A DNA stretch of 64,000 nucleotides from Takakia lepidozioides (lineage: Eukaryota; Plantae; Bryophyta). Each line of letters starts with the position of its first letter. The stretch's first letter is position 1. Location: NCBI GenBank assembly GCA_030704615.1, contig CM060731.1, positions 17,732,001-17,796,000 of the forward strand, read 5' to 3'. The translations under genes and the position numbers were made by a program. Shown here piece after piece: positions 1 through 64,000 of the stretch. The notes beneath the pieces were generated by a model. That model searched no databases and was not told where the DNA came from. It saw only the letters and a list, made by a program, of their open reading frames with translations.

Positions 1-517
1 TACAGTGGAGACGTGATCTTCTTGGATGTGACTCTTGGGTTTGGGCTATTTTGTCTCCTTGCTTCATAAGCCTGAGTTGGAGTACAGCTTGAAGGCACCC
101 AGCCTGTATGTGGTTGTTTGGAGAGCTGCAATATGGATCTGCTATGGTTTTCATATATTCTGTATAGGATAGAGCCCACCTCGAAATGGGCAGTACTCAC
201 ACGGGTAAGAGTCTCTTCTCTCTTGTGACTTCAGTTGTTGTCATCTCCCTCTCTCTCCTCCGAACTAATTGTCTTTACCGAGCTAAGGCCCCGGCCGCAC
301 CTGCCGGTTAGCTAGCAGGCCAGTAGCTGCAGCTATCGCGCCGGGTAGGTAGCAGAGGTCTGGCAGGAAACTGGGCGGTGGCCGCACCTGGCCTGTTAAC
401 AGGAGCGCAAAAACAAATACTCGGGCTGCCCGCCCGTCTTCCCCGCGGCTATGATGGACGGAGCTCGTGGGAGCTGCTTGACTCCACAACTGCGAAACCT
501 GCAGGGAAGAGGGAGCT

Positions 518-883
518 GTGTGGGGGGCCTTGCTTGGTGCCTGTAGAGTTCACAGCGATTTGGAGCTAGCAGAGCGTGCAGCAAAAGTCTTTCTTGAGTC
601 GGATCCACACCACCCTGCAGCCTACATGCTGCTCTCAAACATCTATGCTGCAGCTGGCAGGTGGGACGATAAAGCAAAGGTGAGAAAGACAGAGGAGTCA
701 GAAAGGAGCCAGGGCGGGGCTGCATTGAGGTAACAAGCAGATGCATACTTTGGTGTAGATGACAAACTGCATCCACAAAGTGAGGAAATCCATGCTGAGC
801 TGAACAGGTTATCTCAGCAGATGAACGAGGCTGGGTATGTGCTTGATACACGTTTTGTATTGCATGAGCTGGAGGAAGAACAT
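518..883 (+). pseudogene. PLS-class PPR C-terminal fragment (E and E+/start of DYW), frameshifted and truncated
   Basis: Reads VWGALLGACRVHSDLELAERAA...AAYMLLSNIYAAAGRWDD, then after frameshifts HPQSEEIHAELNRLSQQMNEAGYVLDTRFVLHELEEE. No HSEKLA/CxDC deaminase core follows. Confidence 0.85.
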
Positions 884-2011
884 CTGAATGTTTGTGGCCA
901 GGTTGGGCAGCGGAGTGTGGGAGGGTGGATGAAGGGGAGGTGCATCTTTGATTTATTAGGATGGTTTGAACATGAAGAACCCAATGTGGAGGTATTATAT
1001 ATCTTCTTTGTTTTTGTGCACAAGTAGGAAGGTGCCAATTCTGCGGCCAGCGGCTTCCAGTCATCAAAACATTGGTGTTCCAACTTTCCGGAATTGCCAG
1101 CTGTATATGTAGAGCTCTTTCTGTGTGTGTAGGACAGTCCCGTTAAAGCACAGAGTGGAAGATGTTGTTGAAGAGGTTGCAATGGAGAGCAAGGCCCTGT
1201 TGGTCCTTACCTGAAATGTAGCTATCTTTGTAGATTTATTGATGACTTGAGAGTGTATATAATATTGGTGGTGACTTATTGAAAATGCACTGGCTCTAAA
1301 GTTACCGGACTGGAGGTTTGTTCCCTTCACATTCAAAAAATGGCTCTCTTTAAGACCCGAGCATCACCGGTGTTGCAGCTGTTTGAAAGAGATGTAAACC
1401 AGTTAGTTTGTGCTTGTCTAAAAGTGGCCAGAAACCCAGGTTGGCAAGAGAAGAGAGGAGGTGGAGAGAATAGGGTCTTGTGTAGAAATAGTACTGGAAC
1501 AGGTTACTGCTAGCTGTACACCCTGGTGTGCCAGATAACATGTTGGGAGACTGCCCTTGCTGCACATCAAGTGTCAGATAATATGGTGCAACAGGATGTA
1601 GCTGGAGAGAGATTGCCCTGGTTAACATCTATGCCAAATTGTTGGAGCATGAAGATGCACACGAAGTATCTGAGAATGTGGAATGAATTGTGGTTACATG
1701 GAGTGCAACGATGACAGCATTGATGTGACAGGGAGGCTCTGGAATCCTCTGAGCAAATGATACATTTTCAGATTCGGTTTTTGAAATCTCATCACCCACT
1801 AGTATTTGTTTGCATTGACTTTTGAGTTTGTAAAGTGCATTCTGAGAATATCAGCCAACACTAATCTTAACTAAGCGAGTTCAGATGGGTTTTTTGATCA
1901 ATGTGGTGAGTTATCCAGGCAGGTAGGAGAGGATGTATCTTATTGATCTCTGGTAGGTGTATTATTGTGCAACCAGGTGGCTTGGTAGTGCATATGGAAT
2001 GATGATTACCA

Positions 2012-2378
2012 TGGCTTGCTACCCTTGTTTGGTCCTGTTCTTTTTCTGTCAGTGCTTGCCTTATGTGTTGTGTCTACTTCTCTCTGTAAGCTCATTCCAA
2101 GGGTGGAAAAGACTTCCAACTTTGCTCCCAGTCTTCTGTCATCTATGTGACAACCAGAGGTTTTGCAACAGTGGGCTGCAGTTTGATTTCCTGGCTTGCT
2201 ACCCTTGTTTGGTCCTGTTCTTTTTCTGTCAGTGCTTGCCTTATGTCTTCTCTGTCTACTTTTCCCTGTAAGCTCATGCCAATTGGGGTGGAAAAGTCTT
2301 GCCAACTTTTCTCCCAGCCTTCTGTCATCTATGTGACAACCAGTGGTTTCGCAAGAGTCAGCTGCGGTTTGATTTCTG
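2012..2378. repeat. ~180-bp tandem duplication (2 copies)
   Basis: TGGCTTGCTACCCTTGTTTGGTCCTGTTCTTTTTCTGTCAGTGCTTGCCTTATGT occurs at 2012 and 2192, with continued similarity downstream of each. Confidence 0.9.
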
Positions 2379-4982
2379 GAGAGAGAGAGAGGCAAAGAAA
2401 GACAAATTGTAGTGTCTGCAGGGCACCCAAGGGCCCATGGAACATCGTTAAACATTAAGAAACATCTTTGAGGTCCTTGTTAGATCTCTGTAACCTTCTG
2501 ACCAGAGAATAGGTGATCAAAAATTATCTGGAGCTGCTCTCCTGATAGTTAGCCCTTTGGTGTTTGCCTGAAACAGTATTGTGGGGTGAAATTGTTTGTC
2601 TCAGAGGTTGGCAAAGGTGGCAAGGGGAATGTACCACTCAACAGTTTTCCGGCAATTGTAGAGACTGAGGCTTGTGATGGAAAAGATGTAGAGCTGATTG
2701 AAGAGGATGAGTTTTCACTTGAGGAGCTAATGGTAGATCATGGAAGATGAACGAAATAGCAATGTCGGTAAGAAGAAAGGGTTTCTTAGAGTTGGAGCTT
2801 TGTAAAGCCCTGAAAAGACCCACTCAAAGTAGAAATTTCATCTTGAGACTGGTATATTTTGTCCCAGTTTTGTTCGGGAAGTGTCAGACATTTGAAATAT
2901 CACCACTGCCAGTTGTTTGTAGCTGATAGCATGGCATGTGTTCATAGTTCAAACAAATTCACAGCAATAAATTCTGTTCAGATTAGTTCATGAATCCTCA
3001 TTTTGTTCTCAAAGCTTTGACGCTGAAGAGGTTCCATGATGTGCCCTCTATCACATTGCTTAACCCCCTTTGAGTCTTCATAGAGATGTAGCATCCACAG
3101 AACTGCTTTGCCAGTGGAATTAGCCAGTCGTTCTGGCCTGAAATATGCATTCAATTACAGTGCCTAACCCAACCCCGCTTCAGTTTCAATAGAAAAGAAG
3201 ATCCACAGAATTGACATTGCAAGTTGAACCAGCTGGTGGTTCTTCCCTGAAGAAACAAGAAACCTGAAAGCCCCTACTCAGGGAGCGAATCAGAGTTGTC
3301 CATATTACAATGGTACATCATGATATTAGGTGAGCAGTGTTAAACTGATACCTCCATGGAGTCATGGATATCCTGGTACTTCTGGTTAATCCTCATGGTT
3401 GTGGAGGGCTGGCTTTGAATCAACCCTTGCCTCCAATCGGAAGGGATCAAAATCAGGAATGCATCATGTTGTGTATATGCTTGCAAAGAGCCAATATTTA
3501 AGTCATAAGGGGAGGGAACTTACTAGAAAGGTGGCTGACATCATGGTTCTCTTAACAATAATTGTCATGAATGATAATCTGGTTGACGACTTACCAACCT
3601 AAATTCAGCCCAATCTGTGGAAGTCCACAGAAAAGCCCCCGGGAAAAGTATCGCAAAGAGTTCAAGCTCTACTTCAGCTGATCACGAACACAACGTTCCA
3701 GGACGAGGGGGCAAACAGGAGGGCTACTTTGGACAATTGTGGACAATCCAGGGAACAAAAGAAGGTCTTGCGGAACCTTGCAGGGCATCTTATTGACAAC
3801 AGTGAAGTGGTTTTGGCCAAGGCGACCAAAAGGATCGTAGACTCAAAGCCACAGCCAGCTCATATAGCACTCGACTATATGAGTCGAGTGTCCCGATTTC
3901 AGTGAGACAATCTTAAGCGTGTTGTGGAGTTGCTGCAGGAACTGAATGAGTATCTCAACAATCATAATTGTGCTACTGCCTCCAGAAGTCAAGTCATTGT
4001 GCATGGAAGATCAAAAAGTCTGCATTAACGTTCGTCTCGCACACGTTGGCCCAGCTTGGCACGACCGTCCACCCAGCCATGCCTACATGCCACGACCCTT
4101 TCTTCTCCCTCGCTCCCGCATGTTTTCCATTGTAAAAGATTCAGCAATTGCCCAGCTCTTTCACCATTTCCAAAACCTGAATGTAGTGAAGCAACCCAGT
4201 TTAATAGATCACTTACTGAAGATCCAAATATTTGGACTTTAAGAAAAAAAATAAAAAAAATATAGAACAGGGGACAGAGGCCCTGGAAATTTATTAAAGG
4301 ATTTGGACTTATTACCATGAATGTGGAATCATCATCATTGTATACTACTAGAGCTTTCAAGGATTGTTTTTAATAAAAAAGCTTTCGATTATTGTAAACA
4401 AATGCATGGAATACATGCCGGGCCCTGGAAGTTATAAGGTAATTATGAATAGGCTAGAGAAATCTGGAAGATAGTGCTTCCGGCGCTTTCCTGAAACAAT
4501 CCTTGACCATTTTTTAAAAGTTTGAATTGTAATATATAAATTCTTTGCAACTGGTATCCTTTGTGGTCTACTGACCCAATGAACTACATCCTGTTAACAT
4601 AATTCATCTGTAAATATGGATGAAATACTCCATGTACACCAGTCTTGAACTAATTCGTTTGCCAATGTGTTACATTTGAGAAATCCCTATGTGTACTCCT
4701 GCCTTGGGAAGACAGGGCCAACAAACACCTAGTCTGGAAAGGGCTCCTCCTTGTGAACAGTGAGATCTTTGAAAACTCACGATCTTACAAATTTTCGCCC
4801 TCTTCCATGGTCATGATTTCATCCATTTTTTCTTTATACAACCAAGGAGGTATTGACAACATTATCAAACTTGTTTTGGCACTAAAGCATAGTAGCTCTT
4901 ATTGCAAGAAAGGGTCAACAAATGAAAGATCATGAAAACCCCAGTCAGTTAAGTTTTGAGCTATATCTATATATGTACATAT

Positions 4983-5727
4983 TGACACCTCCTGAAGGAA
5001 GCATAAATATGGTGTCTCTTGACCTGGAAGGGCTACTGCCTTCAGTTGGGAAGGTGGACACCTTTGTGACACCAATCGGTGGATTCAACCCATAACCACT
5101 TCTGAGGTGTATGGCTACAACTTGATACACTTTTGATGAGGGGGAGGGAGGCCTTGATCAGATTAAGGCAAGGGAAAAATAGTGCAATAAGGCTTACAAG
5201 AAAACATATTTTAACAGCGCCTCGGTCCCTTTCATTTAAAAATAATAATAAATATTATATAGACATAATAATTTCAGGTTGATTTTTGACCAATGTTTGC
5301 TCACATTAGTCCCCTGGGCATGTGCGCACATTGGAATATAATCTCATAATATCCTGAAATAATGCCACTACAAGGCAAAATTCGCTCATTGAAAAAGAAA
5401 CAAAACAATCAAGAAACGAATGAAATAATCTCACTTAGCACAATGTAAGTCCAATCCATATAACATAGGTGATTTTTCATCCATGGAAATGGTATTTTTA
5501 CCTTTTGTTGGTTCTATGCTCACAAGATTGCCGCTTATCATGGACTCCTAACTTGATCGCTAGCGCTTCTATTGTCATGCTTAGGGCACTAACGCAAGTA
5601 GCCCACTGGTTGCCTGTGCATAACGTAGGTGATCTAGGGTTCAAAGTGTCCACCTTCCAACGGAAAGCAGCGGTAGTCCCTCCCGATGAAGAGACACCAT
5701 AATTTACACTTTCTTGGGGAGGTGTCA
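4983..5727. mobile_element. Non-autonomous TIR element with ~40-bp imperfect TIRs (TGACACCTCC...GGAGGTGTCA)
   Basis: Left TGACACCTCCTGAAGGAAGCATAAATATGGTGTCTCTT matches the reverse complement of the right end TGACACCTCCCCAAGAAAGTGTAAATTATGGTGTCTCTT. A related terminus lies at 10783-10845. No clear TSD. Confidence 0.65.
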
Positions 5728-6317
5728 TGTTTATCTTATTTTAATTACGCTTCGGACTCAGTGATGCAGTAGGATTTGTTCTTAGCACGTCACACTTTGT
5801 AATAGGCTAGTAGCTGTTAGGGCTGATGCGCTGCTAACCGAGATCTCAAGGTGAAGCAGTGTTCGTATTTCAGCTTGCCTCCGATCGTTGGGCTAAGTGA
5901 GGGTGTTATCCAATCATCTTGATGTATCCCTCATGGACCTTAATCAGACGCAAATGCAAAAAGAAATGAAATTGTAGTTTTAAAGCTGGTGAAGATGACA
6001 ATAAACAAAAAAGAATAGAAGGAAAAGTGGAAATAAATGTAAAGAAAATGAGCAACAACCACGACAAAGTAAGCATTATTTGAAATACAACATGTTTTAG
6101 AATTAACATTGGGTAGTCCAACTAGGTGAATATTATTTAGTTTGAAGATTTAAAAAAAAAAAAATTACAGAGGAGAAGTAGCCCTCGGTACAACTTTATT
6201 TATAAGGGGATAAAATAAACCCCGTGGGGCCATGAAGCAAACACACCAACAAAGGTGTGGGATGAACCGGCCTAGGAAGATTTGGACTAATCAAAAAATT
6301 GACCGTATTCATATTAA

Positions 6318-6684
6318 CTAGGGTAGCCTGTGCCATTGGCCCAAGTGTCCAGTGTCATCTAAGTCCAAGTGCAATCCCCTATGTATCCAAGTGTGTCTCC
6401 TATGTCGAGGCCCATGTGTGAAGAATTGAATTGAATTGTTTAGTAGGTTGTTCCAAGAAAGCACACTTTCCTATTTTTCACGAATTTCAGGTGACCAAAA
6501 AATACTTGAAATTCTCCCACACCGCAGGTCCAAAAATTATGAGACCAAGTCGGTGCACCCTCCTCATCGAGGGTTTTCCAACGGTACCAAGCACTAGGGC
6601 TGCCCCTGCAGTTTGGGAGATCTCGGGGCTACAAAACAAGACAAAACAAAACAAACAAAGAAACTACCTTGTTTCATATATTGA
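6318..6684 (-). mobile_element. Non-autonomous Helitron-like element
   Basis: The minus strand ends ...GGGCCAATGGCACAGGCTACCCTAG|T (GC-rich hairpin plus CTAG before T). A putative 5' TC lies at 6684. The same 3' terminus occurs at 41045-41076 (+). Confidence 0.6.
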
Positions 6685-6783
6685 CAAGGTATCTGCTTGC
6701 TAGTCTAAGGTCATTCATAGTGGCAAGACTAACTTATCATTTGATGTTACACATTAAACTTTGATAAAGTTATATGTTCATAC

Positions 6784-7135
6784 CAATGTTGGGCGGTTAT
6801 TTGAATTTCTCTCTTATACCCGGCAGTTACCTATCCGGTTATACATATATATGACCGGCGGAGGTGAAAAAATGAAGTAACCGGTCCAGTTAGGAATCAG
6901 CGGAGGTAACGCATTCAAATAACCGAGCAATAAACCTCTTAAAGAACCGCCCAATACCCGCAGTTATTTGATGAAAACCACCGGTTATTTGAGGTTTTTG
7001 TAAGTAACCGTAACCGCTGAGGTTATATTTAGCCATAAAAAATTTAATAACCGCAACCACGGTTAATAGTTTCCTAAAATTCGAAACAACCGGAACTGCC
7101 GGTTATGAAAAAAATCAAATAACCGCCCAACACTG
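6784..7135. mobile_element. hAT-type MITE
   Basis: TIRs CAATGTTGGGCGGTTATTTGA / TCAAATAACCGCCCAACACTG. Perfect 8-bp TSD GTTCATAC (6776-6783, 7136-7143). Many internal AACCG/CGGTT subterminal motifs. Confidence 0.9.
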
Positions 7136-7574
7136 GTTCATACTTCATACGGGCCAACTCTAAAAACCAATGGTTTGCAGTACACATAGATGAGAGTTGA
7201 ATGCGCACATTGCTCGCACATTGGAGACTTACCAGTACGAGACACTGGACCTGTTGTCAATTTCCCACTCCTTTCCTATCCAGCGCCGCCCTTACGCTTT
7301 ATGCCTCTCCCTCAACCCTCCTCCCTCCCGGGTCCCACACTCCTCCAATCTGCTCCCACCCCCATGTCCCCTCCTCCTGCAAGTTTATATAGAGAGGAGG
7401 AAGGTAGTGGAAGTGGAACTGGAGAGGAGTGGACCGGGACGGATCCCGGATCCACTTCTTGGAGATGAAACAAAATTATTCTACCCACTTTAAAAATTCA
7501 CTCTATCACCTATTATACAACATCTAACCAAATTTAAACCCCAAACCACAACACTATCAAACAATGTCCCAAGC

Positions 7575-7668
7575 CACTAAGCTACCCCATGCTTGTTTGT
7601 GACACACCCAAGATTTGACAACACTAAGCTACCCCATGCTTGTTTGTGACACACCCAAGATTTGACAA
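7575..7668. repeat. 47-bp perfect tandem repeat x2
   Basis: CACTAAGCTACCCCATGCTTGTTTGTGACACACCCAAGATTTGACAA occurs twice. Confidence 0.95.
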
Positions 7669-7779
7669 CGACACCGCTAAAGGCATCATCCCGAGGGCAA
7701 GTCCTTATGACTAGTAGGTTCCCACCTACGCATCCAACTCCCATCCTATGTCTAATTGTTCCTAAGTGATTACACATGG

Positions 7780-7867
7780 ATAGGGCCCACCCCTGAAAGG
7801 GCCAGTAGCCAGAAGGCGAAGTGGCTCTTAGTTACGCCGGCCTCGGCTAGAGTCTTCTATCTCTCTC
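7780..7867 (+). mobile_element. Short (CT)n-tailed retroposon fragment, copy 1
   Basis: GTAGCC..AAGGCGAAGTGGCTCTTAGTTACGCCGGCC..GAGTCTTCT(CT)n, flanked by the near-identical ATTACACATGG / ATTATACATGG. Homologous to 11306-11383. Confidence 0.55.
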
Positions 7868-8837
7868 ACATTATACATGGTAAAAAACACACAACGACTT
7901 AACATTTGTAATTGAAGTGTTAAACCAAACACATGAGAATACTAAACACTTAGTAACTTCATCTTAATATTTACTATATAAATGTAAATATATAGATGGA
8001 TCATATGTCCAAAGTAACAGCCAAGAAAAACTATAACTTTGAAAAGCCTACAAATGCATACAAAAAGGGAACCTCTTTGGAGCTGAAAACAAACTAACGC
8101 TAAGGATCAACACTTGCTAGAAATGGGTTCAAAACAAAATAGAAGGGTGTTTTGATTTTGTTGTTTAGTTCTTATGATTAATGCAATTGATGTTGGGCGG
8201 GGTCCTCCACATTGATCGGTGAAAGACAAAGATTAGACAAGCTCCCGACAATTATAGGGGTCGGGGCATGATATGCAAAATAACTGTTTGATCTAGATTT
8301 CTTTGTGAGGAGTCGAAATCCACAACAAGCTTGTCAACCTTTTTCCTTTTTTAAAATCTATAAAGGGCCCTCCACTCCTTCGATCCCCTAGTCATAAGAT
8401 TCGAATATACATCAAACAACATAATCTTATTGCAAAGAGACCTACCTTAGCTAACTCTTGCCAAAGCAAATGTAACTTTACATGGTGTTACTTTATATCG
8501 AAGGGCTACTACTCTAGCTAGACAACATTGAATCCATTCCTCCAAATATGTTTGAGAGTGTGAGCTCTTAGTGTTACTCGAAATGAGGTAGAAAGAGGCC
8601 TTTAATTCACTTGCCATTACAATTGAGAATGACAAGATAGGAGAAGACCACGTGTTTTGGTTGTCAATTAATTAGCATAGAAATGAAGAACATGTCTCCA
8701 GGCTCTAATAGGGAAAGCACATTTAACCACTCAACATGGTCTTTGTGACTCCTAACAAACAACTTTTGGTTCTTTGATGGGTTGTCTTTGCCTCCATCTT
8801 TCTCCCCTCATCACTTATCAAGGTGGCTGCTGCACTC

Positions 8838-9632
8838 GGGGAAGTCACTCCCTATATAGTTTAAGGAATCACAGAGGTATTTTCTATGGGGGTATTAATT
8901 TTTTTTCCCTTTCTTCATCCACCCTATAGTAACATAGAAATAAAACATTGTGCATTTTGTAATATGCACAATTATTTAGCATGCTATTTAATTTTTTTTT
9001 TGACTGTAATCATCAAATATTTGACACCCTATAGTAACATAAAAATAAAACAATTTTTTCTTAGAGTGCCAAATATTTTATTGCTCAATGCTCTAATACA
9101 TCTATCAAACGAATGAGAAAAACTGTTGCATATTTTTAGTGTAGTGAAAAAATATTCTTTAGGTGAGAGAGCGAGGTACCTTATAACAAATGAATAAATA
9201 GGAGCTTCCAGCAACACAATGAAGTCAACAACTAGCATAACAAAACACTTGAGTCGGAGAAGAAGACAAAGTGAGGAAAAAATAAAGCAACCCTACACCA
9301 AAACACATCCTCCCTAAACCAAGTCCTCTCAACCAAGCCTAGTCCAAATCCCGTCATCTAGGTCCAACTAGTCATTTATGAAGTCTCAACACAAATATAT
9401 CATAGAATGAATAACACATGTCCTTCGCCATTGTGACACCCCTATATTAATTCTAAAATATATATAATTGGAGCATATATTCATAACCCTATTTTTATTT
9501 AAATCCGGTATCCACAAATAAGGACACCCAATTTTATCTCTAAAAATATTGTAAGTTTTATCTTCAAATAATATATGTCACCCTATATTTTTTTGCACGC
9601 CGCTTGGAAAAAAATTGAAGTGTGACTTCCCC
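8838..9632. mobile_element. AT-rich non-autonomous TIR element
   Basis: TIR GGGGAAGTCAC / GTGACTTCCCC. Flanked by direct repeat TGGCTGCTGCAC (8824-8835, 9633-9644). Repeated internal CCCTAT motifs. Confidence 0.7.
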
Positions 9633-11305
9633 TGGCTGCTGCACCACCAATTTTGCAACATGGAAGGTTTTTAACAAGCGGCTAGTCTCGTATGGCTCCT
9701 CTTTGTGAATAGTGGAATATACTTTCATCCATAATAAACTTGAGAATTCATCCCTTTATTTTTCAAAAGTTGTTCAGTAATAGAGATGTTTATATGAAGA
9801 AGGTCTTACCTAGAGTAACGCACATCATGGAGGTAGTTTTGAGCAAAGGAGAAGAGGTGACACCTGGAGAAGGCACAACAGGGGCTTAGCAATTTTTTGA
9901 TAGTGATGTGTGGTCTCCCTAAAGAGGAGCCCACAAAATTAATCATTTTGACCATTTGACCATTTTGAAATGATACTGGTTCATTGATAAAATTAAGCAA
10001 GCTAATCTAAAATATGATTTATTCTCTTATTTTGGGATGGAGTCATTGGAGCTCATATTGAAAGAAGGTGTGGAGAAATTATTGAGACTCAGGCCATGAA
10101 AATACAATGGATTATATTGAAAAATAATTTTAAAATGTATGAAAACCTCCCAATGCGGTACCTCATTTCAGATATTATAGTTTGACGGGGTAGTTTCCCC
10201 ACTGGAAGCCTTCACCGCCTTTTCAGTGGTTATTTTCAGTGGTTAGTTTTTCCACCTATGACTTACTATGCTGTGTTTCTCGGGCTTTTATGTCCTTTAA
10301 AAATAAATAAAATAATGCTTCTTGAGGCCACCGTCCCTCTTGAAAAAAAAGAGAAAAGAAAAGAAAAGTTTGAAAGCCTATTAAAATGAGACAATAGCAA
10401 TAATGTAAGAACTTGATAACTTGGTGCAACTGTGCGATCTCTGCAAGCGTGCAGTATGTCGGTTTCCATCGTGTCAGACTGGCCTCGTTTCATTTTTGTA
10501 TTTTTTATACTTCCTCAAAATTTGTGAGAAGTTACACCAATTGGAGTGACACTCCCTTCAATGTCATTCGGATGTCCAACGTCCAACCTCGTGGGTCGCT
10601 AGAGTGTCACTCAAATTACTAGCGTCACTTTGGTGATGTCACATGTTTGTCACTCCGGTGTCTCGGATCACGTTCAATCTGTAAGTATCACTCTTGAGGT
10701 TGTCGGTGACATCACTGGACTGGACATCGACTAGGGTAAAATACAGCAGAGTCAAACCTTACACTAATAGTGTCCTAGGTATGGAAGGCAGTAGCCCTTT
10801 GGGGTCAAGTGACACCATAAGTTACGCTCCCTTCAGGAGGCGTCATACTTACTTACTTGTCCGAGGTAAGAGGGGTTGGGGAGAATTTGACATGGAGGCC
10901 TGCCGGAGCCAATTGCAGATAGCCAAAGTACTGTCAAATCAGACACTTGCTTGAAATAAGTTCTTACATTATTCTTATTGTTTTCTCTTAAACAGAGGTA
11001 ACTGCCATCACCTTACCAGTATGCTAGTCACCGCTGCTTGAAGACCTTCTACATTCTAAAGTATTGAATAGTGAATCCAGGGTAAGATAGCCCCCCATCC
11101 CCCCGACCCATGGAGCAGGGCCGAAATATGGTGAAAGTACCATCAAATCGCACGCGTGCATTAAGTTCTTACATAATTCGTATTGTTTTCCTTAAGAGAC
11201 ATATGTACATTGCTGTAATATATGTCTTCTACAACGATTGTGCATCTTAGGACAAATAATATACAAATTTGTGTGCTTGGAAAGGAGCTGCAAGCATAAG
11301 AGGGC

Positions 11306-11383
11306 GAGAGAGAGAAGACTCCGGCCAAAGCCGGCCTAACTAAGAGCCGTAACTAAGAGCCACTTCGCCTTAGGGCTACTTGT
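11306..11383 (-). mobile_element. Short (CT)n-tailed retroposon fragment, copy 2, in the TM9SF upstream region
   Basis: Perfect 14-bp TSD AAGCATAAGAGGGC (11292-11305, 11384-11397). (GA)n at the left end. Body matches the reverse complement of 7805-7867. Confidence 0.75.
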
Positions 11384-11482
11384 AAGCATAAGAGGGCCAC
11401 GGTTATAGCAGTGCATCCATCAACTAACGGCCCTCTCTTCCTTCCTTCCTCTATTTACAGTCGCTCGAACATGTGGAGCCCC

Positions 11483-11527
<45 letters not shown>

Positions 11528-11711
11528 CCTGCAGAAAAACTCAGATGCAGAGTGCCGGAGACAGATCGAGAGGGTGGATGCTGATGTAGGTGTTTTCTGA
11601 CAGGAAGACGAGAGCGGCTAGGTGCTAAATGAGGCTGAATAGGTGAAGAGCGTCCCACATTCACGACCCTTGGTACGAGGGGCAGCGAATGGTATTTGAG
11701 GAGTGGGCGGC

Positions 11712-13694
11712 ATGGCGAAGACAATGGCCGCAGCTGTAGCTGTGCTTGCGGTATTTTGCATCTGTTTCCTGCAGAGTGTGCAGGGGTTCTATCTGCCGGG
11801 TAGCTACATGCATGGCTATGAAAAGGGCAAGGAACTGGCGGTTAAGGTCAATTCCATCACCTCGATCGACTCCGAGCTGCCCTACAGTTACTACAGCCTC
11901 CCATTTTGCAAGCCCAAAGATGGTATCAAGAAAGTAGCCGAGAATCTTGGCGAGCTTCTGATGGGTGACCAGATTGAGAGCTCTCCGTACACGTTCCATA
12001 TGAAGCAGGACGAGTCCAGTGTCAAACTCTGCCACTCGAAACCCCTGTCAGAGAATGACGTGAAGCATTTGAAGCAGCGGATCGACGACTACTATCAGAT
12101 CAATCTCATTTTGGACAACCTTCCGGTGACAAGGTTCACTCGGCAAACGGCGGAGTCTAAAGTTGCCATGCGGTGGACCGGATTTCCTATCGGTTATGAA
12201 CAGAACAAAAATTACTACATTTACAATCACCTCAAGTTCAACGTGTTGATCCATGAATACGAGGATACCATCGGTTCCGTGGGCTCTGTCATGGCTACAG
12301 GTGATGGGATCGATGCCTTGCCCACAGGAACTGGTAGAAATATGTCAGGCACATTTATGGTGGTTGGTTTTGAGGTGGTACCCTGCAGTATCCCTCGTGC
12401 TGGGGATGCGCTTACATTGCCTGAACTTGGCAATCTCAAGCAGGCTCCTTGTACTGCGGATGGCCCACACCAGCCAATCAAGCTTGGGGAGCAGATTGTG
12501 TTCTCTTATGATGTGCACTTTGAAGTTAGCTCGATCCGGTGGCCTAGCCGATGGGATGCGTACCTTAAGATGGAGGGTGCACGGGTGCATTGGTTCTCTA
12601 TCCTGAACTCGCTCATGGTCATTTCGTTCCTTACTGGCATCGTGTTTATCATCTTCTTAAGAACTGTGCGTCGAGATCTGACCAAGTATGAAGAGCTCGA
12701 CAAAGAAGCCCAGGCACAAATGACTGAGGAACTATCCGGGTGGAAGCTGGTGGTGGGTGATGTATTTCGGGCGCCAACTCACCCTCAGCTTCTCTGTGTT
12801 GTTGTTGGGGATGGGGTTCAAATCACGGGCATGGCCATTGTTACCATTTTGTTTGCAGCATTTGGGTTCATGTCGCCTGCATCGCGAGGCATGTTACTTA
12901 CTGGCATGGTGCTGCTGTATCTCTTTTTGGGGATTGCTGCTGGTTATGTGGGTTCCAGGTTGTGGTGCACCATCAAGGGTGATTCCAAAGGCTGGAGGAC
13001 AATTTCGTGGCGGGTGGCTTGTTTCTTCCCAGGCATTGCCTTCAGCATACTCACTGTGCTGAACTTCATTTTGTGGGCAAACGATAGTACAGGCGCCATC
13101 CCCATATATCTCTTCTTCATCCTGCTACTTCTATGGTTTGGGATCTCTGTACCGCTGACATTGTTGGGAGGCTATTTGGGCGCACGAGCGGAGCCTATCA
13201 AGTACCCTGTGCGCACCAACCAGATTCCCCGGGAAGTTCCCCCCCAAAAGTACCCTTCATGGCTGCTGGTGTTGGGCGCCGGGACTCTACCCTTCGGGAC
13301 GCTCTTCATTGAGCTGTTTTTCATCATGTCCAGCATCTGGATGGGCCGTGTATACTATGTGTTTGGGTTTCTGTTTGTGGTGTTAGTGCTGCTGGTGATT
13401 GTGTGTGCGGAGGTATCAGTGGTGCTCACCTACATGCATCTATGTGTGGAGGACCATCGGTGGTGGTGGAAGTCCTTCTTTGCATCTGGCTCAGTGGCAC
13501 TCTACGTCTTCCTATACTCCATCAACTACTTAGTTCTTGATTTGCATAGTTTGAGTGGGCCGGTATCAGCTGTTCTGTATATGGGCTACTCAGTGATGAT
13601 GGCTCTTGCCATCATGTTTGCAACAGGCACTATAGGGTTTCTGACATCCTTCTACTTTGTGCACTATCTCTTCTCCTCTGTGAAGCTCGACTAG
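11712..13694 (+). CDS. Transmembrane 9 superfamily protein (TM9SF/EMP70; TMN11/12-like), intronless, 660 aa
   Basis: Signal peptide then FYLPG; ENLGELLMGD; HWFSILNS; GWKLVVGDVFR; RTNQIPR; nine C-terminal TM segments; C-terminal KLD (KxD/E Golgi-retention motif). First ATG is at 11712 (the ORF track starts at GTG 11703). Confidence 0.97.
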   Translation: MAKTMAAAVAVLAVFCICFLQSVQGFYLPGSYMHGYEKGKELAVKVNSITSIDSELPYSYYSLPFCKPKDGIKKVAENLGELLMGDQIESSPYTFHMKQDESSVKLCHSKPLSENDVKHLKQRIDDYYQINLILDNLPVTRFTRQTAESKVAMRWTGFPIGYEQNKNYYIYNHLKFNVLIHEYEDTIGSVGSVMATGDGIDALPTGTGRNMSGTFMVVGFEVVPCSIPRAGDALTLPELGNLKQAPCTADGPHQPIKLGEQIVFSYDVHFEVSSIRWPSRWDAYLKMEGARVHWFSILNSLMVISFLTGIVFIIFLRTVRRDLTKYEELDKEAQAQMTEELSGWKLVVGDVFRAPTHPQLLCVVVGDGVQITGMAIVTILFAAFGFMSPASRGMLLTGMVLLYLFLGIAAGYVGSRLWCTIKGDSKGWRTISWRVACFFPGIAFSILTVLNFILWANDSTGAIPIYLFFILLLLWFGISVPLTLLGGYLGARAEPIKYPVRTNQIPREVPPQKYPSWLLVLGAGTLPFGTLFIELFFIMSSIWMGRVYYVFGFLFVVLVLLVIVCAEVSVVLTYMHLCVEDHRWWWKSFFASGSVALYVFLYSINYLVLDLHSLSGPVSAVLYMGYSVMMALAIMFATGTIGFLTSFYFVHYLFSSVKLD

Positions 13695-14848
13695 TTGTCA
13701 TTTTGGTGCACCAGCCAGGTGGGGTTAGGTTTTGGAATGGAAGAGGCTACAGGCAGGTTAGATTGTCAGGCAGTGGAACAATTGGTTTGCCCTTTGTGAC
13801 AGGTTAAGATGAGGGCTGAATAGGCAAGACAAAAGTGAGATGCAGCATTTTAGGACTGCGCGTGGAGGAGTGGTTAAGCACTCTTCTGTCTATGATGAGT
13901 ATCCTAGAAGGCAATAATATAGTATGCACTGATTTGCACCAAAATTTGAGAAGGTCTATGTTACAGACAATTCATTCCATTGCTGTGATGATCACCTTTT
14001 CTGTCCAGTTCATGGCAGGCAGAGTGGAGTATTGCACATACTGGCAACATCTTTACGCACAGAGGGAAAATCAAAACAGACTTACTGTTGGACTTCTATA
14101 CAAAATAACAAAAGTGGGTGTAGAGAAAGGGGGTTTCACCACAAGCAACTTGAGGAGACATGGATCACTGCAAGGTAGAGTCTAGAAATGGTCTTCTTCG
14201 AGTTTGGGCTATTTTGTCTCCTTGCTTCATAAGCCTGAGTTGGAGTACAGCTTGAAGGCACCCAGCCTGTGTGGTTGGTTGGAGAACGTTAGGTGTGTGT
14301 TTTTGAAGGGTAATGGACGTCAGTAACTTTTGGTCAAGAAATACAAGGTGAATCAAAGATGAAGTGATACCTGCTAGAGGCAGTCATCCTTCGATGGGCT
14401 GCAAGTATGTTGGGATGTTAAGCAATCTTTAAGTTCTGTTTTTGGATGAGAATCTGCTTGACAATCCAGTGTGAGACACCATTGTCAGATGCACCCCAGC
14501 AGTTGTGTTGCTATGTAGCTCATTCATGAAGAAGGCATCTCTCTTGTTCATGATGCTGTTGTACCAAGACATGCATCATGGAATGAAGCCAGATGGAGGG
14601 TCTCAGAAATGAAGGGTGCAAGACCCATGCTACGGGCAGCAGTTGTATGTGTTATCTGAGGTGACACACTCTTATTGGTCTTTGCTGTTCCTGTTCATTG
14701 CTCTGTGGGTCTGGGGTTCAATCCCCTGTTAGTTTCATCGGCCTCTGGGCTGGGTCTCATTCCTGTATAAGGGGGTTATTTTTCCTCTCAATAAAGTGCC
14801 TGAATTGTAGAGAAAAGAAAAAGCGCAAATTCATCAATGTGCAAAATA

Positions 14849-14850
<2 letters not shown>

Positions 14851-14887
<37 letters not shown>
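14851..14887. repeat. (CT)n microsatellite
   Basis: Uninterrupted TC dinucleotide run. A C-run plus (CT)n also occurs at ~11478-11521. Confidence 0.95.
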
Positions 14888-14890
<3 letters not shown>

Positions 14891-15535
14891 CTATCCAAGG
14901 TATTTCAAGTGAAGCACTCATACTAGTTCCCTCTCTCCTTCCAAGACAAACATAACATGCACCCATTTGCTAGGTATCTCCAACTACAATCCTAGACAGA
15001 GAGAGAGAACAGAGAAGAAATGCCAGGAAAAGAGAGAAAAAATTGGATAGACAAAGATTTTGTCCTTGTATTTTTATGTGAAAAGGGGAAAAAGGAAACA
15101 CCCCGGAGTGACCGTTCACAAATCAGCCAGGCCCCTTAGACAGGAGAGAATAACCTCTTTCAAAGTACCCGCGCCGACCACAAGGCTGAGAAGACTATAT
15201 AGTATACCTATCACACCGAACATCCTTGTAATTTTTTTTTGTCTCCTTGTATAATTAATGTAGTCTTTAAAAAAAAACAAATAATGAACAGGGGACAGAG
15301 GCCCTGAAAATAATTAGAAGAAGTGGAAAAAATAACCACCCTGAGGCCGTGAAGGCTTACAGTGTAGTCTAATATTTTCATTTTTTATTTTTATTTTTTC
15401 GAAAGTACAGGGGGATTGTAGCCCTGGAAATTTATTAAAAAGGTAAGGAAAAAATACCCTTACAATAAGCCATAAGGCGGATTAATGAGGTTCCACTCCG
15501 AGCCTGAAGTCCAGATGAGAGAGAAAGAAGGGATC

Positions 15536-15687
15536 AAGCAGAGATAAAGAGCCACCGAAATTGCTCTCCAACTAAGTCTAAGGAAGCAGAGATAAAGAGC
15601 CACCGAAATTGCTCTCCAACTAAGTCTAAGGAAGCAGAGATAAAGAGCCACCGAAATTGCTCTCCAACTAAGTCTAAGGAAGCAGAG
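15536..15687. repeat. 48-bp tandem repeat x3
   Basis: AAGCAGAGATAAAGAGCCACCGAAATTGCTCTCCAACTAAGTCTAAGG occurs three times. Confidence 0.95.
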
Positions 15688-17304
15688 GAAAGAGAGAGCA
15701 GCAAGTGCACCCTAACTATGCAAAGGGTGTAATGGGCTAGGCCCCTTTAACAACCTACAGCAAGAAATATTCATATATGGGTAGCTACTAGATACTGGAG
15801 CCTGTATTTTTTTATTTTATTTTTTTTCTTTATGCAACAGGGGACAGAGGCCCTGGGAAAACTGTCTTAGAATTATATAAGGGAAAAAATTAAAACCGCC
15901 TGTATTTCTATTCATATATTTACAAAAAAACATAAGTATAGAAATTGTTTTAATATATTTAAAGTAAATAGAAAAACACGTCACACACGCATCTGGCCAA
16001 TCACGGAGGCGACAGTTGTGGGCAGAGAAGAGAGGCGACAGAGCGAGCAGCAACTGCAATAACGAAGGCGGCTTTGGACAACTGACTGACTGTTACTTAC
16101 TTGCCTCCAATTTCTCAATGCTCCCGCACTCACACTGCAATCCGGCTCCTCCAGCTCCCTCTTGCGGGCTATCCTCGGACGCAGAGGCTTGAATTCTTGA
16201 TGCTTTCATGTCGATTTGATGGATATGTGAATACATTGTATAGAATACCCGAATCCCGCTGAAATTCTACATTAGAACATCCATAAGCAAACAATTGAGT
16301 GTAGACAGTTTTCTTGAACAGCTCAAAGAGCCGAAAGTTGGAAGAAGGCATCGTCACATAAGGCTCAATCAGGTTGGTCGTGCAGTAACAATGGGAGTAC
16401 AACGTAGGTGAAGGCCATGACCAGATTCCCGAGATACTGTGGAGGATTAATAAGGTGATGAGGTTTGTGTGCTGTAATAATTTTGTGAGGCGGATTATGA
16501 TGATGGCGTGCACTGTACATTCAATGTCACATGGCCGTGACATAGACCTAACGTCCCACCGGTAGGTAGAGCAACCGACTCCCACTACATGGTGGGGATG
16601 TTTGTGATTTTGTAAGAAAGCTAGGCTGAAATGCTCAAGCTCTGGCGGTAGGGTGGTTCTGGCTGTGGTGCAAGAGATCTATTGGAATGAGTTATGGATG
16701 TCCAGGGCTGCTGCTGCATTTAGTGGCGGGGTGAGAGGGCAGGTGCGTGATTACGTACATTCCCAGATACATGCTTGTCTTGTGATCTGGTGCGGATAGA
16801 GAGCTGCTTGCGTCATTAATTTTGTTGGTTGCGTTAACAATGATGATGAGCATATGGGGGGTTTCAAATGCATGAGTCTTCTTGCGGATAGGCAGATCAA
16901 CGATTTTCTTGAATTGATTCTTCACATTGACCCTGCCAATTCCAGGTGCGGGACAAGAACATGTTGTGGAGTTGAATGAGCATGTCAAGTGCGGAGGCGC
17001 TTCCTACCTACCCCAAGATCCAAGCCACAGTAGCTCAACAACCATAATTGCGTCACTTACTCCCAAGGTCATTCTTCATCTACTTCAGGCATTCCGGTGA
17101 AGGACCCTCACCATGGAGGAATACATGCAGCAAACGTCCAGATTGCAGCTGTCCATGCAGAACAAGTTCAGCTCCTACTCTGATTTGATGCAGGGCAACG
17201 TGGTTAGCGAAGGAGCCAGCTGTCTGTAGAGATCTGCAACAAGCTCTTCACTTACGAGTCAGGAAATTCTCAATCAACCATAGGCTTCTCGAACCTTCGC
17301 ATAC

Positions 17305-20300
17305 ATGGAAGACGCCCCCCGGCTTCCAAAATGGGCCCAAAGGGCCCAGTGGAGGTCTGGCTCCTTTGGGGTATCGTCACCGAGTGTTTTTCGTAGGCTA
17401 GGCCCGGTACGTCCATATGTACGGGAGCCGGTTGCTGATCCACCTCTTGCAGGAATGATATTTGGGTGCACAACTAAAACTTATCATGAGTGCATGAGGC
17501 TGCAGCTGTTTGGATTGCCACTCAACAACAAGAGCCAGGTAAGACGAATCCAACAAAATGTCTTAAAGTTTGACGGAGAGGACAGGCCAGTGCAAAAAAC
17601 TCTCCTTCAGTTTTCATTCAGGAGAAGGAACCACTCTGCACTTGAGAGAACTTGCCATGGAACTTACACCTATTGATCCAGTTTTTTTGGAATGATGCAG
17701 GTGCTTCGGGTAGTCCCTGGTTCCAAGCTCTTCCTCTTCAATTTTCGAGTCAAGGAAATGTCAGGAATCTTTGAGGCAACCTCGTATGGAGGCTTGAGTA
17801 TTATGCCAGGTGCCTTTGCCAATTTTGGCTCATTTCCAGCACAGGTCACCCTCTTATCTTTACAGCTCCTGGTCTGGTGTTATAATTACAATCATCCCAC
17901 ACTCGGTAATTTCATAAGGCAAACACGGGCGCCTATTTTGTTAAGCATATATGCTGTCACTCTGCTAGCATGCTGTACAATGGGACTGGCAAAGGTCTTG
18001 CGGTGGGTGAATAACAGTAGAACTCCCATTTACTCAGTTGAGTATGATCGGCCACTGCTGCCTCACATTTCCTTACTGTTTGGAGCAGTTAAATTAAGAT
18101 AACACAGTTCCATACTACGATCTCAACGAATCAGAGAGGTTTTATGCTTTGAGGTCCAATCAAATTCTACTAAATGTGTGGGTAGATGTTGTGTTTGTTG
18201 CAGGTCAAAATCCGTTGCATTGATGAGTGCCCCAATTTGCCAGAAGATGTCTTTAAAGAAGCCATACGGGAAAACTACATCGATAGGCACAAGTTCACGT
18301 ATGAGCTGACCACAAGTCAAGTAAGTTCTATGAGTTCTAACTCTTGAATTGGAGTCTCCTCTGGTCTGAAATGCAAATATCGGATGCAAAGTCAGCCTAG
18401 CAAGCTTAGAAGTGATGCTTTGCACTTAGAAGGGGTTTCTCAGTGGCATTCTTTTGGGTCCCAGATTGACTAAAGGACCAATGTCATCCTGTCATCTCCT
18501 CCTTATCGGTTCTTCTCTTGAGGAAGGTGTCAGTTATAGTGGGTTACTTTGTGTCTCAGCGCAAAACATGTGGTGGGTTTCATGAACCTGGAGGTTTCTT
18601 GTCACTTGCTTCGTGAAAATGCCCTTAACTGCCGACGGAGGAGACGTGTCTTGTTGGTGGGTCAGACACCACAATAGCCTGATCATACCTCCACTGGCAA
18701 CTGATATTGTATTGAAAGGTTGCCTCTCTGGTATAGCAGACTAATGCATCCATTCTATCTCTGCACGGCTGCACCTCCTCAACATGATCATTTGCAGTAG
18801 GTCTTAGCAACTGACAGTCCAGAATACATTAAGTTTCAAGTAGACATCCCGAGTGAAAAATTACACAAAGTGCAATGCTAGGCTTTCATTGAAACGATGT
18901 TGCTCTGAAGTCCTTAGAGTAATGTCTCATATGTGATTTTGGTCCCATGTGTGTCTTTGGTTTTTGGTTTGCCGTCGCATGTGTCATGGGCATGTTGAGA
19001 ACCTATATGTGAGGATATTCTTTGAACAGGTCCAGAGACTCATGGATTTATTTAGGAGGGAGGCCCATTTGTGTGGATTACATTCCCAGACTGTGCAGAG
19101 TAATCAGATTTCAACTCAGCCTGATCTTCAAAGACCACAAAGAGAGACTAAACTGAAGAAAAAGCACAAAAAGCGTCAGAAGGTTCGTGCAACATATTAA
19201 GCCATGTCCAGCATATATTGTGAATGTCATGCATGTGCGTGTATGTCTAATTCATCAGAATTTTTAAGCAACATTTATTGTTTTGCATTGGAGTTAAAAG
19301 AGTTTATAAGACCGACAGATGAGATGCAGACCGACAGGGAATGATCAAGACTGAGAGAGATGGTGGAGAGTGTGGCTTTATGTATTCGTCTATTCATCAT
19401 CTGTGTCTGTGCATATGTGTGTGCAAAAGCAGGTCGGTGAAGGTGAGACCAGTGTTGGGATTGTGCAGTCATCTGCCGAAGGCGGGTTAGTGATGTCCAA
19501 AGCAAGTCCCTCTGCGCTACTTCCTCCTACTCCTGCAGTGACAGTTTCTCCTGGGGCTCCAAACTGCTTAGCTGAATCTTGTGTGCGGAAATCCATCAAT
19601 GACCAGTGCAATGATCCAAGTCACTCCACCGATTCATCTGGAATCAAGGAAGTAAAGCCTGAAACAAAGAACAGCTGCCAGCAGTCAGCAGTTCAAAGCC
19701 TGGAGAGGACAGCCGAGTCAACTGCCATTGCTTTCATGACAGACTGCTTGGCACCAACTGCCAAGACTATTGACACATCAGCTTCTTCTGCTCTTCAGAA
19801 AGTGCCTGAGGGCTTACCATGTGGATCCTGCAATGTAGTTATAGTGCAAGAGGCAGAAATGTCACCTGTCTGCACAGGAGTGGAGAGCACAGTGTCTGCA
19901 GTTGGGGGATTGTCAGATAAAAAGAAATTAAGTCTTGTAGAGAAAGCTGGTTTGGCACTGGAGATTGGGGGAACGTTGGGCATGGGGAAAGAGACTGCAG
20001 TCCTAGCTAGTGATGACAAAATGGTGACTGAGGTGGCTCTTTCATGGGCCACATCCCAGATTCTGGAGGGATTACGAGGTGAGCTTGGAAATGTAGGGGC
20101 AATAAAGAGTGAAGAAAAAAGATTTTTGTCACCGCAAGTTACTATTGACAGGCAACACAGTCTGGAGGATGATGAACAGGAGAAAGGAATGGAAAGGAAG
20201 TTACAACCCTCAGTTTCTGTCATGGTCCAAGGGCTTCCCAGTCCTAAGGCCAGTGCACCAGATACCACTTTGGAAGCTGATAAATTGCAACACAGGTCTA

Positions 20301-23300
20301 CTGAGAGCAAAAAGTTGCTGTCTTCTAAACTGGTTCTTGCAGCATCAGAGGTGCCAACCTTGCCAGCTGGAGAATGGTCGGCTAGGACAGTTGAGTCAAC
20401 TTCCAATGCTTTCACAGGAGACAGCTTGGCGCCAACTGCCAGAACCCATACATTAGCTTCTTCTGCTATTCTCGATGCGGCTGAGAACTTATTACTTGCA
20501 GTGTCAATGGAGAGTGAAGGGATTTCGTGGGGCCTTGAGGAAAGGAAAATAGCCGCTGGGCGTGGTGGTTCTGAGGAGTTCGAGGTTGCAGTTTCTGTTA
20601 GTGGTAGTGGATCTACGGTGATGAAGTCATCACTACCAGTTGCAATGGACAGACAATGTAGTTTGGAAGATATTGCTTTGAAGCAGGTTGAGCAACAGGA
20701 GAGGAGGCCTGAAATTGAAATAGAATCTTCAGGTTTTGTGATGCTCGAAGAGTCTCCCACAATTGGTGTCCCAGATCCCACTCTTGAAGTTGAGGAATTA
20801 CACCATAACCTTACAGAGAGCAAGGATATGACTTCTTCTGGACCAGTTCTGACCGCACTAGACGTAGGATCCCTTCCTGCAGTTGAATGCGTGGTGAGGC
20901 CAGTTGGGTCAACTTCCAAGGCATTCACTGGAGACAGCTTGGCATCAACTGTCACAACCCCTCGTAAATCAGCTTCTTCTTTTGTACAAAAAATGCCAGA
21001 GAACTTAGCACATGGCTTGCATAATGCAGATGTAGGGTTAGAAGCAGAGATGCCAATTGTCAGCATGGGAGTGGAGGCCAAAGGGTCTGCTGTCAGATTC
21101 ACAGACAAAGAGAACCTACGGCTTGTAGAGAAAGCTGGTTTGGCACTGGAGATGGGGGGAAGGTTGGGCTTGGAGAAAGATACTGCAGTCCTGGCTAGTA
21201 ATGACAAAATGGTGACTGAGGTGGCTTATTCATGGGCCACATCCCAGATTCTGGAGGGATTAGGAGGTCAGCTTGGCACCCTACATGCTCTGAAGATAGA
21301 AGTAGGATCGGTGGGCGTGGAGGGAAGGAATTTACAAGCTGGGCCCTGTTGTCAAGAGGAGTTGGAGCTTGAAGTTTATGCTGGTATTGGTGAATGTATG
21401 GCGACAAATCCATCACTGCAAGTTACTGTTGACAGGCAACATAGTCTGGAGGATGATGGTGCTGTGAAGCTGGTTAATCAAGAGGAGAAAGGAGATGAAA
21501 GAAAGGTACAACCCTCAGTTTCTGTCACAGTCCAAGGGCCTCCCATATCTAAGGCTGGGGCACCAGATACCACTTTGTTGGGCTTGGAGAAAGATACTGC
21601 AGTCCTGGTTAGTAATGACAAAATGGTGACTGAGGTGGCTTATTCATGGGCCACATCCCAGATTCTGGAGGGATTAGGAGGTGAGCTTGGCAACCTACAT
21701 GCTCTGAAGATAGAAGTAGGATCAGTGGGAATGGAGGGAAGGAATTTACAAGCTGGGCCTTGTTGTCAAGAGGAGTTGGAGCTTGAAGTTTATGCTGGTA
21801 TTGGTGAATGTATGGCGACAAATCCATCACTGCAAGTTACTGTTGACAGGCAACATAGTCTGGAGGATGATGGTGCTATGAAGCTGGTTAATCAAGAGGA
21901 GAAAGGAGATGAAAGAAAGGTACAACCCTCAGTTTCTGTCACAGTCCGGCCGCCCATATCTAAGGCTGGTGCACCAGATACCACTTTGGAAGCTGAGAAC
22001 AGGCCTACTGAGAGCTCGGGATTGGTTTCCTCTGAACTAATTCTTGCGGAATCAGACGCACTAACCCTCCCGGTAGTTGAATGCTTGGCGAGGACAGTTG
22101 AGTCCACTTCCAACGCTTTTACAGGAGACAGCTGGGCACTAACTGCCACAGATGTATCAGCTTCTTGTGCTACTCACAACGTGGCTGAGAACATTGGATT
22201 GTGCAGTGCAGCTGCGGGGTGTGAAGGGATACCGTTGGGCCTCCAGGAAGGGAAAGTACACGTTGGATGCTGTGTTACAGAGGAGCTGGAGGTTGCAGTT
22301 TCTCTTAGTGATGTCGTGCTGAAGCCATCAATACCAGTTGCAGTGGACAGGCAACATAGTTTGGAAGATGATATTGCTTCCAAGCTGGTCGAGCAACAGG
22401 AGAAGAGGAATGAAAGTGAGTTAGAATCTTCATGTTTTGTGATGGTCGAAGAGTCTCCCACAACCAAGGCTGGTGTCCCAGATTTCACTCTTGAAATTGA
22501 GGAATTACCTACTGACAGCAAGGCTGTGGCTTCCTCTGAACTAGTTCTTGCAGCATCAGATGTACCTACCCTCCCGGAAGTTGAATGCTCGGCGAGGACA
22601 CTTGAGTCACTAACTGCCACAAACGCCTGTAAATCATCTTCTTCCTTTCTACAGAAAATGCAAGAGAACCTAGCAGTTGGATTGCATAATGCAGCTACAG
22701 GTTTAGAAGCAGAGATGTCACTTCTCAGCAGAGGATTGGAGGCCAAGTGGGCTACTGTCAGATCCACAGACGATGAGAACGTGGGGCTTGTTGAGAAAGC
22801 TGAGACAGGGGAAAGGTTAGGGATGGCAATAGAGCCTACAGTCCTAGCTAGTAATGACAAAATGCTGACTGAGGTGGCTCTCTCATGGGCCACATCTCAG
22901 ATCCTGGAGGAAATAGGAGGTGAGCTTGGAAACCTGGGGGTTCTGAAGAGAGAAGAAAAAGGATTGTTGGGCTTGGAGAGAATGAATATAGAAGGGCAGC
23001 CTTGTGGTCAAGAGGAGTTGGAGCTTGATGTTTCTGCTGTTGTTGGTGAATCGGTGTTGTTGAACCCATTACTGCAAGCTACTGTTGACAACCAACATAG
23101 TCCGGAGGATGATGGTGCCGAGCAACTGGTTACAGAGGAGAAAGGAGAGGACAGGAAGTTACAATCCCCAACTACTTGCATGGTCCAAGGGCCACCCATT
23201 CCTAAGGCCAGTGCACCAGGTACCACTGTGGAAGATGAGCAACTGCATCATAGGTCTACTGAGACTTTACCGATTCATGCAGCATCAGTAGTACAGTCCT

Positions 23301-26300
23301 TACCAGCTGGAGGATGGCCAGTGAGGAATGCGGAGTCAACTTCCAGTGCTTTCACAGGAGTCAGCTTGGCACCAGCTGCCACAATCCATACATCAGCTTC
23401 TTGTGCTATTCAGAACATGGCTGAGAACTTGATAATTGGAGTGTGCATGGAGAGTGAAGAGGTATTGTTGAGCCTTGAGGACAGGAAAGTAGATGCAGGT
23501 GGATCTATGGTGATGAAGCCATCACCACCAGTTGCAGTGGGCAGGAAACATAGTTTGGAAGATTGTATTGCTTCCAAGCTGGTGGAGCACCAGGAGGCGA
23601 GGCTTGATAGTGAGGTAGAATCTTCCTGTTTTGTGATGTTGAAAGAATATCCGGCAACCAAGTCTGGTGTCCTATATCCCACTCTTGAAGTTGAGGAATC
23701 ACAACAGAACCCTACTGGGAGCAAGGATGTGGCCTCTAGACCAGAGTTTGCAGCATCAGACGTACAAACCATCACAACAGTTGAATGCTTGGCGAGGACA
23801 GTGGAGTCAATTTCCAATGCTTTCACAGGAGACAGCTTGGCACCAACTGCTACAACCCATACATCAGCTCCTTCTGCTATTCACGATGTGGCTGAGAACA
23901 TGATAGTTGGAGTGTGCATGGAGAGTGAAGAGGAATTGTTCAGCCTGGACGACAGGAAAGTAGACAACGGGTGTTGCGGTGGATACGAGTTGGAGGTTGC
24001 AGTTTCTGTAAGTGGTGGTGGATCTATATTGATGCAGCCATCACCACCCAATGCACTGGAAGATGACATTGATGTGAAGCTGGTGGAGCACCAGGAGAGG
24101 AGACATGAAAGTGAGTTAGAATCTTCTTGCTTTGTAGTGGTCAAAGAGTCTCCCACAACCAAGGCTGGTGTCCCAGATTGCACTCTTGATGTTGAGGAAC
24201 AACAACAGAACCCTACTGAGAACAAGGATGTGACTTCCTCTGGAGCAGTGCTTACTGTATCAGACGTGCCCACCCTCCCGGCAGTTGAATGCTCGGCGGG
24301 GACACTTGAGTCAGTAACTGCCACAACCGCTTGTAAATCAGCTTCTTCCTTTCTACAGAAAACGCCAGAGATCCTAGAAATTGGATTGCATAATGCGGCT
24401 ACAGATTTAGAAGCAGAGATGTCACTTGTCAGCACAGGATTGGAGACCGAATGGGCTGCTGTCAGATCCACAGACATAGAGAACCTGGGGCATGTTGAGA
24501 AAGCTGAGACGAGGGAAAGGTTGGGCATGGCAAAGGACACTACAGTCCTAGCTAGTACTGACAAAATGCTGACTGAGGTGGCTCTTTCATGGGCCACATC
24601 CCAGATTATGGAGGGATTAGAAGGCGAGCTGGGGAACCTTGGGGTTCTGAAGAGAGAAGAGAAAGGAGTGTTGGGCTTGCAGAGAAGGAATATAGAAGGT
24701 CAGCGTTGTGGTCAAGAGGCTGCTGGTGTTGGTGAATCGATGTTGTTGAACCCATTACTGCAAGCTACTGTTGACAGCCAACATAGTCTGGAGGATGATG
24801 GTGCTATGCAACTGGTTCATCTAGAGGATAAAGGAGAGGACAGGCAGTTACAATCCCCAACTACTTGCATGGTCCAAGGGCCACCCATTCCTAAGGCCAG
24901 TGTACCAGGTACCACTGTGGAAGATGAGCAACTGCATCATAGGTCTACTGAGACTTTACCGATTCATGCAGCATCAGCAGTACAGTCCTTGCCAGCTGGA
25001 GGGTGGCCGGTGAGGACAGCGGAGTCAACTTCCAATGCTTCCACAGGAGTCAGCTTGGCACCAGCTGCCACAATCCATACATCAGCTTCTTGTGCTATTC
25101 AGAACATGGCTGAAAACTTAATATTTGGAGTGTGCATGGAGAGTGAAGAGGAATTGTTGAGCCTAGAGGATAGGAAAGAAGACGCAGGGTGTCTTGGTGC
25201 AGAGGAGTTTAAGGTTGCAGTTTCTGTTAGTGGTGGTGGATCTATAGTGACTATAGATCCACCACTACCAGTTGCAGTGGGCAGGAAACATAGTTTGGAA
25301 GATCGTATTGTTTCCAAGCTGGTGGAGCACCAGGAGACGAGGCTTGATAGTGAGGTAGAATCTTCCTGTTTTGTGACATTGAAAGAATCTCCGGCAACCA
25401 AGTCTGATGTCCTATATCCCACTCTTGAAGTTAAGGAATCACAACAGAGCCCTACTGAGAGCAAGGATGTGGCCTCCTCTGGACCAGAGTTTGCAGCATC
25501 AGACGTACAAACCATCACAACAGTTGAATGCTTGGCGAGAACAGTGGAGTCAACTTCCAATGCTTTCACGGCACCAACTGCCACAACCCATACATCAGCT
25601 TCTTCTGCTAATCACAATGTGGCTGAGAACATGAGAGTTGGAGTGTGCATGGAAAGTGAAGAGGTATCGTTGGGCCTCGAGGATAGGAAAGTAGAGGTCG
25701 CGTGTCTTGGTGCAGAGGAGTTTGAGGTTGCAGTTTCTGTTAGTGGTGGGGGATCTATGGTGATGAAGCCATCACCACTCGTTGCAGTGGACAGGAACCA
25801 TAGTTTGGAAGATGACAGTGCTTCCAGGCTGGTGGAGCACCAGGAGAGGAGGCATGAAACTGAGGTAGAATCGTCCTGTTTTGTGATGTTGGAAGAATCT
25901 CCGACAACCAAGTCTGGTGTCCTATATCCCACTCTTGAAGTTGAGGAATCACAACAGAACCCTACTGGGAGCAAGGATGTGGCCTCCTCTAGACCAGAGT
26001 TTTCAGCATCAGACGTACAAACCATCACAACAGTTGAATGCTTGGCGAGGACAGTGGAGTCAACTTCCAATGCTTTCACAGGAGAGAGCTTGGCACCAAC
26101 TGCCACAACCCATACATCAGCTTCTTCTGCTAATCACAATGTGGCTGAGAACATGATAGTTGGAGTGTGCATGGAGAGTGAAGAGGTATCGTTGAGCGTG
26201 GAGGACAGAAAAGTAGACAGCGGGTGTTGTGGTGGACATGAGTCGGAGGTTGCAGTTTCTGTAAGTGGTGGTGAATCTATAGTGATGCAGCCATCACCTC

Positions 26301-29300
26301 CCAATGCACTGGACAGGCAACATAATTTGGAAGATGACATTGATTTGAAGCTGGTTGAGCACCAGGAAAGGAGGCATGAAAGTGAGTTAGAATCTTCTTG
26401 TTTTGTGGTAGTCAAAGAGTCTCCCACAACCAAGGCTGGTGTCCCAGATTGCACTCTTGATGTTGAGGAACAACAACAGAACCCTACTCAGAGCAAGGAT
26501 GTGGCTTCCTCTGGAGCAGTGCTTATGGTGTCAGACGTACCTACCCTCCCGGCAGTTGAAGGCTGGGCGGGGACACTTGAGTCAGCAACTGCCACAGCCG
26601 CTTGTAAATCAGCTTCTTCGTTTTTAAAGAAAATGCCAGAGATCCTAGAAATTGGATTAATTAATGTGGCTACAGGTTTAGAAGCAGAGATGTCAATTGT
26701 CAGCACAGGATCGGAGGCCAAATGGGCTCCTGTCAGATCCACAGACAAAGAGAACCTGGGGCATGTTGAGACAGCTGAGACAAGAGAAAGTTTGTTCATG
26801 GCAAAAGAGACTACAATCGTAGCTAGTACTGACAAAATGCTGACTGAGGTAGCTCTTTCATGGGCCGCATCTCAGATTCTGGAGGGATTAGAAGGCGAGC
26901 TGGGGAACCTTGGGGTTCTGAAGAGAGAAGAGAAAGGAGTGTTGGGCTTGCAGAGAAGGAATATAGAAGGTCAGCGTTGTGGTCAAGAGGCTGCTGGTGT
27001 TGGTGAATCGATGTTGTTGAACGCATTACTGCAAGCTACTGTTGACAGCCAACATAGTCTGGCGGATGATGGTGCCATGCAACTGGTTCATCAAGAGGAT
27101 AAAGGAGAGGACAGGAAGTTACAATCCCCAACTACTTGCATGGTCCAAGGGCCACCCATTCCTACGGCCAGTGCACCAGGTACCACTGTGGAAGATGAGA
27201 GACTGCAACACAGGCATACTAGAACCAAGGATTTGTTGTCTTCTTTGCCGATTCTTGCAGCATCCAGAGTACAGTCCTTACCAGCTGGAGGATGGCCGTT
27301 GAGGACAGCAGAGTCAACTTCCAGTGCTTTCACAGGAGCCAGCTTGGCACCAGTTGCCACAATCCATACATCAGCTTCTTGTGCTATTCCGAACATGGCT
27401 GAGAACTTAATAATTGAAGTGTGCATGGAGAGTGAAGAGGTATTGTTGAGCCTTGAGGACAGGAAAGTAGATGCAGGGTGTCTTGGTGCAGAGGAGTTTG
27501 AGGATGGAGTTTCTGTTAGTGGTGGTGGATCTATGGTGATGAAGCCATCATCGCCAGTTGCAGTGGACAGGAAGCATAGTTTGGAAGATCATATTGATTC
27601 CAAGCTGGTGGAGCACCAGGAGAGGAGGCATGATAGTGAGCGAGAATCTTCCTGTTGTGTAATGTTGAAAGAATCTCCAACAGCCAAGTCTGGTGTCCCA
27701 TATCCCACTCTTGAAGTAGAGGAATCACAACAGAACCCTACTGAGAGCAAGAGTGTGGCTTCCCCTGGACCAGTGTTTGCGGCATCAGACATACTAACCC
27801 TCACAACAGTTGAATGCTTGGCGAGGACAGTGGAGTCAACTGCCAATGCTTTCACAGGAGACGGCTTGGCACCAACTGCCACAACCCACACATCAACTTC
27901 TTTGGCTATTCACATTGTGGCCGAGAACATGATGGTTGGAGTGTGCATGGAGAGTGAAGAGGTATCGTTGGGCCTCGAGGACAGGAAAGTAGACGTCGGG
28001 TGTCTTGGTGCAGAGGAGTTTGAGGTTGCAGTTTCTGTAATTGGTGGTCAATCTATGGTGATGAAGCCATCATCACCAGGTCCAGTGGACAGGAAACAAT
28101 ATAGTTTGGATGATGATATTGCTTCCAAGCTAGTGGAGCACCAGGAGAGGAGGCATGAAAGTGAGTTAGAATCTTCTTGTTTTGTGGTGGTCAAAGAGTC
28201 TCCCACAACCAAGGCTGGTGTCCCAGATTTCACTCCTGATGTTGAGGAAGAACAACAGAACCCTACTGAGAGCAAGGGTGTGGCTTCCTTTGGAGCAGTG
28301 CTTACGGTGTCAGACGTAGCTACCCTCCCGGCAGTTGAATGCTCGGTGGGGACACTTGAGTCACCAACTGCCACAATGGATTGTAAATCAGCTTCTCCCT
28401 TTCTACAGAAAATGCCAGAGAACCTAGCAATTGGATTGCATAATGCAACTACAGGTTTAGGATCAGAGATGTCATTTGTCAGCACAGGATTGGAGGCCAA
28501 ATGGACTGCTGTCAGATCCACAGACAAAGAGAATCTGGGGCAACTTGAGAAGGCTGAGATGGGGGAGAGGATGGGGATGGCAAAAGAGACTACAGTCATA
28601 GTTAGTCATGACAAGATGTTGACCGAGGCGGCTCTTTCATGGGCCACATCCCAAATTCTGGATGGACTAGAAGGTGAGCTTGGAAATCCAGGGATGCTGA
28701 AGAGAGAAGAAAATGGATTGTTGAGCTTGGAGAGAAGGAAAATAGAAGGTCAGCCTTGTGGTCACGAGGATTTGGAGCTTGAAGTTTCTGCTGGTGTTGG
28801 TGAATTGGTGTTGTTGAACCCATTACTGCAAGCTACTGTTGACAGCCAACATAGTCTGGAGGATGATGATGCCATGCAACTGGTTTATAATCAAGAGGAG
28901 AAAGGAGAGGACAGGAAGTTACAATCTTCAATTACTTGCATGGTCCAAGGGCCACCCATTCATAAGGCCAGTGGTACCACTTTGGAAGCTGAGAATTTTC
29001 ATAGGCCTATGGAGAGCGAGGATTTGTTGTCTAATTCTTTACTGGCTCTCGCACCATCGGTAGTACCGACCCTACCAGCTGGAGGATGGCCGGTGAGGAC
29101 AGTGGAGTCAACTTCCGGTGTTTTCACAGGAATCAGGTTGGCACCAACTGCCACAACCCATACATCAGCTTCTTCTGCTATTCACATTGTGGCTGAGAAC
29201 TTAATACCTGGAGTGTGCATGGAGAGTGAAGAGGTATTGCTGGGCCTGGAGGACAGGAAAGTAGGGGCAGGGTGTCTTGGTCCAGAGGAGTTTGAGATTG

Positions 29301-32300
29301 GAGTTTCTATTAGTGGTGGTGGATCTATGGTGATGAAGCCATCACCACCAGTTGCAGTGGACAGGAAGCATAGTTTGGAAGATCTTATTGCTTCCAAGCT
29401 GGTGGAGCACCAGGACAAGAGGCAGGAAACTGAGCTAGAATCTTCCTGTTCTGTGATGTTGAAAGAATCTCAGACAACCAAGTCTGGTGTCCCTGCATGT
29501 TCCACTCTTGAAGTTGAGGAATCACAACAGAGCCCTACTGAGAGCAAGAATGTGGCTTCCCCTGTACCAGTGTTTGCGGCATCAGACGTACTAACCCTCA
29601 CATGCTTGGCGAGGACAGTGGAGTCAACTTCCAATGCTTTCACAGGAGACAGCATGGCACCAACTGCCACAACCCATACCTCAGCTTCTTCTGCTTCTCA
29701 CAATGTGGTTGAGAACATGATAGTTGCAGTGTGCATGGAGAGTGAAGAGGTATCATTGGGCATGGAGGACAGCAAAGTAGAGGCAGGGTGTCGTGGTGGA
29801 GACGAGTTGGAGGTTGCAAGTTCTGGTAGTGGTGGTGGATCTATAGTGATGCAGCCCTCACCACCCGATGCAGTGGACAGGCAACATAATTTGGAAGATG
29901 ACATCGATGTCAAGCTGATCGAGCACCAGGAGAGGCGGCACGAAAGTGAGTTAGAATCTTCATTTTTTGTGATGTTCAAAGAGTCTCCCGCAACCAAGGC
30001 TGGTGTCCCAGATTTCTGTCTTGATGTTGAGGAACTACAACAGAACCCTACTGATAAAGAGACTACATTCCTAGCTACTAATGACAAGATGTTGACTGAG
30101 CTCGAATCTTCCTGTTCTGTGAGGTTGAAAGAATCTCCGGCAACCAAGTCTGGTGTCCTATATCCCACTCTTGAAGCTGAGGAATCACAACAGAGCCCTA
30201 CTGAGAGCAAGGATGTGGTTTCCTTTGGACCAGAGTGTGCGGCATCAGACGGACTAACCATCACAACAATTGAATGCTTGGCGAGACCAATAAAGTCAAC
30301 TGCCAATGCTTTCACAGGAGACGGCTTGGCACCAACTGCCACAACCCACACATCAACTTCTTTGGCTATTCACAATGTGGCTGAGAACATGATGGTTGGA
30401 GTGTGCATGGAGAGTGAAGAGGTATCGTTGGGCCTCGAGGACAGGAAAGTAGATGTCGGGTGTCTTGGTGCAGAGGAGTTTGAGGTTGCAGTTTCTGTAA
30501 TTGGTGGTCAATCCATGGTGATGAAGCCATCATCACCAGGCCCAGTGGACAGGAAACAATATAGTTTGGATGATGATATTGCTTCCAAGCTAGTGGAGCA
30601 CCAGGAGAGGAGGCATGAAAGTGAGTTAGAATCTTCTTGTTTTGTGGTGGTCGAAGAGTCTCCCCCAACCAAGGCTGGTGTCCCAGATTTCACTCCTGAT
30701 GTTGAGGAAGAACAACAGACCTCTACTGAGAGCAAGGGCGTGGCTTCCTCTGTAGCAGTGCTTGCAGTGTCAGACGTACCTAGGACCCTCCCGGCAGTTG
30801 AATGCTCGGTGGGGACACTTGAGTCACCAACTGCCACAGCGGCTTGTAAACCAGCTACAGGTTTAGAAGCAGAGATGTCACTTGTCAGCACAGGATCGGA
30901 GGCCAAATTGGTTGCCGTCAGATCCACAGACAACGAGAACCCGGGGCACGTTGAGAAGGCTGAGACGGGGGAAAGGCTGGGCATGGCCAAAGAGACTACA
31001 GTCGTAGCTAGTAATGACACGATGCTGACTGAGGTAGCTCTTTCATGGGCCACATCCCAATTTCTGGAGGGATTAGAAGGCGAGCTTGGAAACCTACAGG
31101 TTCTGAAGAGAGAAGAAAGAGAAGTGTTGGGCTTGGAGAGGAGTATAGAAGGTCAGCCTTGTGGTCAAGAGAAGTTGGAGCTTGAAGTTTGTGCTGGTGT
31201 TGGAGAATCTATGGTGATGAATCCATCACTACAAGCTACTGTTGATAGCCACCGTAGGCTGGAGGATGATGGTGTCAAGCAATTGGTTAATCAAGAGGAG
31301 AAAGGAGAGGACAGGAAGTTACAATCCTCAATTACTTTCTTGCAGGTCCAAGGGCCTCCCATTCATAATGCCAGTGCACCAGGTACCACTTTGGAAGCTG
31401 AGAAATTGCACAGTAGCAAAGAGTTGTTGTGTTCATTACCAGTTTTTGCACCATCAGTAATAGCGACCCTACCAGCTGGATTATGTCTGGTAAGGACAGT
31501 GGAGTCAACTTCCAGTGCTTTCACAGGAGTTAGCTTGCCACCAACTGCCACAATTCATACATTAGCTTCTTCTGCTATTCACAATGTGGCTGAGAACTTA
31601 ATAACTGGAGTGTGCATGGAGAGTGAAGAGGTATTGGTGGACCTGGAGGACAGGAAAGTAGAGGTAGGGTGTCTTGGTGCAGAAGAGTTTGAGGTTGCAG
31701 TTTCTGTTACTGGTGGTAGATCTATATTGATCAAGCCATCACCACCACTTGCAGGTGACAGGCAACAGGGTTTGGAAGATGAGATTGGATTGAAGCAGGT
31801 TGAGCACCAGAAGAGGAGGCTTGAAAGTGAGTTAGAATCTTCATGTTTTGTGGTGGTCAACGAGTCTCCCACAACCAAGGCTGGTGTCCCAGATTTCACT
31901 CCTGAAGTCAAGGAATTACAACACAACTCTCCTGATAGCAAGGAGGTTGCTTCTTTTGGACTCAATGTTCTTGCGGTAGCAGACATAGCAACCCTCCCGG
32001 CAGTTGAATCCTCGGTAAGGACAGTTGAGTCAACTTCTTATCAATTCACAGGAGACAGATTGGCACAACCAGCCACAACAGCTCTTAAATCAGCTTCTTC
32101 GTTTGTACAGAAAATGCCAGAGAACCTAGCACTTGGATTGCATGATGCAGCTGTAGTGTTAGAAACAGCAATGTCACTTGTCAGCACAGGATTGGAGGAC
32201 AAAGGGGCTGCTGTCAAAGTCGCAGATAAACTGCTTGCTGACTTGGCACGGGAGGTAGGGGATAACTCGGGCTTGAAGACAGAGCCTACAGTCCCAGCTA

Positions 32301-35300
32301 GTAATGGGACACGGCCAGTGACTCATGCCACTGAAATGCTTCCCTCAGACACCTCTCAGATTGGACAGGAAGTTGTTGGTAGTGAAATGACGGCAATGAA
32401 GAGAGAGAAGGAAGCAGCCTTGGTGTTGGAAGAGAGCAAAGTAGCAGATGGGCCTTGTGGTCACAGGGAGGTTGGTGGTGGTGGTGAATCTGTGGTGATG
32501 AGGGTATCTTTGGCAGTTGGAGTGGAGAGGCAACAGAGTGTGAAGGATGATGGTGTTATAAGTCTGGTTGACCAACAGGATAGGACAAAGAGAAGGGAAC
32601 TAGAATCTTCACTTTGTATCGTGGTCCAAGAGTCTCCCACATCCAAGGCCAGTGCACCAGCAGACATGGCTCAGTTTGCGGATAATGTTGTGAGTTGTAA
32701 GGTTGGCAAGAGGCAGAGAGAGGCACTGGAGATAGGGGGTAACTTGGGGTTGGAAGTAGAGCCTACAGTCCTAGCTAGTAATGAGACGCTAGTGACACAT
32801 GTCAGTGAGATACTTCCCTCAGACACCTCTGAGATTGGACATGAAGTTATTTGTGAAGTAAAGGCTGAAACTGTGGTGATGAAGAGATATCTGCCAGTTG
32901 GAGTATGCAGGCAACATAGTATGGAGGATGAGGGCGTCATGAATGTGGTCCACCAACAGGATAGGAGAGAGGCAAGGGAATTAGAATCGTCAGTTTGTAT
33001 CGAGGTCCAACAGTCTCCAACATCCAAAGCCAGTGCCCCAGCAGACATGGTTCAGTTTGTGGATAATGTTGTGAAGTGCAGGCCTAGCACAAGGCAAAGA
33101 GAGGCACTGGAGACAGAGTCAAACTTGGGATTGGAAGCAGAGCCTGCAGTCCCATCTAGTGATGAGAAACTGGTGAGTCATACAGCTCAAATACTTCCCT
33201 TGGACACCTCTCAGATTGGACAGGAAGTTATTAGTAGTGAAGTGACAGCAATAAAGAAGGGTCTTGAAGGGAGCAAAGTAGCAGATGAGCTTTGTTGTCA
33301 CGGGATGGTTGGCGATGGTGGTGAATCCGTGGTGATGAAGATTTCTCTGCCAGTTGGAGAGAGTCAACATAGTCTGGAGGATGAGGGGGTCATGAATTCC
33401 GTCAACCAGCAGGAGAAGAGAGAGTCAATGGAATTAGAATCTTCACTATCTATCAAGGTCCAACAGTCTCCCACATCCGAGGTCAGTGCACCAGCAGACA
33501 TGGCGGATAATGTTGTGAGTTGTAGGCCTGGCAAGAGGCATAGAGAGGCTCTGGAAACAGGGGAAAACCTGGGCTTGGAGGCAACGCCTGCAGTCCCAGC
33601 TAGTGACGACAAACTAGTGAATTGTGGCACTGAAATACTTCCTCTCGACACCTGTCAGATTGGACAGGAAGTTATTTGTAGTGAAGTGACGGTAATGAAG
33701 AGAGAGAAGGAAGCAGCCTTGGGTCTGGAAGAAAACAAAGTAGAAGATGGGCCTTGTGTTCGTGGGGGGGTTGGTGATGGTGGTGAATCTGTGGTGATGA
33801 AGATATCTCTGCCAGCTGGAGTGGAGAGGCAACATAGTCTGGAGGATGAGGGGGTTATGTGTCAGGTCGACCAACAGGAGATGAGAGGGACAAGGGAATC
33901 TGAATCTTCACTTTGTATTAGAGTCCAAGAGTCTCCCACATCCAAGGCCAGTGCACCAGCAGTCATGGCTCTTTTTGCCGATAACGTTGCTAGTTGCAGG
34001 CTTGGCAAGAGGCAGAGAGAAGGACTGGAGATACGGGAAAACTTGGGCTTGGTGGCAGAGCCTGCAGTCCCAGCTAGTGACGAGAAACTAGTGACTCATG
34101 CCATACCTCCCTTGGATACCTCTCATATTGGACAGGAAGTTATGAGTAGTCAAGTGACGGCAATGAAGAGAGAGAAGGAACTAGCCTTGGGTCTGGAAGA
34201 GATCAGCAAAGTAGAAGATGGGCCTTGTTGTCTTGGTGGGGTTGGTGATGTTGGTGGATCTGTGTTGGTGCTATCTGTGCAGGTGGGAGTGGAGAGGCAA
34301 TCTAGTCTGGAGGATGATGGCATTATGAGTCTTGTGGTCGACCAACATGAGAGGAGAGAGTCAAGAGAATTAGAATCCTCACTCTCTATCATGGTCCAAG
34401 AGTCTCCCACATCCAAGGCCAGTGCAACAGCAGACATGGGTCAGTTTGCGGATGGTGTTGTGAGTTGCAGGCTTGCCAAGAGACTTAGAGAGGCCCTGGA
34501 GATAGGGACAAACTTGGGCTTGGAGGTGGAGCCTGCAGTCCAAGCTAGTGATGACAAACTAGTGACTAATGCCGCTGAAATACTTCCCCTGGAAACCTGT
34601 CAGATTGGACAAGAAGTTATTTGTAGTGAAGTGACTCCAATGAAAACAGACAAGAAAGCATCCTTGGGTCTGGAAGAGAGCCAAGTAGAAGATGGGCCTT
34701 ATGGTGGCGGGGAGGTTGGTGATGGCGGCGAATCTGTGGTGATGCAGCTGTCTCTGCCAGTTGGAGTGGAGAATCAACATAGTGTGCAAGATAAGGGGGT
34801 CACAAATCTGGTGGACCAACAGGAGAGGACAGAGACACGGGAATTAGAGTCCTCATGTTCTAACATGGTCCAACAGTCTCCCACATCCAAGGCCAGTGCA
34901 CCTGTAGACATGGCTCAGCTTGCGGATAATGTAGTGAGTTGCAGGTCTGGGAAGAGGCAGAGAGAGGCACTGGAGATAGGGGGTACCTTGGAAGCAGAGC
35001 CTACAGTCCGAACTAGTAATGGGAAAATAGTGACTCATGCCACTGAAATACTTCCCTTGGACAACTCTGAGATTGGACAGGAAATGATTTGTAGTGGAGT
35101 GATGGCAATGAAGAGAGAGAAGGAAGCATCATTGGGTCTGCAAGAGATCAAAGTACAAGATGGGCCTTGTAGTGGCGGGGAGGTTGGTGATGGTGGTGTC
35201 TCTCAGATTGGACAGGAAGTGATTTGTAGTGAAGTGACGGCAGTGAAGAGAGACATGGAAGCATCATTGGGTGTGGAAGAGAGCAAAGTAGAAGATGCGC

Positions 35301-38300
35301 CTTGTGGTCTTATGGAGGTTGATGACAGTGGTGAATCTGTGGTGATGAATATATCTCTGCTAGTTGGAGTGGAGAGGCATCATAGTCTGGAGGATGAGGG
35401 GGTCATGAATCTGGTCGACCAGCAGGAGAAGAGAGAGAGGAGGGAATTAGGCTTTTCACTTTCTAGCATGATCCAACAGTCTCCCACGTCCAAGGCCAGT
35501 GCACCAGCAGACATGGCTCAGTTTGCTGATAATCATGTGGTGAGTTGGAAACCTGGAAAGAGACAGAGAGAGGCAGTGGAGATAGTGGCAAACTTCGGCT
35601 TGGAGGCAAAGCATGCAGTCCCAGCTAGTAATACAGGGACACTAGTGACTCATGCCAATGAAATACCTCCCTCCGGCAACTGTCAGATTGGACAGGAATC
35701 GATTTGTAGTGAAGAGACGGCAATGAAGATAGAGATGAAAGCATCCTTGGTTGTGGAAGAGAGCAAAGTACAAGATGGGCTTGGTGGTCTCGGGAAGGTA
35801 CATGATGGTGGTGAAGCTGTGGTGATGAAGACTCTGCCAGTCGGAATGGACAGGCCACAAAGTCTAGAGGATGAGAGGGCCATGAATTTGGTCCACCAAC
35901 AGGATAGGAGAGAGATACCGGAATTAGAATCTGTACTTTGTATCAAGGTCCAAGAGTCTCCAACATCCAAGGCCAGCGCCCCAGCAGACACGGTTCAGTT
36001 TGTTGATAATGTGGTGAGTTGCAGGCCTGACAAGAGGCAGAGAGAGGCACTGGAGATAGGGGCAAACTTGGGCTTGGAGGCAGAGCCTACAGTCCCAGCT
36101 AGTAATCATGCCAGTGAAATATGTCATCCCTCGGACACCTCTCAGATTGGACAGGAAGTGATTTGTTGCGAAGTGACGCCAATGAAGAGAGAGAAGGAAG
36201 TATCCTTGGGTGTGGAAGAGAGCAAAGTACTAGATGGGCATTGTGGTGGCAGGGAGGTTGGTGGTGGTGGTGAATCTATGGTGATGAAGATATCTCTGCC
36301 AATTGGAGTGGAGAGGCATCATAGTCTGGAGGATGAGGGGGTCATGAATCCGGTCCACCAACAGGAGAGGATACAGGCATGGGAATTAGATTCTTCAATT
36401 TCTAACATTGTCCAACAGTCTCCCACATCCAAGGCCTGTGCACTAGGAGACATGGCTCAATATAATGTGGTGAGTTTGAGGCCTGGCAAGAGGCCGAGAG
36501 AGGCAGTGGAGATAGGGGCAAACTTGGGCTTGGAGGCAGAGCCTGCAGTCCTAGCTAGTTCTCAGAAGCTAGTCACTCATGCCACTGAAATACTTCCCTC
36601 GGACACCTGTCAGATTGGACAAGAAGTTTTCTGTGGTGAAGTGATGAAGAGAGAGGAGGAAGCAGCCTTGGGTCTGGAAGAGAGGAACGTAGAAGATGGG
36701 CCTTGTAATGGCAGGGAGGTTGGTGATGTTGGTGAATCTGTGGTGATGAACATATCAATTGCAGTTGAAGTGGAGAGGCATCATAGTCTGGTGAATGAGG
36801 GGGTCATAAATCTGGTCAACCAGGAGGAGAGAGGAGAGAGAAGGGAATTGCAATCATCACTTTCTGACTTGGTCCAACAGTCTACCACATCCAAGGACAG
36901 TGCACCAGCAGACTTGGCTGATGATGTGGTGAGTGGCAGGCCAGGCAAGAGGCAAAGAGAGGCACAGGAGATAGGGTTAAACTTGGGCTTGGAGGAAGAG
37001 TCTGCAGTCTCAGCTAGTAATGGGAAACTAGTGACTCATGCCACTGAAGCATTCCCCTTGGACACCTGTCAAATTGGACAGGAAGTAATTTGTAGTGAAG
37101 TCACGACAGTGAAGAGAGAGATGGAAGCATCCTTGTCATGTGTGGAACAGAGCAAAGTAGAAGATGGGCCTATTAGGGGCGGGGTGGTTGGTGATGGTGG
37201 TGAATCTGTGGTGATGAAGTTATCTGTGCCAGTTAGAATGGAGAGGCATCATAGTCTGGAGGTTGAGGGGTTCATGAATCTGGTCCACCAACAAGAGAGG
37301 AGAGAGACAAGGGAATTAGAAGCCTTAGAATCCTCACTTTCTAACGTAGTCCAACAGTCTCCCACACCCAAGGTCAATGCACCCGCAGGCCTGGCTCATT
37401 TAGCAGATAATGTTTCGAGTTGTAGGCCTTGCAAGAGGCAGAGAGAGGCTCTGGAGATTGGGGCAAACTTGGGCTTGGAAGTATCCCCAGCTAGTAATGG
37501 CACTTACGCCACTGAAATACTTCCCTTGGACACCTCTCAGATTAGACAGGAAGTTTGTAGTAGTGAAGTGACGGAGATGAAGAGAGAGAAGAAATCATCC
37601 TTGGGTGTGGAAGAGAGCAAAGTAGAAGATGGGCCTTGTGGTCGCAAGGAGGTTAGTGATGGTGGTGGACCTGTGGTGATGAAGCTATGTCTGCCAGTTG
37701 GAGTGGAGATGCAACAGGATGAGGGGGTCCTGAATCTGGTCAACAAGCAGGAGAGAAGGGAGTCAAGGGAGTTAGAATCTTCACTTTGTAACATGGTGCA
37801 ACAGTCTCCCATATCCAAGGCCAGTGTACCAGCAGACATGGCTCATTCTGCAGATAATGTTGTGAGTTGGAGGCCTGGCAAGAGGCAGAGAGAGGCAGTG
37901 GAGACAGGGGCAGATTGGGGCTTGGAGGCAGAACCTGTAGTCCAAGCTAGTGACGAGAAACTGGTGACTTATGCCGCGGAAATACTGCCCTTGGACATGT
38001 CTCTTGTGAGTTGTAGTAAAGTGACGGCAATGAAGAGAGAGAAGGAGACAGCCTTGGTTCTAGAAGAGAGCAAAGTAGACGATGGGCCCTGTGGTCACGG
38101 AGAGGTTGGTGATGCCAGTGATGCTGTGGTAACAAAGATATCTCTGCCACTTGGAGTGGAGTGGCAACATAGTGTGGAGCATGTGGGGGTCATGAATCTG
38201 GTCCACCAACAGGATAGAGAGACAATGGAATTAGAATCTTCACTTTCTACCATGGTCCAACAGTCTCCCACATCCAAGGCCAGTGCACCAGCAGCGGATA

Positions 38301-38985
38301 ATGTTGTGAGTTGCAGGCTTGGCAAGAGGGAGAGAGATAACGTGCCTACAAGTCCAAAAAAAAGAAACAATGGTCTAGCCTTCAGACCTGGATCGAATGT
38401 ATTTGTTACAAGGTTTCCTGATGACGGTGGGAGCTGCCTAGCATCCACAGTCACCGAAGGTAGGTCATTACAGGCCTTATATGAGTTTAAGTTTCAGTGT
38501 GCACATGTAAAATTTATTTAGAGGCTTTTGTGTATGCTACTCTGCATGTCTTGGCCACACTTTTGACCAAGATGCAGTGAGCACTTCCTCATCATTCCTA
38601 ATTCGATGATGCCTGATATGCTATAGATTTTCTTGTTGCTTGTTTTCTACCTAAGAGGTGAGCACTAATATGCAGGGCTTGTTACTCAAAGCCAAGTGAT
38701 TGACTTGTATTCACTGTGTTGAATGTGTCTTCTTTTAATTTTGAGTCAGCCATGGCGTATCATGTGGCTATGCTTGTCCCAGGTTCTGATACAGGTCCTG
38801 CAGACCGTGCCGAGGACTACATGGAAATCAGCTTGACAAATGTGGAAGAGGAGGGGAAGAGAAAGCCAGAGTCTCTTGTTGTGGATAAAACAAGCCAAGA
38901 ACAGCAGAACCTTTTGCAGCCCCCGGTTGATGGTGGCTCCAAGAGGGACATTACTCCCTGGAAGCTACTCGACAAGCATTACTAG
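17305..38985 (+). CDS. Giant DCD (development and cell death) domain protein with a ~6,300-aa acidic repetitive tail, predicted 6,625 aa
   Basis: Exons 17305-17538, 17701-17844, 18204-18320, 19030-19182, 19433-38459, 38783-38985. All introns are GT-AG with matching phases (0,0,0,0,1); total 19,878 nt. Exons 1-4 spell a DCD domain: AGMIFGCTTKTYHECMRLQLFGLP..Q|VLRVVPGSKLFLFNF..EMSGIFEATSYGGLSIMPGAF..FPAQ|VKIRCIDECPNLPEDVFKEAIRENY..HKFTYELTTSQ|VQRLMDLF. The start could extend to ATG 17113. Confidence 0.8.
19690..32250 (+). repeat. Coding repeat zone A of the giant exon (~21 units, higher-order organisation)
   Basis: 8 units carry A/VSxDKMxTEVAxSWATSQILEGLxGELGNL. They are interleaved with GVCMESEE..LEDRKV..EEFEVAVSV..DRKHSLED..KLVEHQERR..ELESSCF..ESPTTK units. 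Confidence 0.85.
32260..38340 (+). repeat. Coding repeat zone B of the giant exon (13 units of ~150-160 aa)
   Basis: Unit consensus ADNVVSCRPGKRQREALEIGANLGLEAEPAVPAS..KLVTHATEILPLDTSQIGQEVICSEVTAMKREKEA.LGLEESKVEDGPC..GGESVVMKISLPVGVERQHSLEDEGVMNLV.QQE.RE.RELESS....VQQSPTSKASAP. Period mostly 450-480 nt. Confidence 0.9.
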
Positions 38986-39998
38986 CCAATACTCGTCCAA
39001 CTCCACCAAAGGACATGTGTCCCACAGTTTTGTTGTTCAGACGGTTGTGCATGTGGATCGTAGTCTAATTACATGCAGATTCTAGAGATTGCTGATTATG
39101 CAAAAAAAAATTGAACCTGTCTTACTCTCCCCCTCCCCTTTTGTTGATTGGGTGGGGAAAGCAAGCAAAAACAATGGAACAATAGTAATGTGCTGAGATT
39201 TTATCTTTTGTTTTGTTCTTTGTCTGGCCCTTTGGGCATACCATGATTCAGCAAGTTTTTTTTTGTCTGTCTGGTTCAGGCCTACCGCGGTTGTAATAAA
39301 TACCTTTCTTTCGATTCTTCTTCTGACAGTTTGACGAAGGGCAAGGCTGCCTCCATACGCCTTCACGCTATCTGCAAACAAATACACCTGCGCCATCCCC
39401 TCCCACCAAGAAGTGGCTCTTCGACTCGGCCGTCGCCCCTGCCACTTGTGGCGGTGAGTTTTGGACCCCGGTCCCTGTTTGTTGGTGGGAGAAAATCTAC
39501 AACCCCTGCAATCGTCTTTCCTCCAGGGGACGCTTGGGGTTCGAGATACAACACCATCACAGATTTCATCTGCGGAATCTGCGTGTGTACCGCTTCAAAC
39601 TGAGCCCATTTTCTGGCTTAAAATCTTCGTAACAAGGTTGCAAGGCATGCTGGAGTCTCCAACCTCTTTGTACGCCACGGACTGTCCGTTGTTACACATT
39701 CTTCATCGCCGCCCAATACATGTCTGCAACTCTATCTCCCTCTCTTCTAAGGGCATCGGGGAGTTTTAGGGTGGGAAATTGAAGCGAAGAATTCACTGTC
39801 CTTTCTACCTACGAGATCCGTGGAGATACTAGAGTTCACACCACGACAATTGCTTGAGCAATACTTGTTTTGGGGCTGCTTGTGGCTATGTACCCCAACT
39901 CATTTGCCCAGTTTGGGAAGGTCAGGCAACCCGACAGTGTGGGGAAAAGCCACCGCAGGAGGCACAGGCGTAGAAGTAGGAGGGGGCGATGGGAGGTA

Positions 39999-40967
39999 CA
40001 GTCGGCCCTCTTTAAATGTTATGCATGGAGAGTAAGGAAAACATAACATTTACAGATATATAACAACTAACCCTAAAGGAGGGAAAAATATCCCACCCTA
40101 ACAATTATAAAGGTCACACTTAAACGAGGTCCACTAGATGGAAAGTAACATTTACACATTAATTTAAATTTAAATAAGAAAAAAGGTCCGTTTGTCTAGA
40201 ATTGGATGTCCTGTGCAATTCTTTTTGAATTGATAACATTTTGATATAAAGCTGAATAGTATGTGGTGCGGCGTTAACTTTTGAAAATAATACTGCGGAC
40301 TCTTGTGGAATTAAAATTTCCTCTTCGTCATGCTCCTCGACTTGTTCCGTTGGACCAACCACGTCCCAAATCTCATCATCGTTTGGTTGAAATGGCTCGT
40401 TTAAATCAAACTGAGCCTCAAAATTAAGAAACTCCAAGGCATCCATGGTCGGAGCCTCAACATCATGAAGGACGGAAAGCTCAATGAACTGATGCAAAAG
40501 TCCATCAATTTCATCCAACTCTACATTTGTACTTGCTCCGGAAGCATCACCCATCTCCGTTCCGGACAGCCCATTCAGGTTCACAGAGGTTGTACTAGGG
40601 CACTTACAGTTGAAAGTACGAAGACTACATAGTAATAAAATTAATCTAAGTGTTTACAGCAACATAACCAAGAAGGAAGTACTCTATATTTTTCGAAGCA
40701 CGTGCATTTCAACCTTTTTGACCTTACCGCAAAATCTAAGCCTATAGCGGGCCTCAACTTCAAGGGACACACACACTTCCCAGGATTGGAGGTGACATGT
40801 AACAAATAGAGAGGGTGGTTTTACACCATAGAGAGTATGACTTTCCTAACACTTAACAAATAACACTCTTTGACTCTTTCCTAGTGTAATATTCTACAGA
40901 GTGTAAAAAACGTAACAATAAAAGATATATAACATATATGGAGGTAACATTTAAAGAGGGTCGACTG
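39999..40967 (-). mobile_element. pogo/Tigger-like (Tc1/mariner) deletion derivative
   Basis: 23-bp TIRs CAGTCG(G/A)CCCTCTTTAAATGTTA with a TA TSD on both sides. The internal minus ORF 40159-40584 is acidic and ends ...RQTDLFSYL, resembling the C-terminal tail of pogo-type transposases. No DDD domain. Confidence 0.85.
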
Positions 40968-41044
40968 TAGACACTAGACACCTGGACGGTTTATTTTTAT
41001 TTTTATACTGCTTGGGATGAGCGGTGGGCCCCGCTGATTCCGAT

Positions 41045-41076
41045 GACACTCGGGCCAACGGCACAGGCTACCCTAG
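41045..41076 (+). mobile_element. Helitron-like 3' terminus
   Basis: GACACTCGGGCCAACGGCACAGGCTACCCTAG|T, the same terminus as the element at 6318-6350. Confidence 0.55.
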
Positions 41077-42506
41077 TATAAATTAATGAGTCGGGGGTAA
41101 GAAGGGGCCTGTCGGACGTTGCCGGAATCCGGCAAAAGTACCGTCAGATCGCATGGGTGCATTACGTTCGTACATTATTTCTATGTAGGGGAGTCCTGAA
41201 GGGTTTGCACGGCAGTATTAAGTAATAAACGTTTATGTCGCACACGTTGCGGCCCAGCTTGGCACGACCGTCCACCCTGCCAGCCTACATGCCACGGCCC
41301 ACGACCCTTCTTCTCCCTCTCCCGCATGTTCCAACATGTTGACAAAGGATTCAACCTCTTCTCTTCGATCGAAAGAATTTGATCTCGGAAGGATGTGATG
41401 TGTGAGCTTGTGTGTCAGAAAGAGGGACAAGCGTTCTACTTGGACTTGGGTTTGACTGAGTGAGTGGGTGGAGCTGTAACTGCAGTCCGAGAGCTGGAGG
41501 AAGGCATGATTGATGCTGAGCACACAAGTCTTTCTCTTCTGAGCATACGGTGGGTTGCGAAGCTTCATGTCTGGGAGAGCATGATCCAATTGTTGCTGAA
41601 TCTCGTCTTCCGATGTATGTTGAGCTTATGAGTTGCGAGAGAAACAGTGGATGGCGAATTGAGCTTTACTACAAGAGTGCCAGCTGAAATCATAGGGAGA
41701 ACGTAGGAATCTATATCTCCAATTTCCATTCATAATCCTCAGAGCCGTAATTAGAACCTGGGTTGTAATTTTCCGTCGACGTGTCATAGATGGATCGAAA
41801 CGAGGAATTTGCTGGCTAGCATTAGCTTTACTTCATGCTTCTGAAAGCAGAAAACCGGCAGCAGCACAATGAAATGAACTGGTCCTTTATGGAAGAAAGG
41901 ATAGTGGGTTCAAAGTTCGAGTAATTTGAAATTTTGACCAATGACAAGTACCCTTACGTACATGCCGATGTGTTCGCCCTTAGACCTGTAGTGCATACGC
42001 AGTCCATCCGGAGTCTGCAAATTGTATGTGAACATTCCCAACCAGGCACTTCGACACATGTCTGTGCCAACTTATTCATGTGTTTATGCAAGAAACCGTG
42101 GCATATATTCATCTCTCTCACGTTCGAAGAGACATTGGTATTCAAATTGAGAGGACAGAGAGTAGAAAATTCTGCTTGTTGAAGAGGGATGAGATATATC
42201 TGTACGTACGTATGTATGCATCTCTCTTTTTCCCTCTCTCGTTTTCTCTGGCAAGGGACGTGATTATAGCCTCGAGAGAAACATCACCCTCAAGCAATTT
42301 TCCTAACAAATACTTGGAAGGACGAAAAGAGCTCAAAGAGAGTCTTAGAGGGGGGCAAGGGGGTGGCTTGTGTTGTACTGGGAACTGCAGCTTCGACGCA
42401 TAACTGATATGACAAGTTGGTGCATGTGAATGACCGTTGTAAATGTACAGGTGTTAAAGCAAGAGTCTCAAGAGAATTTTGTATCAGAAATTGACACCGA
42501 GGTGCG

Positions 42507-43652
42507 ATGACACATGCGGAGAAGAGCATAAGTGTGCATGACTCAGATGAGAGCGATGGCAACAAGCCTTTGAAATTCGAAGAAATTCCGGCTGGGTCAT
42601 TGCAGAAGCAACATCCCGTAGCGTATTTGGCTGAAAAACTTACAGCATATTTTGGGGATTTGAAGGTGTTGGGGCTGGCATTAGGCTACTGCCTGTCAGC
42701 GTCCCTCCTCTCCATCATCAACAAATGGGCTATCATGGAGTTTCCATACCCGGGCTCCCTGACAGCACTGCAGTACTTTAGCAGTGCCGCTGGCGTTCTA
42801 ATCTTAGGCGGTCTCAACATCCTGGAGCACGATCCCCTCTCCTTCCACACCATGTGGAAATTTCTCCCCGCAGCAATATGCTACTACTTATCCCTCTTCA
42901 CCAACAGTGAGCTCCTCCTTCATGCCAACGTAGATACATTCATTGTGTTCCGCTCTGCAGTTCCAATCTTTGTGGCCATCGGAGAGACTCTTTACTTGAA
43001 CCAGCCATGGCCGTCAATCAAAACATGGTCCGCCCTCGGAGTTATACTGGGCGGATCTGTGCTGTACGTGTTGACAGACTCTCAGTTTTCTCTGACAGCA
43101 TATATTTGGGCATTTGCATATGTAGCCAGCATGTCAGTAGACTTTGTTTACGTGAAACACATTGTGATGACAGTAGGCCTCAACACCTGGGGCCTTGTGC
43201 TCTACAACAACTTGGAAGCACTGCTTCTCTTCCCCATTGAGCTGTTCGTGATGGGGGAAGGCATGGATCTCAAGAAACAGACAGATAATCTCTCCATTCA
43301 CTGGATGTCTCTCCAAATGTGGCTTCCCGTGATCCTTTCCTGCGCATTTGGTTTGGCAATTTCCTTCTTCGGATTTTCATGCCGCCGGACCATCTCAGCC
43401 ACTGGGTTCACCGTGCTTGGTGTGGTGAATAAGCTGCTAACTGTGATCATCAACCTGCTAATCTGGACAAAGCACGCATCTATGATGGGAACGTTTGGCT
43501 TGTTGGTATGCATCACAGGTGGAGTTCTTTACCAGCAGTCAACAACAAAACCCAAGCAACCCGTTGTGGCGCCCACTAGTCACTACACGCTCATTGATGA
43601 AGAGGAGCAAGCACTCACTGATCAATCAGATGATCAGGGCAAATCTGGCTAG
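42507..43652 (+). CDS. GONST3: Golgi GDP-sugar transporter, GONST3/GGLT1-like, intronless CDS, 381 aa
   Basis: GYCLSASLLSIINKWAIM.FPYPG.LTA.QYF; LSLFTNSELLLHANVDTFIVFRSAVPIFVAIGE; GLNTWGLVLYNNLEALLLFP; GDP-binding motif GVVNK; ~10 TM segments. Confidence 0.92.
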   Translation: MTHAEKSISVHDSDESDGNKPLKFEEIPAGSLQKQHPVAYLAEKLTAYFGDLKVLGLALGYCLSASLLSIINKWAIMEFPYPGSLTALQYFSSAAGVLILGGLNILEHDPLSFHTMWKFLPAAICYYLSLFTNSELLLHANVDTFIVFRSAVPIFVAIGETLYLNQPWPSIKTWSALGVILGGSVLYVLTDSQFSLTAYIWAFAYVASMSVDFVYVKHIVMTVGLNTWGLVLYNNLEALLLFPIELFVMGEGMDLKKQTDNLSIHWMSLQMWLPVILSCAFGLAISFFGFSCRRTISATGFTVLGVVNKLLTVIINLLIWTKHASMMGTFGLLVCITGGVLYQQSTTKPKQPVVAPTSHYTLIDEEEQALTDQSDDQGKSG

Positions 43653-45791
43653 TGCCCATTGTAAAGTGTATAGAGTTCTTCACCTGTGGATAGTTCGCAT
43701 GTGGAGTAACTCTGCTAACAACCCACATCAGGGTCCAATATTCTGAATGAAACTTGGATTTGCTAGAATTCAATTTCTCTCTTTACAATGGCCACAAGGC
43801 TACGGCAAACAACGTCTTATGAGTACAATCTTTACATCGTTACTGGGGCAACCGGTAGACACCCCTGAACAAACTTTACAATCCAAAACACTCCTTCTTT
43901 GACAAGCACAGAAGGTTGAGACACTCATGAGCACTCAAGAGTACAGGCGATTTATACAGCTACCCCTCTTCAAAGCCAACCGTATCAATAGTAGAAGGGG
44001 CACCACCTAAGTGCAGGATCCAGGAAAACTTCCTCTCTCAGACTCTGACTGTGGCCAAGTAAACCTTTCACATTTGGTGCTTCTCTCTCTCTCAACCCTC
44101 TATTCAACAAAATGAGTTGGTTGGATCACCCACTAGTTGTCTAACCCTGCTCGAATCAACTTATATCAACTCATATCAGGCTGCTGGCTTTTCATAGGCA
44201 CCAAGGCAATGTCAGTCTGTGTTTTACCTATACAACACCTCGTAATTGAGTTGCCTGCCATGTCCTTCCCAGGCATTTGCATCCAAGATATGCATGTAAC
44301 AGACACCCGGGCCCTGTTTTATAGTGAGAGACAATGCAGCACATTTTCTGCCTTGGACTTCAATCGTATTTTGGATTCACCCATCACTGCCTGGCGTTTG
44401 CATCCAGGCATGCATGCCACCTACATTCCCATATTGCCACTACAACCATGCTGCACAATTTCTGCTTCACACCTTGTCACATTAATAAGCATCCACCACA
44501 ATCACCTGTGCCCCTTGTTTAGGGTTTAGACAACCAACCTCCTTAATATAAAGGATGTGGCTGCTATAGAGGAAAGTAAGATTCTGACTATTAAGGAAGT
44601 GAGTTGATATCCTACATTATTACCTCTAACAAGTGGCTTCCTAGACCCCTTGTCATGTCCGAATTTGGCTAAATATGTCTTTTTTTCCCCTTAGTTTCTT
44701 TCGTAAAGGTAGATTGAGGTCGAAATTGGTGACACTGCCAGCCCTAACCTTGTCATCTCCACGCAATATTTATTCATTAAAGCTATGTCTGTGTCAATGT
44801 ACCTATCCTTGGATGGACTACCCACCTAACTCAGCTAGCGTCTCATTTAAGAAGAAGAACCGCATTATTTCAGGTCCGACTCTACAACGGAGATAACAAT
44901 GTTGGGGCCCGAGTCAGCTGAAACCACATGAGCCCCGGCTACCGAGCTCAATTGTATGCTTTGTGGTTTTTAAAGTAGGAAACTCGTTGCTGCATGTGCA
45001 TATTCTGTCAGCAGCTTTCAGCATACACAAAACAAACTCTGCCTTCATTCGTCTCAGTAAAAACCTCCAGACTATGGCATGAAATGAAGACCGAGAATAC
45101 TTCCATGCCAAAATTCAAACCTTATGTGAAAAATCCTTAGTGACCAGAGATGATAGTGAAATGCTTTAAATGCCACTTGCTCGGTCTACAACCGTCTCAT
45201 CTCTGCTCCTTACCCCTTGGAGAAGATAGTACAGTGGTGAACATAGCAAATTGTTCTTGAGTCAGTTTAAAAACACGATACTCAAGAATCCAGGTATAAA
45301 CGTTTGCCTATGATAATATCCCAAGATGTTGCTTGGGCTGCGAGTCATGAACACGAAATTATGTATACGGGCAATTGACTCATTACTATCTCTGCTGGAG
45401 GTGGTTTCAGAAGGAAATTCGATGACATTGTCTGTAGTACAAACCTGATACCTGGCAAACCTGATTCAGGAGTGGTGCTATCCATGGCTTACTCAGTTTG
45501 TTCGAGACAAACTGCACGCCACCTCTTTAGTGTGCTCATCCTTGCTGTGAAACTGCAGCATGGTTGGGGCGCTGATTGCTCCTGCGTCCCGCCACCGTCA
45601 CGAATTAGATTAGCAAACCCTAGGCTCCTAAGCTCTGGAGCTGTCCTTCAGGCACTCCCTTTGGGAGCGACACCGACGTCTCCCGCGTCCGTGTGAGGCA
45701 CACGCAGAGGAGCCGAAGATAAACCCCTTACGACTCAACCTGTTTCCTTCTCCCTTGCAAGAGTTGATAAATTGCAACAGCACAGAACATT

Positions 45792-45835
45792 ATCCCATAT
45801 CGATTGCCCATATTGAGGATCCAGCGGAGTATATA
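45792..45835 (+). promoter_or_regulatory. snRNA promoter: USE (ATCCCATATCG, 45792-45802) and TATA (TATATA, 45830-45835)
   Basis: One mismatch to the plant USE consensus RTCCCACATCG. TATA at -31..-26 from the U2 start. Confidence 0.8.
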
Positions 45836-45860
45836 GTCCGCCGGGCGCCTCAGTTGCAGT

Positions 45861-46055
45861 ATACCTTTCTCGGCCTTTTGGCTAAGATCAAGTGTAGTAT
45901 CTGTTCTTATCAGTTTAATATCTGATACGAGACTCATCGAGTCTCATGATATTAACCTAATTTTTCTCGGGTGCGGGCCCATCCGGCAGCTTGCTGCCCG
46001 GGCCCGCGCGCGTCGCCTCGGTGTTGCACTACTTTCTTGGCCGGCGCAACCTTCC
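45861..46055 (+). ncRNA. U2: U2 spliceosomal snRNA, copy 1
   Basis: ATACCTTTCTCGGCCTTTTGGCTAAGATCAAGTGTAGTATCTGTTCTTATCAGTTTAATATCTGATA, including the branch-point pairing GTAGTA. Sm site AATTTTT; loop IV TTGCACTAC. 3' end approximate. Confidence 0.98.
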
Positions 46056-47357
46056 CCTTCCGGGGTTCCAAATAACTGAAATCGGAGCGGCAACAATGAA
46101 ATGTCTACTGTTGTAATTCTTAAATCTAGTTGGTCATATTGACCATCCTACGAAAGCTACGAGATGTCATTCTGTACTATACGCCTCTTTGGACAAATAT
46201 TATGGTATAAATCAAACCTGGACCTGACCTAATTCCGTTGGAATAGACAAATAGACCAGAGGAAAGGGTAATACTATTTTTTGAAAGTAAAAAATCTGGG
46301 AGCTAAATATCTCTCACATTCTGCCCTTGATTGAAAATTTGATATCACTCTCATTGTAGATTAATCACGTCTCGTGTGCATCGCGGTAGCAAGTCTAAGA
46401 GCAAGTAGCCCACAATTGTGAGCCGGCCGAGAGACTAGCGTACCATACTGTGAGAGACCACACGCTTGCATTAAGTCCTTGCTATTATTCTCCTTTGTCT
46501 TCAGAGAAATGCATTTTATGGGAACACCACTTACCCTTCAGGCCTATTCGGGGTTGCATTCTACCTGAGTATTATGTCCGGGTTTGCTTGGGTGTAGTAA
46601 GTTTGCATATTCAAGTTTTGCAGATTTGCACAGTATATCAATGTTGTGAGCTGTGCTCTTGAAGTGAAATCCTTACTTTTTTGAGGTTTTCTTTCTGTTA
46701 CTCCTTCGGTGGACCGAGGCTCAAATGATCTATGCTAACTGGATGGGGGGTATATTGTGGTGATCTCCAGTCTGAAGCTTAGACTGACCCGATGGAGCTT
46801 CAGCATGTTTCAGGCTTAGGTGTAACGGGCATACTGCAGGCAGACAGGGTAACCATGCTCATCTGGGGCTTCTTTTTTTGCCTGTCCTTTTTCCACTGCA
46901 CAATCCTTTGTTAGAAGAAGAGCATTCTACACTAAGAATTGTGACTGTAGAGCAGAATTATTTTAGAACAGGAAGTAGCAAGAGATTGGAAGCATGAGTA
47001 GTAGGGAAGGCACAAACATTTTAGAACACGTACTGGGATGGGGGGTGTATTTAGCTGCAAACTGACCTGGTACTAAGATGTACACTAGGATTATGGCAGA
47101 CAGCGTCTCATAAGTACATTCAATGAAAGGCTGAAGGTATTCTTCTAGTTAGAGATGGGCTTGGACTCTTTCTACCATTCGGAAATTGCCACAACTACAA
47201 ATCCACCAAGAACTGAGCTCTACCAAGTTTTCCAGTGGGGTGGAATGGTCACAACATGAACCATCCGTCCATGTACATTAAACCACCCCATTCCAAGATA
47301 CTTCGGTATGTGACTGCAGAATCCTGAATCTGAAAAGACTTTTGAAGCAAATAACTA

Positions 47358-50300
47358 TTATGGGGCCATAAGCCCATCAATGGTATAGGAAAGTGATCTT
47401 GCTGTATCCACTTTGAAAAGAATTTTCTGCAGTGAGTCCACAATGTTGAGGTCTGGATCAAGTTTCCGTTGCCATCCCTGCCATCATAGTTCCATCATTA
47501 ACTGATAGTACTCCATAAAACTCTCTACTAAGAGACTCAGGCAACAAATACTGGAATTGTTCATTCACACATCATACAGGAATTTAAGCAACAACAAGAG
47601 AGCAAAAATACACGCATTGGTGCACAGCAGCTTCAACTCCTTCTGCGGTGCTTTGTTGTGTTTAGACTGAGACGACAAAACCAAAAACAAAACAAGAAGA
47701 GAGAAACAGCAGAAGCAGGGGAGGCTGAATTAGATAAGGAGGAGAACACAAAAAGAAACCTCGAGAACAAGGGTGGTGACCATGACGGTGCAAACATCGC
47801 CATCAAGGTTGACTTTGTGCCGCCGAACTTGCTCAAGTATCTCCTGCATGCACTCCCCTGGATGCAGTGTGTCCCCCAATTTCCTCCAGTACGTGAATAA
47901 TCGGTCTACCTCCTGCACAGTGCAGCCAAGCCACGTAATCAGGAAAGTCTTTCGAGGACATCATCTTGATAGTTGAAGAACTGGAATGGTTTAGCACAAA
48001 TCCAATATGACCTCAAACGCCCCTTTGTGGGGAGGGCACAACATGTGAGGTGTACCTATTCAGGTGAGACATATTCATGATTGTGCTAGCACATCAATGC
48101 AAACCTTCTGACCCGCAACCCTAGTCATACTCAGTGGCGTGGCCCATTGGAGGCTGACAAAACATACCTACTGGAAAGAGAAAAAAAAATTACTTCAGAA
48201 GCGGGTAAGTAGCAGCTTAAGTGACATGCTCACCCCCATAACCACCACAACTTCCTCCAATTGGTGACTCTCTGGAACAAATATGAGTATAGAGCATGAG
48301 AGTACTGCAGGGCCCCACATATAAAATGAAATGCCAAAACTTGTCAAAACTATCAACACCGCAGGTCTTCTGCAGATTCACCAGAACAGGGTTCAATGCC
48401 CATAAGTTGTCTATCAGCAACACCGCTCATCTGAACTGTGGGCCAAAATCTTGCCAACAAACCTAGTATCATCGCTGTGGATTCCTTCTGTGTGAAGGGC
48501 AAGTAAGGAATCTGACCTCAATGAATACTGATGGGTTGGGGCAACTTTGGGTAAGCGAAAATTTGAGTGTGCACTCAGCTACTCGACGGCCGTCCTTCAC
48601 AGCCACTGCTTTGAAAAACTCCAGTAGGGTATATCTGTCCCGTTGTGAAAGCTCAGCTGTCATGCCAACATCTAGTAGCACTACATGAGGGCGAGATCGG
48701 AACATTTGCTTGTTTGGTGCTGGATTTCCAGGTTCCATACGCACTAGGATGTTTCCCGGGTGCAAATCTGCATGAATGAAGTTGTCAACCTGGCACACCC
48801 CGCAAGATTGCACACTTCTCCATAACATTAAAAAGAAACATGCTCCAAATCTCATCTCAAATTTTTCAGGTTGCTCTTCAAAGATCTTATTGGTGAAAGC
48901 ACACGAACATTGCCTGTTATTCGGCCCTACTTGCTCGTATTATGTTGATTATCAAAAGACTTGACACTCAGGACGAAGGGAACAGAGTAACAAACAAGAA
49001 TAACTGGTGTGAACAGATGGAAGAACTAACCAGCATCATTTTCAACAAGGTATGTGTGCCAATTAATGCAAGGGCACGGTTAAGACGACTCTTGCCAGGA
49101 TGGTCCACAAATCGTGCAACGCTCTCCCCTTGCTCATATGTTTCCACTAATACAGCGGGGTGCACTAACGGGTACAAGGGTTTAGGGAAGGAGACATCTT
49201 TCCACCGCCGGAAATTGTAAATAAATCGACTCAGATGGGCAGCTTCCCTCGCCAAATCAACCTGCATGTAGAAGACATCTACTTTTCAATAAGAACAGAC
49301 TCACTTGACACTAAGCGCCATCTTATATGAAACCATGCCTTACATGGCTTACGACAGCAGCAGCTGCCATTCAAGATGGAAAGCCAAAAGTGAATGGAGG
49401 AGAAAGCCCTTCAGAGACATGTGGGCATAAAACAGGACAGGTGACAATCTGCTTTTGTTACCTGAGTCAACATGAACACCGCAAACTGCTGGACACTCTC
49501 ATCCAGCCTTAGCCATTGTAGGCCAGGCACAAGTCTTGATACCCTAGCTACCCAGTTTATGATGGTGAAATCTCGGCGAATGACGTCACTAACCCCTGGG
49601 TGCCGCACCTTAACAGCTACCACCAAAGGCTTTGACTTTTGGCCTGGATGCCGGAACTTCAAGACAGCGCGATGGACCTGGGCTATGCTTCCAGAGGCCA
49701 CAGGTTCTTCCTCAAAGTCCTCGAAAATCTCATTTAATTTGCGTCCAAAAGCTCCCTCAATAGTTTGTCGCGTTTGAGCAAAATTGTGTGCTGGTGCCTT
49801 GGTGTGCAGCTTCGACAATACAGCACAAAGATCCCTGGGAAAAAGATCTGGCCGTGTGGCTGCCCACTGACCCCATTTGATAAATGCAGCACCTGCCCGT
49901 TCCAACGAAAAGTGCACCAAATGAAGCCATGTCATCCGGAACTGCCCCCCAAATGAGTCAGCAAATGGTGCCAGAACCACTGCTGGTGTAAAAAGAGCTA
50001 CCAAGTAGACTGCTCGGAAAACCAATATGAAGCCCTCAAGTAGTGAGCGCGCAAGCAGGACAAAGAATGCAGGGTGATACAGTGTTTTGCCATGAGAAAG
50101 AGGAGGTTTTTGTAGCTGTTCAGCTTCAACAGTGTTATGGTGGGCCCAGGTAGCCTCCCCAACAATCACAGCGAAGATGCGGGGCACCACCTGCGAACGA
50201 GCACAAGCCAAGCTGGTGGCACTCACAATTTTGCCTACTGGAGGTAGAAAGGGCTTCTGAAGGTAGCCCTTGGATGATAAAATTTGCCAAGCCACCTGCC

Positions 50301-51005
50301 CTTGTGATGTCACATCTGCCTGGACTGCAGCAACAGACTCTCCAGTTACCCGCAGGACCAGCTTAACATCCTGCAGAAACTCACGTCCCAGCTCAGATAG
50401 CCCTTTATAGACAACCTCATACCTTGGATTGATGGATCTAGATTCCACCCATCCAACAACCCCCCTGTTTCCTATGCCACTCTTGGCATAATTTGAGTGG
50501 AATTGCTTAGATCTGAGATTCCTCAAAAGAGTATTTGGAAACCCGACTAACGTGCCACTGTCTTTGAATTGGCTGCCAATGTACTGACGGAACACCCCTG
50601 TTCCCAAGTTGTGGAACGGTTGCACTTGGGATGCATTTGTGTGATGCCTGGTCCAAATTCCCAACAACCAAAATCCTCATTATTCCAGCAAGAGTACAAC
50701 TTCTACTTATAAGAGAAGGGGTGGGATTGAAGGTTGTATCTGGACTCAGTGTGGAAAGACATAGTAACTGATCTTACACACTAATCATTACTCAATCAGT
50801 GCACAATTGTATGTGAAGAATTAGTTATCAAAAGTTTTAAGACACATGAATTGGCATGGAACAAACAGTGGTTAAAAGTTCCTCTACTTCTCTAGAATAA
50901 ACTCCTGATCAGATTTCCCTCTCATTTTTCACATTGGTCTCGCCTAATTACTTCTCATAAGATTAAACGTCAGACATTACCTGCGGAAAAGGTGCTGGAC
51001 GTCAT
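47358..51005 (-). CDS. ABC1/UbiB atypical kinase, ABC1K10 / ADCK2 (yeast Cqd1)-like, ~671 aa
   Basis: Exons 51005-50981, 50675-49462, 49261-49031, 48789-48517, 47912-47760, 47477-47358, with consistent phases. Motifs FIKWGQWAATRPD (KxGQ), VASGSIAQVH, VAVKVRHP, HADLHPGN, LLDVGM, C-terminal TIDGLMAP. The exon 1/2 junction is least certain (GAG acceptor). Confidence 0.93.
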
Positions 51006-52566
51006 GTTGAAGCCCTCGCCGGCAGGCGATCAAAAAAAGGGCGCTTCCCATCGTCTCTCACCTTTTCCGCACCTTTCTGTCTCTTCTCTATGGCCCATGC
51101 TGCAATACGTGGATCCCATCAATGTCTCTCATGTGTACCACCCTCTTTGAAAACGTATCTCCACCAATACGCCGCAACCTAAACACCTTTTACTGTCGCT
51201 TTTCCAGCTCCTCTGTTTTGCGTCTCATCTCCTCCAATTCTGTTCCAGATTCTGCAAAGAGGAAAATAGAGCAGCTGTTGGTCTCTTCTAAATCAGATCC
51301 AGCATACATCATGAGCTTCGGAAAAACCCTACTCTTCAAACAGCTTACCCATTATCAATCGTACCTCATGCCAAGAAATCCAGGGCACGGGGAATTACAA
51401 CAAATGGAATGTCTCAGAAGCAAAATCCCCGCCGAAAAATAACTAATCGCACCTCTCTCGCCTTACCTTTGAGATTCACCAAACTCCGGGGTGCATCAAT
51501 TATCAAAAAATGCAAGCACCAACAAGTCAAACCTAGCCTAACCCAACCCGCCTTCATTTTCCTCGTCTATCCAGTCCTGCAGCCTGTTCAAAGCCAATCT
51601 GCCTGCCCCAATGCATTTGCTCATAATCGTCCTTCTCTCGGGTTTTGGCCTGATTTATTAGGGTTTCATGGCTTTGGTATGAGTTTGCTCACTGCTGGTA
51701 TCAAGGTGTGCCATCTGGCAGGACACTTAACCACCACAGCAAGCTGCCACGTGTCATAATTTTTTACATTCTACAGCTATGTGTAAAGTGCAAATTCACA
51801 GAAACCCAGACTTACCGACCTACCGAGTTCATAACATTGGCAAGCCTGTGAGGCAGACAGACACCAACTGTTCTAGGGCAGCATGCATCTGTGATTTGGA
51901 AATAGTTTTGGATGTTCCTGGGGGAGTGGTTTAGACTGCCGGCACAATGGGTGTCTGCAGACACATCAACAGGTACCAGGGATCATGCAAAAAAGTGGAT
52001 GAGCAAGGTCAAGAGAGAAGAAAGTTTGGGTGTCTATACATGTTTTGGGTGTGGTGGATTACAACCACTTTCATTGAGGCATGTGTGGGAAGATCAACCA
52101 GGGATTTTGTGATGTTCAATGTGACTTCATAGCCACAAACCATGATTTCACTAATCACACAGCTTGCTCTTTCGAAAGACTTGTACTGTAAAACCAGTTG
52201 AACTTGCTAGCATACGATCTGCTGGAAAGCCTACTGGCAAGGTGGGCTCTCCCTCATTTGTACAATTGGCCTATGCATGATCAGTCAGAGTTAATGAGTA
52301 TCTTGAACCAATGGGTGATCCACTCCTCCCCTGTAATAGCAACTGCAAAAGGCTTTCTTGGGGAGGGTTTATTGGCCGGTGGGTTGGGTTTGAATGCAAT
52401 CTGGAGCATTATGGGCACCAAATGAGAAAGATCTTGCTCTCCCAAATAGAATTGCTAACTGAGCATTCTCCAGTGATTGAGAACTACAAAAGATGTCACT
52501 GAAGCATGGAAGGTTGGTTGACTTCCACATGGGAGGTATCGACCAGAGCCTGCAAGTGCTCATGCC

Positions 52567-55680
<3,114 letters not shown>

Positions 55681-56067
55681 AGCTCAACCTTCCTTTCTGT
55701 CAACTCCTCGCCTTCACCTCCGCCTCCCTCTCAACGTCTGAGAACTTCGTTCGTTCATATGTTCGTACTTTCGTCCAGAAATTATAAGTACTTGGAACAT
55801 ATCGTCGTGTTATCGTCCAAAACATAGAATACGAATAACGAATATTATTAACGTAGGATTATATGGTCGGGAGGAACAGCACTCGAAAACACACGGGCTT
55901 CCTCGTTTCTGAAGGAGGAGGAACAGATCTTGTCATCGCTCAAGTGGTCAGTCAAAATCAGAAGATTTGCTTTGACGAGTGTGTCGAATCAGATACATAA
56001 AATAGACAGGCACATACGAGAAGGTAGAATTTAGTAGTGACATGTTTTTTTCAACAAACGCCAGGCC

Positions 56068-56232
56068 CTGGTCAGGCAGATAGTGCAGCTTTCAGAATGT
56101 AAGCCTTTGTCAGAGTTGGTGGTAAAGAACCTGTGCGAACCGGCTCGCGCAATCCTCGTGGAGGAGTGGAATGTCAAACCCGTCAAGTGTCCTGTGACTG
56201 TCTGTGGAGACATTCATGGGCAATTTCATGAA
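56068..56232 (+). pseudogene. Fragment of PP2A catalytic subunit (N-terminal ~55 aa)
   Basis: [45 protein letters not shown]. No start codon, and no downstream GDYVDRG/RGNHE exons found. Confidence 0.85.
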
Positions 56233-56299
56233 GAAGAAACATGTTTCCATTTGTCCATAGCACTGTGATTTAAGCATTCATGCCCCTGTTTTTATTTGC

Positions 56300-56760
56300 A
56301 GGTAAACCTTCACAACAAGCTGGGGGACCTTGCTCATTGCAGCACCCCGCCTTCAAATGGGATTTTTTTTTTGTTTCCCGAAATTGAGCTTGGCGGGCAA
56401 GATGCGACCTCGCCTTCCCCTGCCTGTCTCTCTTGCTTTCTAATAGCAAGCTGAGGGGCTTGCTCACCGCAGCATCCCGTAATGGGGCCCTTTTTCTCCT
56501 TCTGTTTTTTGAAATTCGGCTTGGCAAGGCCAGACCTGGCCTCGCCCTTCCCTGCCATATCTCTCTTACTCTATCACAGCAAGTGGGGCTTGCTCCCCCA
56601 ATGCAAGTTCTTAAATGAAAAAAAAAGACGTTGCCCCAATGTGGGCCTTTTTCTTTTTGCGAAATTTGCCAAGACAGCCAGCCGCGGCGTCGCCTTCCCT
56701 TGCTCTGTCTCTCTTGCTCTGTGGCAGCAAGTAGGGGGCTTGCCAACGTAGACCTTTTTT
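56300..56760. repeat. Degenerate ~140-bp tandem array (3-4 units) with GCAAG-N5-8-CTTGC hairpins
   Basis: CGCCTTCCC.TGC...TCTCTCTT.CT.....GCAAG...GGGGCTTGC recurs at ~56410, 56542 and 56690. Confidence 0.6.
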
Positions 56761-56903
56761 TCTTTCAAAATTCATCTTGGCAGGCCAGCTGCGGCCTCAC
56801 CTTCCGCTACTCCATTTTTAGCCAAGTAATAGAAAGAGGTCCATGCTGACATTAGCAAAGCTGGAATATCACCAGATATCATGATGGAGACTGCCCTTTC
56901 TCA

Positions 56904-58108
56904 AGGCAGGTTCACACAGCAAAAATCCGTCCGTCCCATCCGGACGTGGCGGCTGCAGCGGGCTGGGGTCCACCCTTGAGCAACGCGATGGCGAGGAAGG
57001 GACGGACGGCTTGGCCACTGTAGGTACTTCCCGCTGTCCGTCGCTGTCCGTCCCATCCCTCATTGCTTCTCCCTGGCTATCATGGCTAAAAACATATGTA
57101 TAGGGTTTAGCCTGAGGGCTCTTTATGAGAGCTTCTCTTGCTAAACTTATATGTTAGGTCACGTGTGTACTATCGCGTGTGAACATGTTGCACCGTCAGT
57201 CCTGTCCGTCCCCCTCCACACGTGCGGAGTGCCCACCACTATGGCTCAGCGTCCGGGAAATAATTTCAGTTGAAGCAGCCAGTAGCCGCTCATTCCCAGC
57301 AGCAATCGGCTAAGTGGGTTGGGCAGTCGGTTGCTGCCGCTTAGTGGTAACTATACCCGGTCAATTTCCGAGATAATTTCTTTACAACCGGTAATATTCC
57401 TAATGATTTATTTTGTGTTCAGCTATAAATCCTGCCCTTATAAATATCAACCGGTTGACAACACAAGTGTCAAATGCACAACAATAAGTAAATAATAATA
57501 ATAAGAAATAATCACAACCAGTTTTAAGCAATTCAAACAAGTGAAGAACATTGTATCCTTATAGAAGTTGGACCTGTCAATGCCTTCAAACCACATGGAG
57601 GCCAAGAATTGAACCCGCGTGGACAGGTGAGCTGTGATAGCAGGCAGCGAGTGCAAGCAGGCGTGGGGCTGGGGCTGCGAGAGCAACGTCCAGACTTAGT
57701 AGGGTTTGCCCGCCGGCCCGCCCTCTTTGAGTTCAATATTTTTTGACCTAAACGCCCTTCCTTGGATGTAACCCGGCCTGGCACGTTGGATTTCTGCCAT
57801 GTGGTGGACTTCGACGGCCATTTCCATTTTTTGTAATATAAGAAGGGCCGGAATCCGTCCAGGCCTTGCCAACTAAGGCAGATTTCCTGTCTGTAATGAA
57901 ATGGAAAGGCAAATATCCTTCCTAAAAGTAGGGCACCCGGTTGATTTCCACTTCGGCCATTTTTTCCCTCGGATCCATTTCCTGAGGTTTCATATTTCAT
58001 TCGGAAATTCTGGAATTCAGTCGGCTAGCATGTAACTGGCTGCCGGTTCTCCCCGGACGTTGCTATGGCTAGATGGGACGGAAGGATTTTTGTCGTGTGA
58101 ACCTGCCT
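56904..58108. mobile_element. PIF/Harbinger-like non-autonomous element
   Basis: ~37-bp TIRs AGGCAGGTTCACAC..CAAAAATCC.TCCGTCCCATC with 3-bp TSD TCA. Removal restores the PPR frame (ALS-HMCAKCG). Confidence 0.85.
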
Positions 58109-58191
58109 TCACATGTGTGCCAAATGCGGGAGCATGAAGGATACACGTCAAGTATTCCGCAGTATTCCGCAATATGGCTAAACGAGACGTA

Positions 58192-58801
58192 CCGTACTGA
58201 CCTAGCTTATTAGGCAATATTAATTTAAAATCAAGTGCCTAATTAAATTTAGAATATTTTTGAAAAATGTGCCTAAAATTTGGAAAAAAATCCTAAGAAG
58301 TGCCTAACTAATTGCTCGAAAATTGTAAAAACCACCAAAATGTCCAAATATGTGGAAAAAATATCTAAATTATATTATTTAAAGTCCAAAAAAAAGGAAA
58401 AAAACGCTTGCAATTTATAATTTCATGTCCACACAACTTCCAAAGGGCCCAACTACATCTTCATAAGTCTCATCACCTATCTCATGTGAATCTTCTGAAT
58501 GTAAGAGAATGTTAAGGTCAAGAACATCATCATCCTCGATATGCATGTTTGCAAGACATTGGCTCATGCTCTCAAATCCAAGACCATTATGTTTCTTTAC
58601 AAGAAAATTACCTCAACAATAGTTTTTGAGGGAGGTAAAAAACAATTGTTCATTATTATCCAGGGTCGACTGTAATAAACACCTAATGTTTGGAAATTAC
58701 CTGGGTGAGGTGCCTAAATAATAAAAACAAATCTGCCTAATAACATTCTATTTTTATTAATTATTAGGCGCGGAAGTGCCTAATAATCTAGGTCAGTATG
58801 G
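58192..58801. mobile_element. TA-target (Tc1/mariner-type) MITE
   Basis: 25-bp TIRs CC(G/A)TACTGACCTAG(C/A)TTATTAGGCA, TA TSD, internal GTGCCTAA repeats. Removal restores KRDVVSW. Confidence 0.9.
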
Positions 58802-58868
58802 TAGTCTCATGGAGTGCGATGATTGCAGTATATGCTGAGCAAGGCTGTAGGGGGGCATTTGAGATGTA

Positions 58869-59569
58869 CTGTAGGTTCATAGCAGATTAGGCACAAATTT
58901 AAAAAAAAAATTTAATGCCTAAGCAAATCTGTGATTTTTGAAGATTTATGCCTAGAAGGTTGGAAAAATAATATGAAAGTGCCTAATTCAGTAAAATTGT
59001 CTAAAAAAATCCTACTCTATATAATTTCTATTGAAAACAAAAAACAAATGCCTCCATAAATGTTCAAAAAGTATAGGCCAACTCCCTAGGTCCATACAAC
59101 CTCCAAAGGACCTTCCAATGAGTCTCTAACATCCTGCATATGCTCATCATTGAAGTCTTCATCCCCATTCAAGTCAGGTACATCTGAGTCTGCAATGTGC
59201 AAATTTCCAAGGCGGCGACTCGTGCTCTCCACCACCTCAACATCAAAATAGAAATCTGGTACCCTCTAAGCAACTAAGAGTCCTTTCCACTTCCACTTGA
59301 GGAGCTGTGGCTGTAAACAAAGGCTGGGACGCCATCTCCATTAGAAAAAACTTTTTCTTAGGGTTTGTCTTGGGGAAGAAGAGAGAGGGTATGTGAGACC
59401 TTTGGGGATGGAAGGAGAAGTTCCAAGTGATGAAAAGGTGCCTAACATAAAAAATTATGGAAGAATAATGTCTAATTTACATAAATCCTTTTTTAAAGTG
59501 CCTAAAAAGAATATTCCAATTTTAATAATTATTAGGCACTGGGGTGCCTAATCTGCTATGAACCTACAC
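58869..59569. mobile_element. TA-target (Tc1/mariner-type) MITE related to 58192-58801
   Basis: TIRs TGTAGGTTCATAGCAGATTAGGCAC (25 bp perfect), TA TSD, internal TGCCTAA repeats. Removal restores FEMYEKMQ. Confidence 0.9.
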
Positions 59570-60085
59570 TATGAGAAAATGCAAGGGGAAGCAGTGAGGT
59601 CTGACATGGCCACATTCCTTTGCATTCTCAATGCATGTGCAAGTATGGCAGCCCTAGAGAAAAGCAAGGAGATCCATGCTGACATTATCAAAGCTGGAAT
59701 TGTGCCAGATATTGTTCTGGAGACTGCCCTTGTTGTGATGCATGCAAAATGTGGGAGTGTAAATGATGCACGTGAAGTGTTCAACAACATGGGTCAGCGA
59801 ATTCTCGACTCATGGAATGCGATGATAGCATGATATGCGCCACATGGGTGTGGTTGGGAGGCCCTGCAACTATTTGAGGAAATGGAACTGGAACACGTGA
59901 AGCCAGACAGACAGTGTCATCTTCTGTGTCATGTGGGCCTGGTGGATGAAGGTCGTCACTACTTCGCTTCAATGAGTTGAGATCATAGCCTCACACCTAG
60001 AGTGGAGCATTTCGGCTGCATGATGGACAATCTTGGCCCCGCACTAGTTTGAGACAGAAGATATCATATCAAGGTCACGATATCA

Positions 60086-61337
60086 CTATAACAGCAGACA
60101 CTGCTGCCGCTCCGATTTGAGTTATTTGGGTCCCCCGGAAGGGGAGGGTTGCGCCGGCCAAGAAAGTAGTGCAATACCAAGGCGACGCGCGCGGGCCCGG
60201 GCAGCAAGCTGCCGGATGGGCCCGCACCCGAGAAAAATTAGATTAATATCATGAGACTCGATGAGTCTCGTATCAGATATTAAACTGATAAGAACAGATA
60301 CTACACTTGATCTTAGCCAAAAGGCCGAGAAAGGTATAGTGCTACTGAGGCGCCCGGCGCACTATATACTCCGCTGGATCCTCAATATGGGCAATCGATA
60401 TGGGATAATGTTCTGTGGTGTTGCAATTTATCAACTCTTGCCAGGGAGAAGGAAACAGGTTGAGTCGTAAGGGGTGAAGGGGCTTTATCTTCGGCTCCTC
60501 TCACACGGACGTGGGAGACGTCGGTGTCGCTCCCAAAGCGGAGTGCCTGAAGGACAGCTCCAGAGCTTAGGAGCCTAGGGTTTGCTAATCTAAGTCGTGA
60601 CGGTGGCCGGGACGTAGGAGCAATCAGCACCCCAACCATGCTGCAGTTTCACAGCAAGGATGAGCACACTAAAGGGGTGGCGTGCAGTTTGTCTCGAACA
60701 AACTCAGTAAGCCATGGATAGCACCTCCTGCATCAGGTTTGCCAGGTATCAGGTTTGTACTGCAGACAATTTCATCGAATTCTCTTCTGAAACCACCTCC
60801 AGCAGAGATAGTAATGAGTCAATTGCCCCTATACATACTTTCGTCTTCATGACTCGCGGCCCAAGCAACATCTTGGGACATTGTCATACGCAAACCTGTA
60901 TACCTGGATTCTTGAGTATCGTGTTCTTAAATTTGCTCAAGAACAATAGCAGAGAAGAGACGGTTGTAGACCGAGCAAGTGGCATTTAAGGTATTTCACT
61001 ATCATCTCTGGTGACTAAGGATTTCCTCACGTAAGGTTTGAATTTTGGCATGGAAGTATTCTCGGTCTTCATTTCATGCCATAGTCTGGATGTCTTTACT
61101 GAGACGAATGAAGGTGGAGTTTGTTCTGTGTATGCTGAAAGCTGCTGACAGAATATGTACATGCTGACTCGGGCTCCAACATTGTTATCTCCATTGTAGA
61201 GTCGGACCTGAAATAATGTGGTTTTTCTTCTTAAATCAGACGAGCTGAGTTAGGTGGGCAGTCCATCCAAGGATAGGTCCGACATAGCTTTAATGAATAA
61301 ATATTGCGTGGAGATGCAAGTTTAGGGCTGGCAGTGT
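60086..61337 (-). repeat. Inverted duplication arm 2 (U2 gene plus upstream region)
   Basis: Reverse complement of 44732-46115. Confidence 0.93.
60143..60337 (-). ncRNA. U2: U2 spliceosomal snRNA, copy 2
   Basis: Reverse complement of the U2 sequence, differing from copy 1 by only a few substitutions. Retains TATA (60363-60368) and USE (60396-60406). Confidence 0.98.
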
Positions 61338-61651
61338 TCAGTGTAAAGAATGGGTCGGCAGATGCATTTGCATGATGTGTGATCGCCTCTTGCATGTAAA
61401 GGTCGTCTCTGCCCTGGTCCACATGTTAATGTAGTTGTTTCCATAAGGGTACTCCAGCTGCCATGGTTGCTGCTGCTGCTGAGCCAGGGAATCATAGAAC
61501 CTCTTGAAGGCGGCAAGGCAAAAGCGCAGAGCTCTTTGTAGCATGAAGTAGCGTGAACAGCCTCTTTTGCAGGAAGAGCAATGGAAGCAATCAAAGCAGA
61601 TGCGGTGGTGTGGAGGGCCTTGCTTGGGGCCTATAGAAGTAATGTATTGGG

Positions 61652-61759
61652 GAAGGGCAGCTGATGAGGCCCTTCCACCATTTAAGAATGCGTGAACAAG
61701 GGCGATAGCCCGAGTGCACGCTTTCGAAAATGGCGGAAGGGCAGAGTCAGCTGCCCTTC
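61652..61759. repeat. ~108-bp imperfect foldback palindrome
   Basis: GAAGGGCAGCTGA...CAAGGGC-GATA-GCCCGAG...TCAGCTGCCCTTC; the arms pair along ~52 bp. Confidence 0.75.
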
Positions 61760-62635
61760 ACAGGAGTAGAAAACCAACCTGCCCCTTCATGGCGCCCCCC
61801 CCCCAAATTCAACATCTTACGAATTTCATAAGGTCCTAGGAGTCTTCTGCCTGGCGTATGTGTCAGGATATGAAATTTCCGGTCTGAGAAGAGATTTTAA
61901 CATAGGGAATTTCTAGGTGGTTTTTTGCCTATTAAGGACATTCACAGTTCAGGTCATGCAGATAGTTCAACACAATACACTAACAAGATTGGAATAGTTG
62001 CAAGGATATTTCAGCCATAGCCTTGTGCAATTATGAAGAATCAGCCACAGTTCAAATCGACCCAGTAGCGATGTCTTTTGGGTGCTACACATGGTTAGCT
62101 TTCAACTTTTGGCAAGTCTGGTTTATCCCATGAATTTTGGTTTGAATGCTAGGAGCCAACTATATTTTGCCGGGATTTTTAACCTAATTTCAACTTCTTT
62201 CTGTTGTTCATGTCAATGGAAATCCGACCTTATCAAAACTGATACCATGAATTCTTTCCTCTGCAAATCAGGACTTGAACTTATTGTTGTTTGACAACAT
62301 AGGAGAGGAATTAAATATGTCAGTGACAACAACGGCGAGGATAAAGGTGAACTCAGTTTACTCCCACAAGCCTTACCAGATTTGCAAATCTCCACCAGTC
62401 AAAATGTGAAGTTGGTCAGCAGAGGGCTAATTCCTGCCAGTATGTCTCTTCCTGTGAGATGAAACCATAATGATCGATAAGGCAGCTCCTAATTGGCGGT
62501 GACTATTGCCGCCCCATGAGAACTACCCAATGTTCCAACTACTTTGCCCAGCCAGGGCAAGAGAGGGGAGGGAAGAGTCGCTACCAGGAATTTCTTGACA
62601 GAGCTAGCTGCTAGCCCATACTCCAGAGCATATAA

Positions 62636-62717
62636 TCAGGCAACTAAGCAAAGGTCAAGCCTGCATCATATCCATACCTCAGGCAACTAAGCAAAGGCCA
62701 AGCCTGCATCATATCCG
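62636..62717. repeat. ~43-bp tandem duplication
   Basis: TCAGGCAACTAAGCAAAGG(T/C)CAAGCCTGCATCATATCC occurs twice. Confidence 0.85.
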
Positions 62718-62864
62718 AACCCCAGCTAGCAGTGCACACATGCTTTGCTTTGCTGTCTTTGTGATGCTTGTGCTGATCACTTGTATCATACCGTCTGGAA
62801 GAGGCATCTTTCGAACTCTTGCCAGTTTGGGGGTTGGAACAAAGGCCAAGGTTTGCACATTGGG

Positions 62865-63325
62865 TTACCGTGCAATCTGATAGGCCTTCGTCTTTTGACA
62901 TTCCTCACAATCCCAATCCCCTTGTGGTACTGCGTCAAACCGCCTCTGCATACAATAGCTGCCCCACGCATGCAAGTGAGGGTATGGTAGATTTGGGCAG
63001 CTGTGTTTACACCCACTTACCCATGTCAATTGAAGGTGTTCAAGGGCCCATGCACAATCCACATTACAGATCATCATCCCAACCAAAAGTGTACTACCCA
63101 CCAAGAAATGTATCCCAAGCTTACATGTGTTCCGCACCCTCATTACATGTGCTGCAAACAGCAAGAACCTCCTCATAGCCAGAGTTCCCACAAATATCAC
63201 ACACTTTAACCTGCTAACCAGAACAAACCCAACAACCAATGACTGCTGTGTCAGGTGAGAATAAAGTCTTCCCCAGGTTCTCCAAAGAGGTGCTAACTAT
63301 GACAATGTTACACATACACTTCCTG
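62865..63325 (-). pseudogene. Degenerate PHD finger of AIPP2/PAIPP2 type
   Basis: An exon starts after a CAG acceptor at 62958 and reads YCMQRRFDAVPQGDWDCEECQ, matching the YCM....VP.GDW.CEEC half-PHD of plant AIPP2-like proteins; an in-frame TAA follows. The upstream half-finger near 63240-63322 contains stops. Confidence 0.5.
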
Positions 63326-64000
63326 TAAGAACATTCGTCAGATGAGAAAAGCATGACTCGTATGTGTACTTTGTGTTTGTGAGATGAACTGGCTAGAATG
63401 AACCTGCAGCCAAATTTCCTCAGAGATTCTCTCTGAGATTATTGTAAACTTGGCCTAAATTGCGGAAAACCACTTGTTTACATTGACTTTCAGTCAACAT
63501 ATCTAAGTATCTATGGCCACTTGCAGCCACTTCCTGGATGAGTGCAACGAAGCAGATAACAGGTGTAGAAAGGGGATTTGCCACCCACTGAATTGGTAAT
63601 TGGTACATCCCATATAATCTTTCTACACCTGCTGTCTCGTTATCATCTCAAGTGGAGATGGTACAAGGCAATCCACTCAGAATAGTTTGCAAATCCAGCA
63701 GTAGCTTTGGACGGTTGAGCATGGAATTGGCGCTGACAACTACAGATGTAGAATCCTTGATGCCTCTTCCAAGACAATAGCTTCACCACTTTGTATCCTC
63801 AGAGGACAACCTAGCAAAGACGGAGTTCGGCATAAGGTCCTCAGAGAGGGAAATAGAGAACACTCTGATTACTCAGGAAGCTGGGCTTGCTAGGGCAGTT
63901 GGGCCCAAAGGCCTCACCTCCGATGGGGCATCCATGACCTGTTGAGCTCTTCTAAGGACAACAGGTTCTGCTGGTTGAAGAGAGGACTTGATATGGTTCT

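Follow-up and report, generated by a model that had tools for sequence, protein, structure and literature searches.

Is a giant unstructured protein tail selected for its length, or is it merely tolerated? A DCD-domain gene in the window (the whole 64,000-nt stretch of Takakia lepidozioides DNA analysed here, to whose first letter all positions refer) lets this be asked as a natural experiment, in which the orthologous exon is decayed in Sphagnum, encodes about 1,000 aa in Ceratodon and encodes 6,300 aa in the window gene, with strong selection on the frame and almost none on the residues.

Gene structure

Six exons with GT-AG intron ends, all on the + strand, splice into a single frame of 6,625 codons whose only stop lies at its end; the junction phases are 0, 0, 0, 0 and 1, and the predicted product has 6,625 aa and a mass of 706 kDa. 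Exon 1 (17305..17538) carries the start codon, the SVFRRLG motif and DCD positions 1-28, and corresponds to the first coding exon in the Sphagnum orthologue. Both genes have an intron 1 of 162 nt, after which come exon 2 (17701..17844) with the DCD core (LFL, PAQ) and exon 3 (18204..18320; 117 nt, as in Sphagnum) with DCD positions 80-118. Exon 4 (19030..19182) contains the last DCD helix and closes with the NLS-like form of the predicted Lys-rich segment, KLKKKHKKRQK. Exon 5 (19433..38459) is 19,027 nt long and stop-free, and the terminal coding exon 6 (38783..38985) ends in ITPWKLLDKHY; a candidate polyadenylation signal, AATAAA (39295..39300, +), lies 310 nt past the stop. The open + frame at 19355-38518 has 6,388 codons, against 476 for the next longest frame over the same region. 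The original prediction had proposed this arrangement of small exons with phase-0 entry into the 19,027-nt exon and phase-1 exit, and it proved correct to the base; the giant exon is free of stops and frameshifts throughout. Upstream lies a separate single-exon EMP70/TM9 gene (11712..13694, +), which serves as a synteny marker.

Run X1, presumed to be RNA and possibly holding DNA, gave five contigs that match exon 5 at >=99% in five distinct places, at a depth of only about 4. No X1 read or contig bridges a splice junction, an absence of cover that is uninformative, and run X2 contains no match to the window gene.

The DCD domain

The Pfam Dev_Cell_Death model matches exons 1, 2 and 3 at positions 1-28, 33-79 and 80-118 of 126 (E values 2e-5, 8e-12 and 2e-7), exon 2 (45.4 bits) and exon 3 (31.2) lying above the curated cut-off of 27.8 bits and exon 1 (24.6) below it. 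Alignment to orthologues places the last DCD helix at the start of exon 4, and the domain that had been claimed as complete is intact, comprising model positions 1-118 of 126 plus this helix. The family motifs FGLP, LFL and PAQV (PMC1182354) are all present in the spliced translation, while the PLxE site near the DCD C-terminus reads PNLPED and deviates in Sphagnum orthologues too (PNLPA). A profile built from the window exons and two relatives matches the EVE protein PH1033 (PDB 1wmm; E 1.7e-4 over 91 positions) as its sole match among 177,635 sequences, which bears out, by profile comparison, the suggested EVE kinship of the domain.

Repeat architecture of exon 5

Exon 5 consists of 34 diverged tandem units of 130-260 aa in two arrays. 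Array A (19652..32245, +) contains 21 units, arranged in a higher-order pattern that combines one ~245-aa unit with one to three ~170-aa units, the ~245-aa units having a predicted helix around LSWATSQIL. Array B (32246..38344, +) is built from 13 units, which are ~155 aa long and carry one DNVVSCRxGKRQRE-type motif apiece, the copies spanning 32681 to 38297. This basic motif is kept in 13/13 B units and KRxR in 12, and 12 of the 13 fit the looser NLS-type pattern K(K/R)x(K/R). Most read xGKRQRE and miss the class V NLS consensus LGKR(K/R)(W/F/Y) as listed in Table 2 of PMC9699179.

The tail is composed of E (11.5%), S (10.6%), V (10.1%), L (8.9%), A (8.2%) and G (7.5%), with 0.41% W and 0.34% Y, in agreement with the earlier description as E/S/V/A/G-rich and nearly free of Tyr and Trp, apart from its omission of Leu. 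It is likely disordered, as had been suggested from its appearance: AlphaFold2, given an input of only 12 closely related rows, predicts no fold (pLDDT 52.7 and 33.0, pTM 0.10 and 0.14), although the FoldIndex of +0.05 to +0.09 falls slightly on the folded side of the charge-hydropathy boundary. Pfam matches on the tail (ZP1_ZP4_Ig-like, DUF3223, Antimicrobial17, Tc-R-P) were rejected, since they are sums over repeats in which no single stretch passes. An origin from a transposon or silenced satellite was likewise set aside, there being no such Pfam domain and no CHG depletion (o/e 1.2-1.3).

Selection on frame and residues

Selection acts on the frame of exon 5 and hardly on its residues. DNA alignments made blind to frame took in 28 of the 34 units. 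Of their 50 internal gap runs, 48 have lengths divisible by 3 (binomial against 1/3, p=7e-21), and the remaining two (5 and 10 nt) lie 25 columns apart in one unit and compensate each other, so that the claim of frame-preserving indels holds. No stop is seen in the units, where neutrality predicts about 42; when neutral evolution was simulated on the unit trees, it yielded 13.2 stop-bearing codon columns in class A1, 14.8 in A2 and 14.2 in B, and 0/300 runs for each class were stop-free. For terminal-branch changes alone, 20.6 nonsense changes are predicted and none is seen (P about 1e-9). Selection against stops in all three unit classes and on terminal branches implies that every part of the exon is translated at times.

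At the residue level, dN/dS among units is 0.89-0.98 under two codon models, and the pooled omega of 0.92 is not distinct from 1 (p=0.40). Units diverge equally at the three codon positions, whereas the DCD exons diverge from Sphagnum by 0.13/0.20/0.44. Some residue-level constraint may exist in B and A2: invariant columns number 28 in B (neutral 16+-4) and 31 in A2 (21+-4), with no surplus in A1 (87 vs 83+-7 in the neutral simulation), and the aromatic content of units is below that of 197-199 of 200 neutral runs. These are small excesses, which either CpG context or site-rate variation, both ignored by the simulation, could yield; CpG o/e is 0.22-0.25.

Moss orthologues

In a DCD tree of 33 rows the window gene groups with Sphagnum and a 1,162-aa Ceratodon protein (support 95/93). 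The Sphagnum-like transcript L001, placed on genomic sequence L006, has five introns in common with the window gene, the first four in phase 0; the last, counted from the start codon, is in phase 2, which is uninformative because that exon is frame-shifted. Exon 5 of Sphagnum has 1,448 nt and is decayed, the protein stopping at 291 aa. The Sphagnum transcripts contain exon 5 whole, and three assembled transcripts (L001-L003) have a stop 1.2 kb before the last intron.

Exon 6 shares with Sphagnum the exact eight residues ITPWKLLD (0/2000 shuffles), 168 nt from the exon start there and 167 nt in the window gene. Only this peptide match is significant, DNA alignment of exon 6 and of the exon 5 ends to Sphagnum giving nothing above the best shuffle, and the match to Ceratodon is weak (20/1000 shuffles for the last 80 aa, 132/1000 for the whole tail). 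A decayed Sphagnum duplicate of the DCD gene adjoins an EMP70 gene in the same order and strand as in the window. The transcript layout, exon 6 motif and EMP70 synteny lend the gene model independent support, and the tree, exon layout and synteny show that the window gene is orthologous to the short moss DCD genes.

Matches in both relatives speak for a single ancestral unit. The motif profile matches the Ceratodon protein P0030 once, the best among the proteins compared (0/1000 shuffles), so that the VVSCxxGKRxR-type motif has one copy there against 13 in the window gene. A B-unit DNA profile matches Sphagnum exon 5 once (E 2.6e-4, 0/500 shuffles); two A-unit DNA profiles have no match in that exon, and a protein-level B profile did not recover the B match. 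The window product is about six times as long as the longest known moss counterpart. With short orthologues and a single motif copy in Ceratodon, the giant exon looks like an ordinary, fast-evolving moss DCD tail that was amplified in one lineage.

The expectation that no orthologue of similar size would be found has held in database searches: the 52 DCD relatives recovered (search range 262-2,000 aa) reach 1,340 aa at most; 4,948 candidates of 3,488-11,099 aa include no tail homologue; a search of 1.84 billion representatives with residues 3,900-5,099 gave no homologue at E<=0.001; two B units searched in Atlas gave no usable match; and metagenome contigs yielded 285 pattern matches, not one of them a tail homologue. 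Liverwort and Chara DCD relatives also have long acidic tails, unrelated in sequence. A description of this gene was not found in the literature searched, largely openly accessible papers.

Interpretation and alternatives

On balance we favour the view that this is a six-exon DCD gene in which the 34 repeats of exon 5 are held in one frame, and that its 6,625-aa product has a likely disordered acidic tail in which selection maintains readability and leaves the residues almost free to drift.

A serious rival to a functional tail, which we rate as somewhat unlikely, is that the gene is real and translated and the tail jobless, its repeats having drifted in a weakly expressed gene. The sole reason for keeping the frame would then be that a penultimate-exon stop removes the conserved C-terminal motif or exposes the DCD message to nonsense-mediated decay. 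An omega indistinguishable from 1 and orthologues of only 291 and 1,162 aa are consistent with this, as are the unrelated acidic tails of liverwort and Chara relatives and the low GC3 of exon 5 (0.44, where two neighbouring genes have 0.58-0.61), which fits weak codon selection; to judge from its 291-aa protein, Sphagnum dispenses with the tail. Yet L001-L003 were assembled despite their early stop, so that decay is no absolute barrier in the Sphagnum DCD gene, and both the basic motif retained throughout array B, found once in Ceratodon, and the surplus invariant columns in B and A2 speak for more than a passenger.

It is unlikely that the usual product is much shorter, with exon 5 skipped, split by in-frame introns or confined to a rare isoform or cell type, as in AHNAK, for which PMC10682155 gives a 17-kDa form besides the 700-kDa one. 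Skipping would leave a 233-aa DCD protein ending in exon 6, near the 291 aa of Sphagnum, and X1 depth on exon 5 is low; the same skip, however, puts exon 6 with its conserved motif out of frame, Sphagnum transcripts include exon 5 whole, and anti-stop selection extends to all unit classes and terminal branches. We regard as very improbable a formerly functional giant gene that was recently silenced or freed of constraint: 19.9 kb of coding sequence without stop or frameshift, intact DCD motifs and splice sites, and CHG o/e values that lack the depletion of transposon-like silencing weigh against it, even if the Sphagnum tail has decayed and X1 holds no junction-spanning RNA (an uninformative absence). 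Least credible is an array inflated by mis-assembly, for although a contig of X1 connects 30784 backwards to 28322, this joint coincides with 54 identical nt, as is typical for graph chimeras, no exact repeat exceeds 143 nt, the most similar long pairs share 93-97% identity, most units are 10-20% apart, and X1 contigs match five distinct places; the array may instead be collapsed, and the true one even longer.

For the favoured readable, drifting tail, we suggest that it grew as part of an ancestral exon of 1.4-3 kb was repeatedly duplicated in tandem and in frame, likely through unequal crossing-over, single units presumably arising first and higher-order blocks later. The protein would likely enter the nucleus through the Lys-rich segment and the 12 KRxR motifs, and the predicted ligand of its DCD domain is modified RNA or DNA, or else a partner protein. 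By analogy with AHNAK, the tail would act as a long flexible polymer that depends on its length, its charge and a small number of short motifs and not on its sequence. The earlier idea of a scaffold, which implies residues that partners read, is not supported, with dN/dS near 1 and orthologues that manage with 291 or 1,162 aa.

We put forward more tentatively, as a possibility, that the product is an AHNAK/Ki-67-like 700-kDa nuclear polymer that arose independently of animals, with a modified-base-reading DCD head and a tail whose length, acidity and 13 copies of a docking motif inherited from moss ancestors are under selection while its sequence is not, and is among the largest plant proteins and coding exons. 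The longest Arabidopsis proteins have about 5,400 aa, which a translated product of 6,625 aa would exceed. Provided that the ~20-kb message undergoes splicing and translation, it is also larger than the AHNAK2 giant exon (17.6 kb, PMC10682155), and such a size would test the definition and export of very long exons in plants. The short conserved motif and the C-terminal motif offer handles on an uncharacterised moss DCD subfamily.

Comparison with known systems

Within the plant DCD family (PF10539), the window protein is nearest by description of architecture to subgroup III, defined by an N-terminal DCD domain and a variable remainder (PMC1182354, Tenhaken et al. 2005). It shares FGLP, LFL, PAQV, the N-terminal placement and the conserved Cys, and differs in having no Kelch, ParB or Asn-rich part, in reading NLPE for PLxE and in its far larger size. 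Its likeness to EVE/PUA-like modified-base readers consists in the profile match to 1wmm, base binding being only predicted for DCD; Bell et al. 2020 (PMC7641849) call the ligand of plant DCD domains unclear.

The moss orthologues are annotated as hypothetical or DCD domain-containing proteins and comprise Ceratodon purpureus M758_1G093100 / KC19_1G097600 (1,162 / 1,166 aa) and Sphagnum CY35_04G095100-type proteins (287-295 aa). In common with the window protein they have an N-terminal DCD domain after a (S)VFxRLG / PYV-EPV segment, together with the VVSCxxGKRxR and C-terminal motifs. The Ceratodon tail has about 970-1,000 aa and no repeat array, whereas that of the window gene has about 6,300-6,400 aa and 34 repeats.

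AHNAK and AHNAK2 (PMC10682155) encode a small N-terminal domain on small exons and 128- or 165-aa repeats on one ~17-kb exon, for a product of about 600-700 kDa. A Pfam scan of the window protein found no PDZ domain, searches with the tail found no AHNAK homology, and the window units are far more diverged than AHNAK repeats, acidic and near-neutral. The likeness is one of architecture only, a small N-terminal domain on small exons joined to one giant repeat exon, and by that analogy the resemblance would be convergent at best.

Gene structure and repeat anatomy

Here we report that the giant DCD-domain gene comprises six forward-strand exons (17305-17538, 17701-17844, 18204-18320, 19030-19182, 19433-38459 and 38783-38985; GT-AG ends, phases 0, 0, 0, 0 and 1), exactly at the coordinates of the original prediction, and that its spliced product has 6,625 residues (706 kDa, pI 4.6). 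The DCD domain proposed for the small exons was recovered, exons 1-3 matching Pfam Dev_Cell_Death in model order, as was the single stop-free giant exon 5: a six-frame scan of the window gave an open frame of 6,388 codons at 19355-38518 (+), all other frames being at most 664 codons long. At about 17114-17230, a 38-codon ATG-started frame shares the frame of the start codon and closes some 75 nt ahead of it; this is a possible upstream ORF if it lies within the 5' UTR. Ordinary neighbours are an EMP70/TM9 gene (11712-13694, +), a triose-phosphate-transporter family gene (42507-43652, +), an ABC1 kinase gene (48472-50676, -) and a UbiE/COQ5 methyltransferase exon (52810-53130, -); a PPR E+ motif remnant (734-1024, +) scored under the cut-off.

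With an iterated profile, a ~55-aa core was recognised in exon 5 in 34 complete copies, plus one that is partial. The 21 units of array A (about 19652-32245, +) follow a higher-order pattern in which a ~245-aa unit precedes between one and three ~170-aa units; array B (32246-38344, +) consists of 13 units, each ~155 aa long. All 13 B units carry a DNVVSCRxGKRQRE-type basic motif and 12 carry KRxR; DNA identity of units to their nearest partner is 75-97.5%, mostly 80-90%. CpG observed/expected is 0.22-0.25 in exon 5, where CHG is not depleted, and 0.16 in Sphagnum exon 5; the pattern in exon 5 looks like that of long-term gene-body CG methylation.

Moss relatives and origin of the tail

A profile search over lengths of 262-2,000 aa recovered 52 DCD proteins. 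In a tree of 33 rows (one or two per cluster, fragments left out), the giant-gene DCD groups with Sphagnum and a 1,162-aa Ceratodon purpureus orthologue (P0030) at 95/93, while liverwort, lycophyte and Kelch-type DCDs are separate; the window therefore probably comes from a moss. A 627-aa DCD protein from a metagenome transcript (L010:258-2141) groups with a 350-aa Ceratodon protein (P0023) as a second moss DCD clade. Outside the domain, (S/P)V(F/L/H)xRL(G/A), a possible docking motif, occurs at window 17383-17403 and in the DCD proteins P0030, P0032, P0033, P0040 and P0067, from Chara to an angiosperm.

Exon 2 as query matched only Sphagnum-type proteins, seven of nine candidates; these are 287-295 aa long in named Sphagnum species. 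Among 18 related metagenome loci, the transcript-like L001, whose protein matches a S. magellanicum entry, aligns to its genomic counterpart L006 in six exons. All five introns (162, 312, 143, 406 and 242 nt) are of the GT-AG type, and the first four lie in phase 0. In Sphagnum, exons 2-4 measure 138, 117 and 150 nt, versus 144, 117 and 153 nt in the giant gene; exon 5 there is 1,448 nt long and codon 292 is a stop. This orthologue (L001:550-4613; L006:10001-15328) ends at 291 aa; the 3.2 kb of 3' sequence that follow contain decayed coding remnants and, 1.2 kb past the stop, an intron. In exon 6, ITPWKLLD lies 168 nt from the exon start in Sphagnum, untranslated there, versus 167 nt in the giant gene (8 residues, reached by 0 of 2000 shuffles), which independently supports the distant terminal exon and, with it, the reading of exon 5 as a single unit. 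Sphagnum also has a decayed duplicate (L012-L017; e.g., L017:5455-9605), a broken EMP70 and then remnants of DCD exons 3-6, the same order as in the window; it is probably what is left of a copy made by genome duplication.

The basic motif is single-copy in the Ceratodon orthologue in both strains (0 of 1000 shuffles), and a B-unit DNA profile, one of three profiles tried, has a single match in Sphagnum exon 5, at the basic motif (E 2.6e-4; 0 of 500 shuffles). The repeats therefore go back to a segment that the ancestral exon itself carried in single copy. The Ceratodon C-terminus is weakly similar to that of the giant gene (20 of 1000 shuffles). No expanded-tail homologue was found in protein and metagenome-contig searches. 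By eye, residues ~880-1200 of a 1,340-aa DCD protein of the liverwort Calypogeia (P0026) contain Glu/Val/Ala-rich short repeats of their own, unrelated to exon 5 units; DCD tails may expand repeatedly.

Selection on exon 5 and alternative explanations

Selection was analysed in 28 of the 34 units (6 of array A class A1, 12 of array A class A2 and 10 B; u01, u04, u19, u22, u23 and u28 were left out as partial or internally duplicated). Codon positions 1, 2 and 3 are equally diverged among units (0.15-0.21); DCD exons compared with Sphagnum have the normal pattern (0.13/0.20/0.44). Omega was 0.89-0.99 by counting at fitted kappa (0.78-0.85 at kappa 1, 1.09-1.17 at kappa 4) and 0.89-0.98 by codon models, and the pooled terminal-branch value of 0.92 did not differ from 1 (p=0.40). 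Stop-bearing columns numbered zero, versus about 42 under neutral evolution on the same unit trees, and none of 300 neutral runs in each unit class was stop-free; terminal branches alone predict 20.6 stops under neutrality and contain none. Indels between units preserve the frame, as had been proposed: of 50 gap runs in frame-blind alignments, 48 have a length divisible by 3, and the remaining pair cancel each other out. Taken together, the missing stops, in-frame gaps and omega near 1 indicate that translation of exon 5 has continued throughout its past, recent branches included, with little selection on the encoded residues. Signals of residue-level constraint are present but weak: under a null without CpG context, applied to a CpG-poor exon, invariant columns are 28 versus 16±4 in B and 31 versus 21±4 in A2, without excess in A1, and aromatics are rarer than in 197-199 of 200 neutral runs.

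We give somewhat better than even credence to the 19-kb exon having grown by in-frame tandem duplication from a tail exon of 1.4-3 kb that was evolving fast. The predicted protein, probably nuclear, would join a DCD head to a long, flexible, acidic tail that displays the ancestral basic motif in 13 copies and ends in the conserved C-terminal motif; tail length and composition would count more than sequence. The main rival, to which we give a distinctly smaller but real share of belief, is that the tail is a tolerated passenger whose open frame serves to preserve the C-terminus or to escape decay; against it, the early-stop Sphagnum message, a predicted decay target, was nevertheless assembled as a transcript three times (L001-L003).

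Five distinct contigs from run X1 (167-327 nt, depth about 4, at least 99% identity) lie on exon 5, none crossing a splice junction; the run is tied to the species by label and taken to be RNA by guess, so this second data set confirms what the exon 5 sequence is but not that it is transcribed. A sixth match, 18-19 nt long, was rejected because part of another contig aligns there by chance. One contig joins 28322-28447 and 30744-30784, which lie 2,463 nt (821 codons) apart, via a 54-nt identical stretch; either the assembly made a chimera or the number of units truly varies.

That the gene yields mostly short isoforms is improbable, and its recent death seems very improbable. An assembly artefact is the least credible explanation; the longest exact repeat in exon 5, 143 nt, counts against inflation.

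Structure of the tail and DCD head

The suggestion of a disordered tail fared unevenly. From shallow alignments, AlphaFold2 gave no fold for B units (pLDDT 52.7, pTM 0.10) or for A1+A2 (pLDDT 33.0, pTM 0.14; one low-confidence helix at LSWATSQIL), but by charge-hydropathy the tail falls just within the folded range, owing to its high content of Val and Leu. Near-neutral drift and free in-frame indels would by themselves fit a folded domain poorly. The proposed kinship of DCD with EVE holds, the DCD profile matching the EVE protein PH1033, in agreement with Bell et al. 2020 (PMC7641849), who call the ligand of plant DCD domains unclear.

Comparison with known systems

The giant gene belongs to a moss orthogroup that has no function described for it. 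Our search of literature listings found no paper on it or on a plant exon of such size. For scale, the longest Arabidopsis proteins have about 5,400 aa, and a giant tailed protein of the predicted build may be likened to Ki-67. By the motifs in PMC1182354, the gene belongs to the plant DCD family. The B-unit basic motif does not fit the class V NLS consensus in PMC9699179. The giant gene may work in an AHNAK-like way (PMC10682155), yet it is not AHNAK.
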